Source: a virus
Length of the DNA stretch: 64,000 nucleotides
Reading direction: 5' to 3' (one strand)
IMG/VR virus record: IMGVR_UViG_3300021976_000001
Position numbers and translations under genes: made by a program. Of the stretch, positions 1 through 64,000 are shown in pieces. The notes beneath the pieces are model-generated. The model saw only the letters and a program-made list of their open reading frames with translations. It did no database searches and was not told where the DNA came from. Positions within the stretch are counted from its first letter, which is position 1. Each line of letters starts with the position of its first letter.

Positions 1-58
1 CTTCATCGCCTTCTTCCTCGCCTTCGTCTTCCTCATCAACTTCATCGCCGGCACCCAT
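1..58 (-). CDS. partial CDS (N-terminus only, runs off window start); highly acidic, possibly scaffold-like
   Basis: ATG at 58..56 opens MGAGDEVDEEDEGEEEGDE... and continues past position 1. It lies downstream of portal/MuF. No clear RBS. Confidence 0.3.
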   Translation of the reverse strand, partial: MGAGDEVDEEDEGEEEGDE

Positions 59-184
59 CACGGGGGCGAGGAAAGCGAAGCGGAGGTCAAGGATTTTCTG
101 AATCACGCCGGACCCTTTCTGTCAATAGAGGAATATGTGCCGAAAGGCTACCCGACAATCCCAGCAACAGCAATCACCCCTGTA

Positions 185-538
185 TCACAAGGGTCCATAC
201 ACCTCCACATTCATCGCACCGGCGATGCCAAACACGAGGTTCACCCAGCCATTGGCGTCGGCAAAACGATCCGCCTCAACCATGAAGCTCCTGGTCGTAG
301 CGTTGAGAACGGGAACCACCACATCAGCAAACGTTCCCGGCGTACCACTACCACCCGGCGGCAGCACACTCGTAGGATCGTCCACCGTGAAGTTCTGCGA
401 TGAAGCATGTGCGTTGTTGACACGCATCAAGTAACGACGCCCACGAGTAGTGGCGAACCTATCGCTAGCGCTACCCACCGCTGAAACAGCAAGGGCTCCG
501 GCAAAGTTCGCCGGATTGACCACTGTGAGATCAGGCAT
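185..538 (-). CDS. hypothetical protein (117 aa)
   Basis: ORF track. It abuts the stop of the MuF-like gene (539). No recognisable motif. Confidence 0.5.
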   Translation of the reverse strand: MPDLTVVNPANFAGALAVSAVGSASDRFATTRGRRYLMRVNNAHASSQNFTVDDPTSVLPPGGSGTPGTFADVVVPVLNATTRSFMVEADRFADANGWVNLVFGIAGAMNVEVYGPL

Positions 539-1468
539 TTATGCTCCTTGAACTTGGAGGTATTGGTCGTAACGACCACTGGTTAGTTGACGAATGAATT
601 CTTGTTCAGGTACCTGCGCAACGCCAAGATAGCAGAGGCACTGAGGATGCGGCCTGCTAGGGACATCACCTTTTCTGAATACACCCTCGCCCATGCCAGA
701 ATGATCTTCATGGGCTAATTCATCGCATTCGTCAGGCTTCGGATGACTGCCTGATAGATGCCACTGATAGCCGGTAACCCACGGCCGATCACGGCTCAAC
801 CGAATAGTTGTGTCGTGATGGGCGTTGTTGATCTCAGTACGGCCCAGACGCATTGCTGCGTAGCTAGTTCCGCCGGGTGTATTCGGACTTATGAAGGCGA
901 GTACCTTCCTAGATATCTCACGGGCGCTCAGTTGCGCTGCTAGCGATTGGTCTATGATCTGGCCAACCTGTAAGACCATTGCCTGACTGTTCCGATACAC
1001 ACGCTGACTCAGTGTGAAGCCATTGGTGTGCCGACTGAGAATGTCGTTGGCAGCCTGGTTAGCACTGAAGAATGTACCACCCGAAAGCTTCTTCATGATA
1101 TCACGAGGCAAACCCATCTGAAGGTCACGCAGGAGTTGATGATTCGCTGCCAGCTTGGCTGCGTCTTTCACTCCACCCTTAATCTGGGTATGGATGGCCG
1201 TCCACAACTCGTCCGACAGCCGGGTCAAGCCACGGGTAGCCGCCCGTAGCTGATCGGCACGAACCTGAGCCCCAATGCCACGCCCTAGCCCGTTGCGCAC
1301 CGTGCGCTCAGCTTCCTCAGCGGCCGCACGAAGCGTGTCGGCCATGTCACCACGGGTAATGCCCTGCGTCAACCTGAGAGGCTCCACAAGCCCCGTCTTC
1401 CGGGCCAGCGCTGCCCGGTTGACGGTCTTCCTAGGTCTATTCGGTAGCCGCTCTGCCGGGATTGACAT
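539..1468 (-). CDS. MuF-like minor head (head morphogenesis) protein
   Basis: C-terminal PHPQCLCYL resembles the HPNCRC signature of the Phage_Mu_F / SPP1 gp7 family. Position just after portal fits. Confidence 0.7.
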   Translation of the reverse strand: MSIPAERLPNRPRKTVNRAALARKTGLVEPLRLTQGITRGDMADTLRAAAEEAERTVRNGLGRGIGAQVRADQLRAATRGLTRLSDELWTAIHTQIKGGVKDAAKLAANHQLLRDLQMGLPRDIMKKLSGGTFFSANQAANDILSRHTNGFTLSQRVYRNSQAMVLQVGQIIDQSLAAQLSAREISRKVLAFISPNTPGGTSYAAMRLGRTEINNAHHDTTIRLSRDRPWVTGYQWHLSGSHPKPDECDELAHEDHSGMGEGVFRKGDVPSRPHPQCLCYLGVAQVPEQEFIRQLTSGRYDQYLQVQGA

Positions 1469-1471
1469 GGA

Positions 1472-1888
1472 TCAGCTCAGCAAAGCATCCACAGCCACAC
1501 GAGCGACATGCACGCCCGCAGACAACGGCGCCGGACCAACACCCGCAGCAGTTGTGAACTGGAGGTCCAAGTACAAGCCACCCGTGTCGTCCCGGTAGAC
1601 GCCGACCACCGTCGTTGCTCCACTCACTGCGTTGATCTTGGCGGCTGTCTCCTTGGCATTCTCCTCACAAATCGCCTTAGCGGCATTGATCTTAGCGGCG
1701 AGCTTCTTGTCGTTATCTTCAGCGTTGGCAACCGTAGCCACAACGATCATAGTGTCGTTGACGGTACCCAATATACCAGCGTGGTTGAGGTCGGCAGGTG
1801 TGTCGGCCAGGGTGTCGTTCACAGTGCCAGACAGGGCAGCATGCGCCAACGCTGCGACGCTACCCGTTGTGGTGTTGGTGCTTCCCAT
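1472..1888 (-). CDS. hypothetical protein (138 aa)
   Basis: ORF track. Start overlaps the portal stop. Ala/Thr-rich, no motif. Confidence 0.5.
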   Translation of the reverse strand: MGSTNTTTGSVAALAHAALSGTVNDTLADTPADLNHAGILGTVNDTMIVVATVANAEDNDKKLAAKINAAKAICEENAKETAAKINAVSGATTVVGVYRDDTGGLYLDLQFTTAAGVGPAPLSAGVHVARVAVDALLS

Positions 1889-3465
1889 TACGCTTCCTCC
1901 ACTGGATCGGTGTTTGCCTCTGTGTCTTCAACCACGGGTGCTTCTTCATCAACGGGCTGACCGTCGTCGGTTTGGCCTTCCTCCAGCTCACGATCAATAC
2001 GGTTGGCAACGCTGTCTATCTCAGCGGCCTTCTGCTCCAGCAGCATCGCCAGCATTTCCTCATTGGTGGGCAACTCCCAGCCCAGATTTCGCAACTCATC
2101 CCAGGCAACCGGCAACGGAATGATCGGCATAGGAACAGCCGTCGCCAGCTTGACGATCTGATCAAACTTCTTCTCTTCGTTGACAGGAATCTTCGTGCCG
2201 TATATGGGCTTGAAGCGGATGTTGGTCAGCAGGAAGTTCCATGCTGATCCCTCGTACGCAATGATCCACTTGTTTAAATCGTACAGGTAGTTCTTGGTAA
2301 CATCCGTGACGATGGTTTCACGTTCCACCGCACGGGACAGCAGCGGTCCCATCTCAATGGTGAGGGCGATGCCGCTTTCAGCAACCGTGACATCAACACG
2401 ACCCTTGGCCACCGCAGGCGTACCGCTGCTCATGTCCAGCTGATCGTGCAAGTACTGAAGATGGTCCTGATGCGGAGAGACGGTGGTGGTACCCGTCACC
2501 CGGGTGAAGTGGCCCAGCCGTGGCACCACAACCACACGCCCAGGTCCCAGATCCCACGGAAGCTTGTTTCCAGAATCGTCCACAGGCTGGCTGGCGTCGG
2601 TGGCGTAGCAGCCCAGGCCATTCAGCACCAGCTCCAGCTCCTCGTCGCTGATGCTCTGGTCAATGGCCGACAGCATGCGCTCAAACCCCCTCAGTTCGCT
2701 GCTGCCCCACAGGAACTCGTCCACTGAGAAGTTGGGCACGTGGTAGATGGGCAGCTGGTCAATGGGGCTAGGGAAGGTCTCAAGTGGCGTCACACTGCGC
2801 ACCACCTTCTCCTCACCTTGGCCGGGTCCACCCCAGGCATCCAACTCGTACAGATTGGTTTCAACCGTGATGGGCGACGGGCCACCCTTCTCGGTGGTCT
2901 TGCGGTAATCCGTACGCTGGATGAACTTCTTGCCCTCTTCCGTGACGTGGTCAACTATCATCCACCCAATGATGTCTTCCTCCTCGTTCTTGATGGGAAA
3001 GAGCTTGTTGGGATGGATGGTCTCAATGCTGATTCGTGCACCGGCATCACGCTCAACATCACCACGCATGTGAAACACCCAATCACCCCGGATGATTCCC
3101 ATTCGCTTGTTTGTGTTGAACTTGCTATAGAAGCGTTCCCTACTGGCCAGGTCCTGGAACATGGCGTTGGCCAACTCACGCTCCTGGTCGGTACCAAACG
3201 CCGGATCGCAGACAACCTCCATGTCGTTGGCCATGTACCGATGCAGCGTCTCCACCACCGTACGAGCAGCCGGGATGTAGATGGGCTCGTCATCTTCACC
3301 CCGCTGTACCACCTTGAACGTCTCAGGCACCGCCCAATAGATCTTCTCATACAGATCATAACTAGCGATCCGTGCCTGCTCAATGGGGTCAACGATCCAA
3401 CCTGGCAGAGTCGCTCCCAGCAGCTCCCTAATGGTGGAATATGGGGTGTACTCAGCCGTCGCCAT
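1888..3465 (-). CDS. portal protein
   Basis: About 525 aa, directly after the terminase region. Acidic C-terminal tail. Start chosen at MATAEYTPY (3465), preceded by GAGGAGGA; the ORF itself extends to 3489. Confidence 0.8.
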   Translation of the reverse strand: MATAEYTPYSTIRELLGATLPGWIVDPIEQARIASYDLYEKIYWAVPETFKVVQRGEDDEPIYIPAARTVVETLHRYMANDMEVVCDPAFGTDQERELANAMFQDLASRERFYSKFNTNKRMGIIRGDWVFHMRGDVERDAGARISIETIHPNKLFPIKNEEEDIIGWMIVDHVTEEGKKFIQRTDYRKTTEKGGPSPITVETNLYELDAWGGPGQGEEKVVRSVTPLETFPSPIDQLPIYHVPNFSVDEFLWGSSELRGFERMLSAIDQSISDEELELVLNGLGCYATDASQPVDDSGNKLPWDLGPGRVVVVPRLGHFTRVTGTTTVSPHQDHLQYLHDQLDMSSGTPAVAKGRVDVTVAESGIALTIEMGPLLSRAVERETIVTDVTKNYLYDLNKWIIAYEGSAWNFLLTNIRFKPIYGTKIPVNEEKKFDQIVKLATAVPMPIIPLPVAWDELRNLGWELPTNEEMLAMLLEQKAAEIDSVANRIDRELEEGQTDDGQPVDEEAPVVEDTEANTDPVEEA

Positions 3466-3724
3466 CTTCGTCGTCCTCCTCATCGTCATCCGCTAGGACA
3501 GCGACGTAATAGTCCATCAGGGTGGTCTTAGAGATCTCAAGCATGCCCATAGCCATTCCAAGTGTCACGCCGCCGGTCACAGTGTAACGATACCTTTCCA
3601 AGCCCTCACCAGAAGCATCAACAACACGAAACAGAATCACTGCATCCGTGATCATTTCAGTTTCATCTAACTCAATGGGCTTCTCTGATATTGCGTCAAT
3701 AAGGAACTCACGAAGAGGCTCCAT
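3452..3724 (-). CDS. hypothetical protein (90 aa, acidic C-terminus)
   Basis: ORF track. Its ATG overlaps the terminase stop. Confidence 0.5.
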   Translation of the reverse strand: MEPLREFLIDAISEKPIELDETEMITDAVILFRVVDASGEGLERYRYTVTGGVTLGMAMGMLEISKTTLMDYYVAVLADDDEEDDEDGDG

Positions 3725-5148
3725 TACCTGCGCCTTCTCCGGCCACTTGAAGCCAGCCGTGCCCGGGTGACCACGGCCGCACCGCTATGCGCAGGCGCCA
3801 CTAGTGGCCCGTAGTGTCCACGATAGAAACGACCCAGTGCTTCAGGAGCGTGGTTGTCCTTATCCAGGGGTGCTTCAGCGTCCGGCCGGACCTCGCTCCT
3901 GTTCTCCGGGTATCGGTAGTCCTGCATCTCACGAATCAAGCCCGTGCAACTGCGGTCAATGAAGATCTTGGGCTGCTTCTGTGGGTCGTCATCATCCAGA
4001 TGCTTAGGTACCCGTTTCAGTGCCTTGCGGATGTATTCCAGCCGGTACTTCAGCTCACCACCTGTGTCACCATTAACAGCCAGCTTCAAAGCGTTGCCCA
4101 GCACGTGAGCGTCGTCCGGCTCAGCGGGGTCTGGATACAACTTGATAGCGTGCTTGGCCATCGGCCATTCCATCAACTCTTCTGCGATCTCGTTGATGTC
4201 CCGCTGAGTACACCGGTATTCGCCTAGGATATAGACGTTGTCCCACACGTCAACTTGAATGGCCAACCACACAAACGGATTGGACCAACCGAAGTCGCAC
4301 GCACCGTACAACGGAAGATCCCGCCGGTACTTAACATCCCGAACGTGTATCTCCTCGTCAAAGTCTTTGAATACAGAACCAACGTATTCAGTAAAGCTAG
4401 CCTCAATCTCCTGCTCTGCCCGCTCGTCGGACATTTCCGCTTTCATCTCGTGTACTTCGGGATCCTTTGCCCCTAGCGGAAACACATGATGATTGACATA
4501 GCTAGCCATGCGCCAGCTTTCCCACGCAGGATGAGCAGGATCCAGGCCCCTTTGATAAGCCTCATAGAAATGATTCTTGCCCTCAGGGGTGGACAGCCAC
4601 AATGACCAGCCATGTTCGTCCACCAAGGCCGGGCGAATGTGCTTGGACCACACTAGCGGCTTCATCTTCGCCGCCTCGCACATCACTACTCCCACCAGGC
4701 CCTCACCCACCAAGGTGTCCGGATACTTGGAGGACATGCCCTTGATCATCAAGCGCCCATTGAACATGCTGATGACCATGTCCGATGCTGGTAGAGAGGG
4801 GTTGTAGTAGCTGCCCGGCTTGTCCAGTGGAACGCCCATGCGCTTCAGGTCGTTCCAAACAACTCGGAACTCCTTCTCGCTGTCGCTGTATTCCGGACCC
4901 ACGAACCATATCTCGTGGCGACGATCGTTGTCCTCCAACACATGCAGCACGGTCTCCGTCAGCTTCGGCTGAAGACTGACCTCGTGCCCGCCAATTTGCG
5001 ACTTGCCGAAACGCCTGCCACACGCTGCCACTCTGTGGCGGGCACCACTGGCCTGGATCTTGCGCTGCCCGATGTGCGGCCGATACTTCACCTGCGCCCA
5101 ATGCGCACGTGGATCAAGGTGAGCAATACGGTCCGGTGCGACAGCCAT
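3724..5148 (-). CDS. terminase large subunit
   Basis: Walker A-like ACGRRFGKSQ near the N-terminus, about 474 aa, followed by portal. Start taken at MAVAPD (5148), which forms a TGATG overlap with the upstream ORF; the ORF extends to 5217. Confidence 0.85.
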   Translation of the reverse strand: MAVAPDRIAHLDPRAHWAQVKYRPHIGQRKIQASGARHRVAACGRRFGKSQIGGHEVSLQPKLTETVLHVLEDNDRRHEIWFVGPEYSDSEKEFRVVWNDLKRMGVPLDKPGSYYNPSLPASDMVISMFNGRLMIKGMSSKYPDTLVGEGLVGVVMCEAAKMKPLVWSKHIRPALVDEHGWSLWLSTPEGKNHFYEAYQRGLDPAHPAWESWRMASYVNHHVFPLGAKDPEVHEMKAEMSDERAEQEIEASFTEYVGSVFKDFDEEIHVRDVKYRRDLPLYGACDFGWSNPFVWLAIQVDVWDNVYILGEYRCTQRDINEIAEELMEWPMAKHAIKLYPDPAEPDDAHVLGNALKLAVNGDTGGELKYRLEYIRKALKRVPKHLDDDDPQKQPKIFIDRSCTGLIREMQDYRYPENRSEVRPDAEAPLDKDNHAPEALGRFYRGHYGPLVAPAHSGAAVVTRARLASSGRRRRR

Positions 5149-5504
5149 CAACAGGGTTCCCAGCGACCGAACCGGATGTAGCCGTGTGCACCGCAACCGT
5201 GCTTGCTGGGTGTGCACAGAATGCTAGGCGAGACAGTGAGTGGATTCAGACTGGTGACATCCCACGTCGGCCTGTCACCATTCAGTTCCTCAAGACCGGG
5301 CATGTGAAAGGCAATAGCGCTTTCGTGCGTCTCACCTGGCTTGTCCAAACGAGGATGTCTGATGATCAACCCAGCGTTCTCTACTGGAAGCACACGTGCC
5401 AAATGCCGATATTGTGGGTTGAGTTTCAGGTCTGGATCCCAGCTATAGAAGCAGGCGCTATAGCCGCTACCCAGATCAATTGGAAACTCACGTGTATCAG
5501 GCAT
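5148..5504 (-). CDS. hypothetical protein (118 aa), upstream of terminase
   Basis: ORF track. Has the motif SPSILC-x7-CGAHGYIRFG. It does not look like a typical small terminase. Confidence 0.5.
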   Translation of the reverse strand: MPDTREFPIDLGSGYSACFYSWDPDLKLNPQYRHLARVLPVENAGLIIRHPRLDKPGETHESAIAFHMPGLEELNGDRPTWDVTSLNPLTVSPSILCTPSKHGCGAHGYIRFGRWEPC

Positions 5505-5506
5505 GA

Positions 5507-5821
5507 CTACTGGACTTCCAGACCCTCCGGGTCAATTTCCCACACATCCTCGTCACCGTTGAGAAGCAGCTTGCCGTAGAAGCGATAGTGGCCTGGCTCC
5601 AGGTCCAGCCCTATGTCACCTATGCGTGGCGTAGCCGCAACGCGCAACCAGCTGCCAAAGGATTGAACAGCCTCCGCCTCCATCCAGGTGCCGGCAACAA
5701 ACGTATCGGGGCGTTCACCACGAATGGGGAAAGCGAAGAAAATGGTGGCGTCCGTGTGATCAGCCGCCGAGTTGATGGGCACGCTAAGTCGGCTCTTAGC
5801 CTCCCTCTGGACTGTAATCAT
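5507..5821 (-). CDS. hypothetical protein (~104 aa)
   Basis: Start chosen at MITVQREAK, 8 nt after GGGAGGAG; the ORF extends to 5869. Confidence 0.45.
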   Translation of the reverse strand: MITVQREAKSRLSVPINSAADHTDATIFFAFPIRGERPDTFVAGTWMEAEAVQSFGSWLRVAATPRIGDIGLDLEPGHYRFYGKLLLNGDEDVWEIDPEGLEVQ

Positions 5822-5978
5822 CGTCATCTCCTCCCGGTACGTCTTCCTTGTCCGCCGATGCGTATTCACTCATATACAGCATGTCTGGGTCCTCACCATT
5901 GGCCACTCTATGCAGCAGCTCCAGCAGGCGCTCTTCACTGATGGTCCACCAGACAGGTTTGTGACTGATATCACTCAC
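5796..5978 (-). CDS. hypothetical protein (60 aa, acidic tail)
   Basis: ORF track. Start overlaps the stop of the 1167-aa gene. Confidence 0.4.
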   Translation of the reverse strand: MSDISHKPVWWTISEERLLELLHRVANGEDPDMLYMSEYASADKEDVPGGDDDDYSPEGG

Positions 5979-8900
5979 AGAATGGTTACCTTTCCGTTCG
6001 TGACCATTGATCGTGCACCGTGCCGGCTGCTGGTGCGCCCCTGTATGCCGCCACCGCCCGTACCCACACCACTAGGCAACTCATCTGGCGGAGGCAACAA
6101 CCGCACTATCGTCAGGCCCGACTCAGTCTCTACGACCTGCGCCACCAGACGTAGCTTGGAATGCAACCAGGCTTGAGCTAGCTCCATCTCCTGAGCCTGG
6201 CCCAGCACGTGACCCTTCACGTGTGCGAATGCCTGGGCTGCTTCCGTCTCAACAACTTGTGCAATAGCCTTCCGCTTCAATGCGGTAAAGGGCATTGCAA
6301 TTTCTGTCTCTAAGGCGGTGTTAATCCTACCAGGTTGCGTGAATAGCCGGGCAATCTCTACTTCAATGGCCTGACCAACCAAGCGGGTCTTCAGGCGTGC
6401 AACGGCCGTGGCGGTCTCAGTTTCCACAGCCTGAGCCAGTACCCTGGACTTCACCCTGGTAAAGGGCTGCGCTATCTCTGTCTCTGTGACTAGCCGCAGC
6501 TGCCCGGGCGCCACAATTGTGAGTGCTGTCTCCATTTCAACGGCTTGCACTAGTGCACGCATCTTCAAACGTGCTATGGCAAATGCCGTCTCAGTCTCTA
6601 CACCCTGCGCAACAAGCCTACTCTTGACACGAACCACAGCCTGTGCCGCTTCTGTTTCAACTGCCTGTAGCAAAGACCGTGTCTTGACAGCAGTTATAGG
6701 CTGCGCTGTTTCCAGCTCCACAACCTGCCGCATCAGGTCCAGAACCAAGACGTCAATAACCTGACCCGTCTCCAGCTCCACCGCCTGGGCAAGGATCTTG
6801 GACTTCAGCCGGGCCACCGCTTGCGCCACTTCGGTCTCGGTGGCCTGCCCTATGGCAAGCAACTTTCGCCCGGTAACAACCAGAGCGGTCTCTGTCTCAA
6901 CGGCTTGTGCCGCAACACGAGTCTTGAGGCGCCCCGTAACTGTCGCTGTTTCGGTCTCCAGAGCCTGCGTAAGCGGCTTGGCCTTGACCCGTGTGAAAGT
7001 CTGCCCAACCTCGTTCTCAAGGGCCTGGGCGACCACACGGGCCTTCAAGCGCCCTGAGAGCGTAGCAACCTCGGTCTCTACTGTCTGAGCAAGCGTACGA
7101 GCCTTCACCCGGGTTACTGGCTGAGCTACCTCCACCTCAACCGCCTGCGCCACGGCCTTTGTCTTGAGCCTGGCTATGGGCTGAGCAATCTCTGTCTCCG
7201 TAACTTGGTTGAAAGGCGGCATCACTAAGCCGGCTTCCCACTTCACTGCGAAGGTAGCGGTGCAGTACTCTTCAGTTGAAGCAATGGTGAAAGGACCAGG
7301 ATCCTCAGAACCAGTAGTCAACACCTGCAATGCGTAAGCCAGGCTCACACCGTCGGCAGCGTCACCAGAGTTAACCGCAGCGCCGTCCACGTAACCAGCC
7401 GGATATGCCGTAGTAGCTACGACACCGCTGTCATAAGCAGCCGCCGCTATTGAAACTATTTTTTCAATCGCCCACCCTGTCGGATTCAACGCAGGAGAAT
7501 CAAGTGAGGTAGAGGTGTTCCCCTGAAAAACAGCAACTTCTGGAGGCACCGTCAAATCCACATTTGTCAAACGCCATACCTTGTGTGCACTGGTTTGGGC
7601 CACGTCTGTAATTGCTGTCTCAGTGGCACCTTCGCTACCGTCTGCGATCTTGTAGTAACCCCGCAAGGAGCACAAATCTCCGCTGTGAGCAGTGTTGCCC
7701 AAAGACACCCAGTTGTCTGCAAAATCACCAGACACAATAGGACGAGCGTCGTAACTCTGTAGCGCCAACAACAATCCGCCACTACCAGCGGGCATGTTCA
7801 CCACGTGACTAGTGCTGTTGGTTGGCACTGCCGTTTCCGCTTCACTTACGACAGGCCAGTCTCCAGGCCGAATGCGCCCTGCTGTTTCCGTTTCAACGGC
7901 CTGACCAAGCATCCGAGTCTTGACCCGAGCTATGGGCTGCGCCATTTCAGTTTCAACTGCCTGCCCAGCACTTGTAATAAAGCTCTGAGAGGAGTTGGTG
8001 CCAACGATTCCACCATACGAACAATGCGAGTAATCAACTATCCCTTCGTGAGCAGCAGCTACCGCTACACGACCAGTTCCCCTAGGCGTTGGGATGGTGG
8101 CAATGTCGGCAGCGGCATCGGCACCGCCCTTGCGCACGCAGGTACCAGTACCCCCGACAGCTATATCGGCGCCTAGGCTTTCGTACATCACCTGCGTCGC
8201 ATTGATTCCAGTTACAAAACCATTGAGCGTGTCAAGTCCGGCGTCTGTGACGTCCACCGTAATGATGTTGCCCACCATAAAATCGTGAGAACCAATGGTC
8301 AAGGTAGCGGTGCCACCGGTTCGGCTACTGGCGGTGACCGTGTACGTCAGGTGGGCCTTGTCCAGATCAATGGTGAACGCATGATTTGGATCTGTCCAAC
8401 CCGGAAGAGACTGATGTCTGCTCCAGCAGCGAACCTGGAGGATCGTACCTGAGACACGCACTTCCATCCAGTAAGGAAACAGACGCTCGTTGCCTGTAGC
8501 GGAAGTACCAACAACTGCGAGATCGTGCTTGCCGTCCGTGTATTTGAAGGTGGTAGCACTGGGTATCTCAATGACCTTGACCTGACGCACATCGCTACTG
8601 CGGTCTTTGACGGTACCGCTACCGCCCTCGTTGGCGCCTACCTGCGCCCATGTGATCTGCGTAGCGTTGAAGCCCGTAACAGTGAAGGTGCCACTGAACG
8701 TACCTGCACCGAATAGGAAGGCGATGTCGCCGGTCTGCATGCCGTGGCCACTGCCCAGCGTGGCCGTCACGACATTGCTGGCACGGTTCAGTGTAGAACC
8801 AGGAAACTCCTTGGTCCAAGAGATGTTCAGGTAATCGTCAATGACCATTTCATGTGCCACTGACGTTACCGCTGTCACCACACCGCCAACCCTGCTGCCC

Positions 8901-9478
8901 GATGTGATGTTGTAGATCTGCTTCAGGTCAAGTGCTGCGTTACCTTGGCGATTGGTGAAACCAGATCCGTCAAGGTTGCCCTGCCACACCCCGACGTTGA
9001 TGGCGTGCGGATTGCCCACGAACACATCGTGCCAAGCAACGATCGCACGACGTTTGGTATCCTCCTGGGCACGCAGACCAAGCCCGTGCTGAGGCAAGGC
9101 GATACCGGCGTCGTAAGCCTCCGCCTTGATCTCCACCAAGACGTGAGCAATACCCCAGAGACCAGACTCTGGAATAGTAAACATCTCACGCTGATTGGAT
9201 ACTGGGTCCGGCCCGGCTGTCAGAGCTATGTCCAGCTCATGCTTGTCTGGAAACACAGTGTGCTCACTAACAGACACATCGTCTTGAGTATATATCCACT
9301 TGACTATACGATCTTCGTCTGTAACGGTATCCCAGTCATAATCAACAGTACTGATTCCAAAGAACCAGTCGTTCACCATCTCCCAACCAGAGCCCCTGAA
9401 CTCCGTCAGGTTGTTTCGCTTTACACGATCTCCCCCAGATCCGTTTAAGACTCTTCCCTTACCAGAGGTGACGGGCAT
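5975..9478 (-). CDS. large repeat-containing protein (1167 aa), possible fibre/virion-associated protein
   Basis: Long uninterrupted ORF. The N-terminal ~750 aa are beta-rich and Gly/Thr/Val-rich. The C-terminal ~370 aa are 20-residue tandem repeats with consensus VETE-A---R-K-R--AQA. Confidence 0.7.
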   Translation of the reverse strand: MPVTSGKGRVLNGSGGDRVKRNNLTEFRGSGWEMVNDWFFGISTVDYDWDTVTDEDRIVKWIYTQDDVSVSEHTVFPDKHELDIALTAGPDPVSNQREMFTIPESGLWGIAHVLVEIKAEAYDAGIALPQHGLGLRAQEDTKRRAIVAWHDVFVGNPHAINVGVWQGNLDGSGFTNRQGNAALDLKQIYNITSGSRVGGVVTAVTSVAHEMVIDDYLNISWTKEFPGSTLNRASNVVTATLGSGHGMQTGDIAFLFGAGTFSGTFTVTGFNATQITWAQVGANEGGSGTVKDRSSDVRQVKVIEIPSATTFKYTDGKHDLAVVGTSATGNERLFPYWMEVRVSGTILQVRCWSRHQSLPGWTDPNHAFTIDLDKAHLTYTVTASSRTGGTATLTIGSHDFMVGNIITVDVTDAGLDTLNGFVTGINATQVMYESLGADIAVGGTGTCVRKGGADAAADIATIPTPRGTGRVAVAAAHEGIVDYSHCSYGGIVGTNSSQSFITSAGQAVETEMAQPIARVKTRMLGQAVETETAGRIRPGDWPVVSEAETAVPTNSTSHVVNMPAGSGGLLLALQSYDARPIVSGDFADNWVSLGNTAHSGDLCSLRGYYKIADGSEGATETAITDVAQTSAHKVWRLTNVDLTVPPEVAVFQGNTSTSLDSPALNPTGWAIEKIVSIAAAAYDSGVVATTAYPAGYVDGAAVNSGDAADGVSLAYALQVLTTGSEDPGPFTIASTEEYCTATFAVKWEAGLVMPPFNQVTETEIAQPIARLKTKAVAQAVEVEVAQPVTRVKARTLAQTVETEVATLSGRLKARVVAQALENEVGQTFTRVKAKPLTQALETETATVTGRLKTRVAAQAVETETALVVTGRKLLAIGQATETEVAQAVARLKSKILAQAVELETGQVIDVLVLDLMRQVVELETAQPITAVKTRSLLQAVETEAAQAVVRVKSRLVAQGVETETAFAIARLKMRALVQAVEMETALTIVAPGQLRLVTETEIAQPFTRVKSRVLAQAVETETATAVARLKTRLVGQAIEVEIARLFTQPGRINTALETEIAMPFTALKRKAIAQVVETEAAQAFAHVKGHVLGQAQEMELAQAWLHSKLRLVAQVVETESGLTIVRLLPPPDELPSGVGTGGGGIQGRTSSRHGARSMVTNGKVTIL
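6098..7204 (-). repeat. in-frame tandem repeat array, ~18 units of ~60 bp (20 aa)
   Basis: Units were listed by hand from VTETEIAQPIARLKTKAVAQA to VETESGLTIVRL. Two more units occur near 7860-7975. Confidence 0.8.
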
Positions 9479-9479
9479 A

Positions 9480-10280
9480 TCACCCCTTTGCGATAGTTAG
9501 TTCGCCACCGATAATTCCCATGGCAGTTGCAGAACACTGAACCATAAAAGCCAAGCACGCATCGTCAGGTACTTCACGCAAACCAGACGAGAAAGCATCG
9601 TAAACGGCCGCAACGTTCAGGGTCTGGAGTGGAATGGTCACCAGCCGCTTGAGAAGGGTCAATCCCCAGTTTCCAGAAGTCTGAGTCACGCTCCAGCGAT
9701 AGGCCGTGACCGCTCTTACACCATAGTCTCCAGAGGGCAATGCCGCCTGATGCATGGATCCGGCAACACCAGCGTTCGCAGGCTTGGCAATAGTAGCTAT
9801 CTGACCAGTGGTGCCACCCTGATCCGTGAAGGTGACCGTGATCGTGGCGGCAGTTGCGTTACCCCATGCGGCATATTGTTCAGCCCAGAGTTCCACTCCT
9901 TCTCCAGACGTGAATCTGGTCAATGCAGAGGGAGAAATGGCTTGGTCAGTAGTCGCAGTGGCAGATAGTGCTGAGTCATGCCAAAGACGATCATATAGAA
10001 CCAAGGTCCCAGCCGCTTGAGAAGCAGCTGCGATGTATCCCAGATAGTTGTTAGCGACTCCAGCTGCGTTCACAAATGGGAAGGCACCTGCTGTCGTGTC
10101 GTCAGGGATAGCTCCGTTCACTGATCCCTGAGCGGCTCCAGCACCCGGTACACCAGCAACCGTCCACAAGCTATGTGTGCTCCCAATCTGAGCGGCTGTG
10201 AAGGCACTCTTCATATAGTTCCTGGTCTCACCAGCCGTAAGAGCGGCAACCAATCCATCAAGAGTTGTAATTGCCATCAT
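9480..10280 (-). CDS. hypothetical protein (266 aa), structural-looking
   Basis: ORF track. Ala/Gly/Thr-rich. Immediately upstream of the repeat protein. Confidence 0.55.
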   Translation of the reverse strand: MMAITTLDGLVAALTAGETRNYMKSAFTAAQIGSTHSLWTVAGVPGAGAAQGSVNGAIPDDTTAGAFPFVNAAGVANNYLGYIAAASQAAGTLVLYDRLWHDSALSATATTDQAISPSALTRFTSGEGVELWAEQYAAWGNATAATITVTFTDQGGTTGQIATIAKPANAGVAGSMHQAALPSGDYGVRAVTAYRWSVTQTSGNWGLTLLKRLVTIPLQTLNVAAVYDAFSSGLREVPDDACLAFMVQCSATAMGIIGGELTIAKG

Positions 10281-10546
10281 TCCTCTTTCGGTATGCGAGC
10301 CATCCGCTTGATCTCCGTGAACAGGGCGCTAGGCGGCACACCGTCGTGAACGGCATGGAACATGCACATGTCCACCGACCGAGTGTCTCCTGCCAACAGT
10401 CGTTCTTCGGAGTAGGCCACGATTGACTCAGCAATGTCGGACATAGAAGCGCCACCCGTCACGGCAGCTTGCGTCGCGGCCCTTAGCGCTGTCAAGTCAT
10501 GAGTGGCCAGGGCTTCCTCTATTTCAGGAACCCTAGCCACGATCAT
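10277..10546 (-). CDS. hypothetical protein (89 aa)
   Basis: ORF track; overlapping stop/start with its neighbours. Confidence 0.5.
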   Translation of the reverse strand: MIVARVPEIEEALATHDLTALRAATQAAVTGGASMSDIAESIVAYSEERLLAGDTRSVDMCMFHAVHDGVPPSALFTEIKRMARIPKEE

Positions 10547-11058
10547 CCACTGCTTCGGTAGAAGCCAGCAGCCGCCACGCTAGCGGTCACATCGCTACCA
10601 TCTGGAGTGATGGGGAAATCGTGACACGTGAGGGGAATCACACCGGTGGTAGGCGCCGTACTGTCGGGGCAGAAGCAAACCAGCAGATCGGTCCAAGCGG
10701 TGCCCGCCGAAATGCCAGGGCCAGACCATGTCACATCAGGAATGTCCAGATCTAGGCGCTCGTTGGCGTCGTCTGGTGCCGGCACGGCAGCGAGATCTGC
10801 ATCTGTCAGAACCTTGCGTGCGTAGCCGGCATTGGTCACCTCGTTTGGCGTACCAGCAAGAAGCAGGAGCAAGGTGTCGTAATCCCTCAGGGCAGCGTCT
10901 GTCTCAGCACCAGCATCAATGGCAACGATCTGGAAACAGGCATTGGCTGTTGAGGTGAAAGCAGGAGTGCCAGCCGCCGTAACAACCAGGCTGTTCTCAA
11001 CTGCGTGATAGTAGTAGGCCAGCTTGCCTCTTGCAATGTTGAAAACGAAATCAGCCAT
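10543..11058 (-). CDS. hypothetical protein (171 aa)
   Basis: ORF track. AAAGAGGGAACAA precedes the ATG. 8-nt overlap with the upstream gene. Confidence 0.55.
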   Translation of the reverse strand: MADFVFNIARGKLAYYYHAVENSLVVTAAGTPAFTSTANACFQIVAIDAGAETDAALRDYDTLLLLLAGTPNEVTNAGYARKVLTDADLAAVPAPDDANERLDLDIPDVTWSGPGISAGTAWTDLLVCFCPDSTAPTTGVIPLTCHDFPITPDGSDVTASVAAAGFYRSSG

Positions 11059-11467
11059 TTGTTCCCTCTTTCAGTTCGGCAATTCGGGTTGACCTTAGAC
11101 GATCCTCAAGCTGCGCCTTTAGTTCGTCTATCTTGAGTTGCGTATTCCTCAAGGCTTCAGCAGCCTCTGGAGAAGGCTCCCGCCCAGCAGCCCTATTCAG
11201 TGCAATCACTTCTCTCATCATTGCAAGCTCTCGGATGGTGGCATCCAACTCCGCTTGCATAGCCGCCGTCATGTTGCTATTCACAAGAACGTGAATGGTG
11301 TCCAGTTTGGTATTGGTCGTGGACTGGTTATCCTTTAGATCGGAAGCAACGTTGTCTTGCCGCTGCATATCCTCAATACGATCACCCTTGTTAGATCTAT
11401 TGACCAAGTAGGCCACTAGAAACGCACTGCTCAAGGAAGTCATAACGTATCCCAAGAAGTTGATCAT
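11051..11467 (-). CDS. membrane-anchored coiled-coil protein (~138 aa)
   Basis: Start at MINFLGYV (ATGA overlap with the upstream stop). N-terminal hydrophobic helix followed by heptad-like Q/E/L-rich sequence. Confidence 0.55.
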   Translation of the reverse strand: MINFLGYVMTSLSSAFLVAYLVNRSNKGDRIEDMQRQDNVASDLKDNQSTTNTKLDTIHVLVNSNMTAAMQAELDATIRELAMMREVIALNRAAGREPSPEAAEALRNTQLKIDELKAQLEDRLRSTRIAELKEGTNG

Positions 11468-11901
11468 TGCGCTCGCCTTTCCCGAGCCTCCTTCACACAA
11501 TCCCGGTCGGGCACGGCTTCCAGGATTGCCTGATTGATCTGCTCCGCCAGTACCTGCACTTCCTCAGGATTGCTACTGGTATTGACGATCTGGTCAAAAA
11601 CCAGACGGAACACACCCCGAATGCTGGCCCGGCTATCACGACTAAGTTCGCAGTTCTCCTGCTGAGACTGCTCAAACTTCTCTTCCAGCTTATCCCTTGC
11701 ATCCTTGCCGGAGGTCCAAACATAGAAGGTAAGCACGAACATGCCGGCGATAACCACGCCAATGAGACCAAACACAACTCGGCTGGTTCGCCTTGACTTC
11801 TTCAAACCTCTCAACTCAGTCAGAGCTTCCTCAAGACTGCCCTGAAGCTCTTCCAGCTTGGCCATCAGCTGGGTGGTGCCGCCGTCACTCATATCACTCA
11901 C
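11464..11901 (-). CDS. coiled-coil / single-pass membrane protein (145 aa)
   Basis: GTG start in a GTGA overlap. The central segment VVFGLIGVVIAGMFVLTFYVW looks transmembrane. Confidence 0.55.
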   Translation of the reverse strand: MSDMSDGGTTQLMAKLEELQGSLEEALTELRGLKKSRRTSRVVFGLIGVVIAGMFVLTFYVWTSGKDARDKLEEKFEQSQQENCELSRDSRASIRGVFRLVFDQIVNTSSNPEEVQVLAEQINQAILEAVPDRDCVKEARERRAQ

Positions 11902-12050
11902 AGGTTCGTACCCTTCTCCAAAGTCTTCTCGGCCTTATCAAGGGTCTGCCGCAGGTCTTCCATCACAATACGAAGACGAGCCTTGACCCTTTCCGTTTCG
12001 TTGATCTCTTCATCTCGCTCTTCCTTGGTCCTAACGAATGGCCATTTCAT
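11898..12050 (-). CDS. small charged helical protein (50 aa)
   Basis: Hand-translated MKWPFVRTKEERDEEINETERVKARLRIVMEDLRQTLDKAEKTLEKGTNL. ATGA overlap upstream and GTGA overlap downstream. Confidence 0.4.
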   Translation of the reverse strand: MKWPFVRTKEERDEEINETERVKARLRIVMEDLRQTLDKAEKTLEKGTNL

Positions 12051-12346
12051 GACAGACCTCGCTGCATGCGAATGTCCTTCAAGACCCCATATATCTCCAC
12101 CATCAGGTGGTGATTCTGCTCATCAAACGCAGTGCGGCTAGCAATGATCTCAGAAGAACGTTTGATGAGAGGAACCAGTTCCACCATGTTGCCTATCATC
12201 ACCTCCCGTTGTTGGACAAGCTCATCCCGCTCTTTGACCAACCTACGGAAGAAGAAGATGACAATCCAGGCCATAACAAGAACAGCCAGACCAAGCAATC
12301 CTCGGTCCAGCAGCATGCTCGTTGGATCACTGGTCTGGGAGATCAT
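12047..12346 (-). CDS. membrane protein (99 aa)
   Basis: ORF track. Hydrophobic segment LLGLAVLVMAWIVIFFF. Confidence 0.5.
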   Translation of the reverse strand: MISQTSDPTSMLLDRGLLGLAVLVMAWIVIFFFRRLVKERDELVQQREVMIGNMVELVPLIKRSSEIIASRTAFDEQNHHLMVEIYGVLKDIRMQRGLS

Positions 12347-12453
12347 CCAGAACCTTTACATCGGCCCCCAGGCTGATTGGATGATGAGGTGGCTACCCGC
12401 CCTCAGCTGCGATGCTGTCGGACGGGTAACCACCCCATCGCTGACCCGATCCG

Positions 12454-12663
12454 CTAGGTCAGGTCGTTGAACTCGCCGGCGCCACACGCCTGCACGAAAG
12501 CGGAGAACTCCTCACGGGTGTGGACGGTGGCGTCCTTGAACTGGCTGTTGCGGATGGCGATCTTGCCATCGCTCATCTCAGCCACTTCCACACACATGGG
12601 CTGATCAGCGTTGCAGAACTGCTCGCTGGCCTTGCGCCATGTCAGCTTCTTGACTTCCTTCAC
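12454..12663 (-). CDS. DUF397 (BldB-family-like) small protein
   Basis: WRKASEQ...CVEVAE...IAIRNSQ...F..F matches the DUF397 pattern WRKSS..CVEVA..V.VRDSK. GTG start after AGGAGGG; the ORF extends to 12690. Confidence 0.6.
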   Translation of the reverse strand: MKEVKKLTWRKASEQFCNADQPMCVEVAEMSDGKIAIRNSQFKDATVHTREEFSAFVQACGAGEFNDLT

Positions 12664-12671
12664 GATCCCTC

Positions 12672-13316
12672 CTATGGGGTCTGTTGGCACTCACTGATGC
12701 CTTGCTTCACCAGGTTGAGATACGCCTGGGCAGCGGGCACAGCATAGGGCGCTGCGGACCATGCAAACCAGTCCTCCGGCACGTTGATATGGACGTTGTC
12801 CAAGGCTAAGTACTCGGGGTGCGAGTACACCGTGTTGGACCAGTCCATAACGAAGGTGTTCGGCCGAGTACTGGCAGCCGCTTCCATGTCGGTACGGACA
12901 GCGTTGAGGTTCGCAGCCGCCGTGCCCGGAATAGCTGGATGCGGCTTGATGAGAACTACGCAGGAGGAATCAGAAGCTGTGTAGATCAGGCTGAACAACT
13001 CCGCCCGCTCATGCGCCCCGTACCTGTCTGCCATGTTCTGCCCAAAGGCGATCACCACGGTCTCTGGCGACCGAGCAGGATCTGCCACCAACTGCGTCAG
13101 CCTGGGCTGAGCGTGCTTTGGCTCCCAGCCTGGGTACGTCAGCTGGTCGCTCTCGGCGTTGTTGGCCATCTCATCCTGACCGTACAGGATTGCTTGCCAC
13201 AGGATGCTGTCGCCGACTAGGGCGACGCTGTTTGGTACTGGCTGCTGCTTTGCTGGTGCCTCGCAAGTACCGACGACAAATGCCACCGCACTCACGAGAA
13301 TTGCGAGATACTTCAC
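12672..13316 (-). CDS. exported SGNH/GDSL-type hydrolase (esterase), possible lipoprotein
   Basis: VALVGDSILWQ is GDSL block I. N-terminus KYLAILVSAVAFVVGTCEA looks like a signal or lipoprotein peptide. GTG start after GGAGGA in a GTGA overlap. Confidence 0.6.
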   Translation of the reverse strand: MKYLAILVSAVAFVVGTCEAPAKQQPVPNSVALVGDSILWQAILYGQDEMANNAESDQLTYPGWEPKHAQPRLTQLVADPARSPETVVIAFGQNMADRYGAHERAELFSLIYTASDSSCVVLIKPHPAIPGTAAANLNAVRTDMEAAASTRPNTFVMDWSNTVYSHPEYLALDNVHINVPEDWFAWSAAPYAVPAAQAYLNLVKQGISECQQTP

Positions 13317-13582
13317 GGTCCTCCTTGTTCCATTTCTTCCCAAACCTGCCCCTTGTCCAGGAGCCCTTGGGATTGGGCGATCTCCGTTTGTTCTGCTTCG
13401 GTCAACAGGCCCTGGAATGCTTCCCGCCCCGGTTGTGGAGCCAACAGGCCCGTCTCTTCTGCGTCACCTGTGATGTAGATGGCACGCAGCTTCTCGTATG
13501 CCTCAGGGCTGTGTGGGAAGGGCTGAATGCCCAGGGCGTTTGTCTTGCCGCCGAACTCACTCGGGGGATATGGGTCGCTCAT
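13313..13582 (-). CDS. hypothetical protein (89 aa)
   Basis: Internal start MSDPYPP forms an ATGA overlap with the upstream gene; the longer ORF to 13747 is probably an artefact. Confidence 0.45.
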   Translation of the reverse strand: MSDPYPPSEFGGKTNALGIQPFPHSPEAYEKLRAIYITGDAEETGLLAPQPGREAFQGLLTEAEQTEIAQSQGLLDKGQVWEEMEQGGP

Positions 13583-13812
13583 AAGCCTGCCACCGTTCTG
13601 TTGCGTGTCACGACGTCTGCCTTGGCCAACACCAAAGCGGCTGTCTTGTTCGCCTCGGTTATGGGTGGACCAGTGACAGGAGTGTTGTCCACAACCCAAG
13701 CAAACGTAGCGACAATGTCTTTGGTTCTGGTATCCATAACTCGCCACTCTGAAGGGGTGCCTAGCACAACTTGAAACACGAAATCACTACCGGGCGGTAT
13801 CTGCAGACTCAC
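13579..13812 (-). CDS. hypothetical protein (77 aa)
   Basis: ORF track; coupled overlaps on both sides. Confidence 0.45.
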   Translation of the reverse strand: MSLQIPPGSDFVFQVVLGTPSEWRVMDTRTKDIVATFAWVVDNTPVTGPPITEANKTAALVLAKADVVTRNRTVAGL

Positions 13813-14039
13813 GCAGCCATCCTCTCAAAGATCAGGGTGTACTTGCCCCGGGCCTGATTGCCCTTGCCCATGGAGTGATTGTTCTGGAACGTCTCCTTCA
13901 ACGCCCAGCCCTCACGCCATGCCCCGTTGATCAGGTCCTGGTCCAGGCTGAAGACGTCCGTGACAACGTAGTGATCGCCAGCTGCGTCAGCGTCGTGGAA
14001 GGCGTTGCCCACATGCTTGTTTCTCGTAAGTAGTCCCAT
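13809..14039 (-). CDS. hypothetical protein (76 aa)
   Basis: ORF track. Confidence 0.45.
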   Translation of the reverse strand: MGLLTRNKHVGNAFHDADAAGDHYVVTDVFSLDQDLINGAWREGWALKETFQNNHSMGKGNQARGKYTLIFERMAA

Positions 14040-14059
14040 GGCGTGTCACCCTACCACGT

Positions 14060-14527
14060 CTAGATGACTTGAGCGTTCTGCTTGGAGAACTTGATCTGTT
14101 GCAGGCGGTAAGCGTTGGCTCGGAACAGGCCCCGCCACGTCTCTACGATTCTCTGTGGACCACCACGCCAAGTGGTGAATTCCTGACGGGCCATGTAGTC
14201 AATGACGTTGCGATCCGAGACCAGGATGACGCCGGCTGCGATGTTCAGGGCGACGGTGTTGGTGGCTGCCTGATTGGCAATGTCTTCGTTGCCGAGCCAC
14301 GTGCCGCCGGTCACAGCTGTCCAGTACGACACCCAAGCGTACGACTCGGTAGCTGTGACTTCTCCACCCGAATAGGCCACGACGGCGTCCTGCGGCAGCC
14401 GACCCGACCCATCCATGAACTCACTTACTGAAAGGACCTTCCGAGTTGTATTGGTCGCAGGGTTGGCAGCACCGCCCACACCGGGGTCGGCAGTGTGCAT
14501 CTTCACGAAGACAGTGTCCAGACTCAT
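14060..14527 (-). CDS. hypothetical protein (~155 aa)
   Basis: Start at MSLDTVFVKMHTADPGVGGAAN, preceded by GGAGG; the ORF extends to 14674. Confidence 0.55.
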   Translation of the reverse strand: MSLDTVFVKMHTADPGVGGAANPATNTTRKVLSVSEFMDGSGRLPQDAVVAYSGGEVTATESYAWVSYWTAVTGGTWLGNEDIANQAATNTVALNIAAGVILVSDRNVIDYMARQEFTTWRGGPQRIVETWRGLFRANAYRLQQIKFSKQNAQVI

Positions 14528-14580
14528 GTCATTACCTCCATGCGTTGGGCGGCAGGCTAGCAGCCACACCGGCACTTCGG

Positions 14581-14745
14581 CTATCTCAACCAGCCCCAGC
14601 CCTCGCACACGGCACAGACCACGTCCTTCCAGGTGACACGGCGCCGTACGTGCATAACCCCCGTGCCCTGGCACTTGTAACAGCGATCACCGCCTGCGTA
14701 GGGCTCCACCACATTCGTGACCCAGAACCGAAGAAACTCGTCCAC
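14581..14745 (-). CDS. small DnaJ-type zinc-finger protein (54 aa)
   Basis: Hand-translated, not in the track. Two CxxCxGxG motifs (CYKCQGTG, CAVCEGWG). GTG start after AAGGGG. Confidence 0.5.
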   Translation of the reverse strand: MDEFLRFWVTNVVEPYAGGDRCYKCQGTGVMHVRRRVTWKDVVCAVCEGWGWLR

Positions 14746-14815
14746 CTTAAACCCCTTGATATCTGCTCTATACGGGTGTCACACCGTCCGCCCGGTACTG
14801 CATATCCACCTCTTC

Positions 14816-15340
14816 TTACCGACCATCGTGGATCCTATTCTCCAACTGCAAGTCACACCGAATGCACATGTGATCAAGCGGAAATTGTCCTCGCTGAGGA
14901 GCATGCGGTGTGTTCCGCATGTAGTTGATTTTCTGGTCGTTGGCCTGCTCAGGAGACACAACTCGTGCTTCTGAGATGTTCAGACCCAAGCCTTCGTACC
15001 GAGCAACTACATCCTGCATAGCTGCCCTTTCCTCAGGAGTGGGATTCACCAAGCTGATCGGCTCCCACTCCCGCTCCACGTACAGAAAGCGGCGATGACC
15101 AGGCTCAGTGTAATTGGTGCCACCACCGTTGGACTGGATCAGCTTCCAGCGTGCCTCGTGCAGTGCCTCCAGCACTTTCGTGACGTAGTTCTTGGCGGTA
15201 GCCAGGCGTTCGCACTCGGTCAACAGATACTCACCTACCGGACCGGTCTCAGCGACGTTGCCGTTGCCGTCACATTCGGTACAGCCGGCGTGCATGGCCA
15301 ACGCACCGATCAACACTGGGGTCTTTCTCCACTTCTCCAT
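14816..15340 (-). CDS. hypothetical protein (~174 aa)
   Basis: Start at MEKWRKTPV after GGGAG; the N-terminal part of the 258-aa ORF is Cys/Ser-rich and looks non-coding. Confidence 0.5.
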   Translation of the reverse strand: MEKWRKTPVLIGALAMHAGCTECDGNGNVAETGPVGEYLLTECERLATAKNYVTKVLEALHEARWKLIQSNGGGTNYTEPGHRRFLYVEREWEPISLVNPTPEERAAMQDVVARYEGLGLNISEARVVSPEQANDQKINYMRNTPHAPQRGQFPLDHMCIRCDLQLENRIHDGR

Positions 15341-15474
15341 TACCACTCCCTGAAGCCTTGACGATAGTGGACATGGCTGAACCACTTCCACGGGCGACGC
15401 TTGATGTACTGCGCATGCCCCACGGAACGCCACACGAACCAATCCTTGACGGCAAGCAAGTAAACAAAGATCAC
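15340..15474 (-). CDS. small Trp/basic-rich peptide (44 aa)
   Basis: Hand-translated VIFVYLLAVKDWFVW.... GTGA overlap upstream and TAATG overlap downstream. Confidence 0.35.
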   Translation of the reverse strand: MIFVYLLAVKDWFVWRSVGHAQYIKRRPWKWFSHVHYRQGFREW

Positions 15475-15596
15475 TTGCGCTCCTTTGAGAAGAACAAGAT
15501 GTATGCGACAGAGATCCAGCCAATGCAACCAAGGACAACGAACCACAAAGGTGGATGCAGCACGAAGTCCCACACGTTGACCACCCAATCAAACAT
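15471..15596 (-). CDS. small membrane peptide (41 aa)
   Basis: Hand-translated MFDWVVNVWDFVLHPPLWFVVLGCIGWISVAYILFFSKERK. Confidence 0.35.
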   Translation of the reverse strand: MFDWVVNVWDFVLHPPLWFVVLGCIGWISVAYILFFSKERK

Positions 15597-15676
15597 CAGT
15601 CCCCCGTGCCGTACTTGCCGAAGTCGGTGTAGGACAGCGCCCACACGCCAACACTAGCGATCAAGATGAACCACAT
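15596..15676 (-). CDS. small membrane peptide (26 aa)
   Basis: Hand-translated MWFILIASVGVWALSYTDFGKYGTGD. TGATG overlap downstream. Confidence 0.3.
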   Translation of the reverse strand: MWFILIASVGVWALSYTDFGKYGTGD

Positions 15677-16206
15677 GGTTTCAGCTCTTTCTGTAGTTTT
15701 CTGGACAACACTATCAGATGCTTCAGTGCCGGCATGGCATCGTCATTTGACTTGCCCGGCTGCCATAAGCCCCAGCGACGAAGCATGTCGTCACTTATGA
15801 CCTGCATCTCACTGGGTAGCTGCATCCGTACGTCCACCTTACCATCTGTCTCTGGCTCTAGCCAAAGGTAGAACGTAAGCTTCGCAGCTAGCTCCACTGG
15901 CGATAGTGCATCGCTGTGTAAGTTTGCGTACGGATGAAGAACGAAACCCTCATACACCAGGATGGTCCTGACGTCGTACGCCCGCTGTTTCCCCTGGCCT
16001 GCCTTGGTCATGATCTCAAGCAGGAACTCACGAATGGCTATGCACTGGTCATTCAACGACCCCATGACCTGAAAGGCCTCGCCCCTGCCCGCCTTGAACG
16101 CCTTCACAACCGTGATGTGAGGAGGCTCGTCAGACTTCGGCTTGTACAGGGCATGCGCCACGCCTGTTTCCCCGCCCGGGTCAATCGCTATCAAATTCAA
16201 CAACAT
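15661..16206 (-). CDS. RuvC-like Holliday junction resolvase
   Basis: N-terminal LIAIDPGGETG is the RuvC-type first acidic motif, and a C-terminal DDAMPALKH is present. Start at MLLNL after GGAG; the ORF extends to 16335. Confidence 0.6.
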   Translation of the reverse strand: MLLNLIAIDPGGETGVAHALYKPKSDEPPHITVVKAFKAGRGEAFQVMGSLNDQCIAIREFLLEIMTKAGQGKQRAYDVRTILVYEGFVLHPYANLHSDALSPVELAAKLTFYLWLEPETDGKVDVRMQLPSEMQVISDDMLRRWGLWQPGKSNDDAMPALKHLIVLSRKLQKELKPCGSS

Positions 16207-16243
16207 TGGGATCTCCTTCTGGACAGTGCATACTGAAGCCATG
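16189..16243 (+). repeat. copy 1 of a ~55-bp direct repeat (promoter-like on +; also carries the RBS and start of the RuvC-like gene on -)
   Basis: Aligns by eye with 16534-16590: AT(C/T)AAATTCAACAACAT..ATCTCCTTCTGGA..GCATACT......ATG. Confidence 0.7.
16206..16234 (+). promoter_or_regulatory. candidate promoter P1 (-35 TTGGGA, 17-nt spacer, -10 CATACT), ATG 6 nt downstream (leaderless)
   Basis: Hexamers and spacing were counted directly, and the geometry is identical to P2. Confidence 0.4.
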
Positions 16244-16525
16244 CTCAACATCACCACCCCGGACAGGCCCGACATCTCTGAGGCTGGCGTCACGTTGATC
16301 GGTGTGCCCGTGGGCAACACCCGTGGCGCTCGCATTCAAGCCGTGATCCACTACACCAACGGCATCACCGACGTGCTGGAGTACGACACCATCGCCGGCT
16401 GGGATCCTGAAAGGGGTTTCGGTGGATGGGAGCTGGACAGCATTCTGATCCAAGTCTCCGTCATGGCGGCTATTGCCTGGCTGCGAGATCTACTGGTGCC
16501 GCCTTGCAGCCCCATCGCCAGCTGA
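16241..16525 (+). CDS. plus-strand hypothetical protein (94 aa)
   Basis: Third-position G/C is about 78% by manual count (73/94 codons). The ATG sits 6 nt after the -10-like hexamer. The antisense minus-strand ORF looks non-coding. Confidence 0.6.
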   Translation: MLNITTPDRPDISEAGVTLIGVPVGNTRGARIQAVIHYTNGITDVLEYDTIAGWDPERGFGGWELDSILIQVSVMAAIAWLRDLLVPPCSPIAS

Positions 16526-16533
16526 ACACCGAG

Positions 16534-16590
16534 ATTAAATTCAACAACATGCTTGCGATCTCCTTCTGGAAGGCGCATACTTCGCTCATG
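16534..16590 (+). repeat. copy 2 of the ~55-bp direct repeat
   Basis: See copy 1. On the minus strand it retains GGAG plus ATG TTG TTG AAT TTA ATC, but that frame stops after 26 codons. Confidence 0.7.
16553..16581 (+). promoter_or_regulatory. candidate promoter P2 (-35 TTGCGA, 17-nt spacer, -10 CATACT), ATG 6 nt downstream
   Basis: Same geometry as P1. Confidence 0.4.
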
Positions 16591-16776
16591 ACCGCAACCA
16601 GCACCACAGTCACCCGCTGCGCCTTCACTCACCCCGACTACAAGAATCAGCGCTGCCCCGAGCGCCCGGTTGCCAAGATCCAGGAACTCCCGGCGTTCAC
16701 CGGCATGGTCCGCAACGCCTGTGAGTACCACCGCAACGTCCTCGTCGGCTCCGCTACCTGGAGGATCGTATACTAG
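16588..16776 (+). CDS. plus-strand small Cys/His protein (62 aa)
   Basis: MTATSTTVTRCAFTHPDYKNQRCPERP...ACEYH. Third codon position is G/C-rich. Followed by an intrinsic terminator. Confidence 0.55.
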   Translation: MTATSTTVTRCAFTHPDYKNQRCPERPVAKIQELPAFTGMVRNACEYHRNVLVGSATWRIVY

Positions 16777-16793
16777 CTCCACGAGCCAGCCAG

Positions 16794-16952
16794 CTAAGCC
16801 TCGGCCGCAGGGTCGGGGCTTTGTTGCGTTGAGACACGATCACAGTTGGGGCACACCCGCAAGCGCACGTGCACGTGCTCGGCATGTGTACTACCAATCC
16901 ACACCCGGTCGCCGCAGCACAGCCTGCACGTCTTCCGTGTCCACGGCTTCAT
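16794..16952 (-). CDS. small zinc-ribbon protein (52 aa)
   Basis: Hand-translated MKPWTRKTCRLCCGDRVWIGSTHAEHVHVRLRVCPNCDRV.... ATGA overlap with the upstream ORF. Confidence 0.5.
   Translation of the reverse strand: MKPWTRKTCRLCCGDRVWIGSTHAEHVHVRLRVCPNCDRVSTQQSPDPAAEA
16798..16826 (+). terminator. intrinsic terminator for the plus-strand cassette
   Basis: 8-bp stem GCCTCGGC/GTCGGGGC (two G:U pairs), 6-nt loop, then TTTGTTG. It lies inside the 3' end of a convergent minus-strand ORF. Confidence 0.55.
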
Positions 16953-17092
16953 CGCCTAGGGAACATCCCTTGAAGAATGCTTCTCATCTGCACCACCAGG
17001 TACCTCGTCATAGCGCATTCCAGACAGTCCCGGCCTTTGCCGTGACAGCACTCGCCGGCTAATAGGCGCTCCACGTCGTTGTCCTCAGGCAC
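16949..17092 (-). CDS. small Cys-rich protein (~47 aa)
   Basis: C-terminal part of the 98-aa ORF (ECCHGKGRDCLEC). GTG start is proposed; the N-terminal part of the ORF is Arg/Gly-rich and doubtful. Confidence 0.35.
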   Translation of the reverse strand: MPEDNDVERLLAGECCHGKGRDCLECAMTRYLVVQMRSILQGMFPRR

Positions 17093-17339
17093 GCTCAGTC
17101 GCCGCCTGACGAGACGCAACAAGGCCCGGCACCATTGCGGGCACCTCTCGCTTGCGTTCTGGCACGGCCGATCTGACAACCGTCTCAGCCATCTGCCGTT
17201 CCTCCTGCCTCCAGGCCACCCACCAAGGCGCCTGCGATCCAACATCCGTGTCCCAGTCCATCACAACCGACTCAGGCAAGTGACGATCAACCCGGCAAAC
17301 ACCAGACCCACGCTCACGTTGATGGCAATGGCTTCCCAC
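17085..17339 (-). CDS. hypothetical ORF (84 aa), doubtful
   Basis: ORF track only. GTG start without an RBS. Confidence 0.3.
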   Translation of the reverse strand: MGSHCHQRERGSGVCRVDRHLPESVVMDWDTDVGSQAPWWVAWRQEERQMAETVVRSAVPERKREVPAMVPGLVASRQAATERA

Positions 17340-17342
17340 AGA

Positions 17343-17561
17343 CTAGCCAGCATTGTCTCTGGCTCCCTTCGCCTCCGCATACATGGTCATGAACTCGGCA
17401 GTGTGCGGGTAGCCACGCACATCCAGCGTGGTTGTGAAGGTCCACCGCCTGGCATTCTGGCTGGTTCGCCACAACCAGCCCACCCGCTCCATGCCCTTGA
17501 AGTAACCGTTGCAGTTCTTGGCAGCCTCGGGATTCGTATGAATGTGCAAGCTGGGTTTCAT
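17343..17561 (-). CDS. hypothetical protein (72 aa)
   Basis: ORF track. Confidence 0.5.
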   Translation of the reverse strand: MKPSLHIHTNPEAAKNCNGYFKGMERVGWLWRTSQNARRWTFTTTLDVRGYPHTAEFMTMYAEAKGARDNAG

Positions 17562-17740
17562 GTACTGACCACCTTTCTTCCTCGCATAACGATCTTCTTG
17601 CGCTTGCTAACGGGCTTCGCACTTTCGCAAGGTCCACACGTGTCGGTCTTGTTGTAGACGCTGAGGATAGTGCCGCATGCGCACCTGCGCCCAGCCGGCA
17701 TCAACTGCCTACCGCTGCCCTCTTCCCTGATCTTGGTCAT
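17558..17740 (-). CDS. small zinc-ribbon protein (60 aa)
   Basis: CACGT...CGPC motif pair. Confidence 0.5.
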   Translation of the reverse strand: MTKIREEGSGRQLMPAGRRCACGTILSVYNKTDTCGPCESAKPVSKRKKIVMRGRKVVST

Positions 17741-18393
17741 ACACCCTTCACCTTGCGAATCATGGCGCTGTCGCCACGCTCCGGTACGTTCTCAATGTTG
17801 TGGCACCAGCAGCCGCACACGTTGGTGCAGTTGCCCGGACACTCAGGCCAATGAGATCTGAGAACAGACTTAGGCCAGTGAGATCTAAGAACCTTCTCTG
17901 CCTGAGCTACCTGCTCCGCATCGCCCTGCCACCCCTCACCGTCGTCGTGGGTAACAATGGCCACAGGTGCTTGCGGCGGAAGTCTGGTGGCGTCGTGACG
18001 CACCATCAAGGGGCTCATAGCACGAGCCTGGTCCAGTGCCTGCTCGGAAAAGACCAAGGCGGCACGCACCTTGTCGTAATCCTTACGCAGGGAATGAATG
18101 AGATCCAAGGCCCGGCGATATCCCGCTGCTGCTTCGTCCTCAGTACCGTACGTGTGCTCTCGCTTGTCAGCCTCGGCCTGTAGCCAGTCGGTGACGTTGC
18201 CCTGCCGGTAGTCCAACACCGCCTTTCGCATAGTGGGAACGTCAATGAAGTCCAGCTCGTTCACCATTCTAAATCGGGCAACCTCCACCACCTCACCCTC
18301 ACTAGTATGAATGCGAACGGATACCCCTGGATTCACCTTTTCAATACTGATGCCGTACACCTTGTACGGCTCTGTCGTGTGCTCTTCTGTCAT
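17737..18393 (-). CDS. hypothetical protein (~218 aa) with Cys-rich C-terminus
   Basis: Start at MTEEHTT after AGGAG. Contains a duplicated VLRSHWP segment. C-terminus is CPGNCTNVCGCWCH. Confidence 0.55.
   Translation of the reverse strand: MTEEHTTEPYKVYGISIEKVNPGVSVRIHTSEGEVVEVARFRMVNELDFIDVPTMRKAVLDYRQGNVTDWLQAEADKREHTYGTEDEAAAGYRRALDLIHSLRKDYDKVRAALVFSEQALDQARAMSPLMVRHDATRLPPQAPVAIVTHDDGEGWQGDAEQVAQAEKVLRSHWPKSVLRSHWPECPGNCTNVCGCWCHNIENVPERGDSAMIRKVKGV
17846..17899. repeat. 2 x 27-bp in-frame tandem duplication
   Basis: GGCCAATGAGATCTGAGAAC... is followed by GGCCAGTGAGATCTAAGAAC.... Confidence 0.7.
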
Positions 18394-18401
18394 ACTCGCT
18401 C

Positions 18402-18584
18402 CTATGGACCGTATTGATCCCAATGAGCCAGTCCATGCACCCGGGCAGCGTTGGTGCCCAGATCGCTGGCTATCCGCTTGACCATGCCATGTCGCTTCTT
18501 AGGACCCAGCTGCATCCACTGCTGTTGCAGCCGTTGGTACTTGACATGCGCCCGGATAGCGTCGTTCTCTACTGTGTCTGGCAT
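18402..18584 (-). CDS. hypothetical protein (60 aa)
   Basis: ORF track. Confidence 0.45.
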   Translation of the reverse strand: MPDTVENDAIRAHVKYQRLQQQWMQLGPKKRHGMVKRIASDLGTNAARVHGLAHWDQYGP

Positions 18585-18590
18585 TAACCC

Positions 18591-18755
18591 TCAGTTCGCA
18601 CTCAGGACCGGCTTACCTTCTGCCTGCATGCGTGCGATCAACTTGCTTCGCACATCGTCCGGGCAGATCACCGCACATTCCATCAGGTGCAGCCAGCCCT
18701 TGTCGTCCTGCCACAACGTACAACCACACGGATGATTGACTTTCACATTGGCCAT
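18591..18755 (-). CDS. small Cys-containing protein (~54 aa)
   Basis: Start at MANVKVNHPCGC after GGGAGG; the ORF extends to 18833. Confidence 0.45.
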   Translation of the reverse strand: MANVKVNHPCGCTLWQDDKGWLHLMECAVICPDDVRSKLIARMQAEGKPVLSAN

Positions 18756-18802
18756 CACAGCCTTAGCCTCCCATGTCCACTGTCCAGATGCAACGCAAGA
18801 AC

Positions 18803-19042
18803 CTACCCACGTTCTTTCACCTTCTTCAACCACTTATCCAAGCCAATCAGCTCATCGCTCTCTCGGTCCCAGCCAAACCAATCACCATTTCCTGTCAAGA
18901 GCGCTGCTTCAGCAGCGATCACACAACCAGCACACTTCTCCTCATAGCACGTGTACTGACTATGTGGAGACTCAGGATGTTCACAGGCCCAATACAGGCC
19001 AATGGAACGATCGTGTTCGGTCATACCTTCATGGATCGCCAT
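18803..19042 (-). CDS. hypothetical protein (79 aa)
   Basis: ORF track. Confidence 0.5.
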   Translation of the reverse strand: MAIHEGMTEHDRSIGLYWACEHPESPHSQYTCYEEKCAGCVIAAEAALLTGNGDWFGWDRESDELIGLDKWLKKVKERG

Positions 19043-19251
19043 CTGACTTCTCCGGGTAGTGGATAGCGCCTGCGTCCTTCGCCACGGCTCGTCAGCACAA
19101 TACAGACAAGCGTCGCCTTGGACAAACGTGGATGTCCCTTATGAAACCAGCGCAGCCATCGTCTTTCTCTTTCGCTCATGTGCTTTATCTGAGCACTGAC
19201 GAAGTGCCTACGACGCTTAGCCTCAAGACTTCTGGTAGTGCTCTTAGTCAT
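19021..19251 (-). CDS. basic hypothetical protein (76 aa)
   Basis: ORF track. Confidence 0.45.
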   Translation of the reverse strand: MTKSTTRSLEAKRRRHFVSAQIKHMSERERRWLRWFHKGHPRLSKATLVCIVLTSRGEGRRRYPLPGEVRWRSMKV

Positions 19252-19766
19252 TCATTGTCCTCAAAAGGATTCTCCCACTCTTCCGAGTTAACATCTATCA
19301 CATCACGGACTACGATTGCCTTTGTGACGCCTTCCTTCTCCCACACCGACTTCTCTATGGTCTGCAGCTCTACTCGTTGTGGATTCATACCAAGGATCCT
19401 ATTGAGTATCCCTTCGCACACACGAACACGAACCACATCCACCTCTACACCCTCAACACCAGAAGCAACATCACTGAGATACTTCACTGCCGGCTCAAGC
19501 GCTGCATTCAGATCCTTGATCGCATGAGTGCTCATCCTCTTGTTCAGCTCATGCAACAAAGCGAGAGGGATCACCTTCGGAGGCTGACCCGTGAAACGTC
19601 CATTCCTATCGTAGTTCTGACCCCTGATCAACTCGTCATTGGACCAATCAGAGTAGTCAGGGTTGTTGAGAAGCTCTTGTGTCTTCTTTCCGATTTGAAT
19701 GTGCTGAGTCACCTTCTTAACCGGTTTGGCACGACGTTTTCTCGTCACTGATTCACGTACTGTCAC
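19248..19766 (-). CDS. hypothetical protein (172 aa), basic N-terminus
   Basis: ORF track. Confidence 0.55.
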   Translation of the reverse strand: MTVRESVTRKRRAKPVKKVTQHIQIGKKTQELLNNPDYSDWSNDELIRGQNYDRNGRFTGQPPKVIPLALLHELNKRMSTHAIKDLNAALEPAVKYLSDVASGVEGVEVDVVRVRVCEGILNRILGMNPQRVELQTIEKSVWEKEGVTKAIVVRDVIDVNSEEWENPFEDNE

Positions 19767-19916
19767 GTATTAATCCCTTCTTGAGGAGATGAGTGCTGAA
19801 GACACACAAGATCAACGATTACATCCCATCCTCCACGAGGATCTAGAGTCTTACTCAAAGGACGCTCACAACTTGCCACGTTCCTACACCCCTTCTCCGC
19901 ACAGTAGAACCCAGCT

Positions 19917-20129
19917 TCAAGCAATTTCATAGCCCAGTGCCTCTATGATCCGATGTCTCATGTTGGACAACTGACCCTCTAAACCAAGCATCTCATCAAT
20001 GTCGGTTTGTAGCCAGCAATTGCATCCGCACTGCTGTTCTTCCTCATCAGAGTACGAAGCCCAGTAACCCCTATCCAAGCACTTCTCGTGCCTTTCACGG
20101 ACACATCTAGAACACGGTTCTAGTGCCAT
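19917..20129 (-). CDS. small Cys-rich protein (~70 aa)
   Basis: Start at MALEPCSRC. The ORF upstream of this start is AT-rich with atypical codons and probably non-coding. Confidence 0.45.
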   Translation of the reverse strand: MALEPCSRCVRERHEKCLDRGYWASYSDEEEQQCGCNCWLQTDIDEMLGLEGQLSNMRHRIIEALGYEIA

Positions 20130-20179
20130 ACATTCACGACCTTTCGTTGGCAATCCTAACCCCACTAACCGTGAGTTCT

Positions 20180-20226
20180 GGTCTCTAGCTATTTGGTAAT
20201 CATTACCATTTATAGTACTAGAGACC
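20180..20226. repeat. nested inverted repeat in an AT-rich intergenic region
   Basis: GGTCTCTAG...CTAGAGACC are 9-bp arms enclosing GGTAAT-C-ATTACC. Confidence 0.7.
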
Positions 20227-20337
20227 CTAGAGCTCATAGTAGTTACCCATGAGCATGGGCGAGCAGTGGTCCCGTAGATGGTAATCACAACCAAAACCCG
20301 AACCAGGTTACCCCAGAGCTCACGGTGCTCATAGTGC

Positions 20338-22353
20338 TCACACCTTACCCTGGATTTGCACCTTGGAAGACCCCTGAGCTGTGGGTTCCCTCCAGATCCA
20401 TTCCTTAATAGTTCCATCGTCAGCACGCTTGCGCTCCACCACAAGACCCATCTTCTTGGCGGCACGTTGTGCTGTCTGGCGAGAGATGCCTAATTCGGCC
20501 CGACAAGCCTCCACAGCAACCCTCGCAGGCACCGATCTGGGGTCGGTCCCGGAATCAACCAGTAATGAGTCTATGATAATGACAGCATGATCACGATCTG
20601 GAGAATCTTCACGAGCATCAGGCCCACGTAGCATGGTGCGGGCATCCAAATCTACCGAACCCTCCCACGCAATCACAGGCTGCCGAGCATTAGTAGGAGA
20701 AGCAATTACCCGGTACGATAGTGATGGACGAGAAAGAGCTAGGTTCTTCTTTGCCTGCGCCATCACCAAAAGACTCTCATCCTGAGGATGCGTACCAAAC
20801 TGCAACGCCGCTCGTGCCGCCGCATAGAAAGCGATGGATCCTCCACCTCTGTACTTCGGATTGGTTTCCGAGCTGTTCTTGTTCAGGTGCCGTACCATCA
20901 CAAACGCAGCATTGGTCTCACGAGCCATCTCAGCAAGCGGCGACGTCACCCTACGTACAGAGGCTTCGTTATGTGAATTGACTTGCTCAGACAGGTACGA
21001 AGTCACAGGATCCACCACCACAAGGCATTCAGACATCTCAGTGCGAATCTTCAGGGCATCTATAGCTCCACGTATAAAGTCCAGATCATCAGGAATATAG
21101 AAAGGCACGATAGTACCACTCTCATCCTTCTCCACAAATACAGCCCCAACCTTGCTACGATCAGCGCCAGCCGCCTGCAAACGAGGACCAATCGTATCCT
21201 CGTAATCGTCCTCATCACATATCAACAACACACAGCACGCAGGAGCAGGAGCACCGTCGGGCAACTTCCCACCGCACGATACCCGAGCTGAAAGATCCAA
21301 CGTGAACAACGACTTACCCGTTTCGGGGTCGCCCTCCACAGAAGTCAATTTCCCGAAGGGGATGTACTGGTCCCACAACCACGTGACATCCCGCATCTCT
21401 AGTTCATCCATCATCTGAATACGGAAATGCCCAGCAGCCGCTGGAGCCGCACTGAACACACCTGGCTTCCACCCAGCAGGCGCTTCCCCATCCAACGCAG
21501 ACCGGAGCGTATCCATGGCCTGGTCCAGACCATAGGGTTTGTGGTTGCCTTCTGAATCCTCGTCTGGGCAATCCTCTACAAACAGCCGCATTGCCTGCTC
21601 AGCAACCGCACGGGGTACATCACGCAACTGAAGGGCAAACTTGTACGCAACAGCCTCTCGGCCATTGTGCTTGTGCCCATCCTGCACGTCTCTGTACAGA
21701 TAATCTTTGCCCCACTGCGCACACTGGGCGGCCGTCCAACCCGATTCTTTCTCGTTGGGTTGACTACTACCGTTACTCGTGATCTTGGTGGAGATAGCCA
21801 CGGTGACATCGTTGAATTGCCCCTTGGCCAGAGTCCCACCGTTGTCAAGATGCTCTGTAATGTCTTTGCCGCCATTGCACTCCAGTACCCGCACCCTGCA
21901 AGTGTTCTTCAAAAAGTGATATGCCCGCTTGGCATTGGTTCTACCAACGTCGTCCTTGTCGGCAATGACGACCACAGACCCAACACCCTGGAAAAATTCA
22001 ATCCAATCTTTCTGAAACACTCCAGAAGCACTGCGATGACAGCTAGCTACATATCCCCTTTCGGCAAGAGTGTCAGCATCCTTCTCACCCTCCACCAGAT
22101 ACACACGCTTGCCGGCATCACGAGCCTCAACCAGTTCTTGCAACCGATAGGGAATCCGACGCCGGCTGCCTAGTTGATAGACGTACCGACCGCTGCCCTT
22201 CTTCTTCCTGCGTGGCCTGAACGACTTGTGCTTCCCGTTGCGGCCCGGCTCCCAGCGTTCAACTTCATATTGTAGTTTTCCGTGTTCGTCTCTGTAGGGG
22301 TAAACCGCCACCAATTGACTTGTTGTAGCTGTAGTGGGTCTGCTACGTTGCAT
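20338..22353 (-). CDS. primase/helicase-like protein (Toprim domain plus RecA/DnaB-like ATPase)
   Basis: VYLVEGEKDADTL is a Toprim motif. GDPETGKS is a Walker A and VLLICDEDD a Walker B. Start at MQRSRP after AGGAGG; the ORF extends to 22383. Confidence 0.8.
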   Translation of the reverse strand: MQRSRPTTATTSQLVAVYPYRDEHGKLQYEVERWEPGRNGKHKSFRPRRKKKGSGRYVYQLGSRRRIPYRLQELVEARDAGKRVYLVEGEKDADTLAERGYVASCHRSASGVFQKDWIEFFQGVGSVVVIADKDDVGRTNAKRAYHFLKNTCRVRVLECNGGKDITEHLDNGGTLAKGQFNDVTVAISTKITSNGSSQPNEKESGWTAAQCAQWGKDYLYRDVQDGHKHNGREAVAYKFALQLRDVPRAVAEQAMRLFVEDCPDEDSEGNHKPYGLDQAMDTLRSALDGEAPAGWKPGVFSAAPAAAGHFRIQMMDELEMRDVTWLWDQYIPFGKLTSVEGDPETGKSLFTLDLSARVSCGGKLPDGAPAPACCVLLICDEDDYEDTIGPRLQAAGADRSKVGAVFVEKDESGTIVPFYIPDDLDFIRGAIDALKIRTEMSECLVVVDPVTSYLSEQVNSHNEASVRRVTSPLAEMARETNAAFVMVRHLNKNSSETNPKYRGGGSIAFYAAARAALQFGTHPQDESLLVMAQAKKNLALSRPSLSYRVIASPTNARQPVIAWEGSVDLDARTMLRGPDAREDSPDRDHAVIIIDSLLVDSGTDPRSVPARVAVEACRAELGISRQTAQRAAKKMGLVVERKRADDGTIKEWIWREPTAQGSSKVQIQGKV

Positions 22354-22639
22354 GTTTGACGACCACCTCCTGAGGGCGGGCACTCATTGGCTGCGACGCT
22401 TAGAGTGTCCGCCCTTTTGCATGGGCTGGGGCCACGCAGGGTACCGCTAGCCCGCTGCCCTGACCATCGTGACGTGATATTCCACGTTAGGCAGTAGCGG
22501 CAGCCTTCTACCCGCTAGGGCACAACACCCGCCACCCGCCTAACAACCGCTCAGAATCCCTCAGTAGACGCCTGCTGCATGAGATGGGGTAGGCACATCC
22601 ACCAGCGCCCACACCCATCTCAGCGGCAGCAGCGGGCGA

Positions 22640-23221
22640 TCAGTGCTGTATCAGGACAGATCCAGCAACTGCTAAGGTCAGAGTCAAGAAACTGGCGATA
22701 CGACCGCCCGCCATGTTCGCTGCTGCCTGCGTGGCTTTCCGCCGTACGGCGCCCTTGCCCTTGCCACGGCTTCTCGGTGGAGGACCGCCCCGTGGTGCGC
22801 CCGCAGGTGCCGCCGTACCCGGCCAAGGGAACACAGGCACACCTTCGGTGTCTCCGGCTGTCAACGCCACAGGCCCCGTCACGGCGGGTACACCTTGCGG
22901 CGGGCTGGGCCAGTCGGCCAGGGGGACACCACTACGGCGACTGTCTTCAGCGTGGGTTGGATCCTGCTGGAACATCGCCTCCAACGCAGGATCAACATGT
23001 GCTGGGTTGATCACCTTCTGCTGACCGGTGGTCAGCTTCTCCTCGGAATCGTGCGCCCGCTTCAGGTGAGGAGCTTGGCAGTCGGGGCAGTAGTGGAGGG
23101 TCTTCTGATAGTTCGTGGCGGGGATGGTCATCACCGCAGTCGCCCACCTAGGCGACTCTTCGTCTTCCACGAAGATCTTGCGACCACAATCAGTGCACTT
23201 CAACCCTGATATTTCAGCCAT
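22640..23221 (-). CDS. zinc-ribbon protein with Pro/Gly/Ala-rich C-terminal half (193 aa)
   Basis: CTDCGR...CPDCQ motif pair. Confidence 0.55.
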   Translation of the reverse strand: MAEISGLKCTDCGRKIFVEDEESPRWATAVMTIPATNYQKTLHYCPDCQAPHLKRAHDSEEKLTTGQQKVINPAHVDPALEAMFQQDPTHAEDSRRSGVPLADWPSPPQGVPAVTGPVALTAGDTEGVPVFPWPGTAAPAGAPRGGPPPRSRGKGKGAVRRKATQAAANMAGGRIASFLTLTLAVAGSVLIQH

Positions 23222-23337
23222 CTAAACTCGCCTTTCAGTTAGGGGGAGAACTTCTCCCTTGTCCTGCGTTGCGATCTTTGGGCTTGTTCTGGCGCAAGCC
23301 CGTCATCCTCCCATGCCATTGGGCACGGGGCAACCAC

Positions 23338-23469
23338 TCAAACGCCCAAACCCCAGAAGAACGTCCTGACTCCTAGTCCGATCAGATACATCATCACCGG
23401 CAGAAGCAGAAAGAAAAGGATCACGGTAGTTGCTATAACTGCGATCTTGTTGTCTGTTTCACTTGTCAT
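23338..23469 (-). CDS. small membrane peptide (43 aa)
   Basis: Hand-translated MTSETDNKIAVIATTVILFFLLLPVMMYLIGLGVRTFFWGLGV. Confidence 0.4.
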   Translation of the reverse strand: MTSETDNKIAVIATTVILFFLLLPVMMYLIGLGVRTFFWGLGV

Positions 23470-23662
23470 TTTCATCTCCAGTGGTGCAGTGGTCGTAGCG
23501 CTGGGAAACTTGGACTTCGTAGTGCTCCTGAAGCCAGCAGGTGGAGTGCCGAAGAATTTCTATCTCTCCTCGGACATGACCCAGCTGATAAGCGAAGAAT
23601 GCTACCACAACTATCAAGAGCATCCGGGCTATCAGCATCAGTACGGCTTTATCAGTGTCCAT
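23459..23662 (-). CDS. small membrane protein (67 aa)
   Basis: Start at MDTDKAVLMLIARMLLIVVVAFFAY in a TGATG overlap. Confidence 0.5.
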   Translation of the reverse strand: MDTDKAVLMLIARMLLIVVVAFFAYQLGHVRGEIEILRHSTCWLQEHYEVQVSQRYDHCTTGDENDK

Positions 23663-24027
23663 CAGCTGTTGCATTCCACCATTGCTTCTAAAGTGGGGGC
23701 CTCTTCCACACAGCTGAGCTGGTTCATGGCGTCGTTGTACATGGTGTACAGGCCCAAGGTGCACAGCAGCCCCAGCACGCCGCCGACCAGGCCGCCAAAG
23801 ACCAGGCCCTTACGGGGTGTGTGGTGCTTCATGGCGTGGATGGCCATGCCGACAGCAAGAGCGGACGGCACCAGCGGGAAGTACCAGTTGATAGCTGACG
23901 CACCCAATCCAAACAGCAGGCCCACCATGCCGCACACAAACGCCCAGCCGCTGTAGTCGGTACCGACGGGCTCCTTGTTGAACTCGTGTGCAGGCTGGGG
24001 CGGAGCATTCCAATTAGTCTCAGTCAT
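23662..24027 (-). CDS. multi-pass membrane protein (121 aa)
   Basis: Several hydrophobic Gly-rich segments. Confidence 0.6.
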   Translation of the reverse strand: MTETNWNAPPQPAHEFNKEPVGTDYSGWAFVCGMVGLLFGLGASAINWYFPLVPSALAVGMAIHAMKHHTPRKGLVFGGLVGGVLGLLCTLGLYTMYNDAMNQLSCVEEAPTLEAMVECNS

Positions 24028-24045
24028 TTTCTTTCCTCTGATTTG

Positions 24046-24207
24046 TTAGTGACTTGCGTGGTCCGTGCCACTGACGCACTTCTGTGTGTCCATAACGTAG
24101 ACCTCTCCGGAACTACAGGAGATATCTTGATTGGTGAGGCTGACCGTGAGAGCTCCACCGAAGAAGCTGACCACACAGGCCAGTATTGCGAGAGGGATGG
24201 CTCTCAT
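24046..24207 (-). CDS. small secreted/lipoprotein candidate (~53 aa)
   Basis: Start at MRAIPLAILAC (lipobox-like ILAC) in an ATGA overlap; the ORF extends to 24249. Confidence 0.45.
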   Translation of the reverse strand: MRAIPLAILACVVSFFGGALTVSLTNQDISCSSGEVYVMDTQKCVSGTDHASH

Positions 24208-24395
24208 TTGGTGTCCATCTCGTCGTTGCCCCAGTTGTAAACCAGGCAAATTCCAAGTCCACTGACGATGACGGTAGTCACCGCTGCTGTCTGCGACCAG
24301 TGCTCACTGTCGTGCCATATCCCGAGAAGAACACACACCACAGGCACCACCGCTAGAACGATCCATCCCACTAGAAGCTTCGTTCTCAACATCAC
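24204..24395 (-). CDS. small membrane protein (63 aa)
   Basis: Two hydrophobic segments. Confidence 0.5.
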   Translation of the reverse strand: MMLRTKLLVGWIVLAVVPVVCVLLGIWHDSEHWSQTAAVTTVIVSGLGICLVYNWGNDEMDTK

Positions 24396-24595
24396 GCTTC
24401 ACCCCGGATGCGCTTGCGCCGTGCCGTCTCACGTTTGGTCAGCTTGGCCAGGTACTGCAACGACCCGAGAGTGGGGCGGTCTGGGTCGTCCTCGTGTTCC
24501 TTCGGAATCCTGTGCTGGCAGTACACGGTACCGTCGGGCCTACGAGCTACAACCGGCACGCTCTTACTGGGCTTGCTCAATGAGTCATCTCCCAT
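24392..24595 (-). CDS. hypothetical basic protein (67 aa)
   Basis: ORF track. Confidence 0.5.
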   Translation of the reverse strand: MGDDSLSKPSKSVPVVARRPDGTVYCQHRIPKEHEDDPDRPTLGSLQYLAKLTKRETARRKRIRGEA

Positions 24596-24741
24596 TTGAT
24601 AGTCTCAGACATGGCTGTCAGCCACGCCATCGCCTTGCGATATCGGAAGAAGCGAACCACGAAGTTCCACTTAGGAGTGTACACGTATAGGTTGAATGTC
24701 TTGCTGTACTCGTCTTCCAGAGACAGAACGACCCGACTCAC
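24577..24741 (-). CDS. hypothetical protein (~54 aa)
   Basis: GTG start in a GTGA overlap with the upstream zinc-finger gene; the ORF extends to 24831. Confidence 0.4.
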   Translation of the reverse strand: MSRVVLSLEDEYSKTFNLYVYTPKWNFVVRFFRYRKAMAWLTAMSETIKWEMTH

Positions 24742-24947
24742 GCTGTCTTCTTCTCGTGCTCTGGGCACGGTGTTTCGTAATGGTCTGAAACGGTACCACA
24801 ATCCGGACAGAAGTGAGAGTCCAGATTGCACCTACGACAACACCATTCACATCCATCGTCCGATGCGTGGTTGCACCTGTCGGGCCGGTACTCCTCGCCC
24901 TTGTCACCCCAGGCCATCAGTTGCCTCCACGAATAGACCAGCCTCAA
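24738..24947 (-). CDS. Cys-rich zinc-finger protein (69 aa)
   Basis: CEWCCRRC...CPDC...CPEH. Confidence 0.5.
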   Translation of the reverse strand: MRLVYSWRQLMAWGDKGEEYRPDRCNHASDDGCEWCCRRCNLDSHFCPDCGTVSDHYETPCPEHEKKTA

Positions 24948-25149
24948 GAGCTACCTCAAACGAGCGGTGCACCACCGGAACCCAATCTCCACGATGGCAG
25001 TTCTCGCACACGTTGGCCATCTTCATAACCGACTCACCAGATGGGAACTGCGGATGGAATGAGATACCATCACTATCCAGTACGGTCTCAAAACGCAAAG
25101 TGGCCTGATACCACTTGTCGTTGTACTTGAACTTGTGTGAGTTAGGCAC
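24904..25149 (-). CDS. hypothetical protein (81 aa)
   Basis: ORF track; contains CENCH. Confidence 0.5.
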   Translation of the reverse strand: MPNSHKFKYNDKWYQATLRFETVLDSDGISFHPQFPSGESVMKMANVCENCHRGDWVPVVHRSFEVALEAGLFVEATDGLG

Positions 25150-25429
25150 GTGCCGCTCCTGTATCTGCTATTCCAAAGGTTTCCAGGTCCTCATAGAAGA
25201 CCTCCAGAGGATAGCGGTTATCCACCACCTTGATGGTGTAGACCTCGCCCACTTCGTTACGAAGATGAGGACTATGGAAAGCCAGCACCACTTCGCCATT
25301 GCAGACCAGCTCCAGCGTGACACCAGGTTGCTGGATCCTGACGAGAGCCAGATTCTTCCAGTCGTCCATCAGGTGTAGTGCCGGCTCGCCCTCTTGCGGC
25401 ACTAGACGGAGTAGCCAGCGCCTATGCAC
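25142..25429 (-). CDS. hypothetical protein (~95 aa)
   Basis: GTG start just before the ThyX stop is proposed. Ends in GAARA, the same as ThyX. Confidence 0.45.
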   Translation of the reverse strand: MHRRWLLRLVPQEGEPALHLMDDWKNLALVRIQQPGVTLELVCNGEVVLAFHSPHLRNEVGEVYTIKVVDNRYPLEVFYEDLETFGIADTGAARA

Positions 25430-26534
25430 GAGCCGCTCCTGGATCCATTCTCCACTCGTTGTCTTGAATGCCCTCAAGCAATGTCTCGTCGCCCCGCTCA
25501 CCTTCGTCCTGCGTCATCACAGGCACCCAGGCGGGCACACTCCAGTGATCGCTGGAGAGGCCGTGCTTGTGGAACTTCTCCACCCTGTCCCTGATAGTGC
25601 AGGCCCGGTCAAAGCTGGCCTGGAAGGGGCAATGCCCTAGCTGGTAACAGATGGGCCGGAACAGCGCACTGTCAGCGATGGCCTCCTGTTGCCAGTTGCC
25701 ATCAGTCCAGCCACCAGACTCGTGATCGTAGATCTCATAGTTTCGGATGGCCCTGATGATCTGTGCGAACACCAATCGCCAGTGGAACTGAGCCTGCGTA
25801 CACAACCGGTTGCCTGCGTGCTCTGAGAGATTGCGCAGGTCGGTCACGTATTGGATGCGGGTGGCCGTGCAATGCGGCAGCAACCCACGGGCTTCTTCAG
25901 CCGGCATCCCATCGTCCACCAGATAGCGGTACGTGTCGTCCAACACCTTCAGGGCGTCATCCCAGCGATCACGCCACTGCTGCGGCTTGTCGGCTCGGTA
26001 GTCGTACCCCACCACGATGCCCTCAGCACGTGGATCAATGGTGCCCTGGAGGCTAGGCGGCAAAGTGCTGCCATATCGCAGGTCATCCACCACCGCAAAG
26101 CGCAATGATTCCTGAGCGTAGACGGCCGTACGCTGACGCACCAGCTGATGCGTGAAGGCCCGGTCTACACCCTCAATCAAGAAGTGCAACTTCACAGCCT
26201 CCAACGGAGCACGCAGGTGAGTTGCCTGGGTGTTTTCCCAAGCCCGTCGTCGGTCTTCATCAGTGAGGTCTGACATATCACGGATCACTCTGCCCTCGTA
26301 CATGCTGGCCAACGCAGCAACCGCTCCTAGTGGGTCCGGTGTCATCCAGAGAAGCTTGACCGTGGGCACCGTGCCACCGTTCTCAGCCATCTGGAAGCGC
26401 TGGTCCTGAGGGAATTGCTGCGAATCACCAGTGGGAATGCCTGTGGTACCCGCCGGTCGTAACGTATCGCTGGCTTCACGCTCCAGCTTCTCTTCATACG
26501 CACGAAGGCGCTCGCTTGGGGTCTTATCTGTCAT
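25422..26534 (-). CDS. thyX: ThyX-like flavin-dependent thymidylate synthase (divergent signature)
   Basis: LVRQRTAVYAQESLRF aligns with the ThyX motif RHRxxSxxxxSxRY. A downstream ARGLLP...T...N.R......R....AQ block is also present. Confidence 0.7.
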   Translation of the reverse strand: MTDKTPSERLRAYEEKLEREASDTLRPAGTTGIPTGDSQQFPQDQRFQMAENGGTVPTVKLLWMTPDPLGAVAALASMYEGRVIRDMSDLTDEDRRRAWENTQATHLRAPLEAVKLHFLIEGVDRAFTHQLVRQRTAVYAQESLRFAVVDDLRYGSTLPPSLQGTIDPRAEGIVVGYDYRADKPQQWRDRWDDALKVLDDTYRYLVDDGMPAEEARGLLPHCTATRIQYVTDLRNLSEHAGNRLCTQAQFHWRLVFAQIIRAIRNYEIYDHESGGWTDGNWQQEAIADSALFRPICYQLGHCPFQASFDRACTIRDRVEKFHKHGLSSDHWSVPAWVPVMTQDEGERGDETLLEGIQDNEWRMDPGAARA

Positions 26535-26537
26535 GTT

Positions 26538-27056
26538 TTAATTCCAATCCGAATGGAAGGTCATATGCCTGGTCTCACAGACCGCAGGTGCATGATAAAC
26601 TCTGTTTCTCTGTATTCCTTTGCCCGCAGGACGCTTTCCTTTCTGACCAACTCCACTACCCAATATGGCTGTCGGGGGTGGCGGATTAAGAACTATGATT
26701 TTTCCAGTCAAGATCTGAGGATTTCTTCTCATCTCCTCCGGAGCGGCATCAAAGTACCTTGTAATGCCAAGACTGTCATAGGCAGTGTAATATCTCACTG
26801 CAACTGTCGGATCTGTCTTGAACACGATGTAAGAGACTCTACCCCCGATGCGAGCCCAGAGGATGCGCCCTTCGGACTTGGCTGCTAGGGCAATGATGCA
26901 GTTGTCTGGATCCCCAGGGATAGCTTCCAGTACATTACGTCTGCGAATTCTGAGCCTCAAAGGCTCCTCAGAATCAACCCTTTGCATACCGTGGAAACGA
27001 GGAGAGCTACGGCCATCTCCAGGCTTGAGATTGCTTATTCCAGTTCCCTTACTCAT
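26538..27056 (-). CDS. hypothetical protein (172 aa)
   Basis: ORF track. Confidence 0.5.
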   Translation of the reverse strand: MSKGTGISNLKPGDGRSSPRFHGMQRVDSEEPLRLRIRRRNVLEAIPGDPDNCIIALAAKSEGRILWARIGGRVSYIVFKTDPTVAVRYYTAYDSLGITRYFDAAPEEMRRNPQILTGKIIVLNPPPPTAILGSGVGQKGKRPAGKGIQRNRVYHAPAVCETRHMTFHSDWN

Positions 27057-27259
27057 TCTGGCTCCTCCACTATGCGGAAACGCTGACGAAGAATTCGGTT
27101 GGTCTCAGCCTGCTCGTAGGCCAGCAGCAGCGTCGCATACACCTGCGCACGAGAGACGAAGAATTGAGCATCCTCGCCGGGCATGCTCCTGGCTGCTGCA
27201 GACAGAGCCTCGTCCACGTAGAAGGCAGCCGGCTCATTCGCTAGCTTCGGTAGGGGCAT
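27053..27259 (-). CDS. hypothetical protein (68 aa)
   Basis: ORF track. Confidence 0.45.
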   Translation of the reverse strand: MPLPKLANEPAAFYVDEALSAAARSMPGEDAQFFVSRAQVYATLLLAYEQAETNRILRQRFRIVEEPE

Positions 27260-27488
27260 CAGACTTCTCCTTGGTGAGGCTAGAGAACAAATCTCCGAAA
27301 GGCGCTAATGCTTCTTTAGCAATGTTCCAGATAGTTTGAAGGGCTGGCGTGATGACAGCTTCCTGAGCCTCCTTGGCTTCCATATCCAAGTAGGCAAACT
27401 TCTGGCCCTCCTCAAGGATCATCTTGAATCGCACCTTGTTACCGAAGCGTTCCACTTCCATTCGTTGTGCTTGACCCCAGATAGCCAT
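27234..27488 (-). CDS. hypothetical protein (~84 aa)
   Basis: Start at MAIWGQAQ in a TGATG overlap. Confidence 0.45.
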   Translation of the reverse strand: MAIWGQAQRMEVERFGNKVRFKMILEEGQKFAYLDMEAKEAQEAVITPALQTIWNIAKEALAPFGDLFSSLTKEKSDAPTEASE

Positions 27489-27658
27489 CAGTCCACCAGT
27501 CCTTCTTCTCCGCAGTTGTGACAACGATGTGCATGCGGTGCCGTGGTACATTCCACTGCGGTGGCATCACACCTAGGGCAGGCCAAGTAGGTAACGGTGC
27601 TGTTTCTCAGATCAACCAAGCACACACCTAACCCGGCAGTATCTGACATCTCGCCCAT
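27488..27658 (-). CDS. small zinc-ribbon protein (56 aa)
   Basis: Hand-translated, with CPRC...CHNC. TAATG overlap upstream and TGATG overlap downstream. Confidence 0.5.
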   Translation of the reverse strand: MGEMSDTAGLGVCLVDLRNSTVTYLACPRCDATAVECTTAPHAHRCHNCGEEGLVD

Positions 27659-28080
27659 TACACCATCCCCTTCAGTTCCCGAATGAACGTAGCCAGCTCG
27701 GCCACATCCAGCAGGCAGTAGTCGTTGATTGTGGACACCCGGCCGTACTTCAGGTCACTGGCGAAGGCGTGGTCGGGGTTGGCTTCGTACAGGCGCTGCG
27801 CCAGCTCTGCCAGCATGCCGTGGGCTATGCCGATCTCTCGCCGCCACACCTCGGTCTTGGCCTTGCGGTCAGCAGCCGTGGGCTTGTGCAACTCCGTGTT
27901 GAAACGGTCCACCAGGCAGCAGCACTTACCCGTGCGGTAAGCACCGTCCCTGTTCCAGAGACCCAGGTTGTTCTCAAACCACTTTGCCGCCCGCTCCAAC
28001 GACTGAGCGACGTGCCGCTTGCTGTAGCCGCACACGTCTATCAGTAGAACAGTGGTGAATTCATCGTCCGTGATGGTCAT
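27658..28080 (-). CDS. hypothetical protein (140 aa)
   Basis: ORF track. Confidence 0.5.
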   Translation of the reverse strand: MTITDDEFTTVLLIDVCGYSKRHVAQSLERAAKWFENNLGLWNRDGAYRTGKCCCLVDRFNTELHKPTAADRKAKTEVWRREIGIAHGMLAELAQRLYEANPDHAFASDLKYGRVSTINDYCLLDVAELATFIRELKGMV

Positions 28081-28081
28081 G

Positions 28082-28489
28082 TCATCCTCCGAAGACGTCG
28101 GCGTACGTGGCGCCGGAAGCGTGGTTGAACTTATGCACGAAGCGCCTGCGCTGCTTCGGGGTCAAATCATCCAGAGTGCCGTAGTAGGGCACCAGCGCAC
28201 CCACGAAGTAGACACCCGTCTCAACAGCCTCGTCCTCGGGTACGGCCGTGTGCACAACACGTGAAATGGGCTTGTTGCACTGCCGCCGGTAGGCGTTCAC
28301 CCGGCTCTGCTGCTTGGTGATCTCAGCCTGACGAGCTTCCTTGGCCCGTTGGCGGAACAGCAGGTGTCGGCGAACTTCCTCACCCCTGCGTGCGGCTTGT
28401 GCGACGTGCTCCTGGTGCAGGGCTCGGCCCTTGCGAATGGCCACGAAAACCGCCACCGCAATCAGCAGAACTACCAAACCAACGATCAT
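28082..28489 (-). CDS. N-terminally membrane-anchored basic protein (135 aa)
   Basis: N-terminus MIVGLVVLLIAVAVFVAI. CAGGAG precedes the ATG. Confidence 0.5.
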   Translation of the reverse strand: MIVGLVVLLIAVAVFVAIRKGRALHQEHVAQAARRGEEVRRHLLFRQRAKEARQAEITKQQSRVNAYRRQCNKPISRVVHTAVPEDEAVETGVYFVGALVPYYGTLDDLTPKQRRRFVHKFNHASGATYADVFGG

Positions 28490-28566
28490 GATGTGCTCCT
28501 GTTCTGATGTAGGTAAGTCACCTTACACCAAATGCGAGACATGGCAAATAGATGAATTTCTCTTAA

Positions 28567-29064
28567 TCAATCTTCAACACCTAACCAACCGAGAAGATCA
28601 AGTAACGAGGGTGCGACGTAATCCACCATCTTGTACATCAATTCAGGTGTAACTTTGGGACCGTCAAGAAGAATAGCAGTGCGTTTGCCAACACCAACGA
28701 ACCATCCAAGTTCCAAGTGGGCAGAACGACCACATGGGAGAACAAGAACACAAACATCAGAGCGCTTCATGGCGTCCCAGTCTCTTTGAAAGCCATGCTC
28801 AGATATTGGGTGGTCAAGAGCTGCCACATACTCGTCAATGTCTGCTAACTGTTCGTTTCCTCTGGGATCCAAACCACCACGCCTGTACGACGGCATAACT
28901 TCTGACCAGTGAAACCCATGCTCTCCAGGAACTGGATTCTTGAAGTCGTAATGCTCAATGTGAGATGAGCGTAGAGCTGCACAAACGGCAACCTGTATTG
29001 GATTACGCCAAGACGAGGCAACGTAGACGTATTCTGGCTTGTCTGTCACTTCTTCTCCTCCCAT
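28567..29064 (-). CDS. nucleoside 2-deoxyribosyltransferase-like protein
   Basis: YVASSWRN... and LPCGRSAHLELGWFVGVGKRTAILL resemble the deoxyribosyltransferase/DNPH1-like fold motifs. Start is uncertain (ATG at 29064 or GTG at 29049). Confidence 0.5.
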   Translation of the reverse strand: MGGEEVTDKPEYVYVASSWRNPIQVAVCAALRSSHIEHYDFKNPVPGEHGFHWSEVMPSYRRGGLDPRGNEQLADIDEYVAALDHPISEHGFQRDWDAMKRSDVCVLVLPCGRSAHLELGWFVGVGKRTAILLDGPKVTPELMYKMVDYVAPSLLDLLGWLGVED

Positions 29065-29211
29065 AGAGTGACACTGACACGCATCAGCGCCTTGACTTCT
29101 TGTTCCACATAGGCGGCTAGACAGCGCCTGCACGTGAGAGAAATCACACGCACATGGTTGCTAAGTCCAGCAGACGTGACTATGAACACTGCCGAGCGCT
29201 GTACGCAGGTC

Positions 29212-29526
29212 TCACACCGTGCCGACACGAGGTCCCTTGCTTTTGCCGCCAAAGCAGTTGGGGCAACAGTACGAACACAACTTGATGCCGTTGCCTTCTG
29301 CATCCTCCAAGCGGTGCATGTCCATTATTGATAACAGTGAACCACATTCTTGACATGGCGCTTTTGACACGGAGCCAGGCGGACGAGAAACCGGTCCAAT
29401 TGGATGATGCGCCTTGAATTCATCCATCATAGCGGTGAGCCCCACCATGCCAGCGGTACCTTTGGCAGATCCTGCCTCTCTCGGAATCCAGCCGAAGGCA
29501 CCGAAACCAGTCCAGGAACCGTTCAA
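29212..29526 (-). CDS. zinc-finger protein (~80-104 aa)
   Basis: CQECG...CSYCCPNC. Start uncertain. Confidence 0.4.
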   Translation of the reverse strand: MNGSWTGFGAFGWIPREAGSAKGTAGMVGLTAMMDEFKAHHPIGPVSRPPGSVSKAPCQECGSLLSIMDMHRLEDAEGNGIKLCSYCCPNCFGGKSKGPRVGTV

Positions 29527-29547
29527 GCACTAGGAGTAGACGTCGTC

Positions 29548-29907
29548 TCATTTCTCCCACTCCACCAGTTTCTGGCGCCCATCATGATCCTCTATGAACA
29601 GCTTCAAGGTGCCGTCCATACCAATGCGCAAGAACACCTTGACTCCGAAGGTCCAAGCGTCCAGCTGTACGGTCCAGCCCTCAAGAGAGCCCACCACATG
29701 TCCATCGGTGGCGTCATTGAACTCTCCCAGCAACCGGAAGGCACGCACGTACAGCGGCACATCGTTGGGTAGGTGCATGCCGGTAGACCCGTCGTTGTAC
29801 TGTTCGGGCACACCTGGTCCCCGGTTGTACTTAGGAAGGTCCAATTCCTGAGGCGGAACCTTGCGTCTGTTGCGATTGCTGGGGCGCTTGCGTGGTGCGG
29901 CTGCCAT
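29548..29907 (-). CDS. hypothetical protein (119 aa), basic N-terminus
   Basis: ORF track. Confidence 0.5.
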   Translation of the reverse strand: MAAAPRKRPSNRNRRKVPPQELDLPKYNRGPGVPEQYNDGSTGMHLPNDVPLYVRAFRLLGEFNDATDGHVVGSLEGWTVQLDAWTFGVKVFLRIGMDGTLKLFIEDHDGRQKLVEWEK

Positions 29908-30656
29908 CAGCTCTCTCCTCCGTCTATGCGCAACGTCGTACCGTTCAACATGCCGGTATTCAGACGCAGGTTATGAACGATGATGCTGGCCAGATCCTCT
30001 GGAGTGATGGTGCGCCCGCCCGGCGTCCGGGTGAAGGGCACGCCCTTGGGAATGCGATGGGCAACATCATTAGACATGGGGGTATTGTCCACCCATCCCG
30101 GCTCATAGGCGTAGATGCTGAGGAGATCAAAGTTGGCTGCCGTGTGCCGGGCAGCACACTTGACGGCCATGCTCAAAGCTGCCTTGCTGGCGTTGTAGGG
30201 CAGGCCCGTGGATCGCACCACACCAGCACTGTTGCTGCTGATTACCACGAAGTTGAGTTGACCAACGTTGGCGTGCTCATGGCTGCGCCAGTAGTTCAAC
30301 CACGCTTGCAACACAGCCATAGGCCCCAGCACGTTGATACAGAAATCCTCCTCCATCAAACCCAAGGTGTACGGGTCGCTCAAGGTGCCTTCGTGGTTTA
30401 CACCCACGGTGCACACCACGTCGTGCATGGGCTCGTAATCGTGGAACAATTCGTCAGCCCAGGCAATGCTCTGCTCCAATGAGTCCGCCGTGAACTCAAC
30501 GTCCTCATGGGCGGTTTCACCAGCTGTCATGATCTTATTGTGACTGCCCAGCATCTGCGCCCAGGCTGCCACATGCGCTCCGATGCTGTCCGGGCGAGCG
30601 CCCACCACCAGTAGATTCTTCAACTTGACGACCTCCTGTAGTTGGTACCCACACAT
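29907..30656 (-). CDS. short-chain dehydrogenase/reductase (SDR)
   Basis: LLVVGARPDSIGAHV is a Rossmann-type motif. SSNS...YNASKAAL gives the Ser-Tyr-x3-Lys catalytic motif. The likely start is TTG at 30623 after GGAGG. Confidence 0.7.
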   Translation of the reverse strand: MCGYQLQEVVKLKNLLVVGARPDSIGAHVAAWAQMLGSHNKIMTAGETAHEDVEFTADSLEQSIAWADELFHDYEPMHDVVCTVGVNHEGTLSDPYTLGLMEEDFCINVLGPMAVLQAWLNYWRSHEHANVGQLNFVVISSNSAGVVRSTGLPYNASKAALSMAVKCAARHTAANFDLLSIYAYEPGWVDNTPMSNDVAHRIPKGVPFTRTPGGRTITPEDLASIIVHNLRLNTGMLNGTTLRIDGGES

Positions 30657-30695
30657 GGTACCGCTGTTGAATTTGCGTTGGCTAACGAAGACGTG

Positions 30696-31256
30696 CTAAG
30701 TGACTTTCGGAGCCCTGGGATGGAACAACGGCTGTCCAGTTCCTTTGTTTCCTATGTACAAACTCGCACCGTGCTGCGTCTGGTAGCGACCCAATACATC
30801 CAATCCAGCAGGTGATGTCTGCAAAAAGCCGTCCAAATCCTGGACCTTCCAAGAGACATGTGCCACTCCGCCAGTTGGTATGAAACTGAACATTGGCTCC
30901 TCGTGATGCATCACTGGATTGACGGTGTACAGCGTCTGTGTCTGAATGCGCCATGCACCACTATCCATGCGATAGAACTGGAATCTAGCGTGATAGGCGT
31001 ACTCCAAACGCTGCCTGTCGGTACCGTAATCCAGCACCCTCATGAACACCTGAGCGTCGTCCTGATACCACTCAGGCGTACCTGCCGCAAGAGCAAGTTC
31101 GCAGAACAATGCCTGGTCCTCACGAGACATTAGCAGGATGCTGACTTCGTCAACCGTGCCGGACATTTGCAGCTGCGAGTTGATCTCGTAGCCGCCCCTG
31201 CTGCGTGCATGCTTGGCGTTGCGCACCAGCTGTTCAAAGCGGTCTTTGTACATCAT
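30696..31256 (-). CDS. hypothetical protein (186 aa)
   Basis: ORF track. Confidence 0.5.
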   Translation of the reverse strand: MMYKDRFEQLVRNAKHARSRGGYEINSQLQMSGTVDEVSILLMSREDQALFCELALAAGTPEWYQDDAQVFMRVLDYGTDRQRLEYAYHARFQFYRMDSGAWRIQTQTLYTVNPVMHHEEPMFSFIPTGGVAHVSWKVQDLDGFLQTSPAGLDVLGRYQTQHGASLYIGNKGTGQPLFHPRAPKVT

Positions 31257-31811
31257 CTAATCCGGCATCTTTCTGTCAGTGTCCCATGCTGCCACTGCCT
31301 GCGCATGGAAGTAACGAGCCAGCGCCTGCAACCGCAACACCAGGTTGCTGCTGTAGCCGGCTGAGTCGGCCTTCAGAGCCTCCACAGCAATGAGAATGCT
31401 GTTGGCGTACGCATCCAACGCAGGCGGCGAGAACAGATCCTGGCGTCTGATGACGACAGCGTCCGGCAGCCCCAGGTCCGTGACGGGTGGCAAAGAGCTT
31501 GTGTCTACGAAGCGACCCTGCAGAACCTGTCGTGCCATATCCCTGAATTGTCCCATCCACACATCCAAGGCATCCCGCTTCATCACGATGTACTTGTTAT
31601 CAATGGGCGGCTCGATCACTTCGTTGTCGGCCCACTGGGTAGCACCCTGGAAGACGATAACATCGTCTACAAAGGCCGCTCCGATATCACGTAGGATGGC
31701 GTGATGCTGTTCGGTCACTGGGGGACCGTCAGCCGGCAACACACCGTTTCGGATCAGTGCCCCGATAATGGCACCGCTCTCTGCGACGTCGTACTCGTTG
31801 CTACTCATCAC
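31257..31811 (-). CDS. hypothetical protein (184 aa)
   Basis: ORF track. Confidence 0.5.
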   Translation of the reverse strand: MMSSNEYDVAESGAIIGALIRNGVLPADGPPVTEQHHAILRDIGAAFVDDVIVFQGATQWADNEVIEPPIDNKYIVMKRDALDVWMGQFRDMARQVLQGRFVDTSSLPPVTDLGLPDAVVIRRQDLFSPPALDAYANSILIAVEALKADSAGYSSNLVLRLQALARYFHAQAVAAWDTDRKMPD

Positions 31812-32134
31812 ACCTCCAAGTCTTCAATCATCATGGCCATGCGCTGTTCCATCTGAAGCACATGCACAGTGGCACCCGCCAACGTACTGACCACAGGACT
31901 ACTTCCGCCACTGTTGATCTCTGGAATGCCACCTGCACGAGGCTCGTGGTCTTCCCGGCTACTCACATGAATCAAGTGCCCAGCCAAGACGTGCATGCTC
32001 TTGTCCAGACTTTCCAGTGCCTCAATCAGTTGCGAAATAACAATGAACAAGGGCTTGTTGTCCTCTTCGCTTTCAGGAAATTCCTCCTGAGACTCTTTCA
32101 TCATCAAAGCCTCTCTAACGTCTAACTTTGCCAT
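31808..32134 (-). CDS. hypothetical protein (~108 aa)
   Basis: Start at MAKLDV after GGAGGAACA. Confidence 0.5.
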   Translation of the reverse strand: MAKLDVREALMMKESQEEFPESEEDNKPLFIVISQLIEALESLDKSMHVLAGHLIHVSSREDHEPRAGGIPEINSGGSSPVVSTLAGATVHVLQMEQRMAMMIEDLEV

Positions 32135-32147
32135 TGTTCCTCCACGT

Positions 32148-35100
32148 TTAGTCTTCAAGCACCCAGAGATAGTTAACGGACAGCATACGTCTTGATATGC
32201 CGTGCCACTTCTTGCCTTTGATCAACACAGCATCGTTCTCTATATCAATGCTCCATACGTCATCCCTCCAGGTGTTGTAAACAAAGCGATTAACTGAGAT
32301 GTGGACCGTACCGGTTTCGTCCTCGCCTTCCATGGTGACCCACTCATTAAGGTCTGGACGCTTGACGTCGTTAGGGTCAAGGACTTCACCGGTCTTGGAG
32401 TGGTGTACCTCAAACAGATCTTTGAGGTTGCGGTACTTGATCACACCCAGCCACACACACTCAAAGTCTGTCTCGGTCTTATCGTAAGGGATATCTTCCG
32501 AAGTGGCCGTGGGTGCCGGCAGTCGGTACGTCTGCCCCGGTGACCGGAAACGCCCGTCCTCGTCAATCATGTCAACACCACTGTTGAGAACTGTACGGAT
32601 GACGTGCAACTTCTTCTTGAGACGATGCACCCCAAACGGATCCTCTTCCTCTGCGAAGTCTGTGATGGTGGTCACGGTTTTAGGACCTATGCCACTAATG
32701 CGAGACAAGTGCTTCCAAGTGGTGCCGTTGTCTGCATCACGCAGGAAGTCGGTAATGGCACGGGCCTTCACCTCGCCTATGCCGGGCACCTGCAACCAGC
32801 CAGCCTGAATGCCCCTGCCACCCACCGACCACGTGATCTCACTGTCCAGCCCTATGGAGCTATGCGGTATGTCGTGTGACAGCGCATCACGCAGTAGCGA
32901 CAGCTGCTTATCGTCAAACTTGCGTAAGCAAGCTATGAAAAACTCACGAGGGTAGTGCCGCTTCAACCACATGGTCCAGTAGGCGAGTAATCCATAACTG
33001 ACGCAGTGCGCAGCGTTATTTTTCATCACAACTCCATTGGCTATGTAGTTGTGGTTGTTGTCATTCATCTCTATCATGTAGACATATTCCATTTCATCCA
33101 TAGAAACTATGGAAACAACCCCGGAGGAAACAGTTGGTTTGCCCACCGAGTCACGACCAAGTCTTTCACCCTTGGAATAGTCAAACTTCTTATGACAGGA
33201 GTTACACAGCCTTAGGATATTGTCAGGAGTGTGATACTTGAGATAGTCTCCGCCAAGATCCGTCAAGCCAACTACGTGAGCGAATTCTAGGTCGTGCTTG
33301 CCACCACTACCGACGGCACCGCAACTCTCACATTTGTTACCTGAACGATCAAGAACTATTTGCTCTGCTTCTCTAATTGCCCCGGTGCGACCGTCTATCC
33401 ATGAAGGATTCCCAGAGCCTTTTTCAAAACCTTTTTTAGAGTTATCATAGGTTGATTTTCGGGGCTCGGTACGAACCTTGCTGGGTTGCTTGTATTGGTA
33501 TTCGGTGTCTTCACATATGATATCGTCTCCAACCCCCAGTTCAAAGATCTCGGTGTATCCGTGCGTCGTAAGAACACGATGAACTCCGGTACCCTTAAAG
33601 GACATACCATTTTCAAGAGTCACCATATAAATCGGCTGGGTAATTGGTGACCTGTCTATAGATAGGAACTGGCGAGGTCTAACACGGCCGTCCCCATCCA
33701 TTTGTTGCAGAGTGATTCGTTTGCCACGTTGTCCATAACGAAGCTTCTGTCTAAGTGAATTGCGCTTGTCCGGATGGTTGTATGCCTCCCATAGCTGTTT
33801 CATGGTGTATGTAGCTCCACCACTGGAGCCTCTGCCGCCTGTCTGAACCACTGCGTCTCCGGTCAAGCAGAATGCATAGGCGCCCGCCGTTGCCATCAAA
33901 GACCACACCTTGATGGCGTCAGCTTCTTCCATTCCATGAGTAGCAGCACCCTCCACAAACTTGTGCTGAAGCTTGTTGAACTCCTGCTCGCCACGCTTCT
34001 TTGAGATGATGCGTCGTACACGACCGGCTTCTAGGTACGAGAACTCACCCAGCTCCCGGCATATCTGGAGTATCTGCTCCTGGTAAACGATCTGGTACTG
34101 GGTGTGCTTGGTGATGCCGTCCACAATATCGTTGAAGCGCACCGCTGGTTTGCGGTCAAACTTCACGTCAATGTAGTCACCAGTTGCACCAGAGTGTAGT
34201 GGACCAGGGCGGCTAAGCGCATTAATGTCTGCCACTTCCATGAAGTTGTCAGGCTTCACACCGCTGTTGACCTGTCGTGTGGCACGACCGTCAAACTGGA
34301 ATATGCCTGTCACATCCTGCTCCCGGAAACCCAGTAGTGTCTCCTTGTCGTCAAGAGGCAGATTGTATAGCTCCTCCAGTGTCATGCCGATTTGCTCAAG
34401 ACATATACGAATCATGGCCATGGTCTTCAGCCCCAGTAGATCCAGCTTCAAGGCGCCCAGGTATTCCACGTCGTACTTGTCTAGCGAGATCACTTGCAAC
34501 GGCTCGCCCGTTTCCGGGTCCAACTTGATGCCGCCCTTGCTATCTGTCTTAGAGTAGATAGCACAGAAGTCGGTCAGGGGTGCGTTGGCCACCACCAAGC
34601 CGGCCGCATGCACCGACATACCACGGACGTTACCCTCAAGACGTTGCGCCTTAAGCAGGTTTGGCCAACGCTTGAATATGTCAGCCACCTGCGGAAACAT
34701 CTCAATGGTGTCTTCCACGGTGGCATCCGGCCGCAGGTCGCCGGACTTGCGCTCAATCAACAGGTCTTTGACAGTATCCAGGTCACTACGGCACGCCCAG
34801 TTGTCACGATAGAGGGCCATCTGCACGTCGTTGAGACTGTTCTTGCCCTTGTATTTGATAAACGTACCGATGCTGCCAACTCTATCGCCGCCGTACTTGT
34901 CGGCCAGGTACTCACGGATCAGATAGCGCTTCTCATCATCAAAGTCCAAATCAATATCAGGAGGATCGTGCCTGTTCTTATCCATGAAGCGTTCAAACAC
35001 CAGCACCGGAAAGTGCATTGGGTTCACTTCAGTAATACGCAGGATGTAGCAAACCAGCGAGGCTGCTGCCGAGCCTCGTGCTGGGCCGACTGGGATGCCA

Positions 35101-36356
35101 CTGTCTTTGGCGTAGACAGTGACGTCCGCCATCACCAGAAAGTAGTCAACGAACTGCTTCTCTTCAATTAGTTCCATCTCGTACTTCACCCGAGCTATGT
35201 ACTCAGCCTTTGTCACTGGATCCAGCTTGCGGAAGCCCCGGTACTTCCAGCCGTCGTTAACGAGCTTGCGAAACAACGTGAGGTTGTCGGGTACACCGGG
35301 CGGCAGCGGGTAGCGCAAGTTGGTGACCTTAGGCAGCCGCACCGTGCACCGCTGAGCTATCTCACGGCTGTTGCGGATGGCTTGTTCGGCCTGCGCCTTG
35401 CTGAGACCGGTGCGTACCAGCCGCTTGTAGATGTCCTTGTCGGAAAGAGGACACAGTGGGATGTCGTAGCCCCAGGTTTGATCTAGCTCCTCAGCAGTCT
35501 TCTTACCACCAGACCGCACCGAGTGAAGAATTGCCTGCATTTGGCCTTCATCCGGAGTGGTGTAGTGCGCATCCAGTGACGCAACCAGTGGAATTCCCAG
35601 TTCTCTTGACATCTTTGCCAATCCGACATTGATGTTGTTCGTCTTTTCAAGCTCAGGGAACGCCTGGACTTCAAGATAGTACGCATCTCCGAGAAGTCGT
35701 TTGAAACGAGCAGCGACAGCCTTAGCTCGTGGATATGAAGCGTCGCCCACTTCAATGTTCTTTCCACCAGTGAGAGAGGTAGACAACAGACTACCCTGAC
35801 AACCCGAAAGCACAACAAGCCCATCGCAGTACTCCTTCAGAAGTGCTCCATCAATGGTCGGTTGATAGTAGAAACCCTTGTACCAAGCCTGACTCACCAA
35901 CCGAAGCAGATTGGCGTAACCGGTCTGGTTCTCAGCCAGCACCGTCAGGTGATTCTTCTTCATGGTGCGCTCTTCACCAATGTCACCACAGTAGAACTCG
36001 CAGCCGAACAGCGGCTTCACACCGTGCTTATCGCAGGCTTGCTCGTGCTGGACATGCGCAGTCACGTTGCCGTGATCCGTCACTGCGAGAGCGTACATAC
36101 CCATCTCAGCAGCCCTGAGACTGTGCTGGGCAGGCGTACCGAAGCCGTCCAGATACGAAAATGTCGTGTGATGATGAAGCGAACAGAACACCATGTCCCC
36201 AGCGGACTTGAGGCTCTCGCCCTCCTCCCAGACCACCGCCTTCAAGCCGGCTCGGCTGAGGATCCTTAGGCGTCGTGCTTCTGCCTCAGTGGTGGAACTC
36301 TTAAGAGCCTGGCTCTCCGAAGAATGAATCGCCACTGTCGTCAAACACCTCCACAA
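32148..36356 (-). CDS. dnaE: DNA polymerase III alpha subunit (DnaE-type) interrupted by an intein
   Basis: PHP motif FCSLHHHTTFSYLDG. The conserved ...AYAF/NAAHCVSYGLLAYWTMWLKRHYPREF aligns with [30 protein letters not shown]. The probable true start is MVFCSLHHH at 36194. Confidence 0.85.
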   Translation of the reverse strand: MWRCLTTVAIHSSESQALKSSTTEAEARRLRILSRAGLKAVVWEEGESLKSAGDMVFCSLHHHTTFSYLDGFGTPAQHSLRAAEMGMYALAVTDHGNVTAHVQHEQACDKHGVKPLFGCEFYCGDIGEERTMKKNHLTVLAENQTGYANLLRLVSQAWYKGFYYQPTIDGALLKEYCDGLVVLSGCQGSLLSTSLTGGKNIEVGDASYPRAKAVAARFKRLLGDAYYLEVQAFPELEKTNNINVGLAKMSRELGIPLVASLDAHYTTPDEGQMQAILHSVRSGGKKTAEELDQTWGYDIPLCPLSDKDIYKRLVRTGLSKAQAEQAIRNSREIAQRCTVRLPKVTNLRYPLPPGVPDNLTLFRKLVNDGWKYRGFRKLDPVTKAEYIARVKYEMELIEEKQFVDYFLVMADVTVYAKDSGIPVGPARGSAAASLVCYILRITEVNPMHFPVLVFERFMDKNRHDPPDIDLDFDDEKRYLIREYLADKYGGDRVGSIGTFIKYKGKNSLNDVQMALYRDNWACRSDLDTVKDLLIERKSGDLRPDATVEDTIEMFPQVADIFKRWPNLLKAQRLEGNVRGMSVHAAGLVVANAPLTDFCAIYSKTDSKGGIKLDPETGEPLQVISLDKYDVEYLGALKLDLLGLKTMAMIRICLEQIGMTLEELYNLPLDDKETLLGFREQDVTGIFQFDGRATRQVNSGVKPDNFMEVADINALSRPGPLHSGATGDYIDVKFDRKPAVRFNDIVDGITKHTQYQIVYQEQILQICRELGEFSYLEAGRVRRIISKKRGEQEFNKLQHKFVEGAATHGMEEADAIKVWSLMATAGAYAFCLTGDAVVQTGGRGSSGGATYTMKQLWEAYNHPDKRNSLRQKLRYGQRGKRITLQQMDGDGRVRPRQFLSIDRSPITQPIYMVTLENGMSFKGTGVHRVLTTHGYTEIFELGVGDDIICEDTEYQYKQPSKVRTEPRKSTYDNSKKGFEKGSGNPSWIDGRTGAIREAEQIVLDRSGNKCESCGAVGSGGKHDLEFAHVVGLTDLGGDYLKYHTPDNILRLCNSCHKKFDYSKGERLGRDSVGKPTVSSGVVSIVSMDEMEYVYMIEMNDNNHNYIANGVVMKNNAAHCVSYGLLAYWTMWLKRHYPREFFIACLRKFDDKQLSLLRDALSHDIPHSSIGLDSEITWSVGGRGIQAGWLQVPGIGEVKARAITDFLRDADNGTTWKHLSRISGIGPKTVTTITDFAEEEDPFGVHRLKKKLHVIRTVLNSGVDMIDEDGRFRSPGQTYRLPAPTATSEDIPYDKTETDFECVWLGVIKYRNLKDLFEVHHSKTGEVLDPNDVKRPDLNEWVTMEGEDETGTVHISVNRFVYNTWRDDVWSIDIENDAVLIKGKKWHGISRRMLSVNYLWVLED
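33018..33869 (-). mobile_element. intein (~284 aa) with an HNH endonuclease domain
   Basis: Block A CLTGDAVV, block B TGVH, HNH motif CESCG...H...N...CNSCH, and C-terminal YIANGVVMKN. Removing it leaves a DnaE of about 1118 aa, which is a normal length. Confidence 0.65.
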
Positions 36357-36723
36357 AACGGAACGACCGTGCGTTGCGTATGCCGAACAACATGTAGTTC
36401 ACCGTGTCAAAGGCGTCATCCAGCTTGCCGGCTTGCTCAGTGAGGAACTTGTCTGCTTCCTCCTGGGTGCTGCCCAGCGTCCACACCTTGCTCACCCTGC
36501 GTGCCTTGCGCATCCCGTCGTAGAAGGCATGTACGGCACCAGCCTCCTTCCACAGATCACCGTACTCCTGCGTACGCTGGTGATAAGTTGCAAGCGCTTC
36601 CATAAAGGTGAGTAAGTGCTCGCAGTTGTCCTCGTTGTACTCAATTCCGAACGTCTCTACCAGGAACTGCACGGCCGTGTACAGGTTGTCCCGCCGTGCT
36701 GGGTCAATCTGATGCATTGCCAT
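36301..36723 (-). CDS. all-helical protein, possibly MazG-like/DUF1599-like nucleotide-associated
   Basis: Start at MAMHQ after GGAGGAGAG. EYGDLWKE...RKARR...DAFDTVNYMLFG resembles the helical NTP-pyrophosphohydrolase-like families. Unverified. Confidence 0.45.
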   Translation of the reverse strand: MAMHQIDPARRDNLYTAVQFLVETFGIEYNEDNCEHLLTFMEALATYHQRTQEYGDLWKEAGAVHAFYDGMRKARRVSKVWTLGSTQEEADKFLTEQAGKLDDAFDTVNYMLFGIRNARSFRFVEVFDDSGDSFFGEPGS

Positions 36724-37396
36724 TATCTCTCCTCCAAGCGTCAACACGTTTGATGAGCATGGTCTTAGCCTCTTCCAGACCATCTGTCATATTGGTCATA
36801 CCAATGGCCCGCATGCCCTGATCCAAGTAGTTGTACCTGGTCCTGACCATTACGGGCTTGAGGTTGCAAAGGGCTGCATCCATCCAGTCGTCATGCTGGT
36901 CTTCCAGCACGGCTACGACCCTAGCCGGGTCTACCTGTTCCGACAAACGCTGATACTTGTGATCGTCATAGACGATGTAGTCGTAGGGAAGTTCGTTGCG
37001 TTGCAACCACTCACGAGTATCATCATCCACGTTTCCCAGCTGGAGATAGGGCCTGGTGGTGGTAACCCAGATCTCGGTATCCAGTTCACGCAGGAGAAGG
37101 AAAAGTTCCTTTGCGAAAGGCATCAACGGCATAGATCTCTTCATGCCACCTTGTCGGTACGCTAGCTTAATCTGACGATAGGTGCGCTTGTCCAGCCCCA
37201 TGAACTCGGCAATGCTGATATCCCCGTGATAGTTATGAACCCAATTTTCCACTGTGCTCAGACCAGCGCCTAGATCAACTACGCCTAACCATCCCCCAGC
37301 AAACGTGAAAAAATGGCGGTAGTAATCCGCAGTTGTACCATCAATGTCCACCGCTACGATCGGGCGAACTTCCTTGTTGCATTCTGTGCAGATCAT
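36704..37396 (-). CDS. HAD-superfamily phosphatase, 5'(3')-deoxyribonucleotidase-like
   Basis: VAVDIDGTTADYY is HAD motif I (DxDxT). ATGA overlap with the upstream gene. Confidence 0.6.
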   Translation of the reverse strand: MICTECNKEVRPIVAVDIDGTTADYYRHFFTFAGGWLGVVDLGAGLSTVENWVHNYHGDISIAEFMGLDKRTYRQIKLAYRQGGMKRSMPLMPFAKELFLLLRELDTEIWVTTTRPYLQLGNVDDDTREWLQRNELPYDYIVYDDHKYQRLSEQVDPARVVAVLEDQHDDWMDAALCNLKPVMVRTRYNYLDQGMRAIGMTNMTDGLEEAKTMLIKRVDAWRRDNGNASD

Positions 37397-38217
37397 GCCA
37401 GGCGCTCCATTACATTCTCGTAGGCGTGATGCGTCAGTTCGCCCTTCTGCCACTTACCAAAGCGTCCCACGCACATCAGGTTGCGGATGCGCTTGTCGCA
37501 GTCGCAGTTCGTGGCTACGGGCTTCCATACCTTCACGACATCTTGACTTGGGAATGGGAGTTGCACGGCACTACCCCACTCAGTGGAACCAGTCCCGAAT
37601 ATCTTGCTGGCCCGGTACCACGAGACAGCGTCGCTGCCGTCGTAATAAAGAGTGTTATCAGGACCCTCTGGTCCGCCTGGAAGACAGCGGTTTAGGATCT
37701 GAATCTGTTGGGTGCTGAACTGATGCGTCACTTGCGTGGGTACACCCTGCATCCGGATTGAGGGATCCAATGTCCGGCAGAGCGCCCTCTTAGGTACGCT
37801 GCTGACAATCATCTTGAACTTACGCCTGTTGGCTTCTACCCAGGTACCATCCACTGGCTCGTTGTAGATCTGATCACCAAAGAAATCCCACAGCTGATCG
37901 TATACAGCACGTAGATTCCAAGCCGGTTGAGGCATATCGTCAGCCACGTGATCAAAAGAGACAAACGCAGGTTGCGCACCCGTACCGTACGCCTTTGCCT
38001 GATAGCCACCTGCGTCGCCATGGACTACATGCGTGATGGTTGAGTCGGGGGCCAGGTGTGTCAACCCTGAGATCGCTCTGTGCAGGTACTGAGCGCCACC
38101 TATGGGCGACTTGACCTTGATGCTGAACACGTGTACCTCGTGCCCACGGGTGTATGCCGCCCAGGCTGCCAGCAAACCGGCGGGACCGCATCCGAGTACG
38201 GCAATCGGCTTAGTCAT
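37393..38217 (-). CDS. FAD/NAD(P)-binding oxidoreductase
   Basis: N-terminal IAVLGCGPAGLLAAWAA (GxGxxG). C-terminal VGRFGKWQKGELTHHA resembles the GR-G-Y tail of the Glf/amine-oxidase fold. Confidence 0.6.
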   Translation of the reverse strand: MTKPIAVLGCGPAGLLAAWAAYTRGHEVHVFSIKVKSPIGGAQYLHRAISGLTHLAPDSTITHVVHGDAGGYQAKAYGTGAQPAFVSFDHVADDMPQPAWNLRAVYDQLWDFFGDQIYNEPVDGTWVEANRRKFKMIVSSVPKRALCRTLDPSIRMQGVPTQVTHQFSTQQIQILNRCLPGGPEGPDNTLYYDGSDAVSWYRASKIFGTGSTEWGSAVQLPFPSQDVVKVWKPVATNCDCDKRIRNLMCVGRFGKWQKGELTHHAYENVMERLA

Positions 38218-38555
38218 TTATCCTCCTGGTCAGCCTCATCACGGGCCTTGAACATGCGTTTCTTGACCTGCACGGTTGCATTGTTGAAGCCCTGCGGCTC
38301 AACACGAGCTTCACCCTGGATATACTGGGAGAATAGATTCTGGAGAGGCTTGGTGTTTGCGAAGAAGAAGGTGCAGACGCCGTACTCCCATTGCAAGCCA
38401 ACCAGGCGCAGGCCCGAGTACACGAAGAAGGCAGCGACGGTCGTCTGGTTTGTTTCAAATCTGTCTTCTTCTACTAGTTCATCTGTAGGCACTGCTTCGC
38501 CCTTCTGAAAAGAGTGGGGCACCAGAGACGGAGGGGTTCGCCCCTGGTACCCCAC
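38214..38555 (-). CDS. hypothetical protein (113 aa)
   Basis: ORF track. Confidence 0.45.
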   Translation of the reverse strand: MGYQGRTPPSLVPHSFQKGEAVPTDELVEEDRFETNQTTVAAFFVYSGLRLVGLQWEYGVCTFFFANTKPLQNLFSQYIQGEARVEPQGFNNATVQVKKRMFKARDEADQEDK

Positions 38556-38568
38556 GACCTATGCGGGC

Positions 38569-39321
38569 CTAGAAAGGATCCTCGTCGTCATCCTCCTCGT
38601 CGGCGCCCTGAGCTTCCAGGATGGCGGCGATCATCTTGGTCCGGGTCTTGTCAACGTTGACCTTGCCCTTGACCTTGACCGTGAGGGCTGCCTTGTCCAG
38701 GTCAAACTCTGTCAGGAGAGCAGCGAGTTCCTTGTTGTTGTAGTCGGCAAGAATATCTTCCGTGAGAAGCTCGTCCTCCTCACCGAAATCCTCAGTGGCC
38801 TCTTCCTCGTCCACCTCTTCTCCCACTTCCTCCTCGTCATCAGCGAACTCTTCGCTGTCTTCGGTGGGAGCGTTCAGTGGGCCGATCCACCCGATGGCTG
38901 GCTTGTAGTTGCCCTCCAGATCCTTGTCGGCCTTCACACGACCGAGCACGACGGTGCCAATGGGGCTACCCGGCTTGGTGGCGTCCAGCTCCACATCCAG
39001 GTCAACGTTGCCGGCACGATTGGGCTGTGCACCGAGAGCCAGGGCAAAGCGGGCACGTGCCCACTCGCTGTCCTCGCTGAACGACACCACATCCCACACG
39101 CTGCCGAGCTTCTTGTCCAGGGGCTCACCCTCACGACCAGCAGCGATTGGCTGCCAACGGCAGGAGAGGTACTTGCCACCGTTGGCGCCCTTGGCGGTCT
39201 TCTGATCCAGACCCTTCAGCTCCAGGTGGTACAGGCCGACGGGCGGAGGATCACCATAATCACCGCCTTCCTGTGCTTGGGTTACGGCGCCTTTGCCTGC
39301 TCGTACCTTGACCTTGGTCAT
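38569..39321 (-). CDS. SSB-like protein with acidic C-terminal tip
   Basis: Strong AAGGAG RBS. Long acidic tail ending in EEDDDEDPF, similar to the DDDIPF tip of bacterial SSB. Sits in the recombination module. Confidence 0.5.
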   Translation of the reverse strand: MTKVKVRAGKGAVTQAQEGGDYGDPPPVGLYHLELKGLDQKTAKGANGGKYLSCRWQPIAAGREGEPLDKKLGSVWDVVSFSEDSEWARARFALALGAQPNRAGNVDLDVELDATKPGSPIGTVVLGRVKADKDLEGNYKPAIGWIGPLNAPTEDSEEFADDEEEVGEEVDEEEATEDFGEEDELLTEDILADYNNKELAALLTEFDLDKAALTVKVKGKVNVDKTRTKMIAAILEAQGADEEDDDEDPF

Positions 39322-40075
39322 TGCGTTTGCTCCTTGCTGTTGCGATCAGTTGTTCAACCTTGGGAACTGTTGGACTCTTGACATAACCCTTGCTGCCCTT
39401 GGTGGTGTTCGTACGCAGGGCATGGAACCTATCCCTTGCGAAGTAGTGGCCCGATCGTTCCGTGATCATACGCCGTGTGCCGTCGGGTTGAATACCCAAA
39501 TAGCCCACAACGTTCATGTAGCCACTGATCTTATTGCTGAAATCACCCCTGCCGCCCGGTAAGAACGGTTGATAGATGAGATTTCCGTCCGGGTCTTCAG
39601 CAGTCATCACATGGGCCGATAGACCGAAATTGATGGGCAAATCCACAAACCTGCGAACGTACTCGCCCATGCGATTCTGGAGGACTAGGTACTCCCTCTG
39701 GCTGGCGACGTCCTCAGACTGCTTCGGGTTTTGAGCGGCTGCGTCCTTGACTATCTCGTCAACTAGAACACGGTCCATAAACAGTGTGCCGCCGTCCCAT
39801 ACTACCCAGGCGTAGGAGTGGGTGCCGTATCGCAGATACTGGTACACGTCCGAAAGCTCTTTGAAGCCGGGCACGGACACAACATCAATGCGACTACCAC
39901 GTGCCTCAGCACTCTCCACACCGTGATCGCTATCCATCAGAAGGACCTTGTTGCCGGTACCCCAGAAAGGCGTCTTCCCGACACCCGGATGGCTGTACAA
40001 CAGCAAGTTGATGGTACGCAGGGCATCTTGATCACCAAGCCGGTAGATACCCTCTGGGCGAGAGCCGCTAGGCAC
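39260..40075 (-). CDS. RecA-fold ATPase (Sak4/AAA_24-like)
   Basis: Walker A LLLYSHPGVGKT near the N-terminus, about 270 aa, beside the SSB-like protein and the nuclease. Confidence 0.6.
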   Translation of the reverse strand: MPSGSRPEGIYRLGDQDALRTINLLLYSHPGVGKTPFWGTGNKVLLMDSDHGVESAEARGSRIDVVSVPGFKELSDVYQYLRYGTHSYAWVVWDGGTLFMDRVLVDEIVKDAAAQNPKQSEDVASQREYLVLQNRMGEYVRRFVDLPINFGLSAHVMTAEDPDGNLIYQPFLPGGRGDFSNKISGYMNVVGYLGIQPDGTRRMITERSGHYFARDRFHALRTNTTKGSKGYVKSPTVPKVEQLIATARSKRNDQGQGTSRQRRRNPSTGRR

Positions 40076-40382
40076 TTGGATTCAACCTCACTTCTGCATC
40101 TCTTGGACCCAAAGCACTAACTACTTCGGTGTCACCTTCAGAGTATGCGTAACCGGCTAACTCAACCTCATGTTGTAGTTCAACCGCCAAGTACCTTCGG
40201 ATGCGCTCAAACAGCTGTTGCATGTGCACGGGACTTGAGAAGGTCTTGAAGCGCAGTGCTACAACCACATCACGCTCCTCTTCCTGGACGGGTCGCTTCA
40301 AGTATTCATGACATTGACAGTCGCACTCCTCGGGACAATTCTCACCAAAGTGTGCGCATGCTTCTGTGTGGTGTTCGCTCAA
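40068..40382 (-). CDS. hypothetical Cys-rich protein (~104 aa)
   Basis: TTG start in a TTGA overlap is proposed. Contains CPEECDCQCH. Confidence 0.4.
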   Translation of the reverse strand: MSEHHTEACAHFGENCPEECDCQCHEYLKRPVQEEERDVVVALRFKTFSSPVHMQQLFERIRRYLAVELQHEVELAGYAYSEGDTEVVSALGPRDAEVRLNPSA

Positions 40383-41476
40383 GCCTTCAGCTCCTGGTCC
40401 AGCTCGTGATCTGAGTATGGTGACCAACTCTTGTACTCTGCATCTAACACACCTTGCCAATCGCCGCCCATCTCGTGCACTTCGCACGCTGCCAGGTAGT
40501 CGCAGTCCCAGTCGCAGTCTCTGGTTGGGTTCTTGTAGATGGCAAGGCGGCGAGCGTCGGTGTGCTTGATGTCGGTAGCGGTACGGCGCATACGGTTTTC
40601 CCAGGCCAACACTTCACGCTCACCCAGCGGGATCTCCTGCCGGGTGAACAGCGGAGCCGGCTGGTTCTTACTGGGCACCCCCAGCAGGGCAGGGTTATCT
40701 CCGTGTGCCCGCAGGGCCTCGGTCATCATTTCCACGGTGCGCTTGGGGGTGATCAGCCCCAGCTCGCCGCAGCGGTCCAACAGAGCGTCCTTACTGGGCT
40801 TGTTGAGCTTGAGCCCACGCTCGTTCTCGGGCCGATCGTCTGCCAACCCCTTGCGAGCAAAGTTGAACATGATGCCATCCACGAACTGCTCTTCACGCAG
40901 GATGCCAAGATGCCTCAGCCAGATGTTCGCAGCGAAGAAGTAGCCCAGGCCCTGTTCTCCGTAGTCAGAAATGAGTTTGACTTCCTTGAGACCCTTTATG
41001 GTCTTGTGCTCAAAGATGAAGTACCGGCCGGTCTTGTGACTAAAAGCCAATCCGTCAAACTTCCCCACAAAGGTGCACAAGTAACGACCGTGCTTATCGT
41101 ATATGTCAATCTCAAAGGATTCCTCAGGATGCACTATCTCAATGCTGTCGTCGGCGCCCCAGCGCTCCACATACCCCTTGGCCATTGCGATGCCCAGTTC
41201 CAAGGCGTCAATCTTATTGCCCTCTTCATCCCACTGATCAAACTCTTGGATGTTGTCCACGTACACCTTCTCAAAGGTGTGTGCCGGGTGGATCCCACGT
41301 TTGCGTCCGGGCGGATAGTACCGCTCCATAGCGATGTGCCAGATGGTTCCGAAGGTGAGGGCACCCTTCTTGCGCTTGCGCTGTAGGCGCTTGCGATAGT
41401 TCCAGTGCCACTTCATGCGACAGCGCTTGAATGTCCTGAGTTCTGTACCCCGAATCAAGACCTGAGTTTCTGGCAT
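40379..41476 (-). CDS. RecB-family (PD-(D/E)xK, Cas4-like) exonuclease
   Basis: FDGL...IFEHKT nuclease core, an N-terminal Cys (FKRCRMKW) and a C-terminal CDWDCDYLAAC cluster. Start at MPETQV; the ORF extends to 41608. Confidence 0.7.
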   Translation of the reverse strand: MPETQVLIRGTELRTFKRCRMKWHWNYRKRLQRKRKKGALTFGTIWHIAMERYYPPGRKRGIHPAHTFEKVYVDNIQEFDQWDEEGNKIDALELGIAMAKGYVERWGADDSIEIVHPEESFEIDIYDKHGRYLCTFVGKFDGLAFSHKTGRYFIFEHKTIKGLKEVKLISDYGEQGLGYFFAANIWLRHLGILREEQFVDGIMFNFARKGLADDRPENERGLKLNKPSKDALLDRCGELGLITPKRTVEMMTEALRAHGDNPALLGVPSKNQPAPLFTRQEIPLGEREVLAWENRMRRTATDIKHTDARRLAIYKNPTRDCDWDCDYLAACEVHEMGGDWQGVLDAEYKSWSPYSDHELDQELKA

Positions 41477-41559
41477 GCTTGCTCTTTCTGTGATGCTAGA
41501 TAAATCGGAGGAGACCGGGATGACCGTCCACCACCCCGATCCCTCCGAAAGTTTGCCAT

Positions 41560-41573
41560 GTCCAACGTTGGAC
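41560..41573. promoter_or_regulatory. perfect 14-bp palindrome GTCCAACGTTGGAC (operator candidate)
   Basis: Read directly, in the leader of the nuclease gene. Confidence 0.5.
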
Positions 41574-41648
41574 GATACCAACTTACTACTAAATGACTCG
41601 TCCGACAAATAGAGAAAGGGACCCGGACAAAGGCGGCGCAGTGTCCAA

Positions 41649-41706
41649 GTCCCTTTCTTTTAGTCGGGATAGTGAGTGTCCCTTTATTTTAGTTGGGATA
41701 GTGAGT
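41649..41706. repeat. 2 x 29-bp tandem direct repeat
   Basis: GTCCCTTTCTTTTAGTCGGGATAGTGAGT is followed by GTCCCTTTATTTTAGTTGGGATAGTGAGT. Confidence 0.8.
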
Positions 41707-41730
41707 GAGGCTACCCCAACGGATCTGTGT

Positions 41731-42189
41731 CTAGAACTCGTCCTCGTCAGCAGCCGACTTGCGACGTGCTCGCCCGGCTGCCGGCTTGGCCTTGGCCGTG
41801 CCACGGGTGGTGCGGGCAGCTGTCTTCTTGGCGCCTGTCGCCTTCTTGGCGGCAGCCGGAGCGGCCTTGCTGCCACGCTTCTTGGCGGCAGGCTTCGCCT
41901 TCTCGGCCTTGGCAGCCTCAGCATCCTTCTCTGCCTTGACAGCTTCACGAGCGGCACGTCGCTCCTCACGAGCTTCGGCGACCTCGTTGCGGTGCGACTC
42001 CACCAGATCCTCGTACTCCTGACTCCGACGCCACGGCACACGGTGCAGAGCGAAAGCCGTGACGATGTCCAGAGGCGACATCTCGTCGTAGTCGTAGCCG
42101 AAGTTCTCGGCCATCCACTCCAGCTGGCCCTCGTGCTTCCACGTCTGGCTCTTGGCGCCGAGCACGACCTCGGTCTCTTCGTCTGCCAT
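41731..42189 (-). CDS. Lys/Ala-rich histone-like DNA-binding protein (152 aa)
   Basis: The C-terminal half is AKKA/KAEK low-complexity, similar to the basic tails of H1 or mycobacterial HupB. Confidence 0.55.
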   Translation of the reverse strand: MADEETEVVLGAKSQTWKHEGQLEWMAENFGYDYDEMSPLDIVTAFALHRVPWRRSQEYEDLVESHRNEVAEAREERRAAREAVKAEKDAEAAKAEKAKPAAKKRGSKAAPAAAKKATGAKKTAARTTRGTAKAKPAAGRARRKSAADEDEF

Positions 42190-42202
42190 TGGTTGTCTCC
42201 TT

Positions 42203-42230
42203 AGTCTGAATTGGTACTAACTAATGTCAA
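42203..42230 (-). promoter_or_regulatory. candidate promoter (-35 TTGACA, 16-nt spacer, -10 CAGACT), overlapped by the inverted repeat CTAACT/AGTTAG
   Basis: Read on the minus strand, upstream of AAGGAG and the ATG of the Lys/Ala-rich gene. Confidence 0.4.
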
Positions 42231-42265
42231 GTTAGCACGATATGAACCAAACACCAAACAAGTCT

Positions 42266-42523
42266 CTAACCAGGGAGTTCACCGTATTCCACAAGGTGAA
42301 TTATATCATTGACTACCGAGCCATATTCTTCGTTGTCTGGGTCAAACTCACGCTTGATGTCGTCAACTATTTGTTCCCGCAAGTTGCCCGGATCTTCGCT
42401 GATAATCAGGTCGCATTGCATGAGGGCGCCCACTACATAGGCGGTGTCGTAGGTATCACCGTGGACCGTATCCACAATTTCCTTGATGACTGCCTTGACC
42501 TTTGGCTCTTTCCACCAGTCCAT
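42266..42523 (-). CDS. hypothetical protein (85 aa)
   Basis: ORF track. Confidence 0.45.
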   Translation of the reverse strand: MDWWKEPKVKAVIKEIVDTVHGDTYDTAYVVGALMQCDLIISEDPGNLREQIVDDIKREFDPDNEEYGSVVNDIIHLVEYGELPG

Positions 42524-42669
42524 CAGACAGCCACCTGCGCCCGGTTGGTGCGTTGCCGCAACTGCTTCCGCTTTAGGTACAACTTCTTCCGGATGCCATT
42601 CAGCAATTCTTCATCCACTGCTTCGTCATCAATGAGCAAAATGATCTCAGTCATTTCCTCATCGGTCAT
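42523..42669 (-). CDS. small acidic/basic helical protein (~48 aa)
   Basis: Start at MTDEEMTEI; the ORF extends to 42795 but there it overlaps the SNF2 C-terminus. Confidence 0.4.
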   Translation of the reverse strand: MTDEEMTEIILLIDDEAVDEELLNGIRKKLYLKRKQLRQRTNRAQVAV

Positions 42670-42700
42670 GCCAACGTTGTAGAAAACCGTGGGTTCAAGG

Positions 42701-44671
42701 TTACGTTCTGCTCGCAAGGATCTTCCTCCTGCTGTCCAAGATGTGCTGCTGGGCAGTCCTCTTGTCGTCGGATTCAACCATCTTCTCTTCGTCAATCGTG
42801 TCTTTGGCCCGATAGTGGTAGATGGTCACCTGGTGCATGCGGCTAACACGATGGAACCTGTCTTCAGCCTGCTCCTGGTCGTCGGGTGCCCACGTCTCAT
42901 CCAGGAAGTGGGCTGTGTCGCTACGGTCCAGCGTGAGAGCCACACCGCCCGCCGTGGTCACCACGCACAACACCTTCACTTTGCCGGCTTGGAAGTCCCC
43001 AACTAGGGCAGGGCGGTCCTTCATGTTGTCACCACTGATGATGCCCACGCTCACACCCTTAGCGGTCAACGTGCGAGCGACAAGGTCAACCATGCGCTTG
43101 CTCTGGCTGAAGATGGCAGTACTGTCTTCGCTGCTGCCATCCAGAATACCGGCCTCTTCCAGGCGCTCCCAAAGGGCATCCAGCTTGGCAGACTTCAACG
43201 TAGGCATCACGGCATCACCATCCAGATCGCATAGACTGCCTGCGAACTGCTGAAGCCGTGTGTACTGTGCCAGCACACTGCTAGCGCTGATCGTACCTTT
43301 GCCCACAACGGCGCAACTCTCTTCAAGCATTGAGACGTATTGCGCCCACTGCAACCCGACCAGTTCCACCCACACGTCCACGTGCTGCTTCGCCGGCAAC
43401 CAAGGTGCACACTCCGCCTTGGTCCTGCGTAGCGCATAGGGCATCAGGTATTGAAAGAACTCGTCCTGACGATCCTCACGCAAGCCACCGATCACTTTCC
43501 CGAAGCCGTTGTCGTTAACCTCAAAGAACATATCAACAAAGTTCCAGAAGCTAGTGAATACATCTGGACGAAGATAGTGGAGTATCCCCCAAATGTCAGC
43601 ACCCTTCTTCTTCATCGGCGTACCGCTTAGTGCTATGGGCTTCTCTCGGTGCAGATCGTAGACACTCTTGGCGGTAAGGCTGCGCTGGTTGCGGATGTTA
43701 CCCTTGTGCACCTCATCGTTCACAACGGTACGCCAACGGGTGTCACCCAACGCAGGGAAGCGAGTGGTGTAGTGCCAGTGCGGATCAACCAGCCGAGCGC
43801 AATCGCACGCCTTGTACCACTCTTTCGGCTTGGCCCTGTAGGCGACCTTTCCCTCGTTGATGGGGTCCTTCTCGTAACGGATCATCTCGGGGTTGACCAC
43901 CACCCACTTAACAGGCGCCGTGCTGACCTGGAACTGATCCAAGATCTTCTGTCGCTGCACCCGGGTTCCAGTGGGCAGGTAGATTTCCACCTCGTTGTCC
44001 AGTGCTGCATCGGCCTGCCAACGCTCCAGCTCCGGTCCCCACACCGTTTCCACGGCACCCTTGGGGCATATCACCAAGTGATTGCCGACGTGCCGCTGGC
44101 TCTCCCACACTTCGGCGATGGTCTCAGGCGTCTTGCCTAGGCCCTGGTGGTTGAAGTTGCCGGGTGCCGCACTGTCTGCCATGAAGCGAACGTCAGCCGT
44201 TTGGTAGCTGCCCCAGGTGCCGTCCCAGTAGTCCACGCCTGCACCGCACATCGTGCTGAACACCGAAGCCGCTACATCCAACTCCTGCGAAGTTCCACCG
44301 TTGTCGGTGTACTGCTTTCCCAGGGGACCCAGGTACAGCGCCCGATACAACGTGGGCAGCAGGTACGGCAGATGCTCTAATACCCCGCTGGTTCCCGCTG
44401 AGATGCTGCCCAGGCGTGTCTCGGCTTGCGCAGCCTCATATGCCCAGCTTCGCAACTCTGGGCCGATCTGAAGGGCCTCTCTGCCCTCACCGAAACCTTT
44501 GCGCAGCAGCCGACATACCGTCATGTCCAACGGTACCGACCACGGTCGTCCAGGCCTGTCCTTCAGCCAGCGTCTACCCGGCACCGACTTGATCACCTTC
44601 AATCCGGCACGAAAGTCCCCATCCCAGTTGACGATGATTCGGTTGTCTTCCCGCTCGCAGTACCCGGTCAC
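42701..44671 (-). CDS. SNF2-family helicase
   Basis: DEVHKGN (DExH box), LSGTPMKKKGADIWGILHYL (SNF2 motif III) and a C-terminal helicase domain. GTG start in a GTGA overlap with the GNAT stop. Confidence 0.8.
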   Translation of the reverse strand: MTGYCEREDNRIIVNWDGDFRAGLKVIKSVPGRRWLKDRPGRPWSVPLDMTVCRLLRKGFGEGREALQIGPELRSWAYEAAQAETRLGSISAGTSGVLEHLPYLLPTLYRALYLGPLGKQYTDNGGTSQELDVAASVFSTMCGAGVDYWDGTWGSYQTADVRFMADSAAPGNFNHQGLGKTPETIAEVWESQRHVGNHLVICPKGAVETVWGPELERWQADAALDNEVEIYLPTGTRVQRQKILDQFQVSTAPVKWVVVNPEMIRYEKDPINEGKVAYRAKPKEWYKACDCARLVDPHWHYTTRFPALGDTRWRTVVNDEVHKGNIRNQRSLTAKSVYDLHREKPIALSGTPMKKKGADIWGILHYLRPDVFTSFWNFVDMFFEVNDNGFGKVIGGLREDRQDEFFQYLMPYALRRTKAECAPWLPAKQHVDVWVELVGLQWAQYVSMLEESCAVVGKGTISASSVLAQYTRLQQFAGSLCDLDGDAVMPTLKSAKLDALWERLEEAGILDGSSEDSTAIFSQSKRMVDLVARTLTAKGVSVGIISGDNMKDRPALVGDFQAGKVKVLCVVTTAGGVALTLDRSDTAHFLDETWAPDDQEQAEDRFHRVSRMHQVTIYHYRAKDTIDEEKMVESDDKRTAQQHILDSRRKILASRT

Positions 44672-44988
44672 GACGGCTGCCTCCGCAGGTGCATGTCCGG
44701 TTCCTTGACCCACACGAAGCCGTGTCGCAGGTACCAGTCTCGTAGCTGCATCTTTGTCAGTCCACCGGTGGCCAGAGGTGTCAGGGCCAGTTCAACACCT
44801 TCTGCATCGGCGTCAAATATGATGAGACCTAGAAGCGTGGTGCCGTAGCCCCTGCCTCTAACTTGTGTCGGCACGTTAATCCTATGGATCCACCAGGCGG
44901 TAGGGTCAAGTAGAGGGGGCTCCGATAGATCCGCTATACAGATGCGCCCCGGGTGCTCTGCCAGGTGGATGGAGTATGCGTTCTTCAT
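44668..44988 (-). CDS. small GNAT-type N-acetyltransferase (106 aa)
   Basis: QVRGRGYGTTLL resembles GNAT motif A (R/Q-x-x-G-x-G/A). Confidence 0.55.
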   Translation of the reverse strand: MKNAYSIHLAEHPGRICIADLSEPPLLDPTAWWIHRINVPTQVRGRGYGTTLLGLIIFDADAEGVELALTPLATGGLTKMQLRDWYLRHGFVWVKEPDMHLRRQPS

Positions 44989-45152
44989 GCCACGGGTGTC
45001 CGGCGCAGCCCCAGAGCGTGCGCCCGTCCAGACACTGAACCCTGCGTGCGCTCCAGGTGCATGGCGATCAAGTCGGTCTCTTCAGTGGGCCACATGCCTT
45101 TCAAGGTCTCGTCCTCTTCAGGGGTCCAGGTCTGGCGCTTGCGCTTGTTCAT
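44985..45152 (-). CDS. Myb/SANT-like DNA-binding protein (55 aa)
   Basis: Hand-translated MNKRKRQTWTPEEDETLKGMWPTEETDLIAMHLERTQGSVSGRAHALGL. ATGA overlaps on both sides. Confidence 0.5.
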   Translation of the reverse strand: MNKRKRQTWTPEEDETLKGMWPTEETDLIAMHLERTQGSVSGRAHALGLRRTPVA

Positions 45153-45784
45153 CCCACCTTCTCCATCTCGTCAAAGCAGTCGTCCGTGTTCTCGCAAGTC
45201 ATCTTAGCAGACTTGGAGTGGGTCAGGACAGACAAGTGACAACGAGGACAGCGGTACACATGCATAGGATTGGGGTTGGGTACATCGCCCATGGCGTAAC
45301 TGGCCAGCTGCAAATCTTCGTTGTGCTCCAGCCAGTCCACCCACACTTCACCGATTAGGCCAACGTGGTCACCGGTATCACCCTTGCTCATGATGCCGTA
45401 GTCAGCCATCTTCTCGTGGAAGGCATCGGTGTGGACGTTATCCACCATCGGGTAGCCCAACCACTGCATCCACAGGTGGACAAGTTCGTGAGCCAGAATC
45501 TCAGCAGCGTCCAGACCGGTGTCCATCTTGAACGGATCCACTGTGATCTTGTGCGGTAGGAAGTAGCCGTCCGCCGGGCGATACTCACCTCGGCGCTCAC
45601 CCGGTATGGGTTCAAACGAGACCACGGGGAACGGCATGCTGCCCACGTCCTTCCCGAAGAACTCAACCACGGTGCGGTCTATGAACATATGGATGGCCTT
45701 GAAGAAGCTACCGACTTCCGGGTGATCCTCCTGATGCTGGCGTAGCAACAAAGCTATCTGTCCAGTAGTGGCCGTGTCGGACAT
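45149..45784 (-). CDS. SprT-like zinc metalloprotease
   Basis: HELVHLWMQ is the HExxH motif. A C-terminal zinc-ribbon-like CPRC...C...C is present. Confidence 0.6.
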   Translation of the reverse strand: MSDTATTGQIALLLRQHQEDHPEVGSFFKAIHMFIDRTVVEFFGKDVGSMPFPVVSFEPIPGERRGEYRPADGYFLPHKITVDPFKMDTGLDAAEILAHELVHLWMQWLGYPMVDNVHTDAFHEKMADYGIMSKGDTGDHVGLIGEVWVDWLEHNEDLQLASYAMGDVPNPNPMHVYRCPRCHLSVLTHSKSAKMTCENTDDCFDEMEKVG

Positions 45785-45865
45785 GTGAGTGCCTTTCAGT
45801 CTCTCGGTGTGCCGCCTGAGCGGGCGAGATGGGCAGCATTGCGGTATACCTGGGCACCATCCATC

Positions 45866-46069
45866 TCAGGGGCTTAGCAGCTCTTCCTTTGTGACACGGA
45901 TAACTTCAAGCTGCCATCCAGTGTGCAGGTACTCCCGCCACACCAACGTCCAGCCAGTGATCAACGCAAGCTGAGTATTGACGCAAGACAGCGGTATCGC
46001 TGGCACGTTGTAAGTAGGTGGCCGTGGTGGGTGCACCTGTCCGCAATCCGGGCACTCGTCCTCATCCAT
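45866..46069 (-). CDS. hypothetical protein (67 aa)
   Basis: ORF track; has CPDC near the N-terminus. Confidence 0.45.
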   Translation of the reverse strand: MDEDECPDCGQVHPPRPPTYNVPAIPLSCVNTQLALITGWTLVWREYLHTGWQLEVIRVTKEELLSP

Positions 46070-46146
46070 GATCTGCTCCTGCTGTTGTAGTCATTACAAG
46101 GCCCGGACGTAGGCATCTCCGCCCGGACCCTGTAGAACTACAGCCG

Positions 46147-47169
46147 CTAGGTCAGGCGCCTTTTGGTGCCCAGGTCCACCGTAGTGGCGGCATCGCTGCC
46201 CCTGTTGAACGCACGATGGTTGATCTTCTTCTCGCCGCCCTGGGCGTAGCTGGGCTTCAGGTAGGCGTGGTCTCGGCAGTAGCCGCTCTTCGCCCTGGCA
46301 CAGCGAGGGCAACTGTCACGCCCAGTAGTCAGGCTACCGGCTCGGGGCTGGGGGCGGAACTGCGGATACTCTGTGTAGAAGGCTTCACGCACAGCTTCAC
46401 TACGGCCAGCTAAGATGAGGGTCTGAGATTCCTCGCCCTTGTCGTAGCGCATGCGCAGCAACCGCATGTAGATCTCCTGCACGAAGCCGTCGGCGTAGCT
46501 GCTGCGCCACGTCTTCACGTTCATGCCCTGACCCATTAACATCTCGGGATCTTCACCACGGGCGATCGCCTCGGCCTTGTACAGGCGCCGTGCCTTGCCG
46601 GCATTGCGGCCGACACCTGCCGGAGTGTTGATCAGCTCCAACTTCTTGCCCCACAGCACGTAGGCGATCCTCCAGCCTTCCATGCCTGCGTGGCGCATGC
46701 GGTAGGCGTTGGCCTGGTCGCTCTCATTGGAGTTGTAGCTGGGCTCCAGGTGCTCACCAAAGGCGAGCCGGGCACTGGTGTAGAGCATTTCCCCGTACCG
46801 CAGGTCGCTCTCGTAGCCCACCACCCGCATCACACGCCACGTGACATCATCCACGTTGGCCATGGTGTACACCGCCTGGGCGCCCACGTGCTGGACGATG
46901 CTGCTGGCCATCTGCTGATATTGATCTCGGAACTCATTCACCAGCGGACAGATGTTCCACACCGCCCAGACCGGCATCAGACCCGTGCCCACAGGTGCAG
47001 CCGCTGCCAGCATTGACTCCTCAATGCGGTACTGGAACATCAAGGCTTCGGCCTTTTCCCGGAAGCTGGCAGCTTCCTCGGGAAACTGGTCTTGGGTGCT
47101 GTCCGCCTTGGCGATCAGATGCTGGACCCGCTTGATCAGCTTGTCCAGTTGGCCTGTGTCGGTGGTCAT
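46147..47169 (-). CDS. DUF2786-like protein (340 aa)
   Basis: N-terminal LDKLIKRVQHLIAKADST...EEAASFREKAEALMFQY resembles the DUF2786 helix pair. Confidence 0.5.
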   Translation of the reverse strand: MTTDTGQLDKLIKRVQHLIAKADSTQDQFPEEAASFREKAEALMFQYRIEESMLAAAAPVGTGLMPVWAVWNICPLVNEFRDQYQQMASSIVQHVGAQAVYTMANVDDVTWRVMRVVGYESDLRYGEMLYTSARLAFGEHLEPSYNSNESDQANAYRMRHAGMEGWRIAYVLWGKKLELINTPAGVGRNAGKARRLYKAEAIARGEDPEMLMGQGMNVKTWRSSYADGFVQEIYMRLLRMRYDKGEESQTLILAGRSEAVREAFYTEYPQFRPQPRAGSLTTGRDSCPRCARAKSGYCRDHAYLKPSYAQGGEKKINHRAFNRGSDAATTVDLGTKRRLT

Positions 47170-47248
47170 GTGGGTGCCCTTTCGTGAGCGACTGTTCCGT
47201 CAGGGTACACGATCGTGATGGACCTTAGCAAACGCTCGTCTGTGACCG

Positions 47249-47431
47249 TCATAACTGCTTCTCCTGGTCTGTAGTGTCTCCAGCCACCAGGCGGTAGCTA
47301 GCCCAACGGATCGTCTTCAGGGCCTTCTCACGTGTCATGCCAGCACCAATCAGCGCAGTGACTAGGTCCTGCACCAGCGGCAACGTAGCCGTGCGTATGG
47401 CCTTCTCCTGGGCACGGTTGAGCGCCATCAC
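47249..47431 (-). CDS. hypothetical protein (60 aa)
   Basis: ORF track. Confidence 0.45.
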   Translation of the reverse strand: MMALNRAQEKAIRTATLPLVQDLVTALIGAGMTREKALKTIRWASYRLVAGDTTDQEKQL

Positions 47432-47787
47432 ACTTCCGCCTTGGGGAACTTGATCTCCTCAAGCCGACGCCAACCTGGCACCCACGGTCCGTAGTTCTCG
47501 GTACGCAGGAGAATGGAACGGGCGGTCTCACGGTCGTACCGGTACACGTGCTTCTCGGTCAACTGGGCTAGGTGGTAGTACTCCGCCTTTGCGATACGCA
47601 GCCGCTTGCCCCGACTGAAGTCGTAAACCGTGCCGTTCACTTCAATCCAGGCGTGCCAGTAACGCTTTCCTGCGTGCTCCTCGCTCTGGTTCACGGGCAG
47701 ACCGTGCACCAGCAAACCATCAGGAAAGCCCGGTGACATCAGGCGTTGCGCTGAGACCTGGAAGCAGTCTCCATAGTACCGAACCAT
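47428..47787 (-). CDS. hypothetical protein (~119 aa)
   Basis: Start at MVRYYGD after GGAAGGAG. Confidence 0.5.
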   Translation of the reverse strand: MVRYYGDCFQVSAQRLMSPGFPDGLLVHGLPVNQSEEHAGKRYWHAWIEVNGTVYDFSRGKRLRIAKAEYYHLAQLTEKHVYRYDRETARSILLRTENYGPWVPGWRRLEEIKFPKAEV

Positions 47788-47923
47788 CACTGCTCCTTCC
47801 TGGGTTGGGCACGGTGTCGTCCGTTGCAGCAGTTGACCCGCCCGCTTGTATGGGCAGTGTCCTCGTGAACCCACGTGAACAGTGGATGCGTGCGGATAGC
47901 CCAACCACACCAGCGACATTTCA

Positions 47924-48466
47924 TCATCGGGATACCTTCACAACGTCGGCCACGTAGACCGTACGGCTGGCTCCTGCGTAGTTCTCCACCACCGACACCT
48001 GAAGCGGCTGGTCGCCCTCCGGTCCGTAGCTGAACTCCGTGGCGTACCGGCAGGAGATCTCCTCGGTGTACTTGCGGCCGTACACAGTCCGCTGGACAGT
48101 GATCTTCACGGGTCGCCAGGACACCGAGCCGGTCTTCTCGTTCTCCACACGCACGCCCATCAGGGCTGCTTCAATCTCACCCTGGTCCGTGTCGTCGTCC
48201 CATTGGGTCCTGAGAGCCCGCTGACGCCGAGCAGGCGTGGCGTGCGCCCCGTTGGTGCCGGCACTGGGTATGCGCCCGCCTAACGGCCTGCTGTCGTGTC
48301 GTGAGAGACCCGTCAACTCCTCGTAGGCGTGCTGGGCGTAGCGCCCACGGTTCTTCTTGCCTTCGCCCAGGTTAAGAGCAACAGCCACCTGCTTCCAAGA
48401 CTGACTCTTGGCGTCCCGTTCCTCTATGATTTCCTCGGCCGTGCAAGGCCATTGCGTGCCAGTCAT
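47924..48466 (-). CDS. hypothetical protein (180 aa)
   Basis: ORF track. First gene after a terminator. Confidence 0.5.
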   Translation of the reverse strand: MTGTQWPCTAEEIIEERDAKSQSWKQVAVALNLGEGKKNRGRYAQHAYEELTGLSRHDSRPLGGRIPSAGTNGAHATPARRQRALRTQWDDDTDQGEIEAALMGVRVENEKTGSVSWRPVKITVQRTVYGRKYTEEISCRYATEFSYGPEGDQPLQVSVVENYAGASRTVYVADVVKVSR

Positions 48467-48527
48467 AACACTTCCCTCTCGTGATGCACTGGTCTGTTAC
48501 TGTCATCGTACCACACGTCGCAACCTT

Positions 48528-48562
48528 CCGAAACACAAGAAAGACCCGGCCGAAGCCGGGCC
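48528..48562 (-). terminator. intrinsic terminator
   Basis: The minus strand reads GGCCCGGC-TTCG-GCCGGGTC followed by TTTCTTGTGTTT. Confidence 0.6.
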
Positions 48563-48577
48563 TACCCGCTAAGTTCC

Positions 48578-48838
48578 TCAACCGACCAGCCTGAACGAAA
48601 CACCCTCGTTGAGACTGGTAAGCCTGGCCACAACCTGCTCGTCAGTTTCGGAACCGAAGCGTCGTGCGTCGTAAGCCTTGCCCCAGCGGCCACTCTTGTT
48701 CTGTCGTTGGATCTTGACGGTGTCGGCCTGACGATCTTCACGGCTAGCCAGAGCCTTACGTACTGAATTCATTTCACCGGCGCCTGTGATGGTTGCTCGC
48801 ATGTGGATCAGTATGCGCCTTCCAGATGTAGATCGCAA
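48578..48838 (-). CDS. hypothetical protein (64-86 aa)
   Basis: ORF track. The likely start is the internal MNSVRK at 48772. Confidence 0.45.
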   Translation of the reverse strand: MRSTSGRRILIHMRATITGAGEMNSVRKALASREDRQADTVKIQRQNKSGRWGKAYDARRFGSETDEQVVARLTSLNEGVSFRLVG

Positions 48839-48849
48839 GACCCCTCAAC

Positions 48850-48885
48850 GCAAACAAGCCGGGCAACCCCTAAGGGCCACCCGGC
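48850..48885 (-). terminator. intrinsic terminator (possibly bidirectional)
   Basis: The minus strand reads GCCGGGTGGCCC-TTAG-GGGTTGCCCGGC followed by TTGTTTGCGTT. Confidence 0.55.
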
Positions 48886-48910
48886 TCTTTGCGGTGGACT
48901 GCTGGCGATT

Positions 48911-49048
48911 TCAGTTGAAGGTCTTGAGGACCCTGATGCGCTCCAGCGAGCGCAGGACTTTGGCCTTGCCCTTGAACTGCTTCAGTTCCTCGGTCTCCTG
49001 AATGAATCTCTCCAGGTTCTGGATGAACCGTGCTTGCTTCTCGTCCAT
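48911..49048 (-). CDS. small helical protein (45 aa)
   Basis: Hand-translated MDEKQARFIQNLERFIQETEELKQFKGKAKVLRSLERIRVLKTFN, after AGAGGAAG. Confidence 0.4.
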   Translation of the reverse strand: MDEKQARFIQNLERFIQETEELKQFKGKAKVLRSLERIRVLKTFN

Positions 49049-49068
49049 GCTTCCTCTTTCTGCTGGGA

Positions 49069-49227
49069 TCAGGTACGACCGAGATCCATATCCATGGAAT
49101 GACCGTTGGCCTCATACCATCGCTGGACTTCTTCACGAGAAGCAAGCCCTTCACGGCCGTACCAATCGTTGATAGCCCGACGGATGTCGTCATCCACGTC
49201 AACCGTGTAGCTAATCTTTACCTTCAT
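49069..49227 (-). CDS. small protein (52 aa)
   Basis: Hand-translated MKVKISYTVDVDDDIRRAINDWYGREGLASREEVQRWYEANGHSMDMDLGRT, after GGAGAAGG. Confidence 0.45.
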   Translation of the reverse strand: MKVKISYTVDVDDDIRRAINDWYGREGLASREEVQRWYEANGHSMDMDLGRT

Positions 49228-49422
49228 ACACCCTTCTCCTAGTCTGGCTAGTGGGGCCGAGGCATGTGAAACCTCGCAGGCGGTCAGGCCCGTTGATCAG
49301 GCGGGTCCTTCAGGCTTTCGTACACACGTAACCCCAACGTACTTTACTGCCAAACACCGACAATGGGTGTCCTCCCTCGTGGCTGGGGGACTAATCCAAC
49401 TCACTATTCGTTGCCTGGCATT

Positions 49423-49438
49423 CCTAGCTGTAGCTAGG
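49423..49438. promoter_or_regulatory. 16-bp near-perfect palindrome CCTAGCTGTAGCTAGG
   Basis: Read directly, in the 256-nt intergenic region 49228-49483. Confidence 0.4.
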
Positions 49439-49483
49439 GGGAAGGCGGTGCCGCCCTTGCAAGCGGTACCGCTCCTCCTGACT

Positions 49484-49990
49484 TCAGCCGACCTGCTCCG
49501 CCGGGCGCTCCGAGGAGTCGCTGGCAGGAGTAGCGGTCGTTGACTTGCGGGTCGCCTTGCGGGCGGTACCCGAGGTGCCCTTGTTGGCAGGCGTCTTGCG
49601 ACCACCCAGGGCGGACTGGGACGGCTTGAGACCGTCCTTGCGCTGCGTGCGGGTGACCGTGGTCACCTTGGAGCTGACGTCGCTGCCCTTTCGGGCAGAC
49701 TTCTTGACCGTGGCCTTGGGAGCCGTGGTCTTCTCGGCAGGCTTGGGAGCCTCGGTGCCCTTGCGGTACCGTCCGCCGGTCAGCGGGCGGCTCTCGTAGT
49801 GGGCGCCCTTACGGCCGTGGCCCTCGTCGTACATGCGACGAACCGTGCTGCCGCTGACGGTGACCCCGGTCTTGCCCTCTCGGATGGCGAGCTTGATCTT
49901 GGTCCACGACAAGTTGTCCGTGTCCCGCAGCTTCACAACCTTCTTGATGAGGGCTGCATTGCGGCTGCCGTCCTTGTTGGTTGCCTTCAT
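49484..49990 (-). CDS. HTH-like DNA-binding protein with long Lys/Thr/Ala-rich basic tail
   Basis: Start at MKATNK after CAGGAG. LSWTKIKLAIREGKTGVTVSGSTVRRMY looks like a helix-turn-helix. First gene after the non-coding region. Confidence 0.55.
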   Translation of the reverse strand: MKATNKDGSRNAALIKKVVKLRDTDNLSWTKIKLAIREGKTGVTVSGSTVRRMYDEGHGRKGAHYESRPLTGGRYRKGTEAPKPAEKTTAPKATVKKSARKGSDVSSKVTTVTRTQRKDGLKPSQSALGGRKTPANKGTSGTARKATRKSTTATPASDSSERPAEQVG

Positions 49991-50177
49991 GGTTCTATCT
50001 CCTGTTCTGTTTGGTGAAGTTAATCCCCACCACGTCCAGCCTGTACTCACGCCTACCTACACTGACATCCGGTGCCCTACGAAAGACCGTGGTCATGACG
50101 CTCTGGGCTGTGGACCGTTGAGGGGAGGTACTAGCAACTGGTGAACCCCATGCGGGGTTACGTGGTGAGGAGAAGAA

Positions 50178-50249
50178 CGCCGGGCTCTACCAATTGAGCT
50201 ACCAGCCCTCGTAGTGGACTGGACGGGATTTGAACCCGTATCTCCGGCC
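50178..50249 (-). ncRNA. circularly permuted tRNA-like module (T arm - capped acceptor stem - D arm)
   Basis: The minus strand reads GGCCG GAGAT ACGGG TTCAAAT CCCGT CCAGTCC A CTACGA GGGCTGG TA GCTC AATTGGTA GAGC C CGGCG. All stems pair. U8, A14, G18G19, A21, G53-C61, TTC and A58 are present. Confidence 0.55.
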
Positions 50250-50250
50250 G

Positions 50251-50319
50251 TGGCCAGGTAGGGAGTTGAACCCTACTTACCCGTTGTCGGGGCGCTACCG
50301 AGTTGAATTCACACTGGCC
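50251..50319 (-). ncRNA. degenerate tRNA-like element (possible tRNA pseudogene or mimic)
   Basis: Acceptor GGCCAG/CTGGCC is 6 bp. The T arm TAGGG-TTCAACT-CCCTA is good. There is no D stem, and the anticodon-like loop CGACAAC lacks U33. Confidence 0.4.
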
Positions 50320-51036
50320 GTGTTGAGCGGTTTCGCCTAGTGGCCGTGCTCAGGGCCTCTGATCCCTCGCCCTTTGCAGGCTCCGGGTAGAGCTGGTGAA
50401 AGCTCTGCAGGAAGCTGGGACGTGGGCTTAGCGTCTGTTTGACACGTCTTAGGTGCGCTTATCTGCAATCGGCACGTACGCCCAACTCCCTGCGGAGCTT
50501 TCACCTTTGTGGCGAAGACCCTGCAGGAAGCTGATTCGGTATTCCCTCCTTGTCCTCTTGCCGGTGCCATCGCACGTCCTTCCCAGAGCCAGTGCCATCA
50601 CCAGGGCTGGTGTGGTCTGCGGTCTGAGAGGCGTGACCCGTGGAAGAGTCAGATACCCCGCAGCTCCCTGCGGAGCCTTCGCTTGTCCCTTGTTTCGGGA
50701 GGCTGTGACCCCTCCGCCGGCCCTACTGTTGGACTTGGCCGCCACCATTTTCGCCTGGTGCTGGCGGCAGATCCTTGGTGCGAACCGGGCGCCCTACTGG
50801 CTTGCCGGCCACTGGAACCTGCTGGCTGCCTTGGCCCCTTGCGGGGCTGGCTTGCTGAAGATCAATGTACTCTCACCAGGAACAGATCGCAAGCCCAAAT
50901 ATGAGAATTTATAAGAAAGTCTATGACCAGGGAATTTACGAGGGCGAGCCAGGTGACAGGGCACGGTCCAGCCTGCCACCCGGCTTCTAGCCCCTGTTCC
51001 CACCAGATCGCCAGACCATCCAGTGGGAAGCCCTCG

Positions 51037-51240
51037 TCACGCAGGTGGGCCAAGCGTGGGTGGTGTCTCACCCAATTGCTGACGCAACCATGCGAGAGCC
51101 GTGTTCAACCCGACTGCAAGCATCGGGACCCACCAGTACGGCAGATCCGCCGTTGCTGCGATGGCGGCTGAAGTAGCGGCTACTGCTCCAGTCCAGAACA
51201 CCTTGAAGAAGATGTCCCTGTAGTTGACTGAACCACCCAT
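51037..51240 (-). CDS. holin candidate (67 aa)
   Basis: Immediately downstream of the endolysin. Hydrophobic helices (FWTGAVAATSAAIAA, WWVPMLAVGLNTALAWL). Confidence 0.55.
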   Translation of the reverse strand: MGGSVNYRDIFFKVFWTGAVAATSAAIAATADLPYWWVPMLAVGLNTALAWLRQQLGETPPTLGPPA

Positions 51241-51261
51241 GTTGTTTCCTCCTTGTTGAGA

Positions 51262-51933
51262 TCAGTCCACGAGACTGCGGAGAGCGTCCGAAGTGGCGTC
51301 GTCCACTTGCTTCGGCGCCACACCGATGGCTCGCAGGGCGCTGCGCTGCGCAGGGTTGAGTGACTTGACATTGCCGCCACCCACCCACAGAGCAGGATTA
51401 CCGGGGCTGTCAATGATCAAATCCATGTCTTCTTCCTCTGGTTCGGGGGTTTCAGTTGTGAGGGAGCGGTTGTTCCACTGGTAAGCCAGGACGGTGAACT
51501 CTGAACCTGGACAGGGCTTCACCTTGAAGGCGTTGTGCGGTAACACCTGAGTTCCACAGTGTTCGGCCTTCCGGCCCTCAGCGATCAAAGACTTGGTGTC
51601 AGCCACCATGGCCTCTGTAGGCGCCTCGTTGGGATAGCCGGTACCAGGACCGCCACCGATGAACTCAAGAACAGAGAACCAGGCGGAATCCGGACCGTCG
51701 TCGTGACCTACCACATCAGTACCACCTGCGTACTGATTCTTGTTCCAACCACGACCAACGAACCTTGTGCCGTGCGGACACACGCCAAACGAATAGGCGA
51801 TGTCGTTGGAGTCGGGCCACTTCTGCTGATGGTATGCCTTCACACCATTCCAGAACGAAATGCAGCGAGAGTGAGGCTTACCAATGCAGTTGGCTGACGG
51901 ACCGTTGTGATGGATTACGAAACCCTTCTTCAT
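51262..51933 (-). CDS. endolysin, N-acetylmuramoyl-L-alanine amidase (amidase_2/PGRP-like) plus C-terminal domain
   Basis: FVIHHNG...AYSFGVCPHGTRFVGRGW... is typical of amidase_2. Position after the tail genes fits. Confidence 0.75.
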   Translation of the reverse strand: MKKGFVIHHNGPSANCIGKPHSRCISFWNGVKAYHQQKWPDSNDIAYSFGVCPHGTRFVGRGWNKNQYAGGTDVVGHDDGPDSAWFSVLEFIGGGPGTGYPNEAPTEAMVADTKSLIAEGRKAEHCGTQVLPHNAFKVKPCPGSEFTVLAYQWNNRSLTTETPEPEEEDMDLIIDSPGNPALWVGGGNVKSLNPAQRSALRAIGVAPKQVDDATSDALRSLVD

Positions 51934-51971
51934 ACGCTTCTCCTTGCCTTGTAATTCAGGCTAGCAGGTCG

Positions 51972-53822
51972 TTAGAACGCTGCTCCTACGTCATCAATGT
52001 AGAGCCACCTACGGGCACCAGCCGATCCACTGAGCTGGATGTTGAAGCCGGTCCCGGCTGCGATCTGACGGACCACAGTACGAAGACTTATGGTCTGATC
52101 TGCAGAAGGAATGTAGGACCGGCTACCACTGGCGGACCCTGTCTCAGTCCCATTAATGCTCATTGATCTAGCAATGATCGTGTGAAACAAGGTGAATCCT
52201 GATCCAGTGTCCATCTCAATGTCAATGGCGAAACGAGAAGCAGCGGCGAGGCCGTTAAACGTGTAGTTTGGGACATCATAAGCGATCCTGTAGGTTCGCC
52301 CCACCAATACGTCAATGTTGGAAATCGTTTCCACTGTCTGTGGAAGAGCGGCGTTCGCCCAGTTGGTCGTAGCAGTTGTGCCAATCGCTTCACCGACCTG
52401 TCCCCGAGGCATTGAGCGGTTGTTGCGACGGATGTCAAGTCCACCGGGGAAAGCGTAGGGGTTGGTGATCCTCACGACAGTGGCATGAACCTTGGTGGAT
52501 GCAGCCACTGTCATGTTGATACTAACAACCTCACTCGTAGGGTCTCCGGTCTCCCACTTCCTGTACCACACACCCGAGCCTAAGATGTGCGTGGTGCCGA
52601 GCCCAGAGGCCTGAACGCCCAGCTGTTTCCACCCCTCTGGGACCGTCCAACCAACTGGGATAGCCGGACCAGCCAGGGCTACGTGAGCGACCATGAGATC
52701 ACCGTTGGCCACAGAGGCTGGAGCGTTGATGGTCAAGTTGATGGTCTTGGTGGTGAAGGTCTGTACCGTGCCCGACTCAACAGCACCGATCGCCGGGGAC
52801 GTGCCACCACCACCCCGAACTATGACACCATGTCCGACCTTGCGAGTGAAAGCCGCCGACGTATTAGTGAAGTTAGCCACACTCGGAGCAGCGTCGGCGG
52901 GATCCTTCGTGGCCAGCGAAGTTGCCAGTGACGTAGCCCCAGAGCTGTTGACGTCTGTCTGTTCTGTGAAGCCTGCTGGAGGAGTGTAACTCTGAGCGCC
53001 TAGCGCCGAGGCAGCCGAAGCTGACACGAACCGTAGATCAAGATCATCAGCAGTGGCAAACGACGAGATGGCGGGAGCGCTGTGAGTGGTGCCAGGTGAG
53101 AGTGCCAACGAGCTAGCCCAGTGCGGAGCTGGTGTGGCCGACACGCTGCCACTGGCAATTGAGATGGTCTCACCGGTCACAGGATCAGCAACGATGATGC
53201 CGTCATGGCGAACTGCGACTCCGGTGATACCAGAAACACCATCACGCACCTGGAGACCCTCGCCAGTAGACACAATCACCCGCACCTGATTACCATCGTC
53301 CCACAGCCGCAGGCCACCAATTGGATCTAGACGAACCAAATCGGACGTCTCCGTACCCATGAACCACTGATTAGCGTCTAGATAACCAACCATTTCTCCA
53401 TCGTCATTGAAGAATGCGATGTATCCAGCACCTTCGTTGCCGTCAATGCGAATGTGTTCGCCATCTTCCGCAGCACCAAAAGGAACAACGATTTGCTTGA
53501 GAGCGCTCGTGCGTATGGAAGTGGCACCAGCCGAGCCGTCAAAGGTGGTGCGCACCTGTTCACCAGCAAACGTTTCGCCCAACCGAGTGGTTGGTATGAC
53601 ACCCGGCTCTCCCCAGTTGTCAGACTGAGTTGGATCACTACTCATAGCCTCTGAGTCCATGCGGATCCAGGCAACGTCCAGCTCCACTTCTTGCAGGTCT
53701 TCAACCGTGCCCGCAAGCTGCCTGGTTGTTCTGGTCTGAGACACCGCTTCGGTAACGGCAGCCTTTGCCATTGTCCTCAACAGTGCGGCCAGATTGACAA
53801 CCGTGAGATTAGACGACGTCAT
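51972..53822 (-). CDS. minor tail / receptor-binding candidate (616 aa)
   Basis: Last large gene of the tail module. Beta-rich and Gly/Thr/Ser-rich. Confidence 0.5.
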   Translation of the reverse strand: MTSSNLTVVNLAALLRTMAKAAVTEAVSQTRTTRQLAGTVEDLQEVELDVAWIRMDSEAMSSDPTQSDNWGEPGVIPTTRLGETFAGEQVRTTFDGSAGATSIRTSALKQIVVPFGAAEDGEHIRIDGNEGAGYIAFFNDDGEMVGYLDANQWFMGTETSDLVRLDPIGGLRLWDDGNQVRVIVSTGEGLQVRDGVSGITGVAVRHDGIIVADPVTGETISIASGSVSATPAPHWASSLALSPGTTHSAPAISSFATADDLDLRFVSASAASALGAQSYTPPAGFTEQTDVNSSGATSLATSLATKDPADAAPSVANFTNTSAAFTRKVGHGVIVRGGGGTSPAIGAVESGTVQTFTTKTINLTINAPASVANGDLMVAHVALAGPAIPVGWTVPEGWKQLGVQASGLGTTHILGSGVWYRKWETGDPTSEVVSINMTVAASTKVHATVVRITNPYAFPGGLDIRRNNRSMPRGQVGEAIGTTATTNWANAALPQTVETISNIDVLVGRTYRIAYDVPNYTFNGLAAASRFAIDIEMDTGSGFTLFHTIIARSMSINGTETGSASGSRSYIPSADQTISLRTVVRQIAAGTGFNIQLSGSAGARRWLYIDDVGAAF

Positions 53823-54897
53823 AGAAGATCCTTCTCATCGTATGTTGCATGGCACCACCCGAGGTCAACTCCATGTTCCAACCAGTTTCCAGCCAGTTCA
53901 AGTTGAACGCCGGAACAATCTCGTACGTGTCATGTCTAGGATCCAAAGTTGAACTAAACGTAACAAATTCAAACACGTCACTTGTTTGAGCCAAAGTACG
54001 AGCGCCCTTATTCACAATATCCTGGCTTGACGTACCCTGTACAGATTGTGTTTGACCAATCCTATATCCTCTATTCGCAAATGAATGAGGCGCCGAAGCC
54101 GGCAATTGATATCGCCCAGCTCTCAACTGGGAGGTACCAGAGTCAAACATCCCGAAGTCGTTCGGGGCATTTAGCAGACCACTGGAGAAGAGTATGGAAT
54201 CCGAGATGATCCTAGTATCTAGACCGTACGCAGGAACAGAAGGAGAGTTGAAGGCTGGATCCGGTGGCTGATCCAAGTGCAGTATTCCGTCCCTGTCAAA
54301 CCAGGGTGATGCGAACCCCACCAGGTTGCACAGGTCGGTCAGCATTTGAGACCAAGTTGCACCCGGTTGCCAGCTCATGGGGTCGGCCAATCCCCTTTCG
54401 GCCTCTGGACCTATCGTAGAAATCTGCTCCAGCTGGAAGCCGGCACGGTTCAGTAGGAAGATCATTATCAGAACGATGGTTGCACCACGACCCCATCCGA
54501 ATGCCTGCGTAGTGTCCTTGTCCAGGATGTAGTTGTAATCAACTAACTGAGCGTGCTTTTCATCTCCCCATGAACGGCGTGGTTTGTTCTCATCAGCCCA
54601 AACAAACGTACCCAGACGAAACTCAACGCCGTTCTGCAAAACCATGTAGACACGTAGACGATCGCTAACCGTGTTCACATATGCAGCTTCGTCAGGTAAG
54701 AGTTTGAAATTGGTAAGGCGCCTTGACGTTCTATTTGAAACATCGTTCTGAACAGAGATCACGGAGGAGGATCTGTCTGGATGCAACTGACCAATTGGCC
54801 TGAGGTCTCTGTCGCACAGTTCAAATCTGAAGCGATCAGCCCTACGCCTTACGCCATCCAGGTTGAGGATCTGATCTGTAGTTGGCGCCCAAACCAT
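53809..54897 (-). CDS. minor tail protein (362 aa)
   Basis: Position in the tail module. Confidence 0.5.
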   Translation of the reverse strand: MVWAPTTDQILNLDGVRRRADRFRFELCDRDLRPIGQLHPDRSSSVISVQNDVSNRTSRRLTNFKLLPDEAAYVNTVSDRLRVYMVLQNGVEFRLGTFVWADENKPRRSWGDEKHAQLVDYNYILDKDTTQAFGWGRGATIVLIMIFLLNRAGFQLEQISTIGPEAERGLADPMSWQPGATWSQMLTDLCNLVGFASPWFDRDGILHLDQPPDPAFNSPSVPAYGLDTRIISDSILFSSGLLNAPNDFGMFDSGTSQLRAGRYQLPASAPHSFANRGYRIGQTQSVQGTSSQDIVNKGARTLAQTSDVFEFVTFSSTLDPRHDTYEIVPAFNLNWLETGWNMELTSGGAMQHTMRRIFYDVV

Positions 54898-57329
54898 CAG
54901 GCAACCTCCACCGGTACCGGAGCATCGTGCGTTGGTATGGCGTTTACGTCAGCCGTGTAGTACCGAGAACTGTTGCTTCGGCTAGCTTCGGTAATAGCGA
55001 CATGCCCCAGTATCTGAGTGCCTCTGTCGTCAAGCGTGCACACGTACGGGATGTCCAACGACCTGATGATATTCATTAAGGGGGTGATGGCCTTATGACC
55101 TCCATCACGATATACCGCCATCTTGTCTATGGTGATGCCGGTATGCCAACCGATACCTCTGTCCTCTGTCTCCATGAATACAACCTGACGATTAGCACCG
55201 TGAATCAATACCGTCTCGTCACCTGCTGAAGACAGAAGCGGGTACGTGGAGTCATGATCAAAGAAGTACACCACTTCCTTTGTGGTGTCGTGATTGGACG
55301 TGAATATGACAACCTCACCCGGACCGGTGGGTTTCACAGCCCCTGTCTGTGCGTAAGTACTGAAACGACCGTCAAGACCAACCGCACGAATTCGGTATAT
55401 GGCCGAAGTATCTCGGGGCACTTCGTGGTCGTCAAACGAAGACGCTGCTGAATTGTTCAAATGAGCTATACGAAACCATATGGTTCCTCCGTCCAAGGAT
55501 CTATCAAGTTCATAGCGCTTGAACAGACCACCCATGCCGCTGCCGGGCGGCGACCACGACACCCGCACGTGTTGGATCAGCGGTACTCCCTGAACCGACA
55601 GATACGTCAATACCGGAACTTGAATTATGGCGGCTGCCGCACCGGTTGCAGGGTTGGGCTGCCGCACCAGTACAGCGCTGAGATCTCGGTTGGTGTCGTG
55701 GGTGGCGCCTATGAAGGCACCAGAGGTATTGCCCCCGAAACTGGCTGTTGGTGCCAGAGAGCAATTCGGCATGGCCATCAACCACTCACCCGAGTTTGTG
55801 GTGAAGCGAAGCTCATACGGGATGGCATTGGTCAGTACCGCTCCGGAACTCAAAAACCCGGACACGTAAGCCCAATCCGGAGAACCACTAAGAACACGCA
55901 GGGAACGAGCGGCAGCGGCCGTGATTGTGAAGGTGCCGCCCATCTGAACTTGATCCGAGATACGAATGACGGCAACCGTCAAAGTTGGATTGCCGGTAGC
56001 AGGAGGAATGACTGGGAAGCACGTGCCCAGATACGTCTGCGTGGAGCCGGGCACCAACCGCTGACCCAGCTTCTGAGCAGACGTGACCTTGGCCAAATCG
56101 GCCAAGTCCAGGCGGTACGGTTGGCTGTCAATGCTGTCGGCTGGTGCCGTGGTCACCATCGCCAGCGCATAGCTGGCCTGGGACACCCCTGAGAACACCT
56201 TCTGGGGCCTACCGAACGTGTCGTAAGCGATGGTGTCGCTGGCGAGGCCGGTAGCGCCTGGTGGTGGCGTGCCACTGAAGCTGAGCGGATACACGATCCC
56301 GGGAGGATTACCGTCTCTGGTCAGATCCTGGTACGCACCATTCCAGCGTACGTCGTCGGCCACGATTGGACCATACTGACTGGGACTTGCCGATTGACGC
56401 CAGAAGAACAAGTAGTTGGTGTTGATCAACTTGGACCAGTTGACGGTACCCGCTGGCATGGTGCGCAACGTGTCCGTAGTGACGTTGATCAGCTTGGAAG
56501 TACCAATGCTTTCGGGCCTGCGCCACACGCCTACGGCAGCCCTGTTCTCCGTTTCCAGGTAGGCAACGTTCAGGCTCAGGGCAATAATCCTGGGGACCTG
56601 TGCTGCAGATGCAGTCACAGACCTTATCATGACACCCCAATCAGTTTGGGTGCCAAAGTTGGCTATTTCAGCCGGCGTCCACGGACGCAGGGTGGCTGGG
56701 TTGATCTCTCCCCAGAAGAACGAATACAGAGCCCCGTACCCGGTGACGTCACGACGTGCCCCACCAGCTGGAGAGAAGTAGGCACCGCCTATACGAAGCC
56801 TAGTTTCCACCTTTCGGATACCGGTATTAGCCCCCAGAATTGCACCAACACCGACCCAGAATATACGACCGTTCGCAGCAGCTCCACCGTTGAACAGAGC
56901 CGTATCAAAGCCAGCTGCGTAGTCAAGAACACCACTGGGTGTCTGGAGCCATGTGGTCTCGGTGACAACGCTAGGCCATTGAGTGGTGTCGTCATCAATG
57001 GACTGCCAAAGGTTGGTTGAACCACCGGATTGATTGACCCAACCAGTGTTGAGCCTATCCACATTTGGCACCAGATTCACAACCTTAGGCAGAGCCGTGA
57101 ACTCATTGCCTTCCACCATGACGTCAATCAAAGTGGGCACGCTGGCACGTGTCAGTGGATCAACTGAAGCAGACATCTTCAGAGACCCAATTGTCTCAGC
57201 CACCGTAGACCTCTTGCGATCCATACGCCCAGGCGCTCCCGACCACACCCTATTCTTGTGATCGTGGTTCGTCATCCATTCAAGGCCAAGCACTTCACCA
57301 GACGAAGCATTTGGATTCCAGTTAGGCAT
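54897..57329 (-). CDS. minor tail protein (810 aa) with fibronectin type III-like domain
   Basis: Directly after the tape measure protein. VRVSWSPP...YELDRS...IYRIRAV is FN3-like. Confidence 0.6.
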   Translation of the reverse strand: MPNWNPNASSGEVLGLEWMTNHDHKNRVWSGAPGRMDRKRSTVAETIGSLKMSASVDPLTRASVPTLIDVMVEGNEFTALPKVVNLVPNVDRLNTGWVNQSGGSTNLWQSIDDDTTQWPSVVTETTWLQTPSGVLDYAAGFDTALFNGGAAANGRIFWVGVGAILGANTGIRKVETRLRIGGAYFSPAGGARRDVTGYGALYSFFWGEINPATLRPWTPAEIANFGTQTDWGVMIRSVTASAAQVPRIIALSLNVAYLETENRAAVGVWRRPESIGTSKLINVTTDTLRTMPAGTVNWSKLINTNYLFFWRQSASPSQYGPIVADDVRWNGAYQDLTRDGNPPGIVYPLSFSGTPPPGATGLASDTIAYDTFGRPQKVFSGVSQASYALAMVTTAPADSIDSQPYRLDLADLAKVTSAQKLGQRLVPGSTQTYLGTCFPVIPPATGNPTLTVAVIRISDQVQMGGTFTITAAAARSLRVLSGSPDWAYVSGFLSSGAVLTNAIPYELRFTTNSGEWLMAMPNCSLAPTASFGGNTSGAFIGATHDTNRDLSAVLVRQPNPATGAAAAIIQVPVLTYLSVQGVPLIQHVRVSWSPPGSGMGGLFKRYELDRSLDGGTIWFRIAHLNNSAASSFDDHEVPRDTSAIYRIRAVGLDGRFSTYAQTGAVKPTGPGEVVIFTSNHDTTKEVVYFFDHDSTYPLLSSAGDETVLIHGANRQVVFMETEDRGIGWHTGITIDKMAVYRDGGHKAITPLMNIIRSLDIPYVCTLDDRGTQILGHVAITEASRSNSSRYYTADVNAIPTHDAPVPVEVA

Positions 57330-60300
57330 CAGACGATCCTCGCATCAGTCAAGATCTTGCGCTCCTCAAGAACACCCAGGAAAGCCTTGCCAGCTGCACG
57401 ACCTTCTTCAGGTGTATTGGCCTGAACGGTGAAGTTTTCAATATGAAGCAAAGTGGTCGGTTTTGCTTCCGCTTTACCTCTGAATTGGTCTCCAAACACA
57501 GAATTACTTGGAGAAATATTGCCGATGGTCCCGCCAGCCCCAACCCCAGCAGCGGCAACACCCACGGAAAGATCCGCACGCAGGGAAGGCCCGATGTCTT
57601 GGAGCAGGGATCGCAACGGAGCAACCTGATCGGAAATACCTTCAATCAGTCCTTCTATCAACATCCGGCCGATCGGTATGAAGAGCTTGCGATCCTTGGC
57701 GGGTGGACCCTTCCAGCTGGTGAGGCTTCCAGCAAGACCGGTCAGAGTATCCCGAACGCTGCTGATAACGCTCCTGATACCATCAACAAAACCCTGAATA
57801 AGATCACGGCCTGCACCCCATAGAGTGCTCGCAAGGTTTCCGATCCAACCAGCGATACGACCGGGCAAACCAGACAGATAGCCAACAACTGCGATCACTC
57901 CGTTGGTGACGCCACTTTGGAAACCAGCTATCAACTGGGCTCCTCTGGAAATCAACGCACCAACAACTCCACCCAGAGCACCCAGAGCCCTGCCCGGCAC
58001 ACCCTGCAAGAATCCGATGATGGTGCTAATGGCTCCCGAAACTCTACTGGTCATTGCCGACCACGCAGAGCTAAGGAAAGAACCGATAGCTGACCATGCG
58101 CTATTCCATGCGTTACGAATATTGTTGAGTGCTGTCGCAATACGTTCAATAAGAGCACCGATAAAAGTGCTGACGACAGCAACAATCGCAGCCCAAATAC
58201 CGGTCACCCAACTACTGACAGCACTCCAGGCATTGTTCCATATCGTCCTGATTAGGTTTAGGGCGCTGCCTATCAACCCGATGATTATAGCGATAGCCCC
58301 GGTAACCACACCCTGGATAAGGCTCCAAGCCGTGCGTAACACCAAACCGATAAAGGCCCACGCAGTATCCCAGAGCAAGCGGATCAGGTCCAGGCCCGTG
58401 CCGATGATCAATCCAACAGCCTGAATGGCACCGGTGACGACCAACAAAATGAAATCCCATACGGCGCCAAAGATGTTCTTGACACCGTCCCAAGCCTTGG
58501 CCCAGTCACCTGTGATTATGCCGGTAACTACCTGGATGATTCCTTGAATGGTCCGAAGCACTATTTCCACGAAAGACTTGATAAAGTTGAAAGCAAACAT
58601 CACAATGTCTATGATGTTATCTCCCAACAACGACCAGGCATTGAGCAATACTCCAACAAACGTTGTGACAATATCAACGATGATGCCAATAGCAATACTG
58701 ACGGCCGTGGTAATAACCGTCCAGATGGCTTGCCACAAAGGCCCCAGAATGACGATGCCCTGGACAATCTTGTCAAACACGGCTACGGCCAGCGCACCCA
58801 GTTCCGTGAATACCGGGAACACGTTTGCCTGAAGCCAGTTGAAGGCAGCACCCAGCTTCTCTTGAACACTGCTGGCGAACCTACCGATAGCCGGTATCAC
58901 GGTGCCCGTTATGAACCCGATGAATGCCTGGATGGCAGGAAGCCCAGTATTCTGGAACCACTGAACTATGGCAGTACCTACCTCAACGACCTTCTGTATG
59001 AAGCTCTGGATAGCCGGTACCGCTACCTCCATGAACCAATGAGCAAACGCCTTTCCTATTTCAACTGCTCGTGCGGCTAGGTCTTTGGCAATTGGAATGA
59101 CGGTGCTCTGAATGTACTGCCATACAGCCTGCACTCCGTTTCTGAAGTTCTCGTTCTTTTGCCACAACAGAACCAGTGCGGCTACCACGGCCGCTATGAC
59201 GATTACCCAAAAGAACAAAGCAGCGGCAGAAAGTCCGATGATGGCACCTATGGCCGTGAAAGCAGCCACTGCGGACTGAATAGCTCCCACCAAGAAGGTG
59301 ATAGCCCCAATAGCGATAAGAAGAACGGCGGCTATGGCCAACCCCTTGCCGATCATCTCCTGCGTCTTCGGTGACAGGTTTGCGAAAGCATTTGTCACAT
59401 TGGTCAGCTGGTCAGCAATATCACGAAGGCCCTTGAGGAACGGTGTGCCGATGATAATGAGAACAGTTTCCAACGAGCCCTGAAGCTGCTCCAAAGACCC
59501 CTTGAAGTTGTCCATGCGCTTCTCAGCGACTTCTTCCGATGACACCTTGGCCATGCTGGCAGCAAGCGTGTCCATACCGGCTGCGCCTTCTTTGGTGATG
59601 ACCGCAGCCGCACGAATGGCATCACTACCAAAGATGGTTTCCAATGCCATCGTCTTCTGAGCATCTGTCAAGTCAGCCGTAGATGAATGCAGTATCTCAG
59701 AGATCTCAGACAGTGACTTAAGCTTGCCACCAGCCGTGAAGAAGCGGTTACCGGCCTCCTCCGTAATGATGCCCAGGTCCTTCATCGTGTCCCGCTGCTT
59801 AGCGGTAGTGGGCTGAAGGTTCAACAAGAAAGTCTTCAGTGAAGTACCAGCATCGCTGCCCTTGATGCCCGCCTTGCCCATCGCCGTAATGCCAACGGCC
59901 AGATCGTCAAAGCTCAAGCCCACCAAGCCGGCAGCAGCACCGGATTGTTTCAGTGACTCACCAAACTCATGGACGTCAATGGCACTTGCGTTAGCCGAAC
60001 CTGCAATCAGGTCGGCAACGTGCGCCATGTCCTTGCCCTTGAGACCAAACGTATTCAAGGCAGCCGAAGCAATGGAAGCTGCTTCTGTTAGATCAATCTC
60101 ACCAGCTGCTGCCAGGTTGACAACGGCATCGGCAGCACCGTTCATGATGTCGTCTAGAGAAACACCCGCCTTGGACAGTTCCTCAATGGCGAAGGCCGCT
60201 TCAAGAGCAGAGAACTTGGTGTCAGCACCCAGCTGAAGGGCCTTCTTACGAATGCTCTCTAGTTCTTTCTCAGTGGCACCTGTGACAGCCCCAATGGCAC

Positions 60301-60526
60301 TAATGCGCTCTTCAAAGTCAGCCGCTTTGCTGATGGCAACACCCAGCCCTGCCGCAATGACAGCGCCCGCACCGCCGATGGCCAAACCGACGGTACGGGC
60401 TTCCTTTCCTGCACCCTTTACCTTCTGAGTGAAGCTCTCGCTGGCCTTAGTGGCAGTACCGAATCCAGTGACAGCACCAGATGGATCTATAACTACCTTG
60501 CCTCTGGCTGTCCCTAGATCACTCAT
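57329..60526 (-). CDS. tape measure protein
   Basis: 1065 aa. N-terminal TP901-type core (AIGAVTGATEKELESIRKKALQLGADTKFSALEAAFAIEELSKAG). Long Gly/Ala/Ile-rich hydrophobic middle region. Confidence 0.85.
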   Translation of the reverse strand: MSDLGTARGKVVIDPSGAVTGFGTATKASESFTQKVKGAGKEARTVGLAIGGAGAVIAAGLGVAISKAADFEERISAIGAVTGATEKELESIRKKALQLGADTKFSALEAAFAIEELSKAGVSLDDIMNGAADAVVNLAAAGEIDLTEAASIASAALNTFGLKGKDMAHVADLIAGSANASAIDVHEFGESLKQSGAAAGLVGLSFDDLAVGITAMGKAGIKGSDAGTSLKTFLLNLQPTTAKQRDTMKDLGIITEEAGNRFFTAGGKLKSLSEISEILHSSTADLTDAQKTMALETIFGSDAIRAAAVITKEGAAGMDTLAASMAKVSSEEVAEKRMDNFKGSLEQLQGSLETVLIIIGTPFLKGLRDIADQLTNVTNAFANLSPKTQEMIGKGLAIAAVLLIAIGAITFLVGAIQSAVAAFTAIGAIIGLSAAALFFWVIVIAAVVAALVLLWQKNENFRNGVQAVWQYIQSTVIPIAKDLAARAVEIGKAFAHWFMEVAVPAIQSFIQKVVEVGTAIVQWFQNTGLPAIQAFIGFITGTVIPAIGRFASSVQEKLGAAFNWLQANVFPVFTELGALAVAVFDKIVQGIVILGPLWQAIWTVITTAVSIAIGIIVDIVTTFVGVLLNAWSLLGDNIIDIVMFAFNFIKSFVEIVLRTIQGIIQVVTGIITGDWAKAWDGVKNIFGAVWDFILLVVTGAIQAVGLIIGTGLDLIRLLWDTAWAFIGLVLRTAWSLIQGVVTGAIAIIIGLIGSALNLIRTIWNNAWSAVSSWVTGIWAAIVAVVSTFIGALIERIATALNNIRNAWNSAWSAIGSFLSSAWSAMTSRVSGAISTIIGFLQGVPGRALGALGGVVGALISRGAQLIAGFQSGVTNGVIAVVGYLSGLPGRIAGWIGNLASTLWGAGRDLIQGFVDGIRSVISSVRDTLTGLAGSLTSWKGPPAKDRKLFIPIGRMLIEGLIEGISDQVAPLRSLLQDIGPSLRADLSVGVAAAGVGAGGTIGNISPSNSVFGDQFRGKAEAKPTTLLHIENFTVQANTPEEGRAAGKAFLGVLEERKILTDARIV

Positions 60527-60529
60527 CAG

Positions 60530-60943
60530 TTACTCCCGCTTGAACGGTGGCTCGGGTCTTTCCTGTTCCTGGAACTTACCAATTGACCGAATGTCCCGGA
60601 ACTTTTCAGGCTCCCCCAGATACCGTCTAAGAACGTTTAGGGCATTGCCCTTACGCAGAGCGGCTGTCTGGCCTTCCACCGCTTCCATGTCTGCTTCAAC
60701 AGTGCCGCCAAAGAACATACACGCTTGATCAAAGCACCAAGCGGCATACTCATCCTCAATGTGAAGCAGTTCACTTGGCTGTTTCATCCACTTTTGAGCC
60801 GCCTGATACGTCTGCCATAGCAGCCTCGTATTCCTTACGAAAGGTCTCCACCTCTTTGACACCTCCCATGGCCCACTGCATGACAAACATCTTGTCGTCC
60901 AGTTCGCATTCGTCCACGTACAGGACTTCTGGATCCCGAACAA
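60530..60943 (-). CDS. downstream tail-chaperone ORF (T-like part or independent 85-aa gene from 60787)
   Basis: Overlaps the 3' end of the 203-aa ORF in the +1 frame. Only the part after about 60787 looks protein-like. Confidence 0.4.
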   Translation of the reverse strand: MFGIQKSCTWTNANWTTRCLSCSGPWEVSKRWRPFVRNTRLLWQTYQAAQKWMKQPSELLHIEDEYAAWCFDQACMFFGGTVEADMEAVEGQTAALRKGNALNVLRRYLGEPEKFRDIRSIGKFQEQERPEPPFKRE

Positions 60944-61382
60944 CGTCCTTGTCTGTCACAACATCGTGGACGGTTTCCCCAGCTTCAACCACCACTGTGA
61001 CGATCTCCTCTTCATCCCCGTAAACCTGCGCTGTAGGCGACGGTTGAATGTTAGGAGACTTCACACAGGAGACGACAATAGCGTCGCAAAGCTGCATCAC
61101 CTGACCCAGCATTTTCAGGTCAGAGGCCATGTCTTTCATCTGCTTAGGGGCAAGACCCTGTGCCTGCGAGATCGCTGCATCCACAATAGGAAGCAACGAG
61201 TTGGGAATGGTGCCTTCCTGCATGAACACCTTCAGGCCCTTGTTGATGGCTAGACAGGTGTTGCCGCTGGGCAGCTCCAGGTACACCGGGTGCCGAGCTG
61301 AGGACTTCCATTCCGAAGCTGAAGTAGCCTTCTGGATATCGCCCTTCGGGGTGGTGCGCTTGCTGGGCTTGACTGGTGCCAT
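60771..61382 (-). CDS. tail assembly chaperone (G-like)
   Basis: Sits between the major tail and tape measure genes. Acidic. Confidence 0.55.
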   Translation of the reverse strand: MAPVKPSKRTTPKGDIQKATSASEWKSSARHPVYLELPSGNTCLAINKGLKVFMQEGTIPNSLLPIVDAAISQAQGLAPKQMKDMASDLKMLGQVMQLCDAIVVSCVKSPNIQPSPTAQVYGDEEEIVTVVVEAGETVHDVVTDKDVVRDPEVLYVDECELDDKMFVMQWAMGGVKEVETFRKEYEAAMADVSGGSKVDETAK

Positions 61383-61420
61383 GTTGGACTCCTAGGTCTC
61401 CTGGCTGGTGGGTTGCTGAA

Positions 61421-61981
61421 TTACGGAAGCGTGATGGGGGTTCCTGCAGGAGGCTCGTTGTAAACGAGATCGTACAGAGCGTCAATACTGGCAACCGCCT
61501 GGCTGGGGAAGGCAGTGCCACTGCACTTGGTGAGGTAGAAACCACCGTCGGTGAATTCGCCTTCAACATCGCCGGTAGTGCGGCAGCGATACAGCATGCA
61601 GTGCACATCGCCGCCCGTGTCACTGAAAGCCTGCCCCTCCACACGGAAGTACGGCCGTGCGTCGGTGGCCTTCTTGGTCACCTTTTTGATCTGGTTGGGT
61701 GTTGTACCCGTCTCGCTGAGAGTGCCGCCGACAATGGCCACGTATGCAGCCAGCTCAATGCCACCTGACTCCAGTTCCCATTGGATCTGAGGACCAGTAC
61801 CACGGGAAAGGATGACCTTGTCGTCACCACGAAGCTCCTCAAAGGACTCAGCCTCTGTGAACTTGAAGGTGCGGGCAGCCGGCAGATCAATGATCGTGCC
61901 CAGTGCCTCAGTCACCACGTTGGTGATGGGCTTGAGCTTGATGTCACGAATGCCGAATGGATACGCTACTCCGAGCGCCAT
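61421..61981 (-). CDS. major tail protein
   Basis: 186 aa. Strong GAAGGAGAA RBS. Position upstream of the chaperones. Confidence 0.6.
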   Translation of the reverse strand: MALGVAYPFGIRDIKLKPITNVVTEALGTIIDLPAARTFKFTEAESFEELRGDDKVILSRGTGPQIQWELESGGIELAAYVAIVGGTLSETGTTPNQIKKVTKKATDARPYFRVEGQAFSDTGGDVHCMLYRCRTTGDVEGEFTDGGFYLTKCSGTAFPSQAVASIDALYDLVYNEPPAGTPITLP

Positions 61982-62162
61982 TTCCGTTCTCCTTCACTGG
62001 ATCTGCGAAGCGCCTTGTATCTATCAGCTCTCCGGTTTGGACATTGAAGCGATGAAGAACAACGAGGCCAGGGCGCTTACCACAGAAGCGTGACTGACAA
62101 CCCAATTCAATCACGTTGCCGTCAATCTTTCCGTGAAGCTTCTTCTGGCATCGCAGTTCCAT
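61944..62162 (-). CDS. hypothetical protein (72 aa)
   Basis: ORF track. Confidence 0.4.
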   Translation of the reverse strand: MELRCQKKLHGKIDGNVIELGCQSRFCGKRPGLVVLHRFNVQTGELIDTRRFADPVKENGNGARSSVSIRHS

Positions 62163-62452
62163 TACGCCTTCTCAAACTCCCGAGTTCCGATCAGATAACC
62201 GGCAGCCTCAGGAGAAACGTGTGCGACCCACTTGTTGGAATGGTTGAAACTGACGTCGCCCTGACCCTCAATGCCGTGCCTGGTGAAGTCTTCCTCCACG
62301 AAGCTGCGCACACTGGCGTGGCCCAGGTACTTGATCTTGACGGTACCTTCAGGCGGCTCGCCATCACCTTCCACCTCATCAGCGGTAGCAGCCATCGCCA
62401 CATCCACCTCGTCATCCGGCACGCTTGTCGGCCGTGTCTTGCGCTCAGCCAT
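62162..62452 (-). CDS. hypothetical acidic protein (96 aa)
   Basis: ORF track. Confidence 0.45.
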   Translation of the reverse strand: MAERKTRPTSVPDDEVDVAMAATADEVEGDGEPPEGTVKIKYLGHASVRSFVEEDFTRHGIEGQGDVSFNHSNKWVAHVSPEAAGYLIGTREFEKA

Positions 62453-62864
62453 TGCCTTTCCTCCCTACAAGTTGGAAATCGGTTGTCTTGACTATGGTGC
62501 CGTAGCCCTCGTCGGCCTGGTCGCCGCTGTCAGCCATCCAACGACAGGCAATGGCACCAGCTTCGGCAACCGGTCCCGTATTGCCGTCAGGGCCACACAG
62601 GGCCTGTCTGACAGCCTGCCTGATCTGGTCTATGCGGTTGTACGTGCCCGGCTCGTCGTGAAACCAGAGGGTGGCGTCCTGCCGACTTACACCTGGGAAT
62701 TCGGGCACGTCCTGCCCCATCGTGATAACTATGAAGGGCTTTTTCGCAGGAGGAGCAGTGAGCGAGCCGGCACCGTAGATGCTTGCCTCGGGAACAAGCG
62801 CAACCACCGGACTCGTCAGCCGAAGCCGGTCGTACAGCCAGGTTCTCCAGAAGGAATCGTTCAT
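62445..62864 (-). CDS. tail terminator-like protein (139 aa)
   Basis: Called from position in the head-tail joining module only. Confidence 0.45.
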   Translation of the reverse strand: MNDSFWRTWLYDRLRLTSPVVALVPEASIYGAGSLTAPPAKKPFIVITMGQDVPEFPGVSRQDATLWFHDEPGTYNRIDQIRQAVRQALCGPDGNTGPVAEAGAIACRWMADSGDQADEGYGTIVKTTDFQLVGRKGNG

Positions 62865-63244
62865 CAGGTCACACCCCTGTACAGACCCCTAAGGGTTGTC
62901 ATGACCTTCTTGCCGGTTGTGTTGACAGTTGGAACGATGATCCTGTACTTGCCGCTGAAGCGAACTTCCAGCCAGATGCCGTAGGGCATGGTGTGGTACA
63001 GAACGATGCCCCTGGTAAGACCCTCCTTGAACACCTGGGCAAACAATCCGCCTCTAGCGTTACCGGTACGATCGGTCCAAGGCGCCTTTGTCCTCATCTG
63101 GTTCTGGGCATTTCCTGCGTGGTACTCCAGAACAGCTTCCACGTACTCGGGTGAAAGGGCGGCCGCTGTGGCGAGCTTCTTGGTGATGGGATTGTCCATG
63201 GTGACACCACCCGCACCGCCACCCGATGCGCTACGTGTCGGCAT
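62864..63244 (-). CDS. head-tail joining protein (HK97 gp10-like position)
   Basis: Position only. Confidence 0.45.
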   Translation of the reverse strand: MPTRSASGGGAGGVTMDNPITKKLATAAALSPEYVEAVLEYHAGNAQNQMRTKAPWTDRTGNARGGLFAQVFKEGLTRGIVLYHTMPYGIWLEVRFSGKYRIIVPTVNTTGKKVMTTLRGLYRGVT

Positions 63245-63596
63245 GCTTGATCACCTCGGCTGTGACGTCGTACTTGGCCTTGGTACGAATCACCTCGTAC
63301 TGAACCCCATCAATACGAACAAGATCACCTTCCTGGATATCCCCGCCCAGCAGGAACACCAGCACCGAATTAGCAACCACCACTCGCCCGTCTGGGAGCG
63401 TGCGCTGATTCGTGTCGTTGACGTTGCCCCGTAGTACCTGCCGACACTGCTGAACCGGCAAATAGGCCACGTGCTGCCACTGCCAGCCACCACCACCCAC
63501 CGTGGTCCGCTTGCGCCGTTCCACAACTGCGTTTGACGGGTCCTCGTCAATGAACGCCTGTGTACTGGCGTCGTGCACGCTGGCGACGTTGCTCAT
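63231..63596 (-). CDS. head closure / head-tail adaptor candidate
   Basis: Position only. Confidence 0.45.
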   Translation of the reverse strand: MSNVASVHDASTQAFIDEDPSNAVVERRKRTTVGGGGWQWQHVAYLPVQQCRQVLRGNVNDTNQRTLPDGRVVVANSVLVFLLGGDIQEGDLVRIDGVQYEVIRTKAKYDVTAEVIKHADT

Positions 63597-63907
63597 CGTA
63601 TCCGCTCAATCACGTGTACCTGAGCAGGCCCAAAGGTGCCGTCGTCAGTACCGCCCGCCTTCTCGTACTGTGCCGCCTGCAACAAAGCTGCCTTGTGAAG
63701 ATCGCTGAGCTTGCGGCTAGCGCCCGCTTCGCTAGTGTCAACCAGATCGGCGTACTTCGCAGCCTTCTTGCGCCAGATGACGGCCGAGGCGAGATCAACG
63801 CTCCCTGTGCTTGTGATGAGTTCGTTGATGTCCTCATCGGTCCAAGGTGTCGCAGCATGTTCGTTGGTGTTCTCCCGAACAGCGATGATCTCGCTCGGCG
63901 TAGCCAT
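63593..63907 (-). CDS. head-tail connector candidate
   Basis: Position only. Confidence 0.45.
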   Translation of the reverse strand: MATPSEIIAVRENTNEHAATPWTDEDINELITSTGSVDLASAVIWRKKAAKYADLVDTSEAGASRKLSDLHKAALLQAAQYEKAGGTDDGTFGPAQVHVIERIR

Positions 63908-64000
63908 CAGGTATCAGCCTCGTCGTCTTCCACGAGGACAGTGACAAGCTCGTCGTGCTTGCCGGTGAGCTTGAGCTGGTCGCCCGCTTCCCGCAGTTCG
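63907..64000 (-). CDS. partial CDS (C-terminus only)
   Basis: The frame ending ...HDELVTVLVEDDEADT-stop overlaps the next ATG (TGATG). Confidence 0.35.
   Translation of the reverse strand, partial: ELREAGDQLKLTGKHDELVTVLVEDDEADT

Follow-up and report, generated by a model that had tools for sequence, protein, structure and literature searches.

A segment lying flush against the start of a RuvC-like resolvase gene (16206–16833) is best explained, and we think probably correctly, as an autonomous plus-strand expression module within a phage genome that codes on the minus strand. All genes other than the cassette genes in the 64,000-nt stretch analyzed here (referred to as the window; ~2.8 kb of the genome lie outside it) are on the minus strand, and the remaining plus-strand ORFs of the window are all nested within long minus-strand genes. 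The initial annotation had called this locus the only convincing plus-strand unit, a view consistent with the 34 bits obtained for its first ORF (ORF1) as compared to ≤18 bits for the other plus-strand ORFs in the window. The module would hold two copies of the standard promoter of this phage lineage (TTGCGATCTnCnTCTGGAAGGCGCATACT), each leading into a small ORF, and one terminator (Table 1); it appears to represent a moron-like accessory module in an apparently lytic actinophage, an ordinary type of add-on gene module. Our best guess is that ORF1 and ORF2 are non-essential accessory proteins whose synthesis depends on the host RNA polymerase and is uncoupled from the main gene programme.

Table 1. 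Positions of the cassette features, most of them predicted, and of the related unit elsewhere in the window.
Feature	Position	Strand	Details
RuvC-like resolvase, 181 aa	15661..16206	-	phrog_1981 at 5e-19
P1, promoter-like copy	16206..16240	+	TTGGGA 16206-16211, 17-nt spacer, CATACT 16229-16234, 6 nt, ATG 16241
ORF1, 94 aa	16241..16525	+	Codon score, homologues
Decoy ORF, 26 codons (MLLNLISVFSWRWGCKAAPVDLAARQ)	16470..16550	-	Created in copy 2 by duplication of six initial RuvC codons and their ribosome-binding site
P2, promoter-like copy	16553..16587	+	TTGCGA 16553-16558, 17-nt spacer, CATACT 16576-16581, 6 nt, ATG 16588
ORF2 (candidate), 62 aa	16588..16776	+	GC3, promoter geometry as ORF1, terminator 3'
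Putative intrinsic terminator	16787..16833	+	11-bp stem 16796-16806 / 16811-16821 with G-U pairs; tail UGUUGCGUUGAG
74-aa ORF, leaderless geometry	48578..48802	-	Behind copy 3; terminator 48563-48542 after
Copy 3, promoter-like	48801..48838 (core 48838-48810)	-	TTGCGA, 17 nt, CATACT, 7 nt, ATG 48802

Promoter-like repeats and predicted leaderless expression

The cassette contains a ~55-nt repeat (copy 1, 16190–16243; copy 2, 16534–16590), the two copies of which are one 3-nt indel and a few mismatches apart; the 14-mer GATCTCCTTCTGGA has exactly two occurrences in the window. On the opposite strand, the RuvC start codon overlaps the −35 element of P1 by its last base, and a duplicated fragment of the RuvC 5′ end (16534–16550) precedes P2. 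Two copies with these positions and this geometry had been described initially, and this part of the description stands; their confinement to this locus does not, as a third copy was found on the main gene strand with 2 mismatches in the 29-nt core. Copy 3 is preceded by a strong terminator (48887–48856, minus strand) and followed by a 74-aa ORF that has no family match. Copy 2 is a mosaic, with a left half like copy 1 and a right half (TCTGGAAGGCGCATACT) identical to copy 3; 14 nt of this right half (TCTGGAAGGCGCAT) also match a site at position 964 of L001, the contig that carries the close homologue of ORF1. Searches with the 29-nt core, allowing ≤3 mismatches, identified three sites in the window and none in 100 dinucleotide-preserving shuffles.

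The arrangement of −35 element, 17 nt, −10 element, 6–7 nt, and ATG was present in each of the seven instances found in three genomes (window 16206, 16553, and 48838; L001 706, 964, and 1331; and the antisense position 9995 of L014, the contig with the closest RuvC relative), and all seven open an ORF of 53–98 aa. The window cassette, the ORF of L014, the 74-aa ORF, and the final two ORFs of L001 are each followed by a hairpin with a U-rich tail. These seven instances, including the main-strand copy and copies without an opposite-strand gene, support the initial suggestion that the repeat may serve as promoter for the ORF that follows it. The motif is not a ribosome-binding-site element of an opposite-strand gene, given that no gene lies across from copy 3 or the L001 copies; the position of copy 3 on the main strand, with a leaderless-geometry ORF and flanking terminators, therefore suggests a standard phage promoter rather than a duplicated ribosome-binding site.

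We infer that TTGCGATCTnCnTCTGGAAGGCGCATACT represents a promoter of the host primary-sigma type. Of its 12 hexamer positions, only 8 agree with the E. coli sigma-70 consensus, and a generic promoter scan consequently misses these elements. Conservation of the spacer is far above the needs of sigma-70 recognition and could reflect either a phage-specific factor or simply recent copying. An unlikely alternative to recognition by the host primary sigma factor alone is that a phage-encoded factor reads these elements and that the cassette and the 48838 unit belong to a timed (e.g., middle) regulon. In favor of such a factor, window copies 2 and 3 and the L001 site at 964 have one and the same spacer (TCTGGAAGGCGCAT), a partial copy of the motif (TTGCGATCTgTTCCTGG) heads the early region at 50892, and the sigma-70 hexamer match is weak. 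However, no sigma factor, RNA polymerase, or recognizable transcription factor was found among the scanned ORFs, and the CCTTC-NN-GAAGG dyad, which we rejected as an operator because the other copies lack it, is present in copy 2 alone. In addition, the remaining instances in L001 and L014 have the same geometry with different spacer sequences, suggesting that geometry and hexamers are constrained and that spacer identity may thus result from recent copying.

Scans of IMG/VR with the promoter pattern and with RuvC returned nothing. Eleven metagenome loci (L003–L013) that match TTGNGAN6TCTGGAAGGCGCAT were unrelated to the window by tblastx and were set aside as chance or foreign matches.

Stoperators of Cluster A phages are 13-bp repressor sites in temperate phages, and the start-associated sequences of Cluster K phages accompany ribosome-binding sites. 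The motif described here resembles both in being a short conserved sequence that recurs directly upstream of gene starts within one genome; unlike them, it has a complete promoter layout with no space for a leader, and only three copies are present in 64 kb.

With the −10 element placed 6 nt before the ATG in each cassette copy, transcription would start at or beside the start codon, so leaderless mRNAs are predicted. All seven cassette ORFs begin with ATG, and none shows a purine-rich tetramer within ~13 nt of it (AAGG is found in three, 14–15 nt upstream). No usable Shine-Dalgarno sequence precedes the ATG of ORF1 or ORF2 and no hairpin was found between ORF1 and P2; therefore, ORF2 is predicted to be efficiently translated only from a 5′-terminal AUG of its own. 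This need may explain why the promoter is present twice; as each leaderless ORF needs its own promoter, the promoter would be copied along with the gene.

In M. tuberculosis, an actinobacterium, TANNNT is the −10 consensus, and leaderless genes, the criterion being a transcription start ≤5 nt from the start codon, make up 26% of those whose primary transcription start has been mapped (Cortes et al. 2013, PMC3898074). Like leaderless actinobacterial genes (PMC3898074; Shell et al. 2015, PMC4633059), the cassettes have a −10 element 6–7 nt before the ATG, lack a Shine-Dalgarno sequence at functional distance, and encode small protein products; furthermore, the cultured relatives of this phage infect actinobacteria. 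Unlike in those genes, the transcription start in the phage is a predicted one and the −10 element is CATACT, in which A2 and T6 of TANNNT are present and T1 is absent (the L001 −10 sites are CATGAT, TTCACT, and TTCACA). The near-verbatim repetition of the 29-nt phage promoter, including its spacer, also has no counterpart in the host leaderless promoters.

Cassette ORFs and putative terminator

ORF1 is a real gene, as judged from codon usage and conservation. Its codon score (0.27 bits per codon, as in real genes) places it at the top of the plus-strand ORFs in the window, and its homologue in L001 (P0002) shows 72% identity over an equal length without indels. Omega is lower in the plus frame of ORF1 (0.46 for this pair) than in any of the other five frames, in line with purifying selection on ORF1; for this ORF, the initial claim that the plus strand is the coding strand is thus borne out. 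About six distant homologues (98–113 aa), all from phage, share the motifs PDRPDI, RG, YD..GW, GG, AxEWL, and a C-terminal PPCSPxAS, the last of which is invariant. The AF2 model of ORF1 (pLDDT 82.6) presents three long beta strands and a C-terminal helix, and no fold match was found for it. According to this model, the family would consist of small beta-sheet-plus-helix proteins, uncharacterised and found only in actinophage-like contigs. A tblastn search with one distant homologue (P0011) yielded no match in phage records. Three long repeat proteins that matched the ORF1 profile (P0010, P0013, and P0017) were judged to be low-complexity or repeat artefacts and not relatives.

For ORF2, the case for a gene is a compositional one (GC3 0.86), and its putative product is an orphan. 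Its GC3 (0.857) is the highest of 58 genes; the two alternative frames reach 0.53 and 0.52. A comparison with 5.8 billion proteins identified no homologue, the sole match being ORF2 itself; the ORF2-bearing contig L028 matches the window at 100% identity and so contributes no variation. BLASTP did not support ORF2 as a homologue of either the 53-aa ORF of L014 or the 98-aa ORF of L001. We consider it unlikely, though worth weighing, that only ORF1 is a gene and that the ORF2 stretch represents a non-coding 3′ region or the remnant of a truncated cassette. Along with the missing homologues, the codon score of 0.03 would fit such a remnant, as would the fact that resemblance to the L001 98-aa ORF is limited to the promoter and the first ~11 codons, the rest being unrelated, and that a gene caller passed over ORF2 on a 66-kb contig. 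However, the high GC3 is specific to the ORF2 frame and the most extreme among the window genes, the promoter geometry is intact with the ATG at +1, the ORF ends 20 nt from the terminator hairpin, and gene calling on another contig did include ORF2, all of which argue for a translated ORF2.

The absence of a recognisable domain, noted initially for both products, was upheld in profile and structure checks, which gave no Pfam, PHROG, NCBIfam, or PDB matches. The cysteine pattern of ORF2 had been given as C-x10-C and is in fact C-x11-C (C11, C23). A zinc-finger or zinc-ribbon assignment for ORF2 was rejected, given the irregular spacing of C11, C23, C45, and H48, the lack of a Pfam, NCBIfam, or PHROG match, and a best PDB-sequence E value of 0.64. 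PADLOC (E ≤ 0.1) gave no match for ORF1, ORF2, the 74-aa ORF, or the L014 53-aa ORF; a defence or exclusion role for the cassette products is pure conjecture.

The stem-loop that had been proposed to end the unit (hairpin 16796–16821, then UGUUGCGUUG) folds well only as plus-strand RNA (−30 kcal/mol, z = −3.8, versus −12.9 kcal/mol, z = +1.6, for minus-strand RNA), in agreement with a terminator of the plus strand. Its U-tract is interrupted (UUUGUUGCGUU), and its tail is common to the terminator at 48887–48844 and to the L001 terminators. Both plus-strand transcripts may thus end at a single one-way hairpin, which minus-strand transcription bound for RuvC would pass through. A possible minus-strand ORF of 52 aa (16794–16952) has a 3′ end that overlaps the putative terminator. 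A candidate minus-strand terminator at 17114–17150 was rejected, as it showed a fold z of ~0 and lies inside a gene that is conserved in L014.

RuvC start, relatives, and proposed cassette origin

By tblastn, the RuvC-like protein is ~29% identical to annotated RuvC-like resolvases of Gordonia and Mycobacterium phages. Its ribosome-binding site (GAAGGAG, 16216–16222) lies inside the P1 spacer, and the cassette abuts the RuvC start (ATG 16206). The minus strand was found to be as initially described, with GAAGGAG and the RuvC start in copy 1, and with the same site and ATG TTG TTG AAT TTA ATC in copy 2, where the frame stops after 26 codons; this decoy ORF has a codon score of −0.42. The RuvC homologue of L014 (59% identity) aligns from residue 1 and begins with MLINL (MLLNL in the window); copy 1 is therefore the genuine RuvC start and copy 2 is derived, consistent with the earlier proposal that the 5′ end of the resolvase gene was duplicated.

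Relatives lacking the unit, a comparison suggested initially, do exist: in three more distant relatives (L018, L019, and L022), a co-directional gene abuts RuvC and no cassette is present. In L014, the slot is occupied by a single antisense cassette of different content, the flanking gene order is conserved, and the extra DNA amounts to 199 bp, as compared to ~590 bp in the window. A 312-nt gap upstream of RuvC in L021 contained no convincing motif or ORF. The L001 cassettes have the same geometry as those in the window and are co-directional with their neighbours. The GC content of the cassette is 60.4% (window, 56.0%; L001, 66%), and GC3 is 0.768 for ORF1 and 0.857 for ORF2, as compared to a mean of 0.64 (sd 0.09, 57 genes). 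The module was probably acquired by recombination from higher-GC relatives, in which promoter-ORF-terminator units run co-directionally, and the slot flush against the RuvC start is probably a conserved docking place for antisense cassettes. For copy 2, the RuvC-proximal promoter and six RuvC codons would have been duplicated and recombined with a canonical promoter.

A more far-reaching reading, which we regard as doubtful, is that units of promoter, leaderless ORF, and terminator are exchangeable cassettes that recombine at shared boundaries, with the conserved RuvC-flush antisense site acting in addition as a transcription-collision timer for RuvC and later genes. Two boundaries are proposed: one is the conserved 29-nt promoter together with the first ~11 codons, which are CA-rich, and the other is the tail of the terminator (CTTnTTTGCGTT), which would double as the next −35 element. 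Such exchange would fit the observation that ORFs are swapped, re-ordered, and inverted between genomes, that the ORF1 promoter differs between the window and L001, that ORF2 and the L001 98-aa ORF agree in promoter and N-terminus alone, and that copy 2 is a mosaic.

No promoter-like site was found on the minus strand between 16207 and 17100, and RuvC is therefore probably reached by read-through. Since the terminator is one-way, minus-strand polymerases would have to cross ~590 nt against P1 and P2. Together with the RuvC-flush position, which is kept in L014 despite wholly different ORF content, this could suggest that the module is mainly regulatory, with convergent transcription from P1 and P2 against the minus-strand read-through interfering with, or timing, the expression of RuvC and later genes, a possible contribution of the decoy ORF, and products of secondary importance. 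We judge this improbable, as ORF1 is under purifying selection and its family is found in ordinary operons elsewhere, and as three relatives live without any cassette.

Very improbable is the view that the repeat is a mere duplicated RuvC translation-initiation region and that the plus-strand reading frames represent shadow ORFs, the DNA being non-coding or coding on the minus strand: GAAGGAG and ATG TTG TTG AAT are present on the minus strand of both copies and minus-strand ORFs of 143 aa and 90 aa extend across the region, but these long ORFs have codon scores of ~0 (ORF1, 0.27), the plus frame of the ORF1 homologue is open, indel-free, and lowest in omega, the homologue in L001 is co-directional with all its neighbours, and copy 3 and the L001 motif copies lack both an opposite-strand gene and a Shine-Dalgarno sequence. 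Conservation of a minus-strand frame in the homologue, named at the outset as a finding that would count against a plus-strand unit, was not observed; two of the three minus frames are stopped in both sequences, and the third is open in L001 and stopped in the window.

Comparison with morons and genome setting

The designation of the preferred accessory module as moron-like, made in the initial annotation, is consistent with its putative promoter and terminator, its raised GC and GC3, its absence from three relatives, and its replacement in a fourth. As in morons of the HK97 gene 15 type (Juhala et al. 2000; for a review, Cumby et al. 2012, PMC3594210), a small unit appears to carry its own promoter and terminator, its base composition is off from that of the surrounding genome, and it is present in one phage and missing at the same position in relatives. 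The classical moron concept comes from temperate phages, in which these genes are active in the repressed prophage (PMC3594210). Unlike these morons, the unit described here is found in a phage with a lytic-type layout in which no integrase or repressor was detected, is antisense to the entire genome, comprises two genes with two promoters, and seems to use the standard promoter of the phage itself and not a foreign one. Because the phage looks lytic, the classical moron role in prophage expression probably does not apply.

The cassette overturns nothing established. It provides a clean, sequence-defined example of how actinobacteriophages package and move small accessory genes. For an uncultured phage group, it yields a candidate consensus promoter; it also adds, with ORF1, a new family of small proteins whose fold is confidently predicted and unmatched, and offers a natural test case for convergent transcription beside an essential-looking resolvase gene.

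No integrase and no repressor were found among the scanned ORFs of the window (~2.8 kb of the genome being outside it), and the layout of the phage is apparently of the lytic type. Comparison of the window with Rfam and ARAGORN gave no matches, nor did a megablast comparison of this locus with 50,697 phage records. Each ORF of ≥300 aa was assigned to structure or replication, or is family-less and located in the tail block or at the end of the right arm. The nearest cultured phages have Arthrobacter, Microbacterium, Gordonia, and Mycobacterium as hosts.

Repeat copies and their geometry

The cassette on the plus strand contains two copies of a repeat, at 16190–16243 (copy 1) and 16534–16590 (copy 2), which can be aligned with one 3-nt indel and present the same order of elements: 17 nt, TTG(G/C)GA, a 17-nt spacer containing TCTCCTTCTGGA, CATACT, 6 nt, and ATG. 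Read as the reverse complement, the first 17 nt of both copies give ATG TTG TTG AAT TT(G/A) AT. The initial annotation had described a repeat with shared geometry in front of two ORFs, which was borne out by reading the sequence and listing the ORFs of 15600–17400. The window contains the 14-mer GATCTCCTTCTGGA exactly twice, and the 29-nt core has three matches at ≤3 mismatches, as compared to none in 100 dinucleotide-preserving shuffles. The third match (copy 3; minus strand, 48838–48810), newly found beyond the two at the cassette, reads TTGCGA, 17 nt, CATACT, 7 nt, ATG; it is located directly 3′ of a strong hairpin terminator (−36 kcal/mol, z = −5.5) and is followed by a 74-aa ORF, for which family searches gave no match, and by a second terminator.

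The same geometry was identified in two relatives. The JGI contig L001 (66% GC) carries, on one strand throughout, the 3′ part of RuvC, two small genes, three small ORFs (71, 98, and 94 aa, in this order; the last is a homologue of ORF1), and a Gp80-family gene. In front of all three ORFs, a 17-nt spacer separates TTG(C/T)G(A/T) from a −10-like hexamer, with the ATG 6 nt further on, and the last two ORFs have a GC-rich hairpin with a U-rich tail at their 3′ side; TCTGGAAGGCGCAT is common to the L001 site at 964 and copies 2 and 3. The closest relative of the RuvC-like protein (P0005, 59% identity) is encoded at locus L014 on a 68-kb Logan contig, where the gene caller placed no gene in a 199-bp stretch upstream of RuvC. 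The antisense strand of this stretch carries TTGCAT, 17 nt, CATACT, 6 nt, ATG, a Cys-rich ORF (MTEATTCSKCFQPEATCDCPPELGPHRY...CQLCGQG...), and a hairpin (−29.6 kcal/mol, z = −7, tail UUUCGUCUGUUUU). The stop codon of this ORF overlaps, in a CTAG, that of a convergent 105-aa gene, and the hairpin lies within the 3′ end of the latter. All seven instances in the three genomes keep the geometry and open a small ORF, and in four the opposite strand carries no gene; this argues that the repeat is a promoter-type element rather than an element of the opposite strand, since only the promoter reading fits all seven.

Coordinates of the cassette ORFs, related units, and main genes
Feature	Coordinates	Strand	Remarks
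ORF1	16241–16525	plus	94 aa; opened by the ATG of copy 1
ORF2	16588–16776	plus	62 aa; opened by the ATG of copy 2
Stand-alone unit	48887–48542	minus (main strand)	Terminator, copy 3, 74-aa ORF with leaderless geometry (48802–48578), second terminator
Tape measure protein	57329–60526	minus	
Tail protein	53809–54897	minus	
Endolysin	51262–51933	minus	
Small early genes		minus	Beyond ~1 kb of non-coding DNA next to endolysin
Helicase, DnaE-like polymerase, ThyX, primase/helicase		minus	After the small early genes
RuvC-like gene	15661–16206	minus	
1167-aa protein	5975–9478	minus	End of right arm, just before terminase; PHROG of unknown function
Terminase, portal, head genes		minus	After the 1167-aa protein
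Uncalled Cys-rich ORF	L014 9800–9995	antisense	53 aa; promoter-like site of leaderless type

Coding evidence for ORF1 and ORF2

With a codon log-odds model trained on 19 long minus-strand genes, ORF1 scored 0.27 bits per codon, in line with RuvC (0.21) and other real genes; the minus-strand ORFs overlapping it (143 and 90 aa) scored about 0. Of all plus-strand ORFs in the window, the one containing ORF1 has the highest score (34 bits), as compared to ≤18 bits for the runners-up, every one of which lies within a long minus-strand gene, supporting the proposal that this is the only convincing plus-strand unit. The L001 homologue, P0002, is 72% identical and of equal length, with no indels over 285 nt; of the six frames, that of ORF1 has the lowest omega (0.46). 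Six further family members (98–113 aa) came from an exhaustive profile search, and the motifs PDRPDI, RG, YD..GW, GG, AxEWL, and PPCSPxAS are common to the family; the contigs looked up for two of these six are both phage-like and carry the gene as an ordinary member of a co-directional operon. An AlphaFold model from an eight-sequence alignment was confident (pLDDT 82.6, pTM 0.72) and predicts three long beta strands and a C-terminal helix. Neither PDB and BFVD searches with this model (best E-value 0.09, TM-scores < 0.45) nor sequence searches of Pfam, PHROG, NCBIfam, PADLOC, and PDB gave a match for ORF1.

Among loci of distant phages, L023 and L024 have a distant ORF1 homologue directly upstream of a protein comparable in size to the window's 1167-aa protein. 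In L023 (3906–3943) and L025 (3741–3779), TTGCAx, 17–18 nt, TAxCAT, 7 nt, and ATG head a small operon with an ORF1-family gene; this geometry may be due to chance.

The coding case for ORF2 is weaker than that for ORF1; its codon score is 0.03 and the database search found no homologue. Its GC3, on the other hand, is the highest among 58 genes examined, and this value of 0.857 is restricted to its own frame (0.53 and 0.52 in the two others).

Terminator, RuvC start, and origin of copy 2

The plus-strand RNA of the hairpin at 16796–16821, G-U pairs included, has a folding energy of −30 kcal/mol (z = −3.8), as compared to −12.9 kcal/mol (z = +1.6) for the minus-strand RNA, confirming a stable plus-strand stem-loop where a terminator had been proposed after ORF2; no hairpin was found between ORF1 and P2, the promoter-like site of copy 2. 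The terminator tail CTTTGTTGCGTTGAG occurs a second time after the terminator at 48887–48856 and resembles the L001 tails, in which TTGCGT serves as the −35 of the cassette that follows, suggesting that the plus-strand array was excised from a longer co-directional array.

The RuvC of L014 can be aligned from residue 1 (MLINL, as compared to MLLNL in the window), which makes the ATG at 16206 the true RuvC start and AAATTCAACAACAT in copy 2 thus a derived duplicate, consistent with the proposed duplication of the resolvase 5′ end. Together with the kept ribosome-binding site, this AAATTCAACAACAT makes a decoy ORF of 26 codons (16550–16470). Copy 2 is mosaic. Over 37 nt, two mismatches and the indel separate its left half (RuvC codons, −35, and TCTCCT) from copy 1; up to and including CATACT, its right half does not differ from copy 3. 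The match of this right half to L001 extends over the first ~11 codons of the ORF, and beyond them the two proteins are unrelated.

The window and L014 are syntenic around the cassette slot (58-aa and ~44-aa genes upstream, RuvC downstream); in three more distant RuvC relatives (L018, L019, and L022; 44–51% identity), a co-directional gene adjoins RuvC and the cassette is absent. No promoter-like site was found on the minus strand from 17100 to 16207; transcription thus probably reaches RuvC by reading through the cassette, in the direction opposing P1 (the site of copy 1) and P2. Contig L028, assembled independently from a different sample (SRR7026475), shows 100% identity to the window and begins at 16223, inside copy 1, probably an assembly break due to the repeat.

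Host, proposed expression, and genome context

The window represents most of a ~66.7–66.9 kb genome, in which every recognisable gene outside the cassette is on the minus strand; among the ORFs scanned, none was assigned to an integrase, a repressor, a sigma factor, or an RNA polymerase. The nearest cultured phages have Arthrobacter, Microbacterium, Gordonia, and Mycobacterium hosts (35–49% amino-acid identity for terminase and portal), and the RuvC-like protein is ~29% identical to annotated RuvC-like resolvase genes of Gordonia and Mycobacterium phages, pointing to an actinobacterial host. The cassette sites agree with the σ70 consensus at only 8 of 12 positions and are therefore missed by a generic σ70 scan, a caveat rather than a contradiction given such a host. 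Leaderless mRNAs are frequent in actinobacteria. Of the M. tuberculosis genes whose primary transcription start has been mapped, 26% are leaderless; the −10 consensus in this species is TANNNT (PMC3898074).

Host RNA polymerase would start at the A of each ATG, yielding leaderless mRNAs. No Shine-Dalgarno sequence is present at a usable distance for ORF1 or ORF2; ORF2 would thus need its own mRNA 5′ end, which would explain the duplicated promoter. Both transcripts would end at a one-way terminator that minus-strand polymerases could cross. The raised GC and GC3 of the cassette, its patchy distribution, and the co-directional order of the L001 units suggest that it was acquired via recombination at shared promoter and terminator sequences. 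The cassette fits four of the five usual features of morons (PMC3594210); the fifth, expression from a prophage, is probably inapplicable because the genome looks lytic. The cassette proteins are likely dispensable accessory proteins. Taken as a whole, what the initial annotation observed is confirmed, and its interpretation is supported at the sequence level. The most interesting possibility, although an unlikely one, is that the leaderless units are cassettes that can be exchanged, their junctions being conserved, and that the slot beside RuvC on the antisense strand has a role in timing.

Several other features of the genome were observed. The 1167-aa protein has no Pfam match, its PHROG being the sole match; its L014 counterpart has 878 aa (47–59% identity). 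Between endolysin and the first early genes, ~1 kb without a convincing ORF (50051–51036, minus-strand sense) is headed by a promoter-like site at 50892–50864 (TTGCGATCTGTTCCTGG, 17-nt spacing, TACATT, AT-rich upstream region), the sequence of which is in part common to the cassette promoter. This region holds tRNA-like pieces (GGGCTGGTAGCTCAATTGGTAGAGC; GGTTCAACTCCCTAC; GGGTTCAAATCCCGTC), and ARAGORN and Rfam found nothing in it; a non-coding RNA and a decayed tRNA array are both conceivable readings. HNH endonuclease families match residues ~970–1120 of the DnaE-like DNA polymerase (1402 aa; minus strand, 32148–36356), suggesting an inserted homing endonuclease or intein-like element. A tandem 27-nt direct repeat (17841–17892; 88% identical) in a 228-aa gene (17737–18423) codes for a duplicated LRSHWP(K/E) peptide segment. 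On the minus strand, 29907–30656 and 25422–26534 hold a short-chain dehydrogenase/reductase gene (PF13561/PF00106) plus a ThyX-type thymidylate synthase; as an auxiliary gene in a phage, the former is unusual.

Follow-up and report, generated by a model that had tools for sequence, protein, structure and literature searches.

Can a phage that has no Ro protein make use of a tRNA-shaped module of the kind known from bacterial Y RNAs, or is such a module only a passenger left behind by recombination? The question is raised by IMG/VR virus record IMGVR_UViG_3300021976_000001, of which a stretch of 64,000 nucleotides, hereafter the window, was analyzed. A sequence-only reading of this DNA had described a circularly permuted tRNA-like module and considered it a possible decoy or effector for host enzymes that deal with tRNAs. 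The module was confirmed and occupies positions 50179-50248 of the minus strand. The YrlA architecture as such is already known; what is new is a YrlA-type tRNA-like domain without a Ro partner.

The phage genome

The window belongs to a soil actinophage. The phage is siphovirus-like and carries every gene on the minus strand, among them genes for a tape measure and tail proteins, an endolysin, a holin, an SNF2 helicase, an intein-bearing DnaE polymerase, ThyX and a primase-helicase. Public contigs of 66.7-66.9 kb possess the same genes in circular permutation. Therefore, the genome is essentially complete and the window misses only 2.7 kb with genes of the capsid region. The nearest terminases of cultured phages are those of Arthrobacter, Microbacterium and Gordonia phages. 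A search of the ORFs of at least 300 aa did not disclose an integrase.

Near-identical contigs revealed two differences in 16.6 kb, both in noncoding DNA. Within the module there is a single polymorphism (50179 C/U), by which the outermost closing pair changes from G-C to G.U and pairing is kept. One public contig breaks off within the module, at window position 50194. With the polymorphic site only 15 nt away and the assembly being circular, this end is probably an artefact.

Anatomy and folding of the module

Read on the minus strand, the module starts with a closing helix, which is followed by the T arm, a loop-capped 7-bp acceptor stem and the D arm. Its parts, with the evidence for each, are:

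50244-50248, minus strand: closing helix, 5′ strand GCCGG, the counterpart of the 3′ strand of a tRNA anticodon stem (MFE fold and YrlA covariance-model alignment)
50240-50243, minus strand: junction AGAU of 4 nt, equivalent to the variable loop, with G46 and U48 (sequence)
50223-50239, minus strand: T arm ACGGG-UUCAAAU-CCCGU (sequence, covariance-model alignment and MFE fold)
50215-50222, minus strand: acceptor 3′ strand CCAGUCC (50216-50222) and A73 (50215), as in the tRNA-Ala genes L155-L162
50209-50214, minus strand: 6-nt loop CUACGA capping the acceptor stem (sequence)
50202-50208, minus strand: acceptor 5′ strand GGGCUGG, with G3.U70 (the 25-mer GGGCTGGTAGCTCAATTGGTAGAGC equals tRNA-Ala(CGC/UGC) genes)
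50184-50201, minus strand: U8 and A9 (50201-50200) and D arm GCUC-AAUUGGUA-GAGC (50199-50184; sequence, alignment and fold)
50179-50183, minus strand: closing helix, 3′ strand CCGGC (MFE fold and contig comparison)

The permuted order emerged in the same way from the sequence and from RNAfold, which returned exactly these four helices for an 88-nt stretch and again for a stretch of 341 nt. All base pairs are intact (21/21) and, as had been claimed, the core nucleotides of a tRNA are retained. In the alignment with the YrlA consensus, the AGAU junction takes the place of the 'uGUu' junction. The thermodynamic z-score of the 88-nt stretch (-1.48) is unremarkable, as is typical of RNAs of tRNA size. 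Both the G.U pairs and the polarity of the T loop fit the minus strand only, which is the strand of all phage genes. The module is devoid of the anticodon loop and of most of the anticodon stem, the closing helix comprising only 4-5 bp. The earlier count of only four closing pairs has to be corrected, as five are possible (GCCGG/CCGGC). A CCA end is not encoded after A73.

Origin of the module and significance of the YrlA score

The 25-mer GGGCTGGTAGCTCAATTGGTAGAGC was encountered in eight genomes of the species collection, and every match is the 5′ end of a tRNA-Ala gene with the anticodon CGC or UGC. These genes (L155-L162) share with the module also the acceptor 3′ strand CCAGTCC and A73. 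Thus, the module is derived from tRNA-Ala, and the alanine identity (G3.U70 and A73) that had been read from the acceptor helix is genuine, the acceptor stem and the D arm being identical to those of real tRNA-Ala genes. The matching genes reside in MAGs of Planctomycetota and Patescibacteria while the nearest cultured-phage terminases are those of actinophages; the match was not accepted as an indication of the host.

A search of the full 64-kb window against Rfam (E≤0.1) yielded one match only, to YrlA (RF02553), at 50180-50247 with 38.8 bits and E=5.3e-5. The match covers model positions 23-85 of 114, i.e., the tRNA-like domain only, with all pairs formed. To judge from its sequence, the module is tRNA-derived, far beyond chance. 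At gathering thresholds, however, no Rfam match remains in the window, the gathering score of YrlA being 69 bits. The meaning of the lower score was assessed with a control, the junction of two tandem tRNA-Asn genes (L071). On the YrlA model this control reached 33.9 bits, and YrlAs of phages with a linked Ro gene reached 32-37 bits. As the control scores about the same as the Ro-linked YrlAs, the 38.8 bits demonstrate a permuted order but not family membership. As proof of membership the score was therefore rejected, and it neither includes the module in the YrlA family nor excludes it. Chen et al. cautioned against the same tandem-tRNA artefact (2014, PMC4201824). The resemblance to the tRNA-like domain of YrlA nevertheless stands, both by the covariance-model alignment and because the nearest phage matches of the same order without flanking tRNAs are Ro-linked YrlAs.

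A check with ARAGORN and Rfam had been proposed. ARAGORN called 0 tRNA or tmRNA genes in the window, the tRNA model (RF00005) had no match listed at E≤10, and the YrlA match stayed below gathering. A canonical tRNA gene is ruled out, since there is neither an anticodon loop nor a match by ARAGORN or RF00005. The junction of two tandem tRNA genes is ruled out as well since no complete tRNA is present on either side (ARAGORN, Rfam); in the comparison loci of phage Sham and L071, both neighbors of the T-to-D junction were called as tRNAs. The loss of the anticodon loop and most of its stem excludes a circularly permuted tRNA gene of the Cyanidioschyzon type. A two-piece tmRNA (RF04321) was dismissed because the module attained 19.8 bits on the tmRNA_permuted model, over the tRNA-like part, compared to a gathering score of 47 bits, and because ARAGORN called no tmRNA. 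On the standard tmRNA model it scored 14.3 bits.

Absence of a Ro partner

Published YrlAs are located not more than 4 kb from a Ro gene and on the same strand (PMC4201824). The sequence-only reading had recognized neither a Ro (TROVE) nor an RtcB gene in the window, which was borne out and can be extended to the complete genome of approximately 66.7 kb. Pfam scans of all ORFs of at least 300 aa in this genome did not reveal any Ro/TROVE or RtcB protein, and tblastn with the Ro protein of phage BRock as query gave nothing. An HMM made of five phage Ro proteins, which detected Ro in two loci left out of its building, found nothing at E≤10 among the ORFs of at least 60 aa of the window and the missing 2.7 kb. 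The Ro-recognition motif GNCGAAN0-1G is absent from the RNA strand between 49991 and 51036, where 0.74 occurrences are expected by chance. Furthermore, the 5′ flank of the module is occupied by another tRNA-like element, TLS1, leaving no room for a 5′ Ro-binding strand. Because the Ro-binding motif, a neighboring Ro gene and a full model match were all missing, the module is not filed as a Y RNA; it would rather behave like the tRNA-like part of such an RNA.

TLS1 and the structured leader

Two related lineages were identified by homologues of the proteins p168 and p180, namely L129 (Logan SRR26786849) and L164 (Logan SRR25722025). The features surrounding the module are:

49991-51036, minus strand: gene-free structured region of 1046 nt, a putative long leader or noncoding RNA (no genes called on public contigs)
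50251-50319, minus strand: TLS1, a conserved tRNA-like element (homologues at L129:5900-5963 and L164:3091-3156; compensatory changes)
49992-50178, minus strand: lineage-specific hairpin domain 3′ of the module (fold and duplex energy)
49484-49990, minus strand: p168, the first downstream gene, whose product combines a small N-terminal, HTH-like domain with a long basic tail (protein analysis)

The gene-free region lies between the holin gene (51037-51240) and p168 and holds TLS1, the module and the hairpin domain. TLS1 ends only 1 nt upstream of the module and was missed in the earlier description; the statement that the sequence beyond the closing helix is not tRNA-like fails for the 5′ flank. 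TLS1 has an acceptor stem of 6 bp and a U7.C66 mismatch that is kept in all three sequences (3/3). A short hairpin replaces the anticodon arm, the T arm reads UAGGG-UUCAACU-CCCUA and the discriminator is A. Among the three sequences, seven of the 12 acceptor and T-stem pairs show compensatory changes, which was matched by none of 500 shuffles, and slid registers gave no compensatory changes at all. The only Rfam match of TLS1 concerned the L129 copy and was not significant (16.6 bits, E=2.3). The 3′ half of the module and the 3′ part of TLS1 share 79% identity.

Several blocks of the gene-free region are more than 90% identical in L129, the flanking proteins 45-72%. In the 5′ domain, at about 50640-50900, RNAalifold detected 10 compensated pairs. 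No Rfam family matched the region. A protein-coding reading of the conserved noncoding block was rejected, as tblastx scores were alike in six frames and no gene was called. With 7/12 pairs of TLS1 and 10 RNAalifold pairs compensated, this covariation shows that TLS1 and the leader are a real, conserved and structured RNA without an Rfam family. As a subject of follow-up, TLS1 and the structured leader of about 1 kb merit at least the same attention as the module. Since the surroundings consist of conserved structured RNA with covariation, the module site is very probably transcribed. A consensus scan found neither a promoter nor a terminator.

On the other side of the module, the next 185 nt form a long hairpin. 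Its 5′ strand (50179-50167) is predicted to be able to form a duplex with positions 50003-49992, where the Shine-Dalgarno sequence and the spacer of p168 are located. The energy of this duplex (-14.1 kcal/mol) was equalled by 33 of 1000 shuffles, so that the pairing, by which the domain could occlude the p168 ribosome-binding site, is weakly supported. The p168 protein matched no family in Pfam or PHROG. At about 50148-50133, 3′ of the module, the sequence 'GGGGUUCA..CCAGUUGC' is faintly reminiscent of a decayed T arm and acceptor 3′ strand. A possible pairing of the acceptor 5′ strand with 50595-50611 was judged to be due to chance, since L129 does not conserve that segment, which folds into a local hairpin by itself.

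Occurrence of the module in related phages

L129 has the same gene order as the window phage and a gene-free stretch of 809 nt; L164 possesses the 5′ RNA domain, with TLS1 2 kb further on. The permuted module is absent from both lineages, though they have kept TLS1 and the 5′ RNA domain. The distance between TLS1 and the next start codon amounts to 37 nt in L129, 28 nt in L164 and 260 nt in the window. The module is part of approximately 225 extra nucleotides which are specific to the window lineage. Tandem tRNA genes at this site in relatives had been named beforehand as evidence of a mere remnant; none are present in L129 or L164, and no D-arm motif occurs in the related loci.

A homologue of the module that could be used for covariation was not found. 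Neither megablast nor blastn revealed close DNA relatives of the region or of the upstream RNA in cultured phages. In IMG/VR, searches by p168, the endolysin and a 362-aa tail protein gave nothing, nor did patterns of the module or TLS1 disclose relatives there. The conserved RNA blocks, used as exact patterns, had no match in IMG/VR and the genome collection. In more distant loci, obtained from metagenomes by the tail protein or by p180, blastn did not detect a counterpart of the noncoding RNA; these loci also lacked the D-arm motif and had one tRNA only, in L143. The long contigs L165, L168 and L170 do not have a large gene-free gap at the homologous position.

Similar modules in other phages and bacteria

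Cultured-phage matches extending from the T arm to the D arm are of two kinds, junctions of tandem tRNAs (Sham, OneUp) and modules beside Ro (TROVE) genes. The latter, which were unannotated or mis-annotated, occur in the Streptomyces phages BRock and pSt2308 and in Gordonia phages of the genus Forzavirus, e.g., Boopy, and they are about 80% identical in nucleotide sequence to the window module from the T arm to the D arm. Apart from tandem tRNAs, the nearest cultured-phage matches are thus YrlA modules lying up to about 1.2 kb from Ro genes. The BRock module agrees with that of the window in G3.U70, A73, the 7-bp acceptor stem and a 6-nt loop starting with CU, and the Ro-linked YrlA of Boopy has a nearly identical T arm. 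Unlike the window module, the actinophage YrlA modules are 0.1-1.2 kb away from the TROVE/Ro gene and are arranged in arrays of tRNAs and Y RNAs, in which the units of BRock show recurring flanking motifs such as CGAUGCG.AG and UACUUCA. Their phages have genomes of approximately 113-114 kb, whereas the window phage, with 66.7 kb, has neither tRNAs nor a Ro gene. The 11-mer GAUUAACUUCA, which the window has in common with the BRock Y-RNA array, was judged to be probably a chance match.

The best-studied counterpart for comparison is YrlA of M. smegmatis (Chen et al. 2014, PMC4201824; RF02553). It is composed of the same T arm, loop-capped 7-bp acceptor, D arm and closing helix, and both RNAs contain the nucleotides of the tRNA tertiary core. 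This RNA, with its 7-bp acceptor stem, is cleaved by RNase P in vitro, and in vivo it is cleaved and CCA-extended (PMC4201824). By contrast, the window module has no 5′ Ro-binding motif or stem, its genome lacks a Ro gene, it sits directly behind TLS1 inside a leader of about 1 kb, and its match to the model is partial and below gathering.

A scan of IMG/VR with a degenerate pattern running from the T loop to the D arm gave 122 matches, of which 12 are stand-alone permuted modules with complementary acceptor strands. A module was regarded as stand-alone if no tRNA call overlapped it; L081 was kept despite an ARAGORN tRNA-Thr call that was judged spurious. In four of the 12 cases a Ro gene was present in the fetched locus (2.8-15 kb); eight, representing seven distinct sequences, had none. 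Within one of the Ro-less families, L091 and L100/L106 have conserved flanks, while the acceptor hairpin has been wholly replaced, yet is still paired. From these sequences it appears that permuted tRNA mimics without a nearby Ro gene may be a broader phenomenon.

A proposed Ro-independent tRNA mimic in the leader

Our preferred reading, to which we assign a probability of about 45%, is that the module is a permuted domain of tRNA-Ala origin which acts within the leader RNA independently of Ro and is read as a tRNA by enzymes of the host. Transcription of the minus strand would include the module in a long structured RNA, either a leader or a noncoding RNA, which lies ahead of the first gene behind the lysis cassette. 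In this RNA, TLS1 would come before the module, and after it the hairpin domain, potentially able to occlude the ribosome-binding site of p168. Without any Ro protein, the module would adopt the L-shape of a tRNA in the cell, and host enzymes would mistake it for one.

By analogy with M. smegmatis YrlA (PMC4201824), RNase P might cut the capping loop between A50209 and G50208. The 3′ side would then be trimmed to A50215 and receive CCA, again as in the mycobacterial RNA, and enzymes of the TruB and Dus type might modify the loops. It is a likely consequence of such events that the leader would be processed or insulated from the downstream mRNA, from which the phage may benefit. Together, TLS1 and the module would then act as punctuation within the long leader that comes before the first early gene, leaving a cap which consists of two pieces and has alanine identity.

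A parallel to TLS1 and to this proposed role in processing may be seen in elements of the mascRNA/MALAT1 type. There, a long noncoding RNA ends in a tRNA-like structure that RNase P and RNase Z recognize, and processing parts the upstream RNA from the downstream RNA. That system is eukaryotic and has no sequence relationship to TLS1; for the phage site, processing is a proposal only.

It is also possible that the module titrates host factors which bind to the acceptor end or the elbow of tRNAs. A much bolder extension appears rather unlikely to us. It holds that the module, placed at the start of the first early mRNA, represents a wider and undescribed class of Ro-independent phage tRNA mimics, which are cut by RNase P into two pieces, CCA-extended and possibly charged with alanine, and which, together with TLS1 and the RNA of about 1 kb, serve as a sponge for factors or unmask the p168 ribosome-binding site.

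Alternative explanations

The main rival is a serious one and could quite possibly be correct. It regards the module as a piece of a tandem tRNA-Ala pair, or of the YrlA gene of another actinophage, which entered the already noncoding leader by illegitimate recombination and is carried along as a neutral passenger or remnant. Its intactness could then simply reflect a recent insertion. The module occurs in one lineage only and is missing in L129 and L164, and the sampled contigs are nearly identical and so lend no support to purifying selection. The 79% identity between its 3′ half and the 3′ part of TLS1 suggests a local duplication, the faint likeness to a T arm and acceptor 3′ strand at about 50148-50133 would suit a decayed copy, and any permuted arrangement of tRNA parts scores like YrlA. 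On the other hand, a remnant of tandem tRNAs requires two breakpoints at which both closing strands survived with perfect pairing, and the loss of the outer halves; TLS1 is found 1 nt from the 5′ end, and neither relative has tRNAs at the site. All 21 pairs have persisted within precise domain boundaries. Moreover, it is rare for a phage to retain 225 nt of useless sequence within a regulatory RNA that is highly conserved, and the remainder of this insert is an ordered hairpin that reaches the ribosome-binding site.

Less credible, and in our opinion improbable, is a canonical YrlA which associates with a Ro/Rsr protein encoded by the host, and which tethers or gates host Ro and PNPase during infection. 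The match to the tRNA-like domain of the YrlA model and the fact that the closest phage matches are Ro-linked YrlAs would fit, the nearest terminases are those of actinophages, and some actinobacteria encode Ro and YrlA (PMC4201824). However, the match is confined to model positions 23-85 of 114, GNCGAAN0-1G does not occur in 49991-51036, and TLS1, 1 nt upstream, leaves no space for the 5′ Ro-binding strand. In addition, the complete phage genome is devoid of the Ro gene that accompanies published YrlAs within 4 kb on the same strand.

There is very little prospect that a two-piece tmRNA-like RNA, charged with alanine and active in trans-translation, has the module as its tRNA-like domain. The order of T arm, acceptor 3′ strand, loop and acceptor 5′ strand, with the D-like part in the corresponding place, together with G3.U70 and A73, is indeed that of permuted tmRNA genes. 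In a two-piece tmRNA, cleavage of the precursor within the loop that joins the acceptor strands gives two paired pieces. Yet the matches to the tmRNA models are weak, at noise level and far under the gathering score, and inspection of the 190 nt downstream did not reveal any mRNA-like tag frame ending in ...LAA or ...AA or a series of pseudoknots. The closing helix comprises no more than 5 bp and the module contains a full D stem-loop, which tmRNAs are not known to have.

A feature acting at the level of DNA, such as an attP core taken from a host tRNA gene or a site of replication or packaging, is hardly conceivable: attP sites are often copies of the 3′ portion of a tRNA gene of the host and one contig ends at 50194, but an attP site would hold this 3′ part only without a paired 5′ half after it, no integrase exists among the ORFs of at least 300 aa, the contig end is probably an artefact of assembly, and the G.U pairs are strand-specific.

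Implications

Up to now, it is the association with Ro that has defined tRNA mimics of the Y-RNA type. A well-formed domain of the YrlA type with alanine identity, in a complete phage genome that lacks both Ro and the Ro motif, suggests that the tRNA-like domain is usable alone. If the Ro-independent module is functional, it would offer a simple system to study the role of the tRNA-like half of Y RNAs, which may be that of a decoy or of a substrate for RNase P, for the CCA-adding enzyme or for AlaRS. Should the module be a sponge, its targets could be, for example, defense toxins or processing and modification enzymes that act at acceptor ends or elbows of tRNAs. Alternatively, recognition by tRNA enzymes could be coupled to the unmasking of the p168 ribosome-binding site. 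Even if it were nothing but a passenger of recombination, the locus would provide a snapshot of the birth of a permuted tRNA-like domain. The module, TLS1, the leader and the other stand-alone modules point to an under-described use of tRNA-shaped RNAs in phage gene expression.

Permuted tRNA-like modules in other phages

Modules of the type found in the window were also detected in phages carrying a gene for Ro, the partner protein of YrlA-type Y RNAs.

Features of Ro-carrying phages
L001:1100-1580 (Streptomyces phage BRock 103365-103845), unannotated Y-RNA-like array of about four units
L172:2936-3049 (Gordonia phage Boopy gene 158), YrlA-like module overlapping an annotated 'tRNA-Leu'
L121:6477-6635 (-), locus of IMGVR_UViG_3300044712...

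The BRock array is located immediately upstream of the Ro gene gp191, its units share the motifs CGAUGCG.AG, UACUUCA and CUUUUUCUAG, and two of the roughly four units contain YrlA-type tRNA-like domains. The Boopy module, located 1.2 kb downstream of gene 164 (Ro-like), features a 5-bp acceptor stem with a UUCG cap; the 'tRNA-Leu' annotation of gene 158 is probably wrong. L121, a single phage contig, combines a Ro gene and a YrlA-like module with many tRNAs and a permuted tmRNA, the latter matching RF04321 above gathering (64.3 bits).

Stand-alone permuted modules were identified in the IMG/VR loci L017, L039, L065, L069, L079, L091 and L100/L106, beside which no Ro gene was found within the 2.8-15 kb fetched per locus. 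Comparison of L091 with L100 revealed conserved flanks and wholly different acceptor hairpins, in both of which pairing is kept.

Proteins encoded in the window

Protein-coding features
32148-36356 (-), DnaE-type DNA polymerase III alpha subunit, 1402 aa
47924-48466 (-), p180, apparent p168 paralogue
49484-49990 (-), p168, small HTH-like N-terminal domain and long K/R/T/S/P-rich tail

Neither p168 nor p180 matched any Pfam or PHROG family. Apparent paralogy of the two proteins is suggested by a match of the window's p168 to the p180 homologue of the related lineage L129 (36% identity, residues 16-74). An intein inserted in DnaE is suggested by a match of residues 903-1113 to an intein splicing domain, albeit below threshold (30.0 bits; cut-off 35.8 bits).

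The gene-free region upstream of p168

Features of the region and of related lineages
49991-51036 (-), gene-free region of ~1 kb, notably about 50640-50900 and 50331-50370
49992-50003 (-), p168 Shine-Dalgarno sequence and spacer, AGGAGAUAGAAC
50251-50319 (-), conserved tRNA-like element TLS1
50396-50504, imperfect hairpin of 24-25 bp with a 61-nt loop, one mismatch fewer on the minus strand
L129:5900-5963 and L164:3091-3156, TLS1 homologues in two related lineages

TLS1 consists of a 6-bp acceptor stem, a T arm and a discriminator A, while the anticodon arm is replaced by a short hairpin. Among the three lineages compared, compensatory changes occur in seven of its 12 pairs and the U7.C66 mismatch is invariant. 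No Rfam family was matched by this element, and in the L129 and L164 relatives a start codon follows 28-37 nt downstream of it.

Directly 3' of the permuted module, CGUUCUUCUCCUC (50167-50179 (-)) is predicted to pair with the p168 Shine-Dalgarno sequence and spacer (p about 0.03 by shuffling), and an alternative 12-bp helix between 50160-50171 and 50024-50035 competes for UCCU. Tentatively, this weakly supported arrangement could act as a translational switch. Over 16.6 kb, the nearly identical contig k141_1203606 differs from the window at two positions only, 50808 and 50179; both lie in the noncoding region and are C/U differences as read on the RNA strand. A second contig from the same phage stops at 50194, 15 nt off the polymorphic site at 50179.

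Blocks of the gene-free region recur in a relative at >90% identity, against just 45-72% for the flanking proteins, and RNAalifold revealed ten compensated pairs in the 5' domain. The place homologous to 50396-50504 in L129 also holds a hairpin, of different sequence. The region matched neither Rfam nor cultured phages. It may be a large noncoding RNA or leader of a new kind in phages.
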